Below the pieces are notes generated by a model that worked only from the letters and a program-made list of their open reading frames with translations, was not told where the DNA came from and ran no database searches. A stretch of DNA of 64,000 bases from Basidiobolus meristosporus CBS 931.73 (taxonomy: Eukaryota; Fungi; Basidiobolomycota). The stretch covers positions 15,758 through 79,757 of the forward strand of contig MCFE01000411.1 in assembly GCA_002104905.1 (NCBI GenBank), given 5' to 3'. The position numbers were made by a program, and so were the translations under genes. This document shows positions 1 through 64,000 of this stretch, piece after piece. The first letter of the stretch is position 1; each line of letters starts with the position of its first letter.

Positions 1-479
1 TATATACATTTTTCTTGACCTGTTGGGCCACAGGAATGAATACGGAGGGGGGAAGAGCCATGTAGAAGACCCGGTTGGTGTTCTTCCTCTCGCCGGCAAG
101 CTCCTCGAGGTATTGGTTCAGCTTCTGGAACGAGGCGTCCTCGTCATACTGACCGCTGATGTAATGGAGATGCTCCAAAAAGCCGTCGACCAGGTTGCGC
201 TCACTGGGGATGAACTTCAGGTAGGAGGCGATACGCTTCTTGAACTCGTCAAGCTCAAGATGGGAGCGAGCGTAGCCGACGATGTGGGTGTCTCTGGAGA
301 GGAACCGGTTTCTGTAAAGGCCGAACAGGGCAGGGTAGGTCTTCTTTTTGGCCAAGTCTCCGGAGGCTCCGAATACTACAAGGACAAAGGAAAGTCAATA
401 TGCGGTCCCCACCAGGGAAGAAGTATCGATAAGGCTACCCACCCACAATCACTGTGCTCTCTTGCGTAAGGTTGGTCAT
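1..479 (-). CDS. G6PD: Glucose-6-phosphate 1-dehydrogenase, 5' part (exon 479-443, intron 442-376, exon 375-<1; continues beyond the window start)
   Basis: Manual splicing of the minus strand gives [50 protein letters not shown]...NRVFYMALPPSVFIPVAQQVKKNVY. This contains the G6PD NADP-binding motif [10 protein letters not shown], plus GYARS and FYMALPP. The phase-1 intron rebuilds the codon G|TA (Val). Confidence 0.97.
376..442 (-). other. 67-nt spliceosomal intron of G6PD
   Basis: Minus strand begins GTGGGT, has a branch-like ATTGAC and a pyrimidine tract, and ends TTGTAG. Removing it restores the G6PD frame. Confidence 0.92.
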
Positions 480-2620
480 CCTAAGCGGGGGTGGAGGAAG
501 GATAAACGGTCGAGGGGAATGAATGAGTAGAGCGCTGGAGGAAATTAGGAATTTATGGAATCCGTTACGAAACCGATATAAAAGCCTGGTGCATAATGGG
601 GGCCCAAATCTGACCTTCTCTCCACCCTCACCCTCACCCTCGTCCTGGTCCTCATCTCGCCAAATATGGGAATCTCGGATTGTCCGTGGTTTGCTGATGG
701 CAATCACCCGCTTGAGCGCATTGAAAAAAATCCATTCGTCATTGCCAATCGGTCTGGGTGACGTCACCTGACTCTTCACCATGGGTCGCACCGCTGGTGA
801 CAAGGATAAGCAGCATTTGACATGTCTGTCACACGCGAGGCATATCTACGGGTTAGAGTTTGTGTGGGCAGATAGATTGGCCAACAAATCGCCATTACTA
901 ATCAATTGGAGATGTGGTTCGATTCGGGTTGGCTGGATTTCTTTGGAAGTCCAGCGAACCGGGAATTCATGCGAGATTTGGGAATGGCTTGGAGTTGGTA
1001 AGCGATGGGCCGGCCGATAAGCACTGCGGTTTGCCCGGACAATTTTCCATTACTCATCACCAACCTTATCACGGCAATAGTGGTGCAAAGGCCAATTTGG
1101 CTTCCGTCGCCGTATCGGTCCCCCGGGATACTGAGGTGGCGTGATCAGAAATTCCATGCCCCGGGTAATCTGCTCTGATCGGTGCGGTCGTGAGAGCCTG
1201 CCTTGGGTGCTTGCTTGACTGATGTGTGTGTGTTTGTAAGGGACGGTTATTTATCTCTCGTGCAGCGCGTGGCCCAATCATGTGCAATCCAGTCCTCTCT
1301 TGTCTAGCACCTAATGGTCCGCAAGCAGTCGTGCGTATCGATGACCTCTGGATTTCAACTGCCACGGGGATTTTCTTGAGATCCACATGGTGCACAAGTC
1401 TGGATGGACCACCGCCTCTTTCTGCCTTCATGGCCAAAGGCGCTACTCAGAAGCTCCGGTATAGATTGAGGACATGACTGGACTGACTTTTGCGGAGGCT
1501 TCATTTCCGGTTTTTTCATTTGGATATGACGAGATGATCGACGAGCAATCTCCGGTCGGGCAATACGTTCCGTCGTGTGAATGGGACAGGGGAAGTGGAT
1601 GTGGAAGTGGATGTGGAGAGCGACTGTGCAGCGATTCCCATACCGGCTGTCATCGACTGCGCTTGCCGTCCACCTTGGTGCCTTCTCTCCAAAATCGATC
1701 CCAGGGTGCAGTCACCGAACCCCTCCAATACATGACGGCGAAATCGACAAGATCTCATTTCCCCGAAATGGTTGGAAATGGTAAATAAATGCTCGGTTCC
1801 TCAACCAACCACGTTTGAGGCCCAAATGGGCTTGTTCACCCGTCGCATATTCTCCACCGATTTATCGGTAGATTGGCTGACATATCTTGGGCCGTAGCAG
1901 ATAGCTAGAGTGGACCACCTGCCGACTTCCACGAGACGATCGTGTGGAAGGCCCTAGAACATTGGGGGCTGGTTTCCGCAGCGGTTGGCGGAGCTTGGAA
2001 TCGTATCTGACGAGGTGCGACTGCCAAAATAAGCATGAAACCAAGGTACACGGTTCGGCAAAGTCTGCATTCATCACCCTTCGCCCAGCCGATTTTGCTG
2101 TACGCGTTATCTGGTGTGAAGAACTGGACTCCCATCCCAGCGGATGTAGTCCCGGCTCTCTTCGGAAATGGTTGGTCCTGGCCCGTTTGAATTTCATCCG
2201 GTTCCCACTCACTCACGACGGAAAGTGGCACCATGGGTGGTTTGTTGGGTTTACTGACAACCATACGACGGCTAAACCTTCTCCCGGAATCATCTATCCT
2301 GGGTTAGCTTTTAGAAGTGGGTTTCAATGTCTTGAAAGTGAAAAATTTCCGGCATCAGTCAAGAGGCCTGATTCGTCAGTTATGCGGGTGTGACTCCAGG
2401 TACTGGGAAGACGCTGTTACTTTATTGTATAGAGGTACTTTTGGTCAAGCTCTTGAATCGCGGCTAATGTCCGAAGTCCCTGGGGATGATCTCTGTCCCA
2501 ATGTGTCCACATTTCAGCTAAAAATTAAAAAAAAAAAAGATTCCGTCATAGTTTGGACAATGCTCATGTTGGTGCTAAGAAATACCCTTCTGTCACAATA
2601 CCGCCATCAGCGCTAGCTAT
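480..2620. promoter_or_regulatory. CpG-rich, non-repetitive host region upstream of G6PD (likely promoter/5' UTR; no recognisable CDS)
   Basis: Lies 5' of the G6PD ATG and keeps abundant CpG, unlike the rest of the window. The track ORFs here resemble nothing I recognise. Confidence 0.4.
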
Positions 2621-2783
2621 GGGGATTCAAAGGTATGGGGTATTTTGATTACCAAGCTTGGTCCCAAGGCTACTCATAGATTTCAAAATTCTTCTCTACT
2701 GATTCTCAAATCGCTGGTTTCTTAACCCATGTTGAGCTTATAATCTATGGGCTAGCTCTCGAAGCTAGAAAAGTTTCTGGTGC

Positions 2784-2847
2784 TGTTATGATAGTTGTGG
2801 GGATACTTATAATCACTGGGAGAACAAGTTGATCATATGGTTATTAC
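2784..2847 (-). repeat. Short remnant of a diverged copia-type LTR
   Basis: tgttatgatag...gggagaacaagttgatcatatggtt aligns by eye with the start of the adjacent LTR (tgttgtaagag...gggagaacaagtagattatgtggtt). Confidence 0.55.
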
Positions 2848-5800
2848 TGTTGTAAGAGTCTTGGATATATTGGAAGTGATTGGGAGAACAAGTAGATTAT
2901 GTGGTTTTCACTTAATGATTTATTGAATGTAAAAGTGGTATTTATACTTTTACCCGGTCTTGGCATAAAAAACACGTAGAATAGGTTAAGAAAGGTCCCA
3001 AGAACATGTGTGCAAAGTTTGGGGCTGTTTGGACAACTTTGAGAATTTTGATGTTCTGGTTTCCTGGTATTTTGGTGAAAATATTCTAAGTAAATCCCAA
3101 CAAGGAATTTGGTCAGTATTCTCTAGGATTTGAAGGTAATGATCTAAGTGACTAAGTTAGGTGAATATTTAGGTGGAATTACAAATTTTTACTACACTCC
3201 CACTCAGCTAAATGTTCATACTGACTAGTCCTAATTCTGACCTAAGATATTCAAACTTGTCTCTAGCTAATGGTTTGGTAAATATGTCTGCAATCATTTC
3301 ATCTGTAGGACAGTAAACTAAGCTAACTAAGTTATTTTCTATAGCTTCACGTATGAAATGATGTCTAATATCTATGTGCTTGGTTCTAGCATGAAAAGTT
3401 GGATTTCTACCTAATTGTATACATCCTTGATTATATTGAAATAAAGCAATAGGCATTTTTTGACATAGGCCTAAATCTGTAAAAGGCTTTCTTAACCACA
3501 TTGCTTTTTTTTGTAGCTTCACAGGCTGCCATATACTCTGCCTCTGTGGTAGAAAGTACTACAGTTGGTTGCTTTCTTGAATTCCATGAAATTGCTCCTT
3601 TACAGTAAAGAAAGGTGTATCCTGTGGTGGATCTTCTGTCTTCTAAATTCTGTCCCCAATCAGCATCAGAGTATCCCACAAGATCCTGTTCTGAATCCTT
3701 ATAAGTGTATCTTAGGCTGATATCAGCAGTTCCTTTTAGGTATCTAAAAATCCGCTTAACTGCTGCAATATGATCAAATCCACTGTTCTGATTATGTTGG
3801 CTGACAACTCCCACCAAATATGAGATATCTGGACATGTTCCAAGCATGATATACAGCAGACTGCTGGCCATAGATTACTAAGGAAAGTCAGGGCTTTCAG
3901 ATGGCACCAAGCTCTCTTGATTTGGTTGTGTTTTGATCAAGTTAAGGTTTGTCTCCATTGGGGTAGCTGCTGGTTTACAGTCTTCCATTTTTTACTTCTT
4001 TAGTATATCTTGAATATACTTGGATTGGCTTGGGATGATAGTCTGGGTACATCTGTCTATGGACAACTTAATCCCTAAGTAGTAACTGAGTTCTCCTATA
4101 TTGAACATCTTGAACTCCTTAGATAGGCTGGATTTAGTCTCTTCCAATGTTTCTAGGTTATTGGCAGCTATAATAAGATCTTCCACATATAGAGCTAATA
4201 GAACTGGATTTGCTATCTTCTGGCTTATAGTATATACTATAGTCAGCATTACTCCTTTGGAAACTCAAAGATTCCAAATAAGAGTCTTTCTTGCAATTCC
4301 AGGCTCTAGGTGATTGTCTGAGACCATATAGTGACTTTTTAAGCTTGCAGACCAAATGGGGGTTATCTTGGTCACAAACCCGTCAGGCTGGTCCATATAC
4401 ATGTCCTCATCAAGTTCTCCATTCAAATATGCAGTTTTTATATCCATTTGATGAAGAGAAAACTTATATTTGGCTGCAATAACCAATATTAATATGATGG
4501 AATTAAACTTGGCTACAGGTGCAAAGGTCTCAGTATAGTCAGGTCCTTTTGTTTGAGAGTATCCTTTGGCTACAAGTCTTGCTTTGTATCTTTCAATTGT
4601 ACCATCAGCCTTGTATGTTGTCTTGAAGACCCATCTGCATCCAATTGATTTTTGGTTGATTGGTAATTTGACTAAGTCCCAAGTTTGATTTTCCATCAGG
4701 GCCATATATTCCTCAGTCATTGCAGATCTCCAAAACTTTGTCTGAGGGCTATTTAGGGCCTCTTTTACAGTCTGGGGCTTATCAATATGGACTGAATAGG
4801 CATAGGCTAAGTTTGTACCCTCATCAGTATAGTAATTTGGGCTATTTCTTGTCCAATTGGATCTCCTGGCATTTGATACTGGAATGATCTCTTCTGGGAT
4901 ATTCCTGGGCACTGATTCTGGCTGAACCATGGTTGCAGAGTCCTCTGGAGTGAAAAATTTTCATTGTTTTGCTCCAATTCAATCCTGACAATTGGTGGAC
5001 TTGAGATCAAATTTTTGTCATCATCTGATGTCATTTTTTGTGAATATTTTGAATTTTCATCAAACAACACATCCCTGGACTTGAACAGCTTCTTTGCTTT
5101 GGTATTGTAGAGTCTGTATGCCTTACTCTCATTGCAGTGGCCCAAAAATATGCATTTTACACTTTTTGGCTCAAATTTTGATTGATTTCTGGGCAGTTTC
5201 TTGGCATATGCTGTACACCCAAATATTTTAGATGTTCTGCACTTGGCCTGTATCCATGCCATGCTTCAAATGGAGTAGAGTCATGAAGTATTCTGTTATA
5301 ACTCCTGTTTTTCAGATATACAGCAGTGGCAACTGATTCCGCCCAAAAATCATAGGATAATTTTTGATCATGGATTATAGATCTTGCCATATCAATTATT
5401 GATCTGTTAGCATGTTCTGCTACTCCATTTTGCTGTGGGGAGTATGGTACAGTAGTCTCTTGCTTTATCCCATGAATTTTGCAAAAGTGGATGAAGAGTT
5501 TTGAGGTATATTCTACACCATTGTTAGAGTGTATTTTCTTGATTTTTTAACCAGTTTCTCTCTCCACCATGACTTTAAACTCCCTGAGCTTAGACAGAGC
5601 TTCTTCCTTTCTCTTCATGAAGTAGAACTATGTGTATCTTGTATAATTATCAACAAAAGTGATTAAATACTTCATCCCACCTAAGGATAAATTTTGCATG
5701 GGTCCACACACATCTGAGTGAATAACTACTTCTGGTACATAGAGTACTTCTTTAAAGGTCAGTGTATGACTTCCTTCACTGCATCTAAGGTTTACTTGGA

Positions 5801-7132
5801 GAGTTCCTTCTCCTACTGCATCAAGTGTTCTATTGTCACCCATGAAAACCTTCTTAATTGGAATTTCTTGATATTGGGTAAAAAGTTCTTTTTGGTGTGT
5901 AAAGTGTTGAGATGCTCCAGAGTCTATATGCCACATTTGAGAATCCTTGCTTGTGGTCATATTTAGTGAATAGTCTATCTTCAGTTGTTGCAGCATATCC
6001 ATATTCAGGCTTCTTTTGCTGATTATCTTTCTTTTTGAGACACCGGACTGATGTGTGTCCTTTCCTTTTGCAGTAGTTACAAAACAGGTTGCTGTTGCCT
6101 TTGTAGGGTCTTAGGTACCTCCTTTGTTGGTTATCATTGCTTCTTAAAGCATTTTCTTCTTCCTTCTTATTGGCACTTGATTTTCTTGATTCTTCATCAA
6201 GGAGCCTTCCATATACATAATTTAAGGTCAAATCTTCAGTTCTGGACACTAGTGCTGATACAAGGCCCTGAAACCTGTCTGTAAAGCTATTCAGGATGGT
6301 TACTATCACATCCTCATCAGCAGTTTGTATGCCCACAGATTCCATCTCATCTACCAGCAGGGTAATTCTGTTAAATAAATTTTTCATTTCTTCTCCTGGC
6401 AGAATCTTTGTAGTAAAGAATTTTGTCTCAGATACATTTGCTTAACAGCTGAGCATGACTGGTAGGTGTCTTCTAATGCCTTCCAGGCATTCTTTGTTGT
6501 TTTTGCTCTTGAGCATTGAATTAGCAATTTGTCCTTGACATTAAGGCAAATGTGGTTAAAGGCACTTTGTTCTTTCTTCTGGTACTTTAAGGCTTCCTAT
6601 CCCACGTTTTTAGGAGGGCATTCTTCTCCCATGACAATATCCCAAAGGCCTCTTTCTTGTAGCAGCATCTTCATCTTCACCTTCCACACTTGGTACTTAA
6701 ATCCATCCAACTTTTCGGCAGAGGGAAAATTCCAGTAACAGCAGTAGTAGACATTGCAGAGAGTGACAGCTCAGGGTTAATAACCTGTTGTAAGAGTCTT
6801 GGAGATATTGGAAGTGATTGGGAGAACAAGTAGATTATGTGATTTCACTTAATGATTTATTGAATGCAAAGTAGTATTTATACTTTTACCTGGTCTTGCC
6901 ATAAAAGATACTTAGAATAGGTTAAGAAAGGTCTCAAGAACATGTGTGCAAGGTTTGGGGCTGTTTGGACAAGTTTGAGAATTTTCATGTTCTGGGTACC
7001 TGGTGTTTTGGTGAAAATATTCAAAGTAAATCCTAACAAGGAATTTTGGTCAGTATTTTCTAGGATTTGAAGGTGATGATCTAAGTGACTAAGTTGGGTG
7101 AATATTTAGGTGGAAATACAAATTTATACAAC
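2848..7132 (-). mobile_element. Ty1/copia LTR retrotransposon copy A, degenerate, with an internal deletion between protease and integrase core
   Basis: LTRs at 2848-3196 and 6786-7132; PPT ctgagtgggag (3197-3207). Fragmented gag (CNYCKRKGH knuckle), PR (WHIDSGAS), IN, RT (HQMDIKTAYLNG) and RH (YSDADW, RTKHIDIRHHF) lie in copia order. The fusion LYVPE-VIHSDVCGP marks the deletion. Flanks (attac / acttt) do not form a TSD. Confidence 0.95.
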
Positions 7133-7865
7133 AGACTTGTTCCATTGGATAGTGCCACATTGAGCCATGAGTAGCAAATAATGCCATAGTGTGCCAGGGA
7201 GACCAAGTGAGCCTGTACTTGGCCACAGAGTATGAAACATAGCTCTCCATCTTCATGCAAAGCAGCCCCTGTGTTTGACCCATTGTACTGAAGAAAATCC
7301 ATTTTTTGACCTTTTTTTTGGATCAATGTTGTGCGGGATGTGGATGAGCACAGAAGGACTGAAGACATGAATCTGGTACTCAATACCCATGGCACTCTGA
7401 ATCTAGCTTCTGTGGCTTGTATCAAGTCACAAAAATGCATGGCACTATCTTGTTCCACTGGTACTATCAGGCACTGTATTTAAATATTAGCCCTAAAGTA
7501 AGACCTATATAAAGCACTTATAGTGCCAGATAGTACCAGTGGACCAAGATAGTGCCATACATTTTTGTGACATGATACAAGCCATAGGAGCTAGATTCAG
7601 AGTGCCATGGGTATTGAGTACCAGATGCATGTCTTCAGTCCTTCTGTGCTCTTTCACATCCTGCACAACATTGATCCAGAAAAAAAGGTCAAAAAATGGA
7701 TTTTCTCCAGCACAATGGGTGAAACACAAGGGGTGCTTTGCATGAAAATAAAGAATAATGCTTCACACTCTGTGGCCAATTTTAGGTCTGCTATGCCTTT
7801 CTGGCACTCAATGGCACTATTTGGCACTCATGGCTCAATGTGGCACTATCCAACAGAACAAGTCT
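7133..7865. mobile_element. 733-bp palindromic (foldback/MITE-like) element, copy 1
   Basis: Termini AGACTTGTTC...GAACAAGTCT; ~347-bp inverted arms around a ~38-bp spacer; TSD aac at 7130-7132 and 7866-7868. Confidence 0.9.
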
Positions 7866-7869
7866 AACA

Positions 7870-8200
7870 ACTTTATCAAGAGTATAAACACCATACTTTT
7901 GATCAATATATTTACAAGTCATTTACATGTAAATCCTATAGCTCTCCACATCTCCAATACTCCTCAGAATATTGTAACAGGTTATGAGCCCAAGCTTACT
8001 CTCCTCTTGGTGCCTACTTTGCTCTGGATCTGTTTCTGCTGGTCTGGGGATAGACTTTTGGCACTTTTGTTCTGCTAAAAGTTAAAGATGACTACTGCTG
8101 CTAATAAACTGTGTTTATGAGAATTTGCTATGGAGAAGAAGGCCTTGCCTTCAAAAGATGCTCCCAATAACTATTCAAATGACTTATGAAGATGAGTCTT
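7870..8200 (+). mobile_element. Remnant of a second copia family: LTR end, PBS and decayed gag start
   Basis: ...attgtaaca (7979) is followed directly by GGTTATGAGCCC (7980-7991). Downstream TTAANKLCL*EF resembles the gag motif SAAKKLYLRQKF. Confidence 0.6.
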
Positions 8201-8379
8201 TTGAACTGGCATGTAAATATGTCAAGAAATATAGTATGTTGGTGCACTATCACTACCAAAAAAAGTTGCATATGTCTAGCAACTGAGGGTTCAGATCAAC
8301 AATGAAATGTATTTTTATATGTATACATATGGCCCCAATTGACTGTAAGACAAGCTTTTGGATATGATATCATCCTGAG

Positions 8380-9295
8380 CCCTATGAAGATAATTGTGAT
8401 GATCCCATCAAAGGCTGTCACAAAATTGAATTCCATGATTAGGAGGTATTGATGCCATTAAGACACCCTACAAAGATAGTTTAGAAAAAATTGCACCTCA
8501 GATTTCACAAAAACCTAGGTCAAAACTTTTTGTCACAACATTACAGAAGTGGCTTTGGATTGGTTCTCTACCAATTCTCTCACTTTTGGATCCTAGATGC
8601 TCATTCACCTCCTACATTTGTGTACATTGATTGAGTGTTGCCTTTTTTTCACACTCCTTACTTCCTGACTAGGCCAATGATCTTACTTTTCATGCACACA
8701 AATTGCTCTATATCAGTTGAAATTTCAGTCTCTATTTAACTGCTGATTGTACTGACCTATACGAGTCCCTATACCCAACAGTATCACTGAGCCCAACCAC
8801 ACACTCAACAAGCAATTTCATTAAAATCCTGTATTCAATAAGTATTTTGACTGTAATGCCCTTTTCCATCACTTTGATGGGAACTGTACAGCTTTATGCC
8901 ATTGTTCATTCACTGGTTCCCGTATGTCCTGGTTTTCGGCCAGCACTACAAGGCCTAGCACCACATCTGCCAGTCATAGCAATAAATCCTTGCATTATTC
9001 AAGTGCATTTTGTTAAGCACCACTCTTGAAGTGGTGTTGGAAGTGCTTGGTGTGCCTAGTAATATTCCAAATTCTACTGTAGGCATTATGATGGTCATTT
9101 AAGTTCTTGATGTTGTGGCTTTGTCTGTTGGAAGGATATCCACTCTGCAACAGAGAATGCAGAGGTTGTGGTAGACACATTAACTTTCTCCAAAAGCTCA
9201 ACTACCTTGCTGCAGTGTGGCTCAACTGGCTGCACCACCATCTCTTCTGAGAATAGCTGGTGTCTTATTGTTGATCCTTCTTGGCTATGATGGGA
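8380..9295 (+). mobile_element. CACTA/EnSpm-like element, left-end fragment
   Basis: Starts ccctatgaagataatt. Homologous to 17896-18181, to 19000-19200, and in reverse to ~42780-43585. Confidence 0.7.
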
Positions 9296-11740
9296 CTCAA
9301 TCCTGACAAATGGCAGACTTGAGATCAAATTTTTGTCATCATCTGATGTCATTTTTGGCAAAAATTTTGAATTTTCATCCAACAACACATCCATGGACTT
9401 GACCAGCTTCTTTGCTTTGGTATTGTAGAGTCCAAACATTCTTAGATATTCTGCACTTGGTCTGTATCTATACCATGCTTCAAATGGAATAGAATCACAA
9501 AGTATTCTGCTATAACTCCTATCTTTAAGGTATATAGCTGAGGTAACTGATTCCACCCAAAAATCATAGGATAATTTTTGATTATGGTTCATAAATCTTG
9601 CCATATCAATTGTTGATCTGTTTGCATGTTCTGCAACTACATTTTGCTGTGGGGAGTAAGGTACAGTAGTCTCTTGTTTTATCCCATGAATCTTGCAGAA
9701 GTGGATGAAGAGTTTTGAGGTATATTCTCCACCGTTGTCAGAGCGTATTTTCTTGATTTTTTAACCAGTTTCTCTCTCCACCATGGCTTCAAACTCCCTG
9801 AGCTTAGACAGAGCTTCTTTCTTTCTCTCCATGAGGTCAACCCATGTGTATCTTGTGTAATCTTCAATAAAAGTGACTAAATATTTCATCCCACCTAAGA
9901 ATAAATTTTGCGTAGGTCCACACAGATATGAGCGAATTAGATCTAATTTTTTCTTAGTTTTGTTTAGCCCAGAGCTCTTGAACAGTTGTCTGGCTTGCTT
10001 CCCATATATGCAGGCTTCACAGTGCTCCAAACTAGCTGGGGGATCAGTTTTTACTCCGGAAATTAACTGATCTCTGATCATTTTGAGCAAATAATCAAAA
10101 TTGATGTACCTAAGTTTCCTGTGCCAAGGCATTGGTGTTTCTTCATTTAAGTTAGTTATATTGGCTTCAAGAAATGATGGAATATAAGCTAACCTATACA
10201 CATTCTGCTCTCTGATATGTAAAGCAAAATGAGCACCATTTTGATCAGTGAACCTGCATGCAGAATTGTCAAAGCTGAAACTGTGTCCTTCTGCAGTGGC
10301 CTTGGTTACAGATAGTAGGTTTGTAGCTATTTCTTGTACATTAAGTACTTCTTTAAAAGGCAGTGTATGGCTTCTGTCATTGCTTCTAAGGTTTACTTGG
10401 ATAGTTCCTTCTCTCACTGCATCAAGTGTTCTATTGTCACCCATGAAAACCCTCTTAATTGGGATTTCTTGGTATTGGGTAAAAAGTTTGATTTGGTTTG
10501 TAAAGTGTTGAGATGCTCCAGAGTCAATATATCATGTCTGAGATTCCTTTTCTGTAGTTGTATTTAGCACAGATATGAATACTCTATCTTCAGTTGTTGC
10601 AATGTTTCCATATTCTGGCTTCTTTTGCTGATTATCACTCTTTTCAAGAAACTGGTCTTAAGTGTGTCCTTCCCTTATGCAGTCATTGCAAAGCAGGTTT
10701 CTGTTGCCTTTGTAGGATCTTAGGTACCTCCTTTGTTGGTCATTGCTGCTTATTAAAGCCTTTTGCACTTCCTTATAGGGGCTTGATTTTGTGAATTCTT
10801 CATCCTGGAGCTTTTCATATACATAATTTAAGGTCAAATCTTCAGTTCTGGACTCTAGGGCTGATACAAGGCCCTGAAACATGTCTATCGGGCTATTCAG
10901 GATGGTAACTATCACATCCTCATCAGTAGCTGGTACACCCACAGATCTTATCTCATCCACCAGCAAGGTATTTCTGTTAAATAAATTTTTCATTTCTTCT
11001 CCTGGCTGCATCCTTGTAGTAAAGAGTTTTGTCTCAGATACAGTTTCTTAGCAGCTGAAGATGACTGGTAGGTGTCTTTCAATGCCTTCCAGGCATTCTT
11101 TGCTGTTTTTGCTCTTGAGCATTGAATTATCAATTTGTCTTTGACATTAAGGCAAATGCAGTTAAAGGCACTTTGTACTTTCTTCTGGTACTTCAAGGAA
11201 TCCTCTCCCAAATTTTTCAGAGGGCATTCTTTTACAATGACAATATCCTAAAGACCTCTTTCTTGCAGCAGCATCTTCATCTTCACCTTCCACACTTGGT
11301 ACTTAAGTCCATCCAACTTTTCAGCAGAGGGAAAATTCCAGTAATGGCAGTGGTAGACATTGCTGATAATGACAGCCTGGGGCTCATAGCATGTTGTAAG
11401 AGTCTTGGAGTTATTGGAAGTGACTGGAAGGACAAGTAGATTATGTGGCTTTCACTTAATAGTTTATTATATGTAAAAGTGATATGCATATTTTTACATA
11501 GTCTTGTCATAAAAAATACAAAAAATAGGTTAAGAAAGATTCCAAGAACATGTGTGCAAAGTTTGGGGCTGTTTGGACAACCTTGAGAATTTTCATGTTC
11601 TGGGTACGTGGTATTTTGGTGAAAATATTCTAAGTAAATCCTGACAAGGAATTTGGTCAGTATTCCCTAGGATTTGAAGGTAATGATCTAAGTGACTAAA
11701 TTAGATGAATAATAAGGTGGAATTACAAATTTTCATAACA
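9296..11740 (-). mobile_element. Copia 5' half (5' LTR 11392-11740, gag, PR, IN), truncated
   Basis: LTR with degenerate PBS (gggctcatagca on +). ORF fragments homologous to gag, PR, GAG-pre-integrase (CEACIYGKQ) and IN. Confidence 0.9.
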
Positions 11741-11976
11741 GCAACAGGCTCTTGAAAAGGTCATGGGCTTTTATCACTGCCAGCTCTAACTGCTCCTTTG
11801 ACTGAGCACTCTTTGTATTGAGCTACCTTTTTTTCTTAATAAATTATGCACTGCTGCATCTGTTTCTGCCTACTTGTCCCTTACTTTCACTGTTCTGGCT
11901 ACCTGATGTCTCTGTGCCACTCTTCTGGAGCTTTCAGCCCTACTTATAACAAGCTGTTGATGAAGCCACCTATTTT
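11741..11976. mobile_element. Small fragment of the CACTA accessory-ORF region
   Basis: Similar to 37870-38050 and 29280-29480. Confidence 0.5.
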
Positions 11977-12933
11977 TGTTGTAAAAGTTAGTAGCTCTAT
12001 CTAAGTACTCACTTAAGCTAGTCACTTAGAGCATTACCTACAAATCTTGTAGAGAACTGACTAAATTCCTTGTTGGGACCAACTTTAAGAATTTTCATGA
12101 TTTGTGTATCTGGCATTTTAGTGAAAATTTTCTAAGTTGTGCAAACAGTCCCAAGCTTTGCACACATGCTCCTGAGGCCTTCCTTAGCCTATTCAATATG
12201 GTTGTTAGGCCTAGACTATGTAAAAGTATAAACACTACTTTTCATTCAATATATATTATTAAGTGAAAATCAAATAATCATCTTATTCTCCCAATCGCTT
12301 CCAATATTTCCAAGACTCTTACAACAGGTTATGAGCCCCAAGCTGTCACTCTCTGCAATGTCTACCAGTGGTATTACTGGAATATTTCCCCCTGTAGAAA
12401 AGTTGGATGGATCTAACTACCATGTGTTGAAGGTGAAGATGAAGATGCCGCTAGAAGAAAGAGGCCTTCGGGATATTGTCATTGGAGAAGAATGTCCTCA
12501 TAAAAGTATGGGGGAGGAAGCTTTAAAGTACCACAAGAAAAAGCAAAGTGCCTTTAACTGCATTTGCCTTAGTGTCAATAACAAATTGCTAATTCAATGC
12601 TCAAGAGCAAAAACAGCAAAGAATGCCTGTAAGGCATTAAAAGACACCTACCAATCATGTTCAGCTGCTAAGAAATGTATCTTGGACAAAATTTTTCTAC
12701 TGCAAAGATGCTGCCAGGAGAAGAAATGAGAAATTTATTTTACAGATTACCCTTCTGGTGGATGAGATGGAAGCTGTGGGCATACCAGCTATTGAGGAGG
12801 AAGTAATAGTTACCATCCTGAATAGCCAGACAGACATGTTTCAGGGCCTTGTATCCGCCTTGGAGTCCAGAACTGAAGATTTGACCTTAAGTTACATATA
12901 TGGAAGAGTCCTTGATGAAAAATTCAGAAAATC

Positions 12934-15900
12934 TGTTGTAAGAGTCTTGGAGATATTGGAAGTGATTTGGAGAACAAGTAGATTATGTGGTTTTCACTTA
13001 ATGATTTATTGAATGCAAAGTAGTATTTATACTTTTACCAGGTCTTGGCATTACAAACACGTAGAATAGGTTAAGGAAGGTCCCAAGAACATGTGTGCAA
13101 AGTTTGGGGCTGTTTGGACAACTTTGAGAATTTTCATGTTCTGGGTACCTGGTATTTTGGTGAAAATATTCTAAGTAAATCCCAACAAGGAATTTGGTCA
13201 GTATTCTCTAGGATTTGAAGGTGATGATCCAAGTGACTAAGTTAGGTGAATATTTAGGTGGAAATACAAGTTTTTACAACACTCCCACTCAGCTAAATGT
13301 TCATACTGACTAGTCCTAATTTTGACCTAAGATATTCAAACTTGTCTCTAGCTAATGGTTTGGTAAATATGTCTGCAATCAATTCATCTGTATGACAGTA
13401 AACTAAGCTAACTAAGTTATTCTCTATAGCTTCTTGTATGAAATGATGTCTAATATCTATGTGCTTGGTTCTAGCATGAAAAGTTGGATTTCTACCTAAT
13501 TGTATACATCCTTGATTATCTTGAAATAAAGTAATAGGCGTTTTTCAACATAGGCCTAAATCTGTAAAGAGCTTTCTTAACCACATTGCTTCTTTTGTAG
13601 CTTCACTGGCTGCTATATACTCTGCCTCTGTAGTGGAAAGTGCTACGGTTGGTTGCTTTCTTGAATTCCATGAAATGGCTCCTTTACAGTAAAGAAAGGT
13701 GTATCCTGTGCTGGATCTTCTGTCTTCTAAATTTCGTCCCCAATCAGCACCAGAGTATCCTACAAGATCCTGTTCTGAATCCTTATTAGTGTATCTTAAG
13801 CAGATATCAGCAGTTCCTTTTAGGTATCTAAAAATCTGCTTAACTGCTGCAATATGATCAGATCCATAATTCTGATTATGTTGGCTGACAACTCCCACTG
13901 AATATGAGATATCTGGACGTGTTCCAAGCATTATATACATCAGACTGCCGACCATAGATTGATAAGGAAAGTCAGGGCTTTCAGATGGCACCAAGCTCTC
14001 TTGATTTGGTTGAGTTTTGACCAAGTTAAGGTTTGTCTCCATTGGGGTAGCTGCTGGTTTACAGTCTTCCATTTTGTACTTCTTTAGTATATCTTAAATA
14101 TACTTGGATTGGCTTAGGGTAATAGTCTGGGTACTTCTGTCTATGGAGAACTTAATCCCTAAGTAGTAACTAAGTTCTCCTAAATCAGACATCTTGAACT
14201 CCTTAGATAGGCTGGATTTAGTCTCTTCCAATGTTTCTAGGTTATTGGCGGCTATAATAAGATCATCCACATATAGAGCTAATAGAACTGGATTTGCTCT
14301 ATCTGGCTTATAATATATACTATAGTCAGCATTACTTCTTTTGAAACTCAAGGATTCCAAATAAGAATCTATCTTGCAATTCCAGGCTCTTGGTGATTGT
14401 TTGAGACCATATAGTGACTTTTTAAGCTTGCAGACCAAATGGGCGTTATCTTGGTCAACAAACCCATCAGGCTGGTCCATATACACGTCCTCATCAAGTT
14501 CTCCATTCAAAAATGCAGTTTTTACATCCATTTGATGAATAAAAAACTTATATTTGGCTGCAATAGCCAATATTAATCTGATGGAATTAAACTTGGCTAC
14601 CGGTGCAAAGGTCTCAGTATAGTCAAGTCCTTTTGTTTGAGAGTATCCTTTGGCCACAAGTCTTGCTTTGTATCTTTCAATTGTACCATCAGCCTTGTAT
14701 TTTGTCTTGAAGACCCATCTGCATCCAATTGATTTTCGGTTGATTGGTAATTTGACTAAGTCCCAAGTTCAATTATCCATCAGTGCCTGATATTCCTCAG
14801 ACATTGCAGATCTCCAAAACTTTGTCTGAGGGCTATTAAGGGCCTCTTTTACAGTCTGGGGTTCATCAATATGGACTGAATAGGCATAGGCTAAGTTTGT
14901 ACCCTCATTGATATAGTAATTTGGGCTATTTCTTGTCCGATTGGATCTCCGGGCATTTGATACTGGAATGATCACTTCTGGGATATTCCTGGGCACTGAT
15001 TCTGGCTGAACCACGGTTATAGAGTCCTCTGGAGTGAAGAAATTTTCATTGTTTTGCTCTGATTCAATCCTGACAATTGGTGGACTTGAGATCAAATTTT
15101 CGTCATCATCTGATGTCATTTTTTGTGAAAATTTTAAATTTTCATCAAACAACACATCCCTGGACTTGATCAGCTTCTTTGCCTCTGTATTGTAGAGTCT
15201 GTATGCCTTACTCTCATTGCAGTAGCCCATAAATATGCATTTCTCACTTTTTGGCTCAAATTTTCACTGATTTTGGCCGGTTTTTTGGCATATGCTGTAC
15301 ACCCAAATATTCTTAGATGTTCTGCACTTGGTCTGTATCCATACCATGCCTCAAATGGAGTAGAATCACGAAGTATTCTGTTATAACTCTTATTTTCAAG
15401 GTATACAGCACTGGCAACTGATTCCGCCCAAAAATCATAGGATAATTTTTGATCATAGATCTTGCCATATCAATTATTGATCTGTTAGCTTGTTTTGCTA
15501 CTCCATTTTGCTGTGGGGAGTATGGTACAGTAATCTCTTGCTTTATCCCATGCATTTTGCAGAAGTGGATGAAGAGTTTTGAGGTATATTCTCCACCATT
15601 GTCAGAGCATATTTTCTTGATTTTTTCACCAGTTTCTCTCTCCACCATGGCTTTAAACTCCCGGAGCTTAGACAGAGCTTCTTCCTTTCTCTCCATGAAG
15701 TAGACCCATGTGTATCTTGTATAATCTTCAATAAAAGTGATTAAATACTTCATCCCGCCTAAGGATAAATTTTGCATAGGTCCACACAGATCTGAGTGAA
15801 TTAGATCTAATTTTTTCTTAGTTTTGATTAGCCCAGAGCTCTTGAACGGTTGTCTGGCTTGTTTCCCATATATGCAGGCTTTTCAGTGCTCCAAATTAGC

Positions 15901-17606
15901 TGGGGGATCAATTTTCACTCCAGAAATTAGCTGATCTTTGGTCATTTTGCGCAAATAATCAAAATTGATGTGTCCAAATCTCCTGTGCCAAAGCATTGGT
16001 GTTTCTTCATTTAAGTTACTTAAATTGGCTTCCAGATATGATGGAATATAAGTCAACTTGTATAGATTCTGATCTCTGATGCCCAAAGCAATATGGGCAC
16101 CATTTTGATCAGTGATCCTGCATCCAGAATTGTCAAAACTGAAACCGAGTCCTTCTGCTGTGGCCTTGCTTACAGAGAGTAGGTTCTTGGCTATTTCTGG
16201 CACATAGAGTACTTTTTTAAAGGTCATTGTATGGCTGCCTTCACTGCTTCTAAGGTTTACTTGGATAGTTCCTTCTCCCACTGCATCAAGTGTTCTATTG
16301 TCACATATGAAAACCTTCTTAATTGGAATTTCTTGATATTTGGTAAGAAGTTCTTTTTGGTTTGTAAAGTGTTGAGAAGCTCCAGAGTCAATATACCACG
16401 TCTGAGAATCCTTGTTTGTGGTCATATTTAGTGCAGATATGAATAGTCTATCTTCAGTTGTTACAGTATTTCCATATTCAGGCTTCTTTTGCTGTTAATC
16501 TCTCTTTTTGAAACACCGGTCTGATGTGTGTCCTTTCCTCTTGCAGTAGTTGCAAAATAGGTTGCTGTTGCCTTTGTAGGGTCTTGGGTACCTCCTTAGT
16601 TGGTTATCATTGCTTATTAATGCATTTTCTTCTTCCTTCTTATTGGTACTTGATTTTCTTAATTCTTCATCCAGGAGCCTTCCATGTACGTAATTTAAGG
16701 TCATATCTTCAGTTCTGGACTCTAGGGCTGATACAAGGCCCTGAAACTTGTCTTTCAGGCTATTCAGGATGGTAACTATCACCTCCTCATCAGTAGTTGG
16801 TACACCCACAGATTCCATCTCATCTACCAGCAGGGTAATTCTGTTAATTAGATTTTTCATTTCTTCTCCTGGCAGCATCTTTGTAGTAAAGAATTTTTGT
16901 CTCAGATACATTTTCTTGGCAGCTGAACATGACTGGTAGGTGTATTCCAATGCTTTCCAGGCATTTTTTGCCTTTTTGCTCTTGAGCATTGAATTAGCAA
17001 TTTGTCCTTGACATTAAGGCAAATGCAGTTAAAGGCACTTTGTTCTTTCTTCTGGTACTTTAAGGCTTCCTCTCCCACATTTTTAGGAGGGCATTCTTCT
17101 CCCATGACAATATCCCAACGGCCTCTTTCTTGTAGCAGCATCTTCATCTCACCTTCCACACTTGGTAGTTAGATCCATCCAACTTTTCAGCAGAGGGAAA
17201 AATTCCAGTAATAGCAGTAGTAGACATTGCAGAGAGTGACAGCTCGGGGCTCATAACCTGTTGTAAGAGTCTTGGAGATATCGGAAGTGATTTGGAGAAC
17301 AAGTAGATTATGTGGTTTTCACTTAATGATTTATTGAATGCAAAGTAGTATTTATACTTTTACCAGGTCTTGGCATTACAAACACGTAGAATAGGTTAAG
17401 GAAGGTCCCAAGAACATGTGTGCAAAGTTTGGGGCTGTTTGGACAACTTTGAGAATTTTCATGTTCTGGGTACCTGGTATTTAGGTGAAAATATTCTAAG
17501 TAAATCCCAACAAGGAATTTGGTCAGTATTCTCTAGGATTTGAAGGTGATGATCCAAGTGACTAAGTTAGGTGAATATTTAGGTGGAAATACAAATTTTT
17601 ACACCA
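12934..17606 (-). mobile_element. Full-length copia copy B (4673 bp), the youngest copia here, coding region broken
   Basis: LTRs 12934-13281 and 17259-17606 with 4 differences by eye; TSD AAATC (12929-12933, 17607-17611); PBS 17247-17258; PPT 13282-13292. All gag-PR-IN-RT-RH motifs are present but split over at least 7 ORF fragments. Confidence 0.97.
17247..17258 (-). promoter_or_regulatory. Primer-binding site GGTTATGAGCCC, complementary to the tRNAiMet anticodon arm
   Basis: Directly abuts the 5' LTR. Exact reverse complement of GGGCUCAUAACC in fungal initiator tRNA-Met. Confidence 0.9.
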
Positions 17607-18181
17607 AAATCAAGCGTCAATAAGAAGGAAGAAGAAAATGCTTTAATAAGCAATGATAACTAATAAAGAGATACCCTTGACCTTTTAAAGGCAATTGCAA
17701 CCTGTTTTGCAACTACTGCAAATGAAATGGACACACATCTCACCAGGGCCTGAAAAAGAGAGATAGCCAGCAGAGAAGCCAGAATATAGAAATGCTGAAA
17801 CAACTGATGATAAACTATTCATATCTGCACTAAATATAACCACAAAAAATGATTCTCAGATGTGGTAACTTGACTCTGGGGCATCTCAACACTTTCCCTA
17901 TGAGAAGTTATTGTGATGGTCCCATCAAAAGGCCTTCACAATTTCAAAGTCAGGTGACTAAGAGGTACTGGTCCCATCATGACACCATGTAGAGGCCATT
18001 AAAAATAATTGCACCCCAGATTTCACAAAAACTTGGCCCAAATTTTTCATTTCAACAATATTTTAGTAGGTTTTGATTGGTTCCCTGCCAATTTGTTCAC
18101 TTTCTGATCCTGGACATTCAATCACCTCCTATGTTTGTGTACAGTGAGTGGTTATTGTCTCTTTTTCATACTTGTTACTTC

Positions 18182-19000
18182 TGTTGTAAGAGTCTTGGAG
18201 ATATTGGAGTAATTGGGAGGACATGTAGATAATGTGGTTTTTACTTCATGATTTATTGAATGTAAAAGTAGTATTTATACTTTTACATGGTCTTGGCATT
18301 AAAAACACATAGAATAGGTTTAGGAAGGTCCCAGGAACATGTGCGCAAAGTTTGGAGCTGTTTGGACAACTTTTAGAATTTTCATGTTCTGGGTACCTGA
18401 TATATTGGTGAAAATATTCTAAGTAAATCCTGACAAGGAATTTAGTCAGTATTCCCTAGGATTTGAAGGTAACAATCCAAGCAACTAAGTCAAGTGAATA
18501 TATAGGTGGAATTACAAATTTTTACAACACTCCCACTCAGCTAGATGTTCATACTGGCTAGTACTAATTTTGACCTAAGATATTCAAACTTGTCTCTAGC
18601 TAATGGTTTGGTAAATGTGACTGCAATCATTTCATCTGAAGGACAGTATACTAAGATAGCTAAGTTACTCTCTATAGCTTCACATATGAAATGATGTCTA
18701 ATTTCTATGTGCTCAGCTTTAGCATGAAAAGTTGGATTTCTACCTAATTGTATGCATCCTTGATTATCTTGAAATAAAGTAATAGGTGTTTTTAGACATA
18801 GGCCTAAATCTGTAAAAAGCTTTCTTAACCACATTGCTTCTTTGATAGCTTCACAGGCTGCCATATACTCTGCCTCTGTGGTAGAAAGTGTTATGGTTGG
18901 TTGTCTTCTTGAATTCCATGAAATTACTCCTTTACAGTAAAGAAAGGTGTATCCTGTGGTGGATCTTCTGTCTTCCAAATATTGTCCCCAATCAGCATCT
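18182..19000 (-). mobile_element. Copia 3' fragment D (RNase H, PPT, 3' LTR 18182-18529)
   Basis: ORF 18541-18978 encodes copia RH; ctgagtgggag PPT at 18530-18540. Confidence 0.9.
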
Positions 19001-20573
19001 GAGCTCTTGACATTGTAGCCTTGTCTGTCAGTGGGACCTCAACTATGTCAACAATGGAGGATGCAGAGGCTGTGGTAGACAAATTGCCTTTCTCTGCAAA
19101 CTCATCTACCTTGGTGGAGTGTAGCTCAACAGCCTGAGCTTCCAACTCTGGTGGAAATAGCTGTTTTCTTGCTGGTAATTCTTCTTGGCCATGATGAGAT
19201 TCAGCCTGTTCCAGGATTACAGCATTCATTGGCAATAGCTGCAGTTTTTTTTGTATGCTTCCCTGTCTCAGGCTTGAGTAGACACTTTTCCCTTTACCTT
19301 CTCCTTTATCACTGCCAGGTCTTTCACTTCTACTTTTTCTGAGTGCTTCTTGTAAGGAATTATATTTTCTCTTTGCTAAATTCTGCTCAAACGCAGCTGT
19401 TTTGTCCTACTTGTCCCTTGCTGGCACTGTCCTTGCAACTTGACATTTCTTTACCACTTGTTTTGAGCCCTCAGCTGTAGTTGTAATAGGCTCATGAGAA
19501 AGCCACTTGTCCCTTAATGGCACTCTTCCAGCTACCTGGCATCTCCTTGATGCTTGCTTGGAGCTTTTGGCCCTGCTTGTATAAGGCTCTTGAGGAAGCT
19601 GCTGGTTTTTAGCCATAGCACCCTTGTACTGCTGCCTTTGATAGTTTCTGCTAATCTTGAGATACTTTGTTAGCATACCAATACTGGCCCAAAATCTGTT
19701 TGCTTACTTGAATCCAGGATAATGCTCATGGAGCAAGTCAGCAGCTTTCTGCTGGGCCTTGAGTTCCTTATGATCCCATGGTATACTGGCCTTACGGTGT
19801 TGGCATGCTAGACTTCTAATGGCCTCTTGGATATTTGCCACCTCTTCATCACTGCAATCAACAGCTTCACATATGTTCAATGTCTTTTGATTTATAGGCT
19901 TTGGTATAAACACTACATTTTCTCCCTGCTATGTTGTGATAGATTTTCTATAGGCTTTATGTTTGAGCAGTGTTGTTGTGCTTGAAAGACTGTACAGTGG
20001 TTGTCTGCTATTACAGTGCAAAATGGCACAATTCTTGGCTGTAGCATTGAGCTACTTGAGTTCCTTCTTTGCAGCAAAGATACTGCTTTCTCTACCTGGG
20101 ATATAGATTGATCTATACCTTTTATCCACTCATCCTGTTTCTGAACTCTTTCTTGACTTCTCTGGGCCATTGCATCTATCCTATTAGCTACAGTGCCTGA
20201 TTACCTCTTTAATGCTTTGGCATGAGCTGACAACAGACTTGCTAATATGAGTGGTGGCAATGTTATGACAGCCACTTAATGGTCTGCAACTGAAGGTACT
20301 GCTGTTGCTACATTCTCATCTGCCTCAGTACTGTGGCCAGCTTGCAGCTCTGCAGAGATTTTCAATTGACTGAGAGCCTGCAGTGTCTGCATTATTACAA
20401 TCAATGGACACACTGTCCACAGGGCCTTCTTTGGTTGTAGCCCCACTTGTTGCACTGAATCTCAAAGCAAGCTTTTGTCTAACTGTTCTTCTGCTCCTAT
20501 CAGTAGTGAGGTTTGGTTGGGAACCCAACAACTTTGTCTTATTTTTGGCCACATATATACAGAAGTGAGTCAA
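19000..20573 (-). pseudogene. Decayed CACTA accessory ORF of unknown function, divergent from the transposase
   Basis: Track ORFs 20325-20573, 19913-20170, 19704-19913 and 19407-19676 line up with homologous fragments at 37588-38903, which indicates one frameshifted gene. Confidence 0.6.
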
Positions 20574-20776
20574 ACTAAAGGAGAGATGGTGTTACATAAA
20601 CATGTGTAAGTGGTGCCACAACATTATTTATGATGCTTACTATGACAGGTCATTGTTAAATCTTACATTTATGTAGGTGCAATGACTTAAATAGAAGAAT
20701 GCCTTGGATTCACCTGAGTATTGACAAAAAAATGATCTAAAAGTGTTATGTTGCTGAGTGTCAAACTGTTTGCCAT

Positions 20777-23700
20777 ATGGAAAAGACTACTTTGATGCAA
20801 CGCCATAAGAGAAGAGAAAAAAGTCCATGTGGTAATTGTAGCCAGCCTCTCAGTCATGAAAAACATATACAGTATAGGAAGTATTACAGGGATCTTGGCC
20901 AGTGTTTTGCCGCTCAAGTCATATTTGACCACTTGCCAGTGACTACTGCACCAACATCATCTTGCCAGCCACTTGATACCTCTATAATGACATCTGGCCA
21001 TACTTGTCACCATGTGCAAACTGAGTCAGGTGAGTTTGTGACACCTCTAGGCTTGCCCCAGCTTTCTGAATATTGCATACAGAGTGACAGACCTGAAGCA
21101 GCAGGCTCATGGATAGATTGTGAGCTTTTCTCCCTAACAACAGTATCCGGCATTAGCTTGACAAAATCCCATTATGCAATGAGATAATACAAATGGAAAA
21201 AAATGCTAAGGATGATTTATGGAGTCAAGCAAGGACAGTATTCATCTACTGGTGAACAATGTGATGTTGTGGCTAGAGAAGTAGCTCATTTCCACTAATA
21301 TCAGTAGTAGGGGCTTTGGGGTTCCACTACTACTTCTTGCCAAAATCATCCGGGGATGCAACTTGCCATGTACATGGTATGAATCAACAACCATCATGTG
21401 GCTGGCAACATATGACCCAGAGACTGTTGTGATACCTGTTGTAAAGATTTGTATTTCCACCTGAATATTCACTTAATTTAGTCACTTGAATCATTACCTT
21501 CAAATCCTAGAGAATACTGACCAAATTCCTTGTCAGGATTTACTTAGAATATTTTCACCAAAATACCAGGTACCCAGAACATGAAAATTCTCAAGGTTGT
21601 CCAAACAGCTCCAATCTTTGCAAGCATCTTTTTGGGACCTTCCTAGACCTATTCTATGTGTTTGTAATGCCAAGACCGTGTCAAAGTATAAATACTACTT
21701 TTACATTCAATAAATCATTAAGTGAAAACTCATAATCTACTTAAGATATGCAAGAGGGAGCCTTAAAGTACCAGAAGAAAGAACAAAGTGCCTTTAACTG
21801 CATTTGCCTTAATGTTAAAGACAAATTGCTAATTCAATGCTCAAGAGCAAAAATGGCAAAGAAAGCCTGGAAGGCATTAGAAGACACCTACCAGTCATGT
21901 TCAGCTGCTAAGAAAATGTATCTGAGACAAAAATGTTTTACTACAAAGATGTAGCCAGGAGAAGAAATGAAAAATCTAATTCACAGAATTACCCTGCTGG
22001 TGGATGAAACAGAATCTGTGGGTGTACCAGCTACTAATGCAGATGTGATGGTTACCATCCTGAATAGCCTGACAGACAAGTTTCAGGGCCTTATATCAGC
22101 CCTAGGGTCCAGAACTGAAGATTTAACCTTAATTTATGTATTTGGAAGGCTCCTGGATAAAGAATTAAGAAAATCAAGCACCAAAAAGAAGGAAGAAGAA
22201 AATGCTTTAATAAGCAATGTTAACCAACAAAGGAGGTACCCAAGACCCTACAAAGATAGCAGCAACCTGTTTTGCAACTACTGCAAAGGTAAGGACACAC
22301 ATCAGACCAGTGTCTCAAAAAGAGAGATAGTCAGCTGAAAAAGCCTTAATATTGAAATGCTGCAACAACTGAAGATAAAATATTCATATCTGCACTAAAT
22401 ATGACCACAAACAAGGATTCTCAGACGTGGTATATTGACTCTGGAGCATATCAACACTTTACACACCAAAAGAACTTTTTACCCAATACCAAGAAATTCC
22501 AATTAAGAAGGTTTTCTGGGTGACAATAGAACACTTGATGCAGTGGGAGAAGGAACTATCCAAGTAAATCTTCAAACAGTGAAGGAAGCCATACACTGAC
22601 TTTTAAAGAAGTACTCTATGTACCAGAAATAGCCAAGAACCTAATATCTTTAAGCAAGGCCACTGGAGAAGGACTTAATTTCAGCTTTGATAATTCTGGA
22701 TGCAAGATCACTGATCAAAATGGTGCCCATACTGCTATGGGTATCAGAGATCAGAGTCTATATAAGTTAGCTTATATTCCATCATATTTGGAAGCCAATA
22801 TTAGTAACTTGAATGAAGAAACACCAATGCTTTGGCACAGAAGATTTGGACACATCAATTTTGATTATTAGCGCAAAAAGAACAAAGATCAGCTAATTTC
22901 TGGAGTAAATTTGATCCCCCAGCTAATTTGGTGCACTGTGAAGCCTGCATATATGGGAAACAAGCTGGACAACTGTTCAAGAGCTCTGGGCTAATCAAAA
23001 CTAAGAAAAAATTAGATCTAGTTCACTCAGATCCGTGTGGACCAATGGAAAAATTATCCTAAGGTGGGATGAAGTATTTAATCACTTTTATTGATGATTA
23101 TACAAGATACACGTGGGTCTACTTCATGGAGAGAAAGGAAGAAGCTCTGTCTAATTTGAGGGAGCTCAAAGCCATGGTGGAGAGAGAAACTGGTGAAAAA
23201 ATCAAGTAAATATGCTGTGACAATGGTGGACAATATACCTCAAAACTCTTCATCCACTTCTGCAAAATTCATGGGATAAAGCAAGAGACTATTGTACCAT
23301 ACTCCTCACAGCAAAATGGAGTAGCAGAATGTGCTAACAGATCAATAATTGATATGGCAAGATCTGTGATCCATGATCAAGAATTTTCCTATGATTTTTG
23401 GGTGGAATTGGTTGCCACTGCTGTATATCTTGAAAATAAGAGTTATAACAGAATACTTTGTGATTCTACTCCATGTGAAGCACAGTATAGATACAGACCA
23501 AGTGCAGAACATCTAAGAGTATTTGGGTGTACAGCATATGCCAAGAAACTGCCCAGAAATCAGTCAAAATTTAAACCAAAAAGTGTGAAATGCATATTTT
23601 TGGGCTACTGCAATGAGAGTAAGGCATACAGACTCTACAATACCAAAGCTAAGAAGCTAATCAAGTCCAGGGACGTATTGTTTGATGAAAGTTTAAATTT

Positions 23701-26700
23701 TCACAAAAAATGACATCAGATGATGACAAAAATTGTATCTCAAGTCCACCAATTGCCAGGGTTGAATCAGAGCAAAACAATGAAAATTTTTCACTCCAGA
23801 GGACTCTAAAACCATGGTTCACCCTGAATCAGTGCCCAAGAATATCCCAGAAGCAATCATTCCAGTATTAAATGCCCAGAGATCCAATTGGAAAAGATAT
23901 AACCCATATTACTATATCAATGAGGGTACAAACTTAGCCTATGCATATTGAGTCCATATTGATGAGCCCCAGACTGTAAAAGAGGCCCTAAATAGACCTC
24001 AGACAAATTTTTGGAGATTTTCAATGACTGAGGAATATCATGCCCCAATGGGAAGTCAGACTTGGGACTTAGTCAAATTACCAATCAATCAAAAATCAAT
24101 TGGATGCAGATGGGTCTTCCAGACAAAATACAAGGCTGATAGTACAATTGAACAATATAAAGCAAGACTTGTGGCCAAAGGATACTCTCAAACAAAAGGA
24201 CTTGACTATACTGAGAACTTTGCACTGGTAGCCAAGTTTGATTCCATCAGATTAATATTGGCTACTGCAGCCAAATGTATTTTTTTATTCATCAAATGGA
24301 TGTAAAGACTGCATTTTTGAATGGAGAACTTGATGAGGATGTGTATATGGACCAGCCTGATGGGTTTATTGACCAAGATAACCCCTTTTGGTCTGCAAGC
24401 TTAAGGAGTCACTATATGGTCTCAAACAATCACCAAGAGCTTGGAATTGCAAGATAGATTCTTATCTGGAATCTTTGAGTTTCAAAAGGAGTAATGCTGA
24501 CTATAGTATATACTATAAGCCAGATAGAGCAAATCCAGTTCTATCAGCTCTATGTGTGGATGATCTTATTATAGCCACCACTAACCTAAAAGCATTGGAA
24601 GAGACTAAATCCTGCCAATCTAAGGAGTTCAAGATGTCTGATCTAGGAGAACTCAATTACTACTTATGGATTAAGTTCTGCATAGACAGAAGTACCCAGA
24701 CTATTACCACAAGTCAATCCAAGAATATTCAAGATATACTAAAGAAGTACAAAGTGGAAGACTTTAAACCAGCAGCTACCCCAATGGAGACAAATCTTGA
24801 CTTGGTCAGAACTCAACCAAATCAAGTGAGCTTGGTGCCATCTGAGAGCCCTGACTTTCCTTATCAATCTATGGAGGGCAGTTTGATGTATATCATGCTT
24901 GGAACATGTACAGATATCTCATATTCATTTGAGTTGTCAGCCAACATAATCAGAACTATGAATCGGATCATATTGTAGCAGTTAAGCAGATTTTTAGATA
25001 CCTAAAAGAAATTGCTGACTTTGGCTCAAGATATACTTATAAGGATTCAGAACTGGATCTTGTGGCATACTCTGATACTAATTGGGGACAAAATTTGGAA
25101 GACAGAAGATCCACCACAGGTTACACCTCTCTTTACTGTCAAGGAGCAATTTCATGGAATTCAAGAAAGCAACCAACCATAACACTTACTACTACTGAGG
25201 CAGAGTATATCGCAGCCTGCAAAACTACCAAAAAAGAAATGTGGTTAAGAAAAATTTTTAGAGATCTAGGCCTATGCCTAAAAACACCTATTACTTTATT
25301 TCAAGATAATCAAGGATGTATACAATTAGGTAGAAATCCAACTTTTCATGCTAAAGCTGAGCACATAGAAATTAGACATCATCTCATATGTGAAGCTATT
25401 GAGAATAACTTAGTTAGCTTAGTATACTGTCCTTCAGATGAAATGATTGCAGTCACACTTACCAAACCATTAGCTAGTGACAAGCTTGAATATTTTAGGT
25501 CAAAATTAGGACTAGCCTGTATGAACATTTAGCTGAGTGGGAGTGTTGTAAAAATTTGTAATCCTGCCTAAATATTCTCTTAACTTAGCCACTTGGATTG
25601 TTACCCTCAAATCTTAGGAAATATTGACCACATTCCTTGTCAGGATTTACTTAGACTATTTTCACCAATATACCAGGTACCCAGAACATGAACATTCTAA
25701 AAGTTGTCCTGACAGCTCCAAACTTTGCACACATGTTCCTGGGACCTTCCTAAACATATTCTATGTGTTTGTAATGCCAAGACCATGTAAAAGTATAAAT
25801 ACTACTCTTACATTCAATAAATCATGAAGTGAAAACCACATAATTTACTTGTTCTCCCAAATCACTTCCAATATCTTCAAGACTCTTACAACAATACCAG
25901 CATGTATTAGCAGCTGCTTGGGATTCACATCAGAAAATGCCACAATTGCAAGGTGCCCAACTTGTCAGGAATCTACTACCATTGGGGGGAAACATTGTAC
26001 ACACCCCATATATGTTCTAGTTATGCCCTGTCTAAAGAAGCTCATACTGCTCAACAAATAATGTGAAGCTATAGAGTCTCACACTCAGTATCAATCAAGC
26101 ATAAATACATCCAATATATTTGATGGCAAACATTACAAACAGCCAAGAAGCAAGGGCTATTTTCAAGGTATGCATGACCATGCCTTTACCTTGAGAGTTG
26201 ATGGAATCTTATTAAACAAGTGCATTGCCAGCAAATCCTGCTAGCCATTGATTCTCATCAACCTGAATCTGCCACCTATCTTACAGTATGAGAGCAGAAT
26301 TCTGATGGTAGGCTCACTGGTATCTGGGCCTAAATCACCATCCAACCTGGATAGCTATCTGTATCCATTGCTGGATGAATTTTGTATGCTTTCCAGCTGG
26401 ATAATGGTGAATAGGTGTCATGTCAAAGCGCATATCACTATCTGCATTGGAAAAACACCAGCCCTCAGCAGGTTAGCTAGCCTTTCTGGGAACAATGGAT
26501 GGTATTGCTGTTAAAAATGTGTGAGATCCAGAGGATTTACTCTATAACACACACACATTATTATTACCCAAACACAAACACTAATAAAATCATCTTCCCA
26601 CACATAGAACAAGCAGAAGTAAACATGCAATTGCAGCAAAGTTGGCAAGCTATAAGCCATTGGCCAGAATATGGAATTAATTAGAAGCCAGAGATACCTA

Positions 26701-28000
26701 AAATAGAGGGTATCTGTTAGAGCAAAGCTTTTCACTGGGAGCAATGCTTTTGCTTTTCAACAATATCCCTATACTGATGACCAAGTTGTACATGGGGCAT
26801 TCCACGCTAAGTGGCCCTTTGAGATACCAGAGAGATTTTAAAGAATTGGCAAGACATTACAGAGTATCTGCTACCCCAAGCACTTTAACATGTAGATTTC
26901 TGCTGCTACTATGTCCATTCTTTACTCCTTCTTGTTTGGGGCACCGGGAGTATTGGGCCTTGCTTCACCTTTTGGGAGTCTCCTATGGAGTAGATATGTG
27001 GGGAGATAGGAAAACAAATCAAGTTGCAGGTACTATCATATCCCAATCGCATCAAGAATATCACCTTCAACTCCCTCATGGATGCAATGAGTTGGCACAT
27101 GAAGGTCGACCAGGAAGAGTTGGAAAATACTGAGGACAGATGTGCAAATGGAGACAGCCATGCTTAGGGCATTAAGAAGCTAAGTAGCTTCAAAGCATTT
27201 GTAATCAGTTAAGTAATGCAAAGCTGAATTAGGTGCAACAAGCAACTGATTATTATTAGGCAAACTCCACCAAAGTATGCCAGGTTTCTCTTGGTCACAA
27301 GCCAATTTCAACACCATTGAATATGGAAATCACACAAACAAGAGCCAGAGTGCAACTAGAAGAGGGACTAGAATTCAGCAAGGAGAAGAAATATATACTG
27401 GCTAAATACCAAAAACCTCTTTGCAGATATTCAGGAGATATTCATGGCAGAGGTGGCTTCAACCAAGCATATGTTTGCAGGATGTTTATGTTACTAGCAA
27501 TACAAGGTATATGGCAACTTTGCAAGTATCACACTAAAAAGCCATAAAGTTAAAGCAAAAGAGGTATGTCAATTATGGCAGGTGTGCTTGTTAGTAGAGG
27601 CTAGTAAGCAGGAGGTCATAGTATTTTTTGATTTGAGCTATATGTGGATTATGCAAGGTAGTAGTGAGTAAGCAAATAAAGTGGTGTGATCCCACCATGC
27701 AATATATGAAATGCATAGGGGGATGTAGAAAAAGGAAATACCATTTGGTAAATTGCTATGGTAGCATTGTTCAGAATTGACTGTAGGCTGCTATATTGCC
27801 ATGACAATACCATTAGAGGCTTGCAATGAGGCTATCAAAACACCATCATGTTTTTTGCCTTTTGAGGTAATCGGATGTACTGGGTATTAGATCCACTCAG
27901 ATAGTTGCAGAATGCACCAAGACTGCAACAATGCCCTGTCATCCCTGGCAAAACACTGCCCAAACTCTGTTAAGTTTTTTAACTTTGCTAGGCAGTAAAA
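20777..28000 (+). pseudogene. CACTA/EnSpm (tnp2-type) transposase pseudogene, split by copia E
   Basis: N-terminal CGNC..H motif; then PAC...C...F..ENATIARCPTC; then LILINLNLPP...GPKSPSNLDSYLYPLLDE...CIGKTPA...GWYCC, the Transposase_21/tnp2-type core. The 3' end of the ORF is approximate. Confidence 0.82.
21437..25893 (+). mobile_element. Copia copy E, near full length; a deletion removes the 5' LTR end, PBS and gag start
   Basis: LTRs 21437-~21742 (truncated) and 25544-25893; PPT 25533-25543; TSD ATACC (21432-21436, 25894-25898); gag-PR-IN-RT-RH fragments. Confidence 0.95.
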
Positions 28001-29279
28001 TTAGCCAAATGCCATTATGATTCTATCTTGAGATTGTGTAATAGGCCATCAATTCCAAGCAGGTGGTAATATAGCAAACTCCTGATGGGATCCTGACAGC
28101 TGATCTGGAGTGGATCCACCTACATGACCAAATTATTTTTCATAGGGAGCAACTGCAGTTATGGTGACTGAGAGTATAAATATCTGTGGGATAATATTCA
28201 TAAGTGCATGGAGGTTTGCATAAATTGACAATAGCAATATTACTCTGAAGTAGGTGTGAGAAGCTTGAAAGAAAATGAGCATTAAGTAATGGATTACCAT
28301 CACTAACTGCAGCATGACTCATTTGCTTTGAAATCTATCACAGAGGTGTAGCACCAATATATAGGGTGAATACCAGAACTTGTCTTGGCAGGCTTTGAGT
28401 GCTCAAGCCTTAAGTGTTACTTATAAATAATATTTTTCAAGTAGCTCAGTCAGTTATTCCTGATTTCCTTTGGCTTCTTCCAATATGTAAACATGTGGAT
28501 TGTTTACTGCTGAGAACATCTTGTAAAGCAGTTGAATGTGATGGTATTGAACAAAAAAGTATAGCATCCAAGAGAAAAGAGTCATAATCTGTGGAATAGC
28601 TCAACTGCACCAAAGGGACAATTAAGTGCAGATTCTTAGTACTGTCAGAGAGTGGCAGATATACTAGCAGAGAGATTCTGTTCTACTATTGGTCTTGTAT
28701 ATGGCTGGTCTAGGCTATAAAGGCAACAGAGTGGGCCTACTTTGCAGGCTAGGCATGATGTTTGTGGGAGTGCTAGACCTGCTAGACTTTTGCATAAACT
28801 AGAATGAAATTGCTGGATTCTTTTTTTGCTATGACCCAGTCCTAACTTTGTTGAGACACACACCTGACCAAAAGGTTCAGTAGGCTTTGTTTATACTTTA
28901 TGATCAATAAGCTTTAGTAAGAGCCTAGAGACTTTATTCCTTTAAATCAATTAGGGAGCTGATAGGTGAGTAAGATGAGTGAATGTGCATCATCAATCAG
29001 GGGATGTGTTTACAACTACTTAGTGGTTGAATGGATCTCAGATTACCAATCACCTGGAAAGACTTGGTAGATGAGTTGATGGCATAATGGCCACATGAAA
29101 AATGATGAAGTGTGAAAGTGCAAGATAGATTCTAAGATGGGGTAAATATACCATAGGTGTTTTAATGATGTTTAGGTTTAGAAAATTCAGTTCAGGTAAT
29201 AAAATTTCAATTGAAATCAAATTAGCTATTTTTTAAGCTCTGATGCACAACAATAGGTTCCTGAGGAAGGCACAGGCTT

Positions 29280-30956
29280 AAATGACTGCCAGGTCCTTGT
29301 CTGCTACTTCAGCTGAGTGCTCTTGAGTTGAACTGCACTTTCCCTGATAAAGTCTGCACTGGTGCATCTGTTTCTGCCTGCTTGAACATTTCAAGTGTGG
29401 CTTAGCTACCTGGCACTTCTTTTGTGCATGCTGAGAGCTTTCAGCCCTGCCTTGATGGGGTCTTGAAGATCTTGCTGGTTTTTGGGAGTGGCCCCCTTGT
29501 GCTTCTATCTATGATAGTCTATTCCATTCTCATATGATTTCTTTACATTCCAATGATGCCCAAAGCTTATTTGCATGTTTGAACTCAGGATAATGCTCAT
29601 GAAGCATATAAGACTTGTTCTGTTGGATAGTGCCACATTGAGCCATGGGTGCCAAATAGTGCCATTGAGTGCCAGAAAGGCATAGCAGACCTAAAATTGG
29701 CCACAGAGAGTGAAGCATTACTCTTTATTTTCATGCAAAGCACCCCTTGTGTTTCACCCATTGTGCTGGAGAAAATCCATTTTTTGACCTTTTTTTCTGG
29801 ATCAATGTTGTACAGGATGTGAAAGAGCACAGAAGGACTGAAGACATGCATCTGGTACTGAATACCCATGGCACTCTGAATCTAGCTCCTATGGCTTGTA
29901 TCATGTCACAAAAATGTATGGCACTATCTTGGTCCACTGGTACTATCTGGCACTATAAGTGCTTTATATAGGTCTTACTTTAGGGCTAATATTTAAATAT
30001 AGTGCCTGATAGTATCAGTGGAACAAGATAGTGCCATGCATTTTTGTGACTTGATACAAGCCACAGAAGCTAGATTCAGAGTGCCATGGGTATTCAGTAC
30101 CAGATGCATGTCTTCAGTCCTTCTGTGCTCTTTCACATCCTGTACAACATTGATCCAGAAAAAAAGGTCAAAAAATGGATTTTCTCCAGCACAATGGGTG
30201 AAACACAAGGGGTGCTTTGCATGAAAATAAAGAGTAATGCTTCACTCTCTGTGGCCAATTTTAGGTCTGCTATGCCTTTCTGGCACTCAATGGCACTATT
30301 TGGCACCCATGGCTCAATGTGGCACTATCCAATGGAACAAGTCTATAAAGTACATTCTGCTTGGCTTTGAGCTCCAGATAGTTCCATGGTATGATGGCCT
30401 CAATATGATGGCATCTCTAGACTTTGTGCAGCCACTTGAATATTGATTGGCTCCTCATTATTGTGCTCAACTGCTTCATAGATCTTTGATTTTGGCTAAT
30501 TTTTAGACTTTGGTACATGTATTGCAGTCACCCCCTCTCATTTTGTGATAGGCTCTTCTGTGAGCTGTGAATCTGGAAGTGTTGTTGTGGTTCAGTGACT
30601 GAGTGGTGTACCTCTGTTGCTATTTCAGAGGATGGATCATTCTTATTCTGCAACATTGAGCTTTTTGAATTCCGTTGTTGCAGCCAGAATATTACATTTT
30701 CCACCTGGAGTAGCAGTTACTCCATATATAATATCCACTCTGCCTGTTACTGAGTTGTCTCCTAATTTCTCTAGCTCATTGCATCTATCCAATTACCCAT
30801 TGTACCTAATGATCTCATTAATGCCTTGATATAAGCCAACAACATATTTGATAATACTGGTGGTGGTGATGTTATGACAGTCAGTTGCATGTTTTACACA
30901 TGATTTACTACATTAGATACATTCTCATGTGCTTGAGCATTAATGTCTTACAGTGG
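29280..30956. mobile_element. Diverged CACTA accessory-ORF fragment, host of palindrome copy 2
   Basis: Removing 29611-30347 restores taatgctcatgaagcatataaagtacattctgc, matching taatgctcatggagcaagtcaagtacattctgc at ~38180-38210. Confidence 0.7.
29611..30344. mobile_element. Palindromic element, copy 2 (734 bp, orientation opposite to copies 1 and 3)
   Basis: AGACTTGTTC...GAACAAGTCT termini; TSD ata at 29608-29610 and 30345-30347; spacer is the reverse complement of that in copy 1. Confidence 0.92.
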
Positions 30957-31270
30957 TGTAGTGGTATGAAAGAGACATTCAGCAACCAATGTACTCATTC
31001 CTATATTTTCTACTTCCTAGCTTTTCTGCTACCTATATTTTAGATTTATTATTTAACTTGAGTAATCAGTAATATTCCATAAGCTGGCTGACTACCACTC
31101 ATGCTGATTATAATTCAAAACCCAGTTGTAACTCTATGTGGGACTACTATATGTCAATGCTTCTATATTAAGCAAGTACCAAAGCTAGTATCTGTCACAC
31201 ATGACTAAGCCATGCCATCATCCCTACCATTTCCACTCCATGTATGGCATTTTTATGTTACACTGATTCC
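30957..31270. repeat. Old partial copy of the 1.07-kb LTR family
   Basis: Starts tgtagtgg and aligns loosely with 54745-55070. Confidence 0.6.
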
Positions 31271-31329
31271 AAAATACTGATGCCCAATAGTTAGATGTGT
31301 TTTGCATTTTAGAAGCTGTTGGGTCCTAC

Positions 31330-31931
31330 TATTCATGCACCCAGTTGAGTAGTGCACCTTGTTCTAGTCTTGATAAGATGTCAGCAACCATATCATTTTT
31401 CCTAGCACAGTAGACAATCTTTGAGTCAAATTGCTGATTGTTTTCACTTCATATTGTCATTGTGCCAAATAGTTTCTGATGTCAGATATTCCTATGCTTG
31501 GCTGCTTGGCAAGCTCAATTTTCAGTGTTTGAAATGCAGTCTCGAAACCTATGTCTCACTACAAGTGGTTTACTTAGTTGCAGTCTAAGGTTACTCCTGG
31601 GCAAGTCACTGCATGTCATAAATATTCAGTGCGCTTCTTTAAGAATTCACACTCTGCAATTTCTCTATATAGTTTTGTTAATGGCAATCTTGATGGCTTC
31701 TTCAATAGTCTGAGGTCTTGGATAAATCACTTCCCTGAAAGTTCTTTCTTTCAGCCAATCAATAAAGGATTCAACTTGATCAAGGGGGTTCATTCTTTCA
31801 ATCTGTCCAAGTAGACATCTACACTCATAGATGTATTCTTGAGCCATTGCTTCCTGTCTGAGCATCTTTAGTTTGCTTCTTTGTAGTATCTGTTGATGTT
31901 GAGGCTCATAGGAATCCTGAATATCCAGCAC
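31330..31931 (-). mobile_element. Internally deleted Ty3/gypsy remnant (gag and RH pieces), same family as 49008-53924
   Basis: ORF 31665-31931 ([34 protein letters not shown]) matches the intact gag. 31350-31640 resembles 50680-50780 and 51080-51280. Confidence 0.8.
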
Positions 31932-32029
31932 AAACTCATCCCAGGCAGAGATAGTAGATCATTCAAGCATTTTGGCTGATCTGATCTTGCCTTGGTACCA
32001 ATGCAAAGCTGCATAATGAAACTTGCTTT

Positions 32030-33317
32030 CTGCAACAATTAGAACTTCTTGATATTGGGTAAAATGTTCTTTTTGGTGCGTACAGTGTTGAGATGCTCCA
32101 GAGTCAATATACCACATGTGAGAATCCTTATTTGAGTCAATATATAGTGCAGATATGAATAGTCTATCATCAGCTGTTGCAGCATTTCCACATTAAGGGT
32201 TTTTCTGCTGACTATCTCTCTTCTTGAGGAAATGGTCTGATGTGTCTTCTTTCCTTTTGCAGTGTTGCAAAATAAGTTGCTATTACCTTTAGAAGATCTT
32301 TGGCATTTATTTGTTTGTTTTCATCATTTCTTAAATCATTTTCTGCTTCTTTCTCATTAGCGCTTCATTTTTTTAATTCTTCATCTAGGAGCCTTTTATA
32401 TACAAAATTTAAAGTCAAATCTTCAGTTCTAGACTCTAGGGCTGTTACAAGGCCCTGAAACCTGTCTTTCAGGCTATTTGGGATGGTAACTATCAGATCC
32501 TCATCAGTAGTTAGTACACCCACAGATTTGATCTCAACCAACAGCAGGGTATTCCTATTGATTAAATTTCTTATATCTTCTCTTGGCTGCATCTTTGTAG
32601 TAAAGAATTTCTGTCTCAGATACGACTTCTAAGCAGCTGAACATGATTGGTAGGTGTCTTCTCATGCTTTCCGGGCATTCTTTGTAGTTTTTGCTTGTGA
32701 GCATTGAATTAGCAATCTGTCTTTCACATTAAGGGATATGCATTTAAAGGCACCTTCTTCTTTCTTCTGGTACTTTAAGACTTCCTCTCCCATGTTTATA
32801 GGAGGGCATCCTTCTCCCATGACAATATCCCAGAGGCCTCTTTCTTGTAGCAGCATCTTCAGCATCACCTTTCACACTAGGTAATTAGATCCATCCAGCT
32901 TTTCAGCAGAGAAAAAGGTTTCAGTAATAGCAGTAGTACACAAAGCAGAGAGTGACTACTTGAGGCTCATAACCTGTTTCAAAGTGTTGGGAATATTGGA
33001 AGTATTGAGCAAACAAGTAGATTGTGTGGCTTTCACTCAATGATATATTGAATGTAAAAATAGCTTTAACTTTACATGGTATTGGCTTAACAAGCACATA
33101 GAATAGGCTCAGGAAGGTCTCATGAACATTTGCGCAAATTTTGAGGCTGTTTGAACAACTCCAAGATTTTCATGTTCTGTGTACCTGATATCTGGGTGAA
33201 AATATTCTAAGTAGATCCAAACAAGAATTTTGGTTGGTATTCTCTAGGATTTGGAGGTAGTGATCCAAGTGACTAAGTTAGGTGAATATTTAGGTGGAGT
33301 TGCAAACTTTTACAACA
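32030..33317 (-). mobile_element. Copia 5' fragment (PR start, gag, PBS, 5' LTR 32975-33317), old
   Basis: Gag fragments 32365-32868; aggctcataacc abuts the LTR at 32975. Confidence 0.85.
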
Positions 33318-34498
33318 TATATTAGTAGTGCATGGGAGGTAGAAAAGGAAATATCATTTGGTAAATTGGTATGGGAGCATTATTAATAACTAGCTGTAGG
33401 CTGCCATGCTGCTACAATAATGACATCAGAGGTTTGCAATGAGGCCATCAAGACACCAGCAGGTTTTTTGCCATATAAGGCAATTACATGTACTGGCCAG
33501 TTAGATCTACCCAAATAGTTGTAGCATGCACTAAGACCACAATAATGCCATGCCACCCTGGCAAAACACTGTTTAAACACTGTTATGTTTTTAACTTTAT
33601 TTGGCAGTAAAATTGGCCAAATTCTATTGTCATCCTCTCATAAGATTATACTTGTTCCATTGGATAGTGCCACATTGCGCCATGAGTGCCAAATGATGCC
33701 ATAGTGTGCCAGGCTGAGCCTAAGTGAACCCATATTTGGTCACAGAGTGTGACACATAGTTCTTCTTCTTCATGCAAAGCCACCCTGGTGTTTCACCCAT
33801 TATGCTGGAGAAAATCCATCTTTTGACCTTTTTTTTGGATCAAAGTTGTGCAGGATGTGTAAAAGCTCTACAGGATTGAAGACATGCATCTGGTGCTCAA
33901 TACCCATGGCACTGTGAATCTAGCTCCTGTGGCTTGTATCATGTCACAAAAATGAATGGCACTATCTTGGTCCACTGATACAATCTGGCTTTATACTTAA
34001 ATATCAGCTCTGAAGTAAAACCTTTACAAAGCACTTATAGTGCCAGATAGTACCAGTGGAACAAGATAGTGCCAAGCATTTTTGAGACATAATACAAGCA
34101 ACTGGAGCTAGGTTCAGAGTGCCATGGGTTTTGCATACCAGATGCATGTCTTCAGTTCTTCCCTGCTCTTACACAACATGCACAATGTTGATGCAAAAAT
34201 AGGTTAAATAATTGATTTTCTCCAGCAAAATGGGTGAAACACAGGGGTTGCTTTGTACAAAGATGAAGAGCTATATTTGAGACTCTATGGCCAGGTTTTG
34301 GTCTGCTATTCCTCTCTGGCACACAATGGCACTATTTATCACTCACAGCTCAAAGTGACATTCTCCAACAGAACAAGTCTATTGCGTAAACCCTATAAAA
34401 GAAAGTTCCAAGATGCTGCATAATAATTGTCTCCTGATAAGATCTTGCCAGCTGCTCTATGTAGGATCCACTTGCAGGACCAAGTTATTCTTAATAAG
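33318..34498 (+). mobile_element. CACTA 3'/right-end fragment, host of palindrome copy 3
   Basis: Homologous to 27700-28147 on both sides of the palindrome insertion. Confidence 0.6.
33648..34380. mobile_element. Palindromic element, copy 3 (733 bp, more diverged)
   Basis: ATACTTGTTC...GAACAAGTCT termini; TSD att at 33645-33647 and 34381-34383. Confidence 0.88.
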
Positions 34499-34499
34499 T

Positions 34500-35300
34500 G
34501 GACTATTGACCCTGCACACAATCTTATGATGGGATGTTGATGGCATTTTGCTGATTCTACTGTCAAATAAAGTACAAACTTGACAGTGTTTTTTCAGTCT
34601 TTTGACAAGAACTGCATGGCATTCCAACAGTCTTAATGCACTTTGCATTTATTTGGGTGGACCCAGCTGACCAATACATCCAACACCTTGTATGGCAAGA
34701 AACTTGATGGTGTTTTGATGGCCTCATTACATACCTGTACTGACACTATATTGGTAGTACAGTGGCCTACAGCTAGTTCTGCATAATGCTACCATACCAA
34801 TTTACCAAATGGAATTTCCTTTTCCTTCATCCTCTTGTGTTATTCATGTATTCCACTGCAGAATCACCCCTCATTGTTTGCATATCCAATACTACCTTGG
34901 GTGATCTACATGCAGTTTGAATCAAACAAAGCTATGGCCTCCTGCTCACTAACCTCTACCAAATGCACACCTGCTACAATTTACACACTTCTATCACATA
35001 AACAATATGGCTTTTTAGTGTGATACTTGCAAAGTTGCCATATATCTTGTATGGTAGGTAGCATATACAATGTACAAACATATGCTTGGTTGCCACCACT
35101 TTTGCCAAGACTAACTCCTGAATATCTGCAAAGAGCTTCTTAGTGTTTAGTCAATATATGCATTCCCCCCGCTGACTTTTAATCCCCATTATAGGTGCAC
35201 TCTGACTCTTATTTGTATGGATTCTGTAGTGAATTGTGTAGATATTGGCTTGTGGCCAAGAGAAAGCTAGCGTATTTTGGTAAAGTTGTGCTAATAAAAA
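34500..35300 (-). mobile_element. Reverse-oriented CACTA 3' fragment
   Basis: Reverse-complement similarity to 27300-28090 and direct similarity to 35440-36250. Confidence 0.55.
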
Positions 35301-35328
35301 TTAGTTGCTTGTTGTGCACAACCCAATA

Positions 35329-36903
35329 CTCTATGAAAAATAATTTGGTCCTACAGGTGGATCCAATCTGGATCAGCTATAAGGATCCCATATAGAGACC
35401 ATCACAATACCGGCAACTTTGAATTAGTGACCCTCCTAACAATCTTATGACAGGATCATGACAGCATTTTGCTAATTTTACAACCAAATAGAGGAATAAA
35501 ACTAGATGATATTTGATTGGTGCTGTGACAATATTTGCATGGTATTGTGGTGGTCTTTTTGGGCTCTATAGCTATTTTAAGTAGATCCAGTTGGCCAATA
35601 TATCCAATGCCTTATATAGCAAGAAGCATGATGGTATGTTGATGGCTTCACTGCAAGACTCTAATGGCATTATATTGGTAGTATGACAGTCTACTGCTGG
35701 TTCTGTATAATGCAACCGTACTAATTTACCAAATAGTATTTCCTTTATCTACATCCCCTTATGCAATTCACATATTCTACTATAGAATCACCCCACTTTA
35801 TTTGCTTACCCACTACTACCTTGGGTACTCCACATATAGTTTGAATAAGAAAAAACTATGGCCTCCTGCTTACTAAGCTCTACAATGGCACACACCTGCT
35901 GCTTGACATACTTCAATCACCTCAACTTTACAGCTTTTTAGTGTGATACTTACACAGTTGCCATATACCTTCTACTGCTGGTCATATATACATACTGCAA
36001 GCATATGCTTGGTTGTTGCCACTTCTGTCATGAAAAGCTCCTGAATATCTGCAAAGAACTTCTTGGTATTTAGACAATATATTCCTTCTCCCTGTTGAGT
36101 TCTAGTCCCCGTTGTATGTGCGCTCTGGCTTTTGTTTGTGCAAATTCCGTATTGAATGGAGCAGAAGTTGGCTTGTGACCACAAGAAATCTGGCATATCT
36201 TGGTAGAGTCATTCTAATTAAAAATTAGTTGGTTGTTGCACTTATCCCAACTTTGCATTATTTAATTGATTACCCATGCATTGGGGCTGCCTAGCTTCTT
36301 AATGCCAAAGGCAAAGGTGTCTCCATGTGTTATGATCTACTGCTTGAATGTTTAAGTTAGATCAGTTTTTTAGTTAAATCAATTAGTTTTATGTTTAGCC
36401 TATCAGTACATCAGTGTTATGTATCAAATCAGTAGTATTAGTCAGCAGATAAATTGGCAGATCCTCATCAGACAGAAATAGTTATATTAAGTAGGATCTT
36501 ATTGGGTGATGATGATGCAATCAAATGAGTCATCAGCTACAGCCTACATTAGGAAATACAATTTGTCAGCAAATGATCTGGCAAAATGTATTTGAGGAGC
36601 TGCTGGAACATCAATAAAAATCAGCTCAAGTTTTAGTGAATAAAATACTAGCTAAACTCCCTATTCCTCTACAACTCTTATATCAAGACTTGTAACACAT
36701 GTGCACATTTGTCCTCAGTATTTTCCAACTCTTTCTGGCTGTCCTCTGTGTGCCAACTCATCACATCCATGACAAATTTGAAGGTAATATTCTTGATGAG
36801 ATTGTGATATGGTAGTACCTGCAACTTGACTCATCTTCCTATATCCCCACACATCCACTCCATAGGAAACTCCCAACAGGTGAAGCAAGGCTTCAGCATC
36901 CAT
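35329..36903 (-). mobile_element. Reverse-oriented CACTA right end and transposase 3' part, interrupted by a gypsy solo LTR
   Basis: Begins ctctatgaaaaataatttgg, the reverse complement of the 28147 end. ORF 36715-36903 matches 26744-27133. Confidence 0.72.
36328..36697 (+). repeat. Solo LTR of the Ty3/gypsy family
   Basis: TG...CA, 370 bp, reverse complement of the 49008-49375 LTR; 4-bp TSD CATG (36324-36327, 36698-36701). Confidence 0.92.
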
Positions 36904-37606
36904 TTAGATGACAATGTACTAAAGCTTCCAAAGTCAAAACAACTGTAAGCTCTACCAGCAGGGACTTGATAAGAATGCAGCTGGGGTCAATGGTTACTGA
37001 GACAGAGAAGTATCTTTGCCTGTGCAAGAACAAACTTGGGAAAGAATCAAATATAAAAAAAGAAACCTACTCAGAGTATTACTGATACAAGGGATGATAT
37101 ACTGATAAGAGATTGCCTTCATTATATGCTTTTCTCACTAGCAAGGTGATTACTATTCATGTTGTTCCAGAAGCTTCCAAGGGTCAAATAGAAATCTTAA
37201 TGCCATCAAAATGAGCTAAGAATGTTCTAAGTAGGTGCCAGTAAGTTCTAAGAGACAAAGCACACCAAAACAATCAGGAATCATTATTCTGAAACATGTG
37301 TGACATAGGGATATCATATACGGTATGAAAATGGTAGGGATGGATGCACAGCTTGGTCATGTGTTACAGGTACTGGCAAGGGTACCTGCCTAATTGAGAA
37401 GCACGTACATCAAGTAATCTTACATAAAGTGAGGGATAACTTATGCAATAAGGTAAGTAGATGCAATAGTCACCCAGCTCATGGGAGAGTACTGATCATG
37501 TAAGACAAATGGGATTAAACTAGTACAAGGGTGGTAGAAAAATAGGGATGCTCAAAATATGGGAATGAGCACATCTGGCAGTGGGTGTCATTGTGACCAC
37601 AATACC
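36903..37606. repeat. Truncated older copy of the 1.07-kb LTR family
   Basis: Aligns with 45845-46676. Confidence 0.75.
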
Positions 37607-40600
37607 ATGCTTCCCTGTCTCTGGCCTGGGTGGACTTTTTCCCCTTTACCTTTTCCTTCATCACTGCCAGGTCTTTCACAGCTACTTTTTTGGAGTGTCT
37701 CTTTTATTGAACTACACTTTCTCCTACATAAAAGTTGCATTGATGCATCTGTTGTGGCCTGCTTGTCCCTTGCTGGAGCTCTGCAGGCAACCTGTTGCTT
37801 CTTTCTTGCTTGTTTCATACTCTAAGCCCATACTGTCAAGGGCTCCTGAGGTAGCTGCTTGATTTTATTACTGCCAGGTCCTTCACTGCTACTGTTTCAA
37901 AGCACTTCTTGAGTAGAACTACTCTTATTCTGGGTAAATGTTGTGCTGGTGCATCTGTGTCTGCCTGCTTTTCCCTTATGGCACTCTTCTAGCTACTGGA
38001 TTCCTCTATGACACTTTTTGGAGCTTTTGGCCCTGCTTGTGTAGGCTCTTGAGGAAGCTGCTGGTTTTTAGCCATTGCACCCTTGTTCTTGTGCCTTTGA
38101 TAGTTTCTGCTACTCTTGAGCTACTTTTTAGCATACCAATGCTGGCCCAAGATCTGTTTGCTTGTTTGAATAAAGGATAATGCTCATGGAGCAAGTCAAG
38201 TACATTCTGCTTGGCCTTGAGTCTCTGATGGTCTTGCAGTGTGCTGGGCTTAAAGTGATGGCATGCCAGACTTCCAAAGGCCTCTTGAATATAAGCTAAG
38301 GCTCTGGTACTGGTACAAACACTATATTCTCTCCCTCCCATGCTGCAATAGGTTTTTCTGTGGGCTTCATCTTTGAGCACTGTTGTTGTGCTTTAAAACT
38401 GTATGGTGCTCCTCTACTGTTACATTGGGAAATGGCTCAATTCTTGGGTGCAACTTTGAGCTACTAGAGTTCCTTCTTTGCAGCCAAGATACTGCTTTTT
38501 CAACCTGGGATATTGATTGTGTTACACCTTTTATCCACTCATCCTGTTTCTTAACTATTTCCTGATTGCTCTGGGCCATTGCATCTATTCTATCAGCCAC
38601 TGCACCTAGTTGTTTCATTAATGCCTTGGTACAAACTGACAGCATACTTGCTAATATAGGTGGTGGTGATGTCATGACGGTCACTTGCTGGTCTTCAACT
38701 GAAAGTACCGCTTTTGCCACATTCTCATCTGCCTCAGCAATATGGTCAGCTTGCAGCTCCACAGAGATTCCCAATTTCCTACTTGACTGAGAGCCTGAGG
38801 AGTCAACATTATTCCTTTCAATGAGCACATTGTCCACAGGGCCTTTTTTGGTTGTAGCCCTGCCTGTTGCACTGAATCTTAAAGCAAGCTGTTGTCCAAC
38901 CATTCTTGTGCTGCTGTCAGCAGCTGGGTTTAGCTGAGAACCAGATAACTTGAATTATATTTTAGCGGCCTGAATATGGAAGTGAGTCAAACCCAAAGGG
39001 AAATAGTGCTATGTACATGTGTGTATGTGGTGCCACAACTCTATTTACAGTGACTACTATGGCAGGGCATCATTAAATTTTACATTCATGTAGGTGCAAT
39101 GTCTCAAATACAAGACTGTCTTAAATTCCCATGAGTATTGACATGAAGGTGATATGATAGCATTACATTGTTAAGTGTCAAGCAGTTTGCCCCATGGACA
39201 ATGCTACTTTGACTCTATGCTGTAAGAGAAGAGAAAAAAGAACATGTGGCAATTGTAGCAAGCCTCCCAGCCATGGCACTCACAGACAGCATTGGAGGTA
39301 TTGCAAGGATCACAGCCATTGTTTTGCCACATAAGTCATATGCGACCATTCACCAATCACTACTGTACAAACAACATTGTGCTGGCCACATGATACTTCT
39401 ATAATGGCATCTGACTATACTTGTAACCTTGCACAAACTGAGTTAGCAGAATTTATGATGCCTTTAGGCTGACCTCAGCTATCTGAATATGGCAAGCAGA
39501 GAGATAGCTTTGAAGAAGTAGGCACACTGATTGATTGTGAGCCTATCTTCCCTCAAAACAGTACCCTGCATGAGCCTGGCAAAATCCCTTTAATGCAATG
39601 AGAAAACACCCATGGAAAAAATGCCAAGGATACTTTATGAAGTGAAGTGAGTACAGTGATAGATCTGCTGGTGAAAGATGTAATGTTGTGGCTGGAGAAG
39701 TGGGAAATTTCCACTAATATCTGTAATGGGGGCTTTGAGAATCTACTACCACTTACTGCCAAAATCATCCCAGGATGCAAATTACCATGCACATGGTTTA
39801 ATGGAAGAACATCATGCAGCTGGCAACATATGACCCTGAGATCATCCTAATACCAGCATGTATTAACAGTTACATGGAGTTCACATCTGAAAATGCTACC
39901 ATAGTAAGGTGTCCAACTTGTCAGGAATCCACCACTATTGGGGGAAAGCATTGTTCACACTCCAGGTATATTCCAGCAATACTTTATGTAAAGGAGCTCA
40001 TGCAGTCCCACAAATATTTTGAAGCTATAAAGTACCACACTCAATATTAATCAGGAGCAAGCATATCAGATATATGAGATGGCAAACATTACATACAGCC
40101 AAGAAGCATGGGATACTTTGAAGGCTTGTTTGACCATGCCTTTGCCTAGGCACTTGATGGATTCCCATTAAACAAGTTCCCTCCCAGCAAATTCTGCTGG
40201 CCACTGATTCTCATCAACTTGAATCTGCTGCCTATCTTGCAGTATCAGTATAGAAATCTGATGGTAGTCTTACTGGTATCTGAGCCTAAGTCAACAACCA
40301 ACCTAGATTGCTATCTGTATCCATTCCTTGATGAACCTTGCATGCTTTCCAGTGGGATAACAGTAAATGGCCATCATGTAAAAGCATATATTATTTTCTG
40401 CATTGGAGATACCCCAGCCATCAGCAAGATAGCCAGCTTTTCTGTGCATAATATGTGGTATTGCTGTCAAATGTGTGAGACCCAAGTGACTTAATCCATA
40501 ACGCACACAATATCATTACCCAAACACCAACATCAAGAGCTTCAAATTTCCACAGAGAGAATGTGCAGAAGTCAGCATGCAATTGCAGCAAAGTTGGCAA

Positions 40601-41285
40601 GCTATATGCCGTTGGCTGGAATCTTGAACTAAATAGAAACTGGATATACTTAAGACAGTTAGTATCTGTTAGAGCAAAAGCTTCCTACTGAGAGCAATGC
40701 ATTTGCTTTTCATCAGTATCCCTATACTGATGACTAAGTTGTACATGGGACATTTCAAGCTAAATGGGCCCTTTGAGATACTGGAGAAATTTGAAAGAAG
40801 TGGCAGGATATTACCAAGTATCAGCTACCCTAAGTACTTCTCATGGGCTCCAATCAACATCCATACGCATATGCAACAATAGAAGTGCAATGACTGGATG
40901 AACTGGATATGTATATATTTAAGTGGCCTTCTGAAGCAATTTCTACCAAGAGTACATTGAAAGCATTGGGATTCATATGTGGATATTGTAGGAATATTTT
41001 TCCAGAAGCAGATCACCAGTGGCAGCTTCACACATCTACACTTTTGAGCCAAGAGTTTGTGACAGGACTAGAGCAGCTGTACAACAAACATAAAGCTGAG
41101 CACGTAGGTCTCTGCTGCTACTGTATTTATTTGCTACTCCATTGTGCTTTGTGTGATGAGAATATTGGACCTTACTTCACCTTGTGGAGTTTTCTATGGA
41201 GCAGATGTGTAGGGAGATAGGAAGGCAAGTCAGGTTGCAGGTACTACCATATCCTAATCTCATCAAGAATATTACCTTTGAGCAA
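37607..41285 (+). mobile_element. CACTA internal segment: accessory ORF (minus, ~37607-38960) and transposase pseudogene (plus, ~39200-41285)
   Basis: ORFs 39814-40050 (PACINS..CPTC), 40219-40494 (NLLP..EPKS..LYPFLDE..IGDTPA..YCC..C) and 40909-41220 (LLLHCA..NIGP...W.F, a DUF4218-like pattern). Confidence 0.85.
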
Positions 41286-41649
41286 GGCTAATATTTTGCC
41301 ATGGCACAGATCAAATATAGGTTCAGAACCTGTCAAGATTTGTGTGATTTAATTGGCTGGCTCAAAAGCTACATGCAATTCAAGTCACCATAGTAATCCT
41401 AGCAATAGAGACTTGGTATCTATATGGTTTATGTACATTTTTGATCATAAGTCCTGAAGCACTGCTTCAAATGAGCTGCAACTTGAAACTTGTATTGGCT
41501 ACTGAGCGTTCTGCATGACATAATATTCTTGAGCAGATTACTTTCAGGGTCTTGAGCCTTTGTCCCTCAAAGTTGAAAGTTCTTGATCTTTCCATTGTGT
41601 ATGATGATAGCAAAATGTAAAATAAAGAGATAAGCGCAATATTAGGTTT

Positions 41650-43585
41650 TGAGATGTTGTAGTCACGGAATACTTTTCATTACCACAGAGCACCATACAG
41701 TCTTTGAAGCACAACAACAGTGCCCAATGATAAAGTTCACAGAAAAAACTATCACAGCATGAGAGGGAAAGACTGTGATGTTTATACCCAAGCCTAAAAT
41801 TTCAAAGACAATGAAGATCTGTGAAGCCATTGAGTGCAGTGATGAACAGGGGGCTAATATATAAGAGGCTGTTAGAAGTCTAGCACAGCATCATCTTAAG
41901 GCATACCATGGGACCACCAGGAACTCAATTCCAGGCAGAATACACTTGAGCTTTTCCATAAGCATTATCCTAGATTCAAGCAAGCAAACAGATCTGGGGC
42001 CAGGATGGAGTGCTCAGAGAGTATCTCAAGAATAGCAGAAACTATGAAAGGTAGAAAAACAAGGGTGCTGTGGCTAAAAAGCAGCAGCTTCCTCAATAGC
42101 TTATCACAAGAAGGGCTGTAAGCTGCAAACAAGCAGCAAAGAAACACCAGGTAGCCAGAAGAGTGCCAGTATGGGACAGGCATGCAGAAGCAGATGTATA
42201 GGACATCATTATTGAGGACAGAACATAGTTCATTACAAGAAGAGCTCAGTTACAGTACCAGTGAAAAATATGACACTGATAATAACCCCCAACTTTCTTG
42301 GGAGCCCTTCAAAAGCAGGGCTGGGAGTTCCAAACAAGCAGCAAACAAATATCAGGTTGTCAGGTGAGTGCTGGCAAGGAACAAGCAAGCAATAACATAT
42401 GCATCAGTGCAGTATTCATCAAGGAGTAAACAAAGTACAACATAAGAAGCACTTGGTCACTGTAGCAGTGAAGGACCTGAAGTGATACAACCCATGGGTT
42501 TTTCAAAAGCCTGTGACAAGCAAGGCTGATAGTTTCAAGCCAGCAACTAAGAGACATCCAGTTTACAGGGGAGTGCTGGCAAGAGACAAAAATGGGTGCA
42601 TCAGTGCATCAGTCAACAAGGAGAAAACAAATATAATACATGAAGCACTCAGTCAAAGTAGTGGTGAAAGACCTGGCAGTGATTAAGGTAGCGGTAAAGA
42701 GAAGAAGGTCTACCAAGGCCAGAGACAGGGAAGTGTCAGAAAAATACTGCAGTTCTCACCAATTAATGCCATCAATCCAGAACAGACTGAATCCCATCAT
42801 AGCCAAGAAGAATTACCAGCAAGAAAACAGCTGCTTTCTCAATGGTTGGAAGTGCAGCCAGTTGAGCAACACTCCAGTGAGGTGGATGAGTTTGGAGAGA
42901 AAAGAATTTTGTCTACCACTTCCTGCATATCTTCCATTGTTGACAGAGTAGGGATCCAAATGACAGACAAGCAACAATATCAAGAACTCAAAAGACTATC
43001 ACAATGCCTACAGTAGAATTTTAGAACATCAATAAGCACACCAAGAGGTTGCAGCACTTCTTCAAGAGTAGAGCTCACAAAAACACACATAACTATTGCA
43101 GGGATTTATTGCCAAGACTGGCAGATAAGGTGCTAGGCCTTGCTGTACTTGCTTGTTGAGTGTGGAGTTTGGCTTAATGTTGGTGTTCAGTATAGGGACT
43201 TGCATGGGTCAATTCAATTGGCAGTCGAGGTACAACTGAAGTTTCAACGGAAATAAACAATTTGTATGCATGAGAAGTAAGAGAAACAATTGAGTCAGGA
43301 AGTAAGGAGTGTTAAAAAGAGGCAATAGCCAATCAATTCATACAAATGTAGGAGGTAATAGAGTGTCCGGGATCTGAAAGTGGGCAAATAGCAGGGAACC
43401 AATCAAAAGCCACATATACATTGTTGTGATGAAAAATATTGCCAAGTTTTTTGTGAAATCTGAGGTGCAATTATTTTTCATTGGTCTCTAGACAGTGTCC
43501 TGACAGGATCAGTACCTCTTAGTCATGGGACTTTAACTTTTTGATGGCCTTTTGATGGAATCATCACAATAATTTTTCATACCAA
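41650..43585 (-). mobile_element. Reverse-oriented CACTA left half (accessory ORF 3' part and left end)
   Basis: Reverse-complement similarity to 19100-20000 and 8380-9295. Homology stops at the tatgaaaaattatt terminus motif. Confidence 0.72.
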
Positions 43586-43589
43586 GTCC

Positions 43590-44955
43590 AATCTCAAGTC
43601 CACCAATAGTCAGAGGTGAATCAGATAGAGCAACAAGATTTACTCACTCCATAGGGCTCTATAACCATTGTTCAACCTAAATCAGTAACCAGGAGTATCC
43701 CAAAAGTGATCAATTGTGTAGTACAAGTAAGGAGATCTAACTAGAGCAGAAATAGCCTAAATTACTCTGTCAATGATGTTACAAACTTAGTCTATACTTA
43801 TTCTGTCCATATTAACTAAGCCCTGACTGTAAACAGGGCCTTAAATAGCCTTCAGATAGGGTCTTGCTAATCTACAATGACTGAGAAGTACTAGGCCCTG
43901 ATGGAAAATCAGAGATGGGACTTAGTCAAATTACCAATCAACCAAAAGTCAAGTGTATGCAGATTGATCCTCAGCACAAAATACAAGACTGGTAGTATAG
44001 TTGATAGAAACAAAGTAAGACTTGTGGCCAGCAAGTACTCTCAACAAATGGACTTGACTATATTGAGACATTTACACTGATAGCCAAATTTAATTCTATC
44101 TGATTAAATTGCCTATTGCAGCTAAATACAAGTTTTTCATTCATCCAATGAATGTTAAAGCAGCATATTGGAATAGAGGACTTGATGAGGACATGCATAT
44201 GGACCAGCCTGCTGTGTTTGCTAACCAAGATGATCCCTATTTGGTCTTTAAGCTTAAAAAGTCACTATAAGGTCTCAAACAGTCACTCAGCACCTGGAAT
44301 TGCTAATCTTCATTGTATTTTGAATTGCTGAGTCTCCAAAGAGGTACTGCTACTATAGTTGCTACTATGAGCCAGATAGAGACAACTCAGCTCTACTGGC
44401 TCTACATGAAGATGGTTTTATAGTTGCCAATAACCAGGTAACCTTGGAACAGATTAAATCCAGTCTATCCAAGGAGCTCAATATGTCCAATCTTGGAGAT
44501 GTTGGTTACTACTTTGGGACACATTTTGCCATAGACAGAAGTGTGCAGACTATCACCCTGAGCCAGTCCAAGTATTATCAAGATACACCAAAAAATTACT
44601 AAATGGAATACTATAAACTGGCAACCACCAAAATGAAGCCCAACCTTGAATTGGTAAAACTCAACCAAATCAAGTGAGCTTGTTGATATTTCAATGTACT
44701 GATTATCATCTTCAATCTATGGTCAGCAGTCTGATGTATAACATGCTTGGAACATGTCCCGACATCTCATATTCAGTGGGAGTTGTCAGCTAGAATAATC
44801 AGAACTGTGGACCTGATCATATTGCTGCAGTTAAGTAGATTTTAGACACCTGCAAAGAGCTGCAGATATCTGCTTAAGGTACTCAAGTAATGCTCCAGAG
44901 CAGGAACTTGTGGTTATGCTGATGCTGATTGGGATAAGCTTAGACCACAGAAGTT
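43590..44955 (+). mobile_element. Heavily decayed copia IN-CTD/RT/RH fragment
   Basis: Collinear with 23740-25090 (tgggacttagtcaaattaccaatc, gatgaggacatgcatatggaccagcc, gatgctgattggg). Confidence 0.8.
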
Positions 44956-45159
44956 TTGAAATATTGGACTATTTGGTATAATTCAGCAGCTAAAAATTTA
45001 CTTCCCAATTCTGGACTAGTCTTGGTCACTGTAGGACTAGCCTACAGCCCTAACTTTGCCACTTTCTTCAGATCTACAATCCATGATTATACCGCTATAG
45101 TCAAGATTGAATTGAAACTGTTATCACTATTTCTTGAAAAGTTCCTTACAACCAAATCA

Positions 45160-47045
45160 CTTCCAAAGTCAAAACAACTGTAAACTCTACCAGCAGGGAC
45201 TTAATAAGAGTGCAGTTGTGGTCAATAGTTACAAGGACAGAAAAGTATCTTTGCCTGTACAAGAACAAACTTGGGAAAGAATCAAATATAATAAAAGATA
45301 CCTACTCTGAGTATTCCTCACAAGTAGTGCCTTCAAGGTCAGTTGGCTGTCAGCATGGTTTCCTGGGAGTGTCCTGCGGTCTGGGGTTGGAAGTTCAGGT
45401 AGCAGCAGGTAGCAGTGATCACACCAATCAACAAGTTGGTATATTGATAAAAGGGATGATGATTTATTGTTGAGGGATAGCCTCCCTGATATACTTCTCT
45501 TGCTGGCTAAGTGATTACTAATCATGGTGTTCCAGAAGGTTCCAGATAACAATTGAAATCTAAATGACATCAGAATGACCTAAAAATGTTCTAAGTAGGT
45601 GCTGGTGTGGTGGTGTATAAGTCCAAGGGAGAGATACATCCAACACTTCTCAAGTGTTTTGTGTGTGGGGTGTTCACTGGGTGCAATAACCTCTGGCAAA
45701 AGCTTGCTAGGAATACTTGGGTTCTGTCTCTAATCAAATGTGAGGGGGAATAAAGCCACAAGCTTGTCAAGGGAAAACTATTGAGCTACAATCCCCAACT
45801 TAGTTGGCGTCTTAACAAAAGTATGTGCTGGGTTCAGCGTCCTTTGAGATGACAATGTACTAAAGCTTCCAAAGTCAAAACAACTGTAAACTCCACCAGC
45901 AGGGACTTGATAAGAATGCAGCTGTGGTCAATAGTTACAAAGACAGAAAAGTATCTTTGCCTGTACAAGAACAAACTTGGGAAAGAATCAAATATAATAA
46001 AAGATACCTACTCTGAGTATTCCTCACAGGTAGTGCCTCCAAGGTCAGTTGGCTATCAGCATGGTTTCCTGGGAGTGTCCTGTGGTCTGGGGTTGGAAGT
46101 TCAGGTAGCAGCAGGTAGCAGTGATCACACTAATCAACAAGTTGGTATATTGATAAAAGGGATGATGATTTATTGTTGAGGGATAGCCTCCCTTATATAC
46201 TTTTCTCACTGGCTAAGTGATTACTAATCATGGTGTTCCAGAAGGTTCCGGATATCAATAGAAATCTTAATGACATCAGAATGACCTAAGAATGTTCTAA
46301 GTAGGTGCCGGAAGGTTCTAAGAGGCACAGCACATCCAACCAATCAGTAATCAGTATTCTGAAACCTGTGTAACATGGGGATACCATATATGGTATGGAA
46401 ATGGTAGGGATGGTGACATGGGTTGATCATGTGTCACAGGTACTGGCGCGGGTACTTGCCTAATATAGAAGTAGTTATAGCTAGTAATCTTACATAAGGT
46501 GAGGGGCAACTTATGCAATAAGGTAAGCAGGTGTGATAGTCAACCGGCTTATGGGATAGTACTGATTGGGTAAGACAAATGGGATAAAACTAAAATAAGT
46601 TTAGTAGAGATATAGGGAAGTAGAAAATAAGGGAATGAGCACATCTGTCAGTGGGTGTCCCTGTCACCCCAGTACACCGGAAGGTTCTAAGAGGCACAGC
46701 ACATCTAACCAATCAGGAATCAGTACTCTGAAACCTGTGTAACATAGGGATACCAAATATGCTACAGAAATGGTAGGGATGGTGGCATAGGCTGATCATA
46801 TGTCACGGGTACTGGAATGGGTACCTGCCTAATATAAAAGCACCTACAGCTAGTAATTTTACATCAAGTGAGGGATAACTTATTCAATAAGGTAGGCAGG
46901 TGTGATAGTCAACTGGCTTATGGGATAGTACTGATCAGGTAAGACAAATGGGATAAAACTAAAATAAGTGTGGTAGAGATATAGGGAAGCTGAAAATATG
47001 GGATTGAGCACATCTGTTAGTGGGTGTCACCGTCACCCTGCTACA
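45160..47045. repeat. Outer, truncated copy of the 1.07-kb LTR family, split by an identical-family LTR
   Basis: 45160-45605 plus 46677-47045 reconstitute one LTR ending ccctgctaca. Confidence 0.85.
45606..46676. repeat. Solo LTR, 1071 bp, inserted into an LTR of its own family
   Basis: TG...CA; flanks ctgg (45602-45605) and ccgg (46677-46680); near-identical reverse complement of 54745-55815. Confidence 0.92.
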
Positions 47046-47719
47046 ATGGTCAGCTTGTGGCTCCACAGAGGTTCTCAATTTCCTACTTGACTGAGAGCCT
47101 AAAGAGTCCGCATTATTACCCTCAATGAGCACACTGTCCACAAGGCATTTTTTGGATGTAGCCCTGCTTGTTGCACTGAATGTCATAGCAAGCTGTTGTC
47201 TGACCGTTCTTCTGTTGCCACAAGTAGTGAGGTTTGGTTGAGGGCCGCACAACTTTGCTTTATTTTTTGGTGACATATATATGGAAGTGAGTCAAATCAA
47301 ATGGGAAAAAGTGTTACATATATGTTTGTATGTGGTGCCACAACTTTAATTATAATGCTTAATATGGCAGGTCATCATTAAATCTTACATTCATGTGGGT
47401 GCAATGTTGCAAATACAAGACTGTCTTAAGTTCACCTGAGTATTGACCAAAAAGTGATATATTAGCGTTAAGTTGTGGAAGGTCAAACTGTTTGCCCCAT
47501 GGACAAGACTACTGTGACTCAACTCCATAAGAGAAGAGAAAAAAGACCATGTGGCTATTGTGGCAAGTCTCTCAAACATGAAGCATGCAGACAGCAAAGG
47601 AGGTATTACAAGGACCATGGCTAGTGTTTTGCCACTCAAGTCATATTTGACCATTCATTGGTCACTACTGTACCAACATTATCTTGCAGGCCAGTTGATA
47701 CTTCTATGTTGGGACCTGG

Positions 47720-48264
47720 TGTCATGATCACAAGACATCCCTGGTCTCCAATTATCTAGCCATATCAAGTCAGTGAAGAAATCCCAGTTCTGTCTAGAAA
47801 GTTCTACTACATTCTAGCAACTTCTTGAAAGCTCCAAGTCAATATTACATAATGGAACATTCTATGGAAGCTTACCATCAGAGCGTATGCAGTACCATGC
47901 CATATATGGTAACTAAATGTCACATGACCTAGTCACACGATCAGCTGACCCCTGACATATCTCCATGTAATATTCCAGTCTGTTCTTTAGTATATTCTAT
48001 CTTGGCACACTTACTGTGCCTCCCCCAGAACCACATCAGTAATAGCTAATATCTCTTGGCATCCATATTGCCAAAAAGTATATATAGTCCTCTTCCCCCT
48101 TATGTATTCCTTGGTCTGATAAACACAGGTCTTGAATAAACAGCCTTGCCTTGGAAATCCGCCTTGCCTTGGAAACATATCTTGTCTTGTTGATCCACAC
48201 CCAAATCCTTTCCTGGTCCTGCCTTGCCTAGCTCTACTCTCCTGCCTTGTGTCTATTCATAATA
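47720..48264. repeat. Solo LTR of a further family (545 bp)
   Basis: tgtcatg...cataata; 5-bp TSD CCTGG (47715-47719, 48265-48269); partial reverse copy at 57769-58121. Confidence 0.85.
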
Positions 48265-49385
48265 CCTGGCCATCTTTGTCACCTAGCACAAACTGAGTCA
48301 GGTGAGTTTGTGACGCCTTTAGGCTCACCTCAGCCTTCTGAATATGACACACAGAGTGATAGCTCTGACAAAGAAGGTTCACTGATGGATTTTGAGACTA
48401 TCTCCCCTAACAACCATATCATGTACAAGCCTGGTCAATGAGACAACACCTGCTGGGACAAATGCCTAGGATACTTTATGGAGCCAAGTGAGCCTAGTAA
48501 TCCATCTACCAGTGAACAATGTAATACAGTGACTAGAGAAGTGGTGCATTTCCACTAATATCAGTAATGGGGACTTTCAGAATTTATTACTACTTCTTGC
48601 CAAAATCATACTGGGATACAACTTATCATGTACATGGTAAAAGTGCACCACCGTCATGCAGCTGGCAACATAAGATCCAGAGACTGTCCTGATTCCAGCA
48701 TGTGTTAACAGTTGCATGGCATTCACATACTAAAATGTTACCATTGCAACATGACCAAGTTGTCAGGAATCCACCACCATTGAGGGAAACATTATTCACA
48801 CTCTGAATATATTTTGGTCATACCTTGTCTGAGGAAGCTGATGCAGTCCAACAAATATTGCAAAGCTATACAGTACCAGACTCAGTATCAATCAAGCACA
48901 AACATATCCAATATATTAATGGCAAACATTACAAACAGCTAAGAAGCAAGGGCTACTTTGAAGGTATCTATGATCATGCCTTTGCTTTAGCACTTGATGG
49001 AATCTCCTGTTACAAGTCTTGGAATAAGAGTTGTAGAGGAATAGGGAGTTTAGCTAGTATTGTATTCACTAAAACTTGAACTGATTTTTATTGAGGTTCC
49101 AGCAGCTCCTTATATACATTTTGCCAGATCAATTGCTGACTAATTGTATTCCCTAATGTAGGTTGTGGCTGATGACTCATTTGATTGCATCATCATCACC
49201 CAATAAGATCCTACTTAATATATCCATTTCTGTCTGATAAGGATCTGCTGATTCATTTGCTGACTAATGCTACTGATTTCATTGATAATACTGATATACT
49301 GATAACCTAAACATATACTAATTGATTTGACTAAAAACTGATCTAACTTAAACATTCAAGCAGCAGATCATAACATTCTCCCCTT

Positions 49386-52300
49386 CTAAAGTTGAGAGGG
49401 TTCTCCTGAATCTCTTTTCTTGTGATACCAATATCTTGATGGTTCAGTATTATCAGCAAGTCTTGCAAGCTTGAGTCTGTCCCTATGCACTAAGTCTTCC
49501 CGGATATTGCCTTGTTTGTCCACCAGTTGGTAAGTTGCAAATGGACATTCTCTGATGATCTTGAATGGTCCTGTCCGTTGTGGCTCAAACTTCTTCCAAG
49601 TATTGTTTCTTAGCAATACAAAGTTCCCAACTGTCAATGCTTCTAGTGCTATAGTCTTATCAAATCTCTGCTTCATCTTTTCTACGCTTTGAGATACTTT
49701 GGTTTGTGCCTCTTGACGTCTTTGTTCCAGTTGTTGGTGTCTACTTGGCTGACTGAGTTCATCTCCTAAGGTGTCTGTAAGCTTTGGTTGTGTGAGATCT
49801 CCTGGAATCCTTGGTTCACATCCATAAACTAAGTAAAATGGTGATTGCTGGGTGGTGTTGTGTACTCTGACTCTGCATGCAAAGAGTGCTTGGTCTATAT
49901 ACTCATCCCATCTACTGACAACTCCAATTGCATACTTGGTCAGCATTTTTCCAAATAATCCATTAAACCGCTCAGTGACTCCCTTAGTTCTGGGGTGATA
50001 TGCCGAGGTTTTCAAGTGTCTGATCTGCTGCAATTCCAGGTAAGCCTCTAATGTCTTTGCCATAAAGTTTGCACCTCCATCAGATAGGATCTCCACAGGG
50101 CATCCAAACTTCATCAGGATCTCATGGTAAATGAAACTTGCAACTTCTTGTTCACTGGCTATTGGTACAGCTTTAGCAACTGGCCATTTAGTGGCAAGGT
50201 CAATAGCTACTAGGATCCAACAGTTGCATTTCCTGGTAGTTGGCAGTCTTCCAATAAAGTCAATTCTCCATCTCTCAAATGGTCTTACAGGCTCCAAAGG
50301 GAAGAGTTTGGCAATTCTTTGTGGCTGGCCTTGATTGATTTGGCAGTTTGGGCATGTTTTCACTAGCTTCTCAATATCTTGTTTCATTCTGGGCCACCAT
50401 GCTCTGGCTTTCACAAGGCTATAGGTTCCTTCAATCCCAAGATGTCCATATCCATTGTGTAGCTTATGTATTAAATCCAGGCAAGCAACATAAGGACAAT
50501 AGGCAATAGGGCTTCCATCAACAATTTGGTAGAGTGTTTCATTCTGTACAACAAATTTGCTGGCTTCATCACGGATTATCTTCTTGATATCTTCATCCAC
50601 CTCATTAGGAATGGCTTGGTCCTCCAAGTACTTTGGTAATCGGCTAGGCCAATCTGATTCATGCACCAAGTTGAGTTGTGCAACTTGATCTAATCTTGAT
50701 AAGGCATCAGCAACCGTGTTGTTTTTTCCAGGACAGTAGACAATCTCCAGGTCAAGTTGCTGAATGTATTCACTCCATCTTGTCATTCTTCTAGAGAGTA
50801 CCTTCTCAGTAAATATATACTTGAGGGAGGCATGATCAGTCTTCACAGTGCATTTGACTCCTTCAATATAGCATCTCCATGTCTTCAAACAGTGTTTTAT
50901 AGCAAGCATCTCCTTCTCATGGACTGGATAGTTTTGTTCTGCTGAGTTCAGTTTCTTGGATTCAAAGGCAACAGGGTAGTCCTTTCCCTCATGTTCTTGG
51001 CTCAGCACTCCACCAATGGCATAATCTGAAGCATCTGTGCATAGAGTGAACTCTTTTCTGAAGTCTGGTATTCTTAAGCTTGGCAACTTAGCAAGTTCAT
51101 TCTTTAGCGTCTGGAAGGCAGTCTCACAAGCTATGTCCCACTTGTAGTTATTGTCTTTCTTGAGGATATCAGTTAAAGGGGCTGCAATACTTGCAAATGA
51201 CTTGACAAATCTCCGATAATAGGAAACCATTCCATGGAAGGATCTGAGTTCTGATATGCTATGGGGCTGCTTCAGATTCTTGATTACTTCCACCTTCTTG
51301 GGGTCTAAGGTTACTCCTGTGCTAGTCACTATGTGTCCCAGATATTCTACATGTTCCTTGAAGAATTCACACTTGGCTAGCTTGCCATAGAGCTTGTTCT
51401 CTCTTAGTTTCTTCAAGACCTTTTCAATGTGTACCATTTGATCCTTTTCTGTCTTGCTGTATATCAATATGTCATCCAGGTAGATTATCACGAACTTGTC
51501 TAAGTACTCCTGAAAGACAGTCTGCATCAGCGTCATGAATGTTGCAGGGGCATTAGTGAGGCCAAAACTCATGACTAAGTACTTGTAATGTCCATATCTG
51601 GTCCTGAATGCTGTCTTAGGGATATCTTCTGGTTTCACCCTAATCTGGTTGTATCCTGACATGAGGTCAATCTTGCTGAAAATAGTGGCTCCATTAAGTT
51701 GGTCCAAAAGCTCATCAACCCGAGGTATGGGGTACTTATTCTTGACAGTAACTGAGTGCAGGGCTCTGTAGTCAATGCACATCCTAAGTGTTCCATCCTT
51801 CTTTTTCACAAAAAGCACTGGTGCTCCCCAGGGTGACTTGCTGGGCCTGATGTATCCTTGCTCCAATAGCTGATCAACTTGTCTCTTCATTTCCTCCAAT
51901 TCCAATGGACTCATTCTGTAAGGTGTCTTGCTCACTGGAGGGCTATCTCCTGTGTCAATGGCATGATCCACGTCTCTGACTGGTGGTAGGCTTACAAGCT
52001 CATCTGGAAACACGTCTGAATATTTCTTCAAGAGAGTCTGGACCTGCTGGGGTGCTGGGGTAGAGGAATCCTCCTGTAATACCGCCATGAGGAACATCTG
52101 GGTACCTTTTCTAAGTGCTCTACAGAACTGGGTCTTGCTAAGTTCACTTGTCTCACACACACTGGAATTGACCAAGTTGAAATCCAGCCTGGCAGGTAAT
52201 AGCTCATAGGTCTTGTTGTCTTTTTGGATCTGAGTAGCATGGGTTCTCCAGTTGATTGATGGATTACGACAAAATAGCCAGGTTTTCCCAAGTACAAGGT

Positions 52301-52970
52301 CAAACTTGCAGTTCCCAAATATATAAGCCTGTATGTCTTCTTCATAGTCATTGATCTTCATTCTTACTGGCTGGGTAATACGGTTGATTATGTGGAAGTT
52401 CCCATCAGCTGTGGAGACTGAAGTTGATTTGGTAGGTTCCGAGTTGATTCCAGCTTTCAAAGCAAATTGCTCTGACATGTACTCATGCAATGCTCCTGAG
52501 TCAATCATGATCTTGGCAGGTACTCCATTGATTACTCCATTCAAGTACAATAACTTCCCTGAGTTTGAAGTCATTTGGGACAAGTACTCTTCTGTCATAT
52601 GGAAGGTGAGTTCTGAGTCTTCTTCAAGCTCATCTTCCACATTACTGTGTTCATTGGACTCAATATGGTTGAAGGTTCTTGTTGGCTGGTGTCCATTTCT
52701 TCTCTGAGGGCAGTACTTTGCAATATGTCCCTGCTGGTGGCAATTGAAGCAAAGTCCCCTCTTCTTGCATTCTTCTGAGGAGGGATTCTTCTGCATAGCG
52801 TCTATTTCCATTGGTACTGCTTCTGATTGTCTTCTTTCATAATGATTATAGCCTTTCTGATTAGTCACTGTAGGCTTCCCAACTCCAAACATAGCTGAGT
52901 CATAGTCAATGGCAATCTTGATGGCTTCTTCAATAGTCTGAGGTCTTTGGTAATTGACTTCCTTGCGAGT
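49386..52970 (-). CDS. pol: Ty3/gypsy Gag C-terminus and Pol (zinc knuckle, PR, RT, RH, IN), open for ~1190 codons
   Basis: [14 protein letters not shown] knuckle; IDSGA protease; RT ([32 protein letters not shown]); RH ([12 protein letters not shown]); IN HHCC plus IDF/SDG/ERFN. No chromodomain seen. Confidence 0.95.
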
Positions 52971-53498
52971 TCATTCTTTCAACCCATCAATAAAGTATTC
53001 AACTTGATCCAAGGGGTCCATTCTTTCAATTTGTCCAAGTAGACATCTGTACTCATAGATGTATTCTTGCACCATTCCTTTCTGTCTGAGTGTCTTTAAC
53101 TTCCTTCTTAGTAGTGTCTGCTGGTGTGGAGGTTCAAAAGCATCCTGAATTTCTGACACAAACTCTTCCCAGGTAGAGATTGTAGAGCATCCCATCATAG
53201 TAGCTGACCTGATCTTGTTGTGGTACCACTGTAAAGCTGCATAATACAACTTGCTCTCTGGAGCAGTTCCTTTAGCTTTAAAAGCTTCTTCAATCTGAAA
53301 GAGCCAAGTTCCCAGGTTTTCACTGACTCTACCATGGTACTGGTTGACCTTCACACTAAAGTTGCTCTTGACAGGGCTTTGCTGGCTCTGAGCCATGGTA
53401 GTCATTCCTTGTTGCTGTTGGCTGAGGATCTGGAGTAGCTGTTGCTGTTGGGCCAGGATTTGCTGCATGGCATTCTTCCATTCTTGATTGTCCAACAT
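52971..53498 (-). CDS. gag: Ty3/gypsy Gag, N-terminal part, ended by an in-frame TGA
   Basis: Retrotrans_gag-like sequence (WLFQIEE, TWEEFVSEIQDAF, LRQKGMVQEYIYEYRCLL). Same frame as the downstream ORF. Confidence 0.88.
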   Translation of the reverse strand: MLDNQEWKNAMQQILAQQQQLLQILSQQQQGMTTMAQSQQSPVKSNFSVKVNQYHGRVSENLGTWLFQIEEAFKAKGTAPESKLYYAALQWYHNKIRSATMMGCSTISTWEEFVSEIQDAFEPPHQQTLLRRKLKTLRQKGMVQEYIYEYRCLLGQIERMDPLDQVEYFIDGLKE

Positions 53499-54744
53499 CT
53501 TGAGGGTGGTTTCTTCTTTCTTCAGGAGGGAGGTTTCTGATTATCGCTGCTACCAATGTTACAAGTCTTGGTATAAGAGTTGTAGAGGAATAGGGAGTTT
53601 AGCTAGTATTGTACTCACTAAAACTTGAACTGATTTTTATTGAGGTTCCAGCAGCTCCTTATATACATTTTGCCAGATCAATTGCTGACTAATTGTATTT
53701 CCTAATGTAGCTTGTGGCTGATGACTCATTTGATTGCCTCATCATCACCCAATAAGACCCTACTTAATATATCTATTTCTGTCTGATAAGGATCTGCTGA
53801 TTCATTTGCTGACTAATGCTACTGATTTCATAGATAATACTGATATACTGATAACCTAAACATATACTAATTGATTTGACTAAAAACTGATCTAACTTAA
53901 ACATTCAAGCGGCAGATCATAACACTCCTTAAAAAAGTACTTGACCAGCCAATCCTGCTGGCCACTGATTCTCATTAATCTGAATCTGCCACCCATCTTA
54001 TGGTATCAGAGCAATAATCTGATGGGAGTCTCACAGGTATCTGAGCCTAAATTGCAATCCAACCTGGATAGCTACCTGTATCCATTGCTAGATGAATTTT
54101 GTAAGCTTTCCAGCAGGATAATGGTAAGTGGCCATCATGTAAAAGCACATATTATTATCTGCATTGGAGATACCCCACCCATCAGCAAGATAGCAGGTTT
54201 TTAGAAGGTTTTCATGGGTGACAATGGAACATTTGATGCAGTGGGAGAAGGAATTATCCAAGTAGACCTTTGAGGCAGAGAAGGAAGCCATATACTACCT
54301 TTAAAGGAGTACTCTATGTACCAGAAATAGGCAAGAACCTACTATCTGTATGCAAGGCCACAGCAGAAAGACTCAATTTCAGCTTTGACAATTCTGGATG
54401 CAGGATCACTGATCAAAATGGGGTTTGTGTTGCTCTGGGTATCAAAGATTAGAATATGTGGAAGTTGACTTAAATTCCATTATATTTGGAAGCCAATATA
54501 AGTAACCTCAATGAAAAAACACCAATGCTTTGACACAGGAGATTTGGACACATATGCTCAGATTACTTGCACACAATGTTCAAAGATCAGCTAATTTCCA
54601 GAAAACAAATTGATCCCCTAGCTAATATGAATTACTGTGAAGCCTGCATGTATGGGAAACAAGCCAGACAACCACTCAAGGGCTCTGAGTTAATCAAAAC
54701 TCAGAAAAATATAGATCTAATTCACTCAGATCAGTGTTGACCAA

Positions 54745-55815
54745 TGTAGTGGGGTGACAGTGACACCCACTGACAGATGTGCTCATTCCCTTATTTTCTA
54801 CTTCCCTATATCTCTACTACACTTATTTTAGTTTTATCCCATTTGTCTTACCCAATCAGTACTCTCCCATAAGCCAGTTGACTATCACACCTGCTTACCT
54901 TATTGCATAAGTTACCCCTCACTTTATGTAAGATTACTAGCTATAAGTACTTCTATATTAAGCAAGTACCCGCGCCAGTACCCGTGACACATGATCAGCC
55001 CGTGTCACCATCCCTACCATTTCCATTCCATATATGGTATCCCCATGTTACACAGGTTTCAGAATACTGATTCCTGATTGGTTGGATGTGCTGTGCCTCT
55101 TAGAACCTTCCGGCACCTACTTAGAACATTCTTAGGTCATTCTGATGTCATTAAGATTTCTATTGATCTCCGGAACCTTCTGGAACACCATGATTAGTAA
55201 TCACTTAGCCAGTGAGAAAAGTATATAAGGGAGGCTATCCCTCAACAATAAATCATCATCCCTTTTATCAATATACCGACTTGTTGATTAGTGTGATCAC
55301 TGCTACCTGCTGCTACCTGAACTTCCAACCCCAGACCACAGGACACTCCCAGGAAACCGCGCTGATAGCCAACTGACCTTGGAGGCACTACTTGTGAGGA
55401 ATACTCAGAGTAGGTATCTTTTATTATATTTGATTCTTTCCCAAGTTTGTTCTTGTACAGGCAAAGATACTTTTCTGTCTTTGTAACTATTGACCACAGC
55501 TGCATTCTTATCAAGTCCCTGCTGGTGGAGTTTACAGTTGTTTTGACTTTGGAAGCTTTAGTACATTGTCATCTCAAAGGACGCTGAACCCAGCACATAC
55601 TTTTGTTAAGACGCCAACTAAGTTAGGGATTGTAGCTCAATAGTTTTCCCTTGACAAGCTTGTGGCTTTATTCCCCTTCACATTAGATTAGAGACAGAAC
55701 CCAAGTATTCCTAGCAAGCTTTTGCCAGAGGTTATCGCACCCAGTGAACACCCCACACACAAAACACTTGAGAAGTGTTGGACGTATCTCTCCCTTGGAC
55801 TTATACACCACCACA
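54745..55815. repeat. Solo LTR, 1071 bp
   Basis: TG...CA; 4-bp TSD CCAA (54741-54744, 55816-55819). Removing it restores the copia IN sequence. Confidence 0.93.
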
Positions 55816-57244
55816 CCAATGCAAAATTTATCCTTAGGCAGGATGAAGTATTTAGTCACAGTTATTGATGATTATACAAGATACATATGTGTCTACTTCA
55901 TAGAGTGAAAGTCAGAATATCTGTCTAAGTTCAGGGAGCTCAAAACCATGGTGGAGAGAGAAACTGGTGAAAAAATCAAGAAAATATGCTCCAACAATGG
56001 TGGAGACTAGTACTCAAAACTCTTCATCCACTTCTGCCAAATTCATTGGATAAAGGAAGAGACTCTTGTACCATACTCCTCACAACAAAATGGAGTAGCA
56101 GAATATGCAAATGGATCAATAATTGATATTGCAAGACCTATGATCCATGATCAAAAATTATTCAATGATTATTAGGCCAAATCAGTTGCTACAGCTGTAT
56201 ACCTTGAAAATGGAGTTACAACAGAATCCTTTGTGATTCCACTCCTCTTGAAGAATGGTATAGATACACACCAGGTACAGAACATATAAGAATATTTGGG
56301 TGTACAGCATATGCCAAAAAACTGCCTGGATATCAGCACCAAATTGAAGCCAAAAGGTGTAAATAGCATCATTTTGGGCTACTGCAATGAGAGTAAACAT
56401 ACACACTCTACAACACCAAAACAGAGAAGCTAATGAAGTCCACAGATGTGTTGATTGATGGAAACTCAAATCTTTCACAAAAAATGACATCATTTGATGA
56501 CAAACATATGATCTCAAGACCACCAATTGTCAAGATTGAGTCAGAGCAAAACCATGAGAGCTTATCAGTCCAGAGGACTCTACAACTGTGTTTCAGCCAA
56601 AATGAGTGCCCAGGAATATCCCAGAAGTGACCATCCCAGTCTCAAATGCCTGGAGATCCAATCATACAAGAAATAGCCCAAACTACTAAATCAATGAGGG
56701 TACAAACTTAGCCTATGCCTATTCAGACTATATTGATGAGCCCCAGATTGTAAAAGAGGCCCTAAATAGCCCTCAGACAAAGTTTTGAAGATCTGCAATG
56801 ACTGAGGAATATCAGGCCCCAATGGAAAATCAAACTTGGGACTTTGTTAAATTACCAATCAACCAAAAATCAATTGCATGCAGATGGGTCTTCAAAGACA
56901 AAATACAAGGCTGATGGTACAATTGAAAGATACAAAGCAAGACTTGTGGTCAAAGGATACTCTCAAACAAAAGGACTTGACTATACTGAGACCTTTGCAC
57001 TGGCAGCCAAGTTTATTTCCATCAGAGTAGTATTGGCTATTGCAGCCAAATATAAGTTTTTCTTTCATCAGATGGATGTAAAAGCTGCATTTGTGAATGG
57101 AGAACTTGATGAGGACATGTTTATGGACCAGCCTGATGGATTTGTTGACTAAGATAATTCCCTTTTGGTCTGCAAGCTTAAAAAGTCTTGATATGGACTC
57201 AAATAATCACCAAGAGCCTGGAATTACAAAATAGATTCTTATTT

Positions 57245-57624
57245 AACAACCACAGAGTACCAGTCTCCCATTCATTCAACTAGAGATAGGGGGTTGGATC
57301 TATTTGGGAATGCTCCAGTTATTTTCTGGAGCCCAAATATGACCAACCTCCTGGGGAGAGCCATCAACCCATTTAGATGGGAGACCAAAGGGGTGGGGTC
57401 AATTGAGTCAGCAGGTCAAAGCCACAGGACCACATTCATGATTGGCCCCTAGAATTTAGTAGTTTTTCCTGCCAGGGAAACTGCTATCAGTGAAAGCTAA
57501 CTTGATTAGCTGGCTGCCCCAGGCAATGGCCCCTCCTGTCTTTTGATCCCAGCTCCTTGAATTGCCCCCCCCTTATAAATTGATTAGCAGTTTCTTCCCA
57601 GCCCCCTGAGTGGGGGATTTTTCC
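57245..57624. other. Unidentified 380-bp insert replacing ~49 bp of copia RT
   Basis: Sits between gattcttattt and aagccagagagagc. No match elsewhere in the window. Confidence 0.6.
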
Positions 57625-57768
57625 AAGCCAGAGAGAGCAAATCCAGTTCTATTAGCTCTATATGTGGATGATCTTACTATAGCCACCAATAACCTCAAAA
57701 CATTGGAAGAGACTAAATCCAGCCTATCTAAAGAGTTCAAAATGTCCAACCTAGGAGAACTCAGTTAC

Positions 57769-58121
57769 TGTTATGTATAGACACAAGGCAGGAGAGTAGT
57801 GCTAGGCAAGGCAGGACCAGAAAAGGACTTAAGTGTGGATCAACAAGGCAAGGCATGTTTTCAAGGCAAGGTGGATTTCCAGGGCAATGCTGTTTATTCA
57901 AGACCTGTGTTTATCAGGCTGAGGAATAGATAAGGGGGATAGGACTATATATACTTTTTGGCAATATGGATGCCAAGAGATAATGGCTATACTGATGGGG
58001 TTCTGGGGTGAGGCACACTAAGTGTGCCAAGATAGAAACATACTAAAGAACAAACTAGAATATTACATGGCAATATGACATGGGTTGGCTGATCATGTGC
58101 CCAGCTTATATGACATGTAAC
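57769..58121. repeat. Partial LTR of the 47720-48264 family
   Basis: Starts tgttatgtatagacacaaggc, the reverse complement of the 48264 end. Confidence 0.8.
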
Positions 58122-61100
58122 AGTTGTAAGAGTCTTGGAGATATTGGAAGTGATTGGGAGTACAAGCAGATTATGAGTTTTCACTTAATGATTTATTGAA
58201 TGTAAAAGTAGTATTTATACTATTACATGGTCTTGGCATTACAAACATGTAGAATAGCTTAAGAAAGGTTCCAAGAACATGTGTTCCAAGTTTTGGGCTG
58301 TTTGGACAAGTTTGAGAATTTTCATGTTCTGGGTACCTGGTATTTTGGTGAAAATATTCTATTAATTACCAACAAGGAATTTGATCAGTATTCTCAGGGA
58401 CTTGAAGGTAATGATCTAAGTGACTAAGTTGGGCAAATATTTAGGTGGAAGTTACAAATTTTTACAACACTCCCACCCAGCTAAATGTTCATACTGACTA
58501 GTCCTAATTTTGACTTAAAATATTCAAGCTTGCCTCTAGCTAATGGTTTGGTAAGTATGTCTGTAATCATTTCATCTGTAGGACAGTAAACTAAGCTAAC
58601 CAAGGTATTCTCTATAGCTTCACATATTCAATGATGTCTAATATCTATGTGTTTGGTTCTAGCATGAAAAGTTGGATTTCTACCTAATTGCATACATCTT
58701 GGATTATCTTGAAATAAAGTAATAGGTGTTTTTTGACATAGGCCTAAATCTGTAAAAAGCTTTCTTAATCATATTGCTGCTTTTGTAGCCTCACAGGCTG
58801 CTATATACTCTGCCTCAGTGGTAGAAAGTGCTACGGTTGGATGCTTTCTTGAGTTCCATGAAATTGCTTCTTTATAGTAAGGAAAGGTGTATCCTGTGGT
58901 GGATCTTCTGTCTTCCAGATTTTGTCCCCAATTGGTATCATAGTATCCTACAAAATCCTGTTCTGAATCCTTATTAGTGTATCTTAAGCAGATATCAGCA
59001 GTTCCTTTTAGGTATCTTAAAATCCGCTTAACTGCTGCAATATGATCAGATCCAAAATTCTGATTATGTTGGCTGACAACTCCCACTGAATATGAGATAT
59101 ATGGATGTGTTCTATGCATGATATATACCAGACTGCCAACCATTGATTGATAAGGAAAGTCAGGGCTTTCAGATGGCACCAAGCTTGCTTGATTTGGTTG
59201 AGTTTTGACCAAGTTAAGGTTTGTCTCCATTGGGGTAGCTGCTGGTTTACAGTCTTCCATTTGGTACTTCTTTAGTGTATCTTGCATATACTTGGATTGG
59301 GTTAGGCTAATAGCCTGGTACTTCTGTCTATAGAGAACTTAATCCCTAAGTAGTAACTGAGCTCTCCTAGATTGGACATCTTGAACTCTTTAGATAGGCT
59401 ATATTTAGTCTCTTCCAATGTTGCTAGGTTATTGGTGGCTATAATAAGATCATCCACATATAGAGCTAATAGAACTGGATTTGCTCTATCTGGCTTATAG
59501 TATGTACTATAGTCAGCATTACTCCTTTTGAAACTCAAGCATTCCAAATAAGAGTCTATCTTGCAATTCCAGGCTCTTGGTAATTGTTTGAGACCACATA
59601 GTAACTTTTTAAGCTTGCAGACTAAATAGAGGTTATCATGGTCAACAAACCCATCAGGTTGGTCCATATACACATCCTCATCAAGTTCTCTATTCAAAAA
59701 TGCAGCTTTTACATCCATTTGATGAATAAAAAACTTACATTTGGCTGCAATAGCCAATATTATTCCAATGGAATTAAACTTGGATACTGGTGCAGAGGTC
59801 TCAGTATAGTCAAGTCCTTTTGTTTGAGAGTATCCTTTGACCACAAGTCTTGCTTTGTATCTTTCAATTGTACCATCAGCCTTGTATTTTGACTTTGAAG
59901 ACCCATCTGCATGCAATTGATTTTTGTTTGATTGGTAATTTAACAAAGTCCCAAGTTTGATTTTCCATTGGGGCCTGATATTCCTCAGTCATTGCAGATC
60001 TTCAAAACTTTGTCTGAGGGCTATTTAGGGCCTCTTTTACAATCTGGGGCTCATCAATATAGTCTGAATAGGCATAGGCTAAGTTTGTACCCTCATTGAT
60101 TTAGTAGTTTGGGCTATTTCTTGTATGATTGGATCTCCAGACATTTGATACTGGAATGATCACCTGCAGGATATTCCTGGGCACTGATTCTGGCTAAACC
60201 ATGGTTGTAGAGTCCTCTGGAGTGGAAAAATCTCATTGTTTTGCACTGATTCAATCCTGACAATTGGTGGACTTGAGATCAGATTTTTGTCATCATGTGA
60301 AGTCATTTTTTGTGAAAATTCTGAATTTTCATGAAAGAACACATCCCTGGACTTGATTACCTTATTTGCTTTGGTATTGTAGAGTCTGTATGCTTCACTC
60401 TCATTGCAGTAGCCAAATATGCATATCACACTTGTTGACTCAAATTTTGACTGACTGCCAGGCAGTTTCTTGGCATATGCTGTACACCCAAATATTCTTA
60501 GATTTTTGGAACTTGGTCTGTATCTATACCATGCTTCAAATGGAGTAGATTCACAAAGTACTCAGTTATAACTCCTATTTTTAAGATATACAGGAGTGGC
60601 AACCAATTCTGCCTAAATATCATAGGATAATTTTTGATCATGGATCATAGATCTAACCATATCAATTATAATCTGTTAGCATGTTTTGATACTCAATTTT
60701 GCTGTGGGGAGTATGGTACAGTAGTCTCTTGCTTTATCCCATGAATTTTGCAGAAGTGGATGAAGAGTTTGAGGTATATTCTCCACCATTGTCAGGGTGT
60801 ATTTTCTTGATTTTTTCACCAGTTTCTCTCTCCACCATGGCTTTAAACTCCCTGAGGTTGGATAGAGCTTCTTCCTTTCTCTCTACAAAGTAGACCCATG
60901 TGTATCATGTATAAGCATTAATACAGGTGATTAAATACTTCATCCTGCCTAAGGATAAATATTGCATAGGTCCACACAGATCTGAGTGAATTAGATCAAT
61001 ATTTTTCTTAGTTTTGATCAACCCAGAGCTCTTGAACAGTTGTCTGGCTTGTTTCCCATATATGCAGGCTTCACAGTGCTCCAAATTGGCTGGGGATCAA

Positions 61101-62796
61101 TTTTACTCCAGAAATTAGTCCATCTTTGATCATTTTGCACAAATAATTCAAACTGATGTGCCCAAATATCCTGTGCCAAAGCATTGGTGTTTCTTCATTT
61201 AAGTTACTTATATTGGCTTCCAAATATGATGGAATATAAGTCAGCTTGTGTAGATGCTGATTGCAGATACCCTAGGCAATATGGGCACCATTTTGATCAG
61301 TGATCTTGCATCCAGAATTGTCAAAGTTGAAACTGAGTCCTTCTTCAGTGGTCTTGCTTACAGATAGTAGGTTTTTGGCTTTTCTGGTACATAGAGTGCT
61401 TCTTTAAAGGTTTGGGTATGGCTTCCTGCACTGCTTCTTAGGTTTACTTGGATAGTTTGTTCTCCCACTGCATCAAGTGCTCTACTGTCATCCATGAAGA
61501 CCTTCTTAATTGGAAAATCTTGATATAGGGTAAAAGGTGCTTTTTGATGTGTAAAGTGTTGAGATGCTCCAGAGTCAATATACCACGTCTGAGAATCCTT
61601 GTTTGTGGTCAAATTTAGTACAGATATGAGTAGTCTATCTTCAGTTGTTGCAGCATTTCCATATTCAGGCTTTTTCTGCTGACTATCTTTCTTTTTGAAG
61701 CATTGGTCTGATGTATGTTTTTTCCTTTTGCAGCAGTTGCAAAACATGTTGCTGATGCCTTTGTAGGGTCTTGGGAACCTCCTTTGTTGGTTATCATTGC
61801 TTATTAAAGCATTTTCTTCTTCCTTCTTATTGGCACTTGATTTTCTTAATTCTTCATCCTGGAGCCTTCCATATATGCAATTTAAGGTCAAATCATCTGT
61901 TCTGGACTCTAGGGCTGATACAAGGCCCTGAAGCCTGTCTGTCAGGATATTCAGGATGGCAACTATCATATCCTCACCAGTAGTTGGTACACCCACAGAT
62001 TTCATTTCATCTACCAGCAAGGTAATTCTGTTAATTAGATTTTGCATTTCTACTCCTGGCTGCATCCTTGTAGTAGAGAATTTTTGCCTCAGATATATTC
62101 TCTTGGCAGCTGAACATGACTGGTAGGTGTCTTCTAATGCCTTCCAGGCATTTGTTGCTGTTTTTGCTCTTGAGCATTGAATTAGCAATTTGTCCTTTAA
62201 ATTGAGGCAAATGCAGTTGAAGGCACTTTGTTCTTTCTTCTGGTACTTTAAGGCATCTTCTCCCACATTTTTGGGAGGGCATTCTTCTCTCATGACAATA
62301 TCTCAAAGGCCTCTTTCTTGTAGAAGCATCTTCATTGTCACCTTCCACACTTGGTAATTAGATCCATCCAGCTTTTCAGCAGAGGGAAAAATTCCAGTAA
62401 TAGCAGTAGTAGACATTGCAGAGAATGACTGCTTGGGGCTCATAACCTGTTGTAAGAGTCTTGGAGATATTGGAAATGATTGGGAGAACAAGTAGATTAT
62501 GTGGTTTTCACTTGATGATTAATTGAATGTTAAAGTAGTATTTATACTATTACATGATCTTGGCATAACTAACACATAGAATAGATTAAGGAAGGTCCAA
62601 AGAGCATTTCTGAAAAGTTTGGGGCTGTTTGGATTATTTTGAGAATTTTCATGTTCTGGGTACCTGGTATTTTGGTGAAAATATTCTAAGTAAATCCTGA
62701 CAAGCAATTTGGTCAGTATTCTCTAGGATTTTACGGTAATGATCCAAGTGACTAAATTAGGTGGATATCTAGGTGGAATTACAAACTTTTACAACA
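58122..62796 (-). mobile_element. Copia copy G, full length but degenerate
   Basis: LTRs 58122-58469 and 62448-62796, clearly more diverged from each other than those of copy B; PBS 62436-62447; PPT 58470-58480; gag-PR ORF 61358-62293, RT 59302-59946, RH 58769-59287. Confidence 0.93.
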
Positions 62797-64000
62797 GTAA
62801 TTTGGCTAAGTCCCAGGTTTGATTTTCCATCAGGGCCTGATATTCCTCTGTCATTGGAGATCTCCAAAACTTTGTCTGAGGGCTATTCAGGGCCTCTTTT
62901 ACAGTCTGGGGCTCATCAATATAGACTGAATAGACATAGGCTAAGCTTGTACCCTCACTGATATAGTAATTTGGGCTATATCTTGTCTGGTTGGATCTCC
63001 AGGCATTTGAGACTGTAATGGTCACTTCTGTGATATTCCTAGGCACTGCTTCAGCCTGAACCACAGTTGTAGAGTCCTCTGGAGTGAAAAAATTCCCATT
63101 GTTTTGCTCTGATTCACTTGTGACAACTGGTGGACTTGAGATCAGATGTTTGTCATCATCTGGTGTCATTTTTGGGAAAATTCTGAATTTTTATCAAACA
63201 ACACATCCCTGGACCTAATCAGCTTATTTGCTTTGGTATTGTAGAGTCTGTATGCCTTACTCTTATTGCAGCAGCCCAAAAATATGCATTTTACACTTTT
63301 TGGCTCAAATTTTGACTGACTTCCAGGCAGCTTCTTGGCATATGCTGTACACCCAAATATTCTTAGATGTTCTGCACTTGGTCTGTATCCATGCCATGCT
63401 TTAATGGAGTAGAAACATGAAGTATTCCATTATAATTCCTATTTTTAAGGAATACAGCAGTGGCAACTGATTCCACCCAAAAATCATAGGATAATTTTTG
63501 ATCATGGATCATAGATCTAACCATATCAATTATGATCTGTTAGCATGTTTTGCTACTCCATTTTGCTGTGGGGAGTATGGTACAGTAGTCTCCTGCTTTA
63601 TCCCATGAATCTTGCAGAAGTGGATGAGGGGTTTTGAGGTATATTCTCCACCATTGTCAGAATGTATTTTCTTGATTTTTCACCAGCTTCTCTCTCCACC
63701 ATGGCTTTAAACTCCCTGAACTTAGACAGAGCTTCTTCCTTTCTCTCTATGAGGTAGACCCATGTGTATCTTGTATAATCATCAATACAGGTGATTAAAT
63801 ACTTCATCCTGCCTGAGGAAAAATTTGCATAGGTCCACACAGATCTGAGTGGATTAGATCAATATTTTTCTTAGTTTTGATCAACCCAGAGCTCTTGAAC
63901 GGTTGTCTGTTGTGTTTCCCATATATGCAGGCTTCACAGTGCTTCAAATTAGCTGGGGGATCAATTTTACTCCAGAAATTAGCTGATCTTTGATCATTTT
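62797..64000 (-). mobile_element. Copia fragment H (IN to RT start), runs off the window end
   Basis: Collinear with 59940-61120; IN-like ORF fragments 63598-63840 and 62789-63169. Confidence 0.9.

Follow-up and report, generated by a model that had tools for sequence, protein, structure and literature searches.

Introduction

Transposons of the PIF/Harbinger-ISL2EU-Spy (PHIS) superfamily were divided by Han et al. (2015) into groups according to their target sequences (PMC4482050). One of these groups, Pangu, is defined by 3-bp duplications of the form 5'-ANT-3' and by inverted repeats that usually start with AG or GG; it includes elements from fungi, and most of its autonomous members carry two ORFs (PMC4482050). 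The inverted repeats of described Pangu families are 11-40 bp long, and among canonical PIF/Harbinger families inverted repeats of up to 1042 bp have been recorded (PMC4482050). The group is the one that Repbase lists as Harbinger2 (Kojima 2025, PMC12730594). Huge expansions of PIF-Harbinger and CMC-EnSpm elements have been reported from Basidiobolus (Muszewska et al. 2017, PMC5751038).

Here we analysed a stretch of Basidiobolus DNA of 64,000 nt, which in its full length is referred to as the window, and compared a palindromic repeat within it with these systems. The results identify the repeat as a non-autonomous cut-and-paste transposon of the foldback type (MITE-like, with long inverted repeats) and make it quite probable that a Pangu/Harbinger2-type element supplies its transposase.

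Results

Nested transposons occupy nearly the whole window

The window is eukaryotic DNA and consists almost entirely of nested transposons (Table 1). Its sole host-gene signal, a G6PD frame, sits at the left edge in the only GC-rich stretch (52%). Retroelements are represented by an abundant copia family with at least ten LTR-bearing copies, whose LTR sequence is TGTTGTAAG...TTACAACA, and by a young gypsy element, whose LTR sequence is TGTTACAAG...CATAACA. The window also contains a repeat unit of ~5 kb that carries a tnp2 relic and is present in at least four decayed copies with 67-80% mutual identity, every one of which has been interrupted by a copia, gypsy or foldback element. This content fits the PIF-Harbinger and CMC-EnSpm expansions reported from Basidiobolus. 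In addition, two LTR-like repeats of 1074 bp lie 8 kb apart in inverted orientation, with pieces of the tnp2-type repeat and the gypsy element between them; this arrangement may reflect an inversion or two head-to-head insertions.

CpG dinucleotides are strongly depleted, with an observed/expected ratio of 0.13 in the window vs 0.00-0.03 in the foldbacks, which hold 0-1 CpG each (one in copy 1). The depletion is accompanied by a TpG/CpA excess of ~1.6, a combination that is consistent with methylation-driven CpG decay in repeats.

Table 1. Coordinates of the foldback copies, their parts and target sites, and of other features of the window.
Feature	Position	Strand	Details
Host-gene exon, G6PD N-terminal NAD-binding domain	2-394	-	PF00479, E = 4.5e-34
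Copia family	2875-7133, plus about ten other LTR copies		320-bp LTRs, element ~4.3-4.65 kb
Copia LTR examples	11419-11732, 12960-13280, 17285-17603, 18208-18528, 58148-58468, 62475-62795
Foldback copy 1	7133-7865	+	733 bp; left arm 7133-7479, loop 7480-7518, right arm 7519-7865
Duplication AAC, copy 1	7130-7132 / 7866-7868		exact
GTGCCA subterminal cluster	7152-7197	+	arm positions 20, 39, 49, 59; ~10-bp phase
Foldback copy 2	29611-30344	-	734 bp; arms 29611-29957 and 29998-30344, loop 29958-29997
Duplication ATA, copy 2	29608-29610 / 30345-30347		exact
Empty paralogous sites, copy 2	19735-19747 (+) and 38193-38198		collinear without the element and one triplet
Foldback copy 3	33648-34380	+	733 bp; arms 33648-33994 and 34034-34380, loop 33995-34033
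Duplication ATT, copy 3	33645-33647 / 34381-34383		exact
Empty paralogues, copy 3	~28035, 34520, 35441
Arm segment 1-36	arm positions 1-36		arm-to-arm match 34/36 (almost complete) in copies 1 and 2, 26/36 in copy 3
Arm segment 37-125	arm positions 37-125		arm-to-arm identity 72% in copy 1, 67% in copy 3
Arm segment 126-347	arm positions 126-347		arm-to-arm identity 92% in copy 1, 81% in copy 3
tnp2-type repeat copies (approximate)	17899-21436 + 25893-27150, 37607-43581, 29247-30942, 46678-49017 + 53929-54201
tnp2 relic, Transposase_21 (CMC-EnSpm-type)	40150-40491	+	PF02992, E = 3e-12
LTR-like repeats, TG...CA	45603-46676 and 54745-55818	inverted	1074 bp each, 98% identical
Young gypsy element	49008-53927	-	371-bp LTRs 97.3% identical, 4-bp duplication CTCC
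Gypsy pol	49386-52892		intact 1168-aa protease-RT-RNaseH-integrase frame

Three palindromic copies share one architecture and encode no protein

BLASTN with copy 1 (7133-7865) as the query returned exactly three full-length copies, the same three of 733-734 bp that a first-pass annotation had listed, and no additional copy or fragment elsewhere in the 64,000-nt window. The inverted arms around a short spacer described there were likewise recovered, and all three copies have the architecture 347 + 39/40 + 347 bp (inverted arms and loop). Copy-to-copy identity ranges from 84 to 94%: copy 2, which lies in the reverse orientation, is 93.9% identical to copy 1 (97% outside positions 37-125), and copy 3, the oldest, is 84.4% identical to copy 1. 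Within single copies, arm-to-arm identity decreases from 97% (copy 2) through 87% (copy 1) to 76% (copy 3). The arms contain scattered GTGCCA motifs but otherwise consist of unique sequence with no tandem array.

The palindromes are predicted to fold very stably, with -317 kcal/mol for single-stranded DNA of copy 1 (z = -32 vs shuffles) and RNA minimum free energies of -403 to -655 kcal/mol for the foldbacks; the earlier estimate that a transcript would form a hairpin of ~350 bp is arithmetically correct. No Rfam family was matched in the whole window. Eight open frames lying within copies 1 and 2 were compared with Pfam and none matched; they arise as by-products of the palindromic structure, and the foldback encodes no protein. 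With a length of 733-734 bp, non-coding sequence, inverted ends, target duplications and dispersed similar copies, the repeat belongs to the foldback/MITE-like structural class.

Uninterrupted paralogues demonstrate insertion at all three sites

Each copy is flanked by its own exact 3-bp duplication (AAC, ATA and ATT), as had been annotated, and three exact 3-bp repeats at boundaries set by the inverted ends have a probability of ~(1/64)^3 by chance. The window is so highly repetitive that every insertion site also has uninterrupted paralogues, with which the sequence before insertion could be compared. The target of copy 1 lies within the terminal 4 bp of a copia LTR. Removal of copy 1 together with one AAC restores an LTR end reading ...TACAACA, the form present at eight further copies of the LTR, and unique flanking sequence follows beyond. 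A check of the 5-bp copia flanks on the AAC of copy 1 showed that they are unmatched (ATTAC vs ACTTT), which suggests recombination between copia copies. Copy 2 is flanked on both sides by an old tnp2-type repeat, and two paralogous stretches of this repeat are collinear with the site only when the element and one triplet are taken out, the gaps then agreeing exactly (11 bp vs 11 bp and 4 bp vs 4 bp). For copy 3, AAGATTG reads across the site in 3/3 empty paralogues.

The clean rejoining of host sequence claimed in the first-pass annotation is therefore borne out at 3/3 sites, and insertion with a 3-bp duplication is demonstrated directly by the uninterrupted paralogues. The element has thus moved at least three times, in each case into a repeat older than itself (a copia LTR for copy 1, the tnp2-type transposon for copy 2 and a third repeat for copy 3). 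Outside the converted tract described below, 97% of positions agree between copies 1 and 2 (626/645), which makes these two much younger than their hosts.

These comparisons also bear on whether the palindromes might be immobile and have arisen by segmental duplication, or by local inverted duplication through replication or repair errors, a reading to which the abundance of duplicated, nested repeats in the window lends some colour. However, the three copies have mutually unrelated flanks, homology ends exactly at the inverted ends, and a separate 3-bp duplication accompanies each insertion. Immobility is refuted by the uninterrupted paralogues at 3/3 sites, and we attach practically no credence to it. 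Lack of coding capacity, dispersal, duplications and empty sites together uphold the annotation of a non-autonomous foldback element.

The two arms differed before the family spread, and copy 2 carries a conversion tract

The arms fall into three segments that differ in conservation (Table 1). In positions 37-125, copies 1 and 3 have left arms that are 81% alike, vs 71-73% when these are set against either right arm and 67-73% over all other arm comparisons that involve the two copies. The two arm types thus differ alike in copies 1 and 3, and this asymmetry is older than the spread of the family. In copy 2, right-type sequence has replaced that of the left-type arm between positions ~37 and ~250, and the two arms of this copy are 100% identical in positions 37-125. 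Copy 2 nevertheless keeps the side-specific CCATTGG/CTGTTGG near its tips and side-specific variants in its innermost 80 bp, which identifies the event as an internal conversion tract and not as the replacement of a whole arm.

The palindrome itself probably goes back to a single event, in which one transposon end was duplicated in inverted orientation, and was amplified thereafter. Occasional later conversion from arm to arm within a molecule would be a by-product of the inverted repeat.

The termini are confined to the foldback and are followed by phased GTGCCA motifs

The element is bounded by AGACTTGTTC...GAACAAGTCT. When the 26-nt terminus AGACTTGTTCYRTTGGATAGTGCCAC was searched with up to three mismatches, it occurred six times in the window, at precisely the six foldback ends, with 0 occurrences expected by chance. 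AGACTTGTTC is present at 5/6 ends and ATACTTGTTC at 1/6, the left end of copy 3 having mutated to ATACTTG, one mismatch from AGACTTG.

GTGCCA is enriched about 30-fold in the foldback, with 10-13 occurrences per element vs 0.38 per 733 bp in the remaining window, and TAGTGCCA occurs 5-7 times per element vs 0 times elsewhere in the window. A subterminal GTGCCA cluster, spaced at about one helical turn, is present in every copy and mirrored at the opposite end, and extra GTGCCA motifs in the opposite orientation lie at arm positions ~258 and ~308. Such an arrangement is typical of subterminal sites bound by a transposase or by its DNA-binding partner, and these motifs, as candidate sites of this kind, probably bind protein.

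The 26-nt terminus had 0 matches in metagenome contigs and GTDB genome contigs. A conserved 20-mer gave three matches in metagenome contigs of 53-56% GC (Ga0335073_10164570, Ga0335075_10000046 and Ga0335072_10140858), which come from related samples and match the same arm stretch over 23-24 bp only; as no homology extends past these 23-24 bp, they were rejected as relatives and attributed to chance or to an unrelated conserved gene segment. A literature search on fungal foldback/Harbinger MITEs returned nothing specific.

Termini and duplications point to a Pangu/Harbinger2-type transposase

We propose that a DDE transposase from an autonomous element whose ends match those of the foldback would recognise the AGACTTGTTC terminus in trans, and that this transposase or a partner protein would bind the phased subterminal GTGCCA motifs. 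The foldback would then be excised, and would integrate anew at a staggered cut of 3 bp starting with A. The likeliest supplier would be a two-gene element of the Pangu/Harbinger2 type within the PHIS superfamily.

Consistent with the statement in the first-pass annotation that a mobilising transposase is not identifiable here, we found no autonomous element with foldback ends in the window, and no DDE domain of the PHIS/PIF-Harbinger type in a Pfam search of its 74 open frames of at least 75 aa outside retroelements, a set defined by setting aside 79 frames in the copia/gypsy zones and frames shorter than 75 aa. The Pfam matches among the 74 frames were the tnp2 relic, pieces of retroelements and G6PD. 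The putative link between derivative and parent is drawn from the terminus and the type of duplication.

CMC/EnSpm elements also make 3-bp duplications, a feature that the foldback shares with them, and the foldback might alternatively be a non-autonomous derivative of a CACTA, tnp2-type element that was mobilised by a CMC/EnSpm transposase. PF02992 is the sole trace of a DNA transposase among the frames searched, the repeat with this relic is also the one into which copy 2 has inserted, and huge expansions of CMC-EnSpm elements have been reported from Basidiobolus genomes (PMC5751038). However, the foldback ends in AGACTTG, not in CACTA or CAC, and the boundary common to three copies of the relic-carrying repeat (43581, 8383 and 17899) is unrelated in sequence to AGACTTGTTC, which does not occur in the window beyond the foldback ends. 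Furthermore, the copies of the relic-carrying repeat, at 67-80% identity, are much older than foldback copies 1 and 2 (97%), and the foldback interrupts this repeat without sharing its ends. We regard a CMC/EnSpm origin as very unlikely.

The first-pass annotation had also implied that no known family with 3-bp duplications has such termini and targets. This did not stand, as Pangu has AG or GG ends and ANT duplications (PMC4482050); the annotation had considered only canonical PIF/Harbinger (TWA) and CACTA elements. As for the Pangu target, only ATT conforms strictly to ANT (1/3), AAC and ATA share just the first A, and three sites are too few for a consensus. Later mutation is unlikely to account for AAC and ATA, since both flanking copies of each triplet agree. 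That 2/3 duplications misfit ANT, that the window shows no transposase with matching ends and that none of the papers listed in a literature search on the terminus has it in a transposon context would all accord with mobilisation by another or an undescribed superfamily with 3-bp duplications, be it Zator- or Academ-like or unknown. Against this, the definition of Pangu already covers AG ends combined with a 3-bp duplication that starts with A, and we consider such an origin unlikely. On the preferred assignment to a Pangu/Harbinger2-type supplier, we regard the foldback as a novel family of an already known type, an ordinary non-autonomous PHIS-like derivative.

Discussion

The foldback is a clean, textbook-quality derivative with empty sites in the window for each of its copies, and is of little import alone. 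If the assignment is correct, the Pangu/Harbinger2 group gains a long-armed non-autonomous family, which aids repeat annotation of the genome, and the family offers a handy substrate for studies of arm-to-arm conversion and CpG decay. It is also conceivable, if improbable, that the target rule is looser than ANT, as AAC and ATA might indicate, and that read-through transcription of the near-perfect 350-bp hairpins from promoters nearby could provide a constant source of dsRNA able to silence the ends of the parent transposon, by analogy with Mu killer, in a CpG-stripping genome.

Several known systems resemble the foldback in part. With Drosophila FB it shares long inverted arms that make up nearly all of the element, and exchange between these arms. 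In FB the arms consist of short sequences repeated in tandem, and the duplications measure 9 bp; in contrast, the arms of the foldback are unique sequence and its duplications are 3 bp long. CACTA/CMC-EnSpm elements have in common with it the 3-bp duplication and subterminal repeats, and the window contains a relic of this superfamily, but the foldback ends in AGACTTG and not in CACTA, CAC or CCC, and the repeat that carries the relic ends differently.

Tourist-like MITEs and canonical PIF/Harbinger elements are alike in small size, lack of coding sequence and 3-bp duplications, and also in mobilisation in trans, which for the foldback is inferred. The inverted repeats of the foldback are far longer than those of Tourist MITEs, and, unlike in canonical PIF/Harbinger, the TWA target (TAA/TTA) is found in 0/3 copies (AAC, ATA, ATT). 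A parallel to the subterminal GTGCCA motifs may exist in the reconstructed Harbinger3_DR, in which a Myb-like partner protein has reportedly been shown to bind subterminal repeats.

From Pangu/Harbinger2 the foldback differs in its arms, which measure 347 bp vs 11-40 bp in Pangu, and in AAC and ATA, which break the ANT rule. Compared by the published definition, however, it agrees with this group in its AG ends and in a 3-bp duplication that starts with A in 3/3 copies, and it shares with it the occurrence in fungi and, as in all PHIS groups, a proneness to non-autonomous derivatives.
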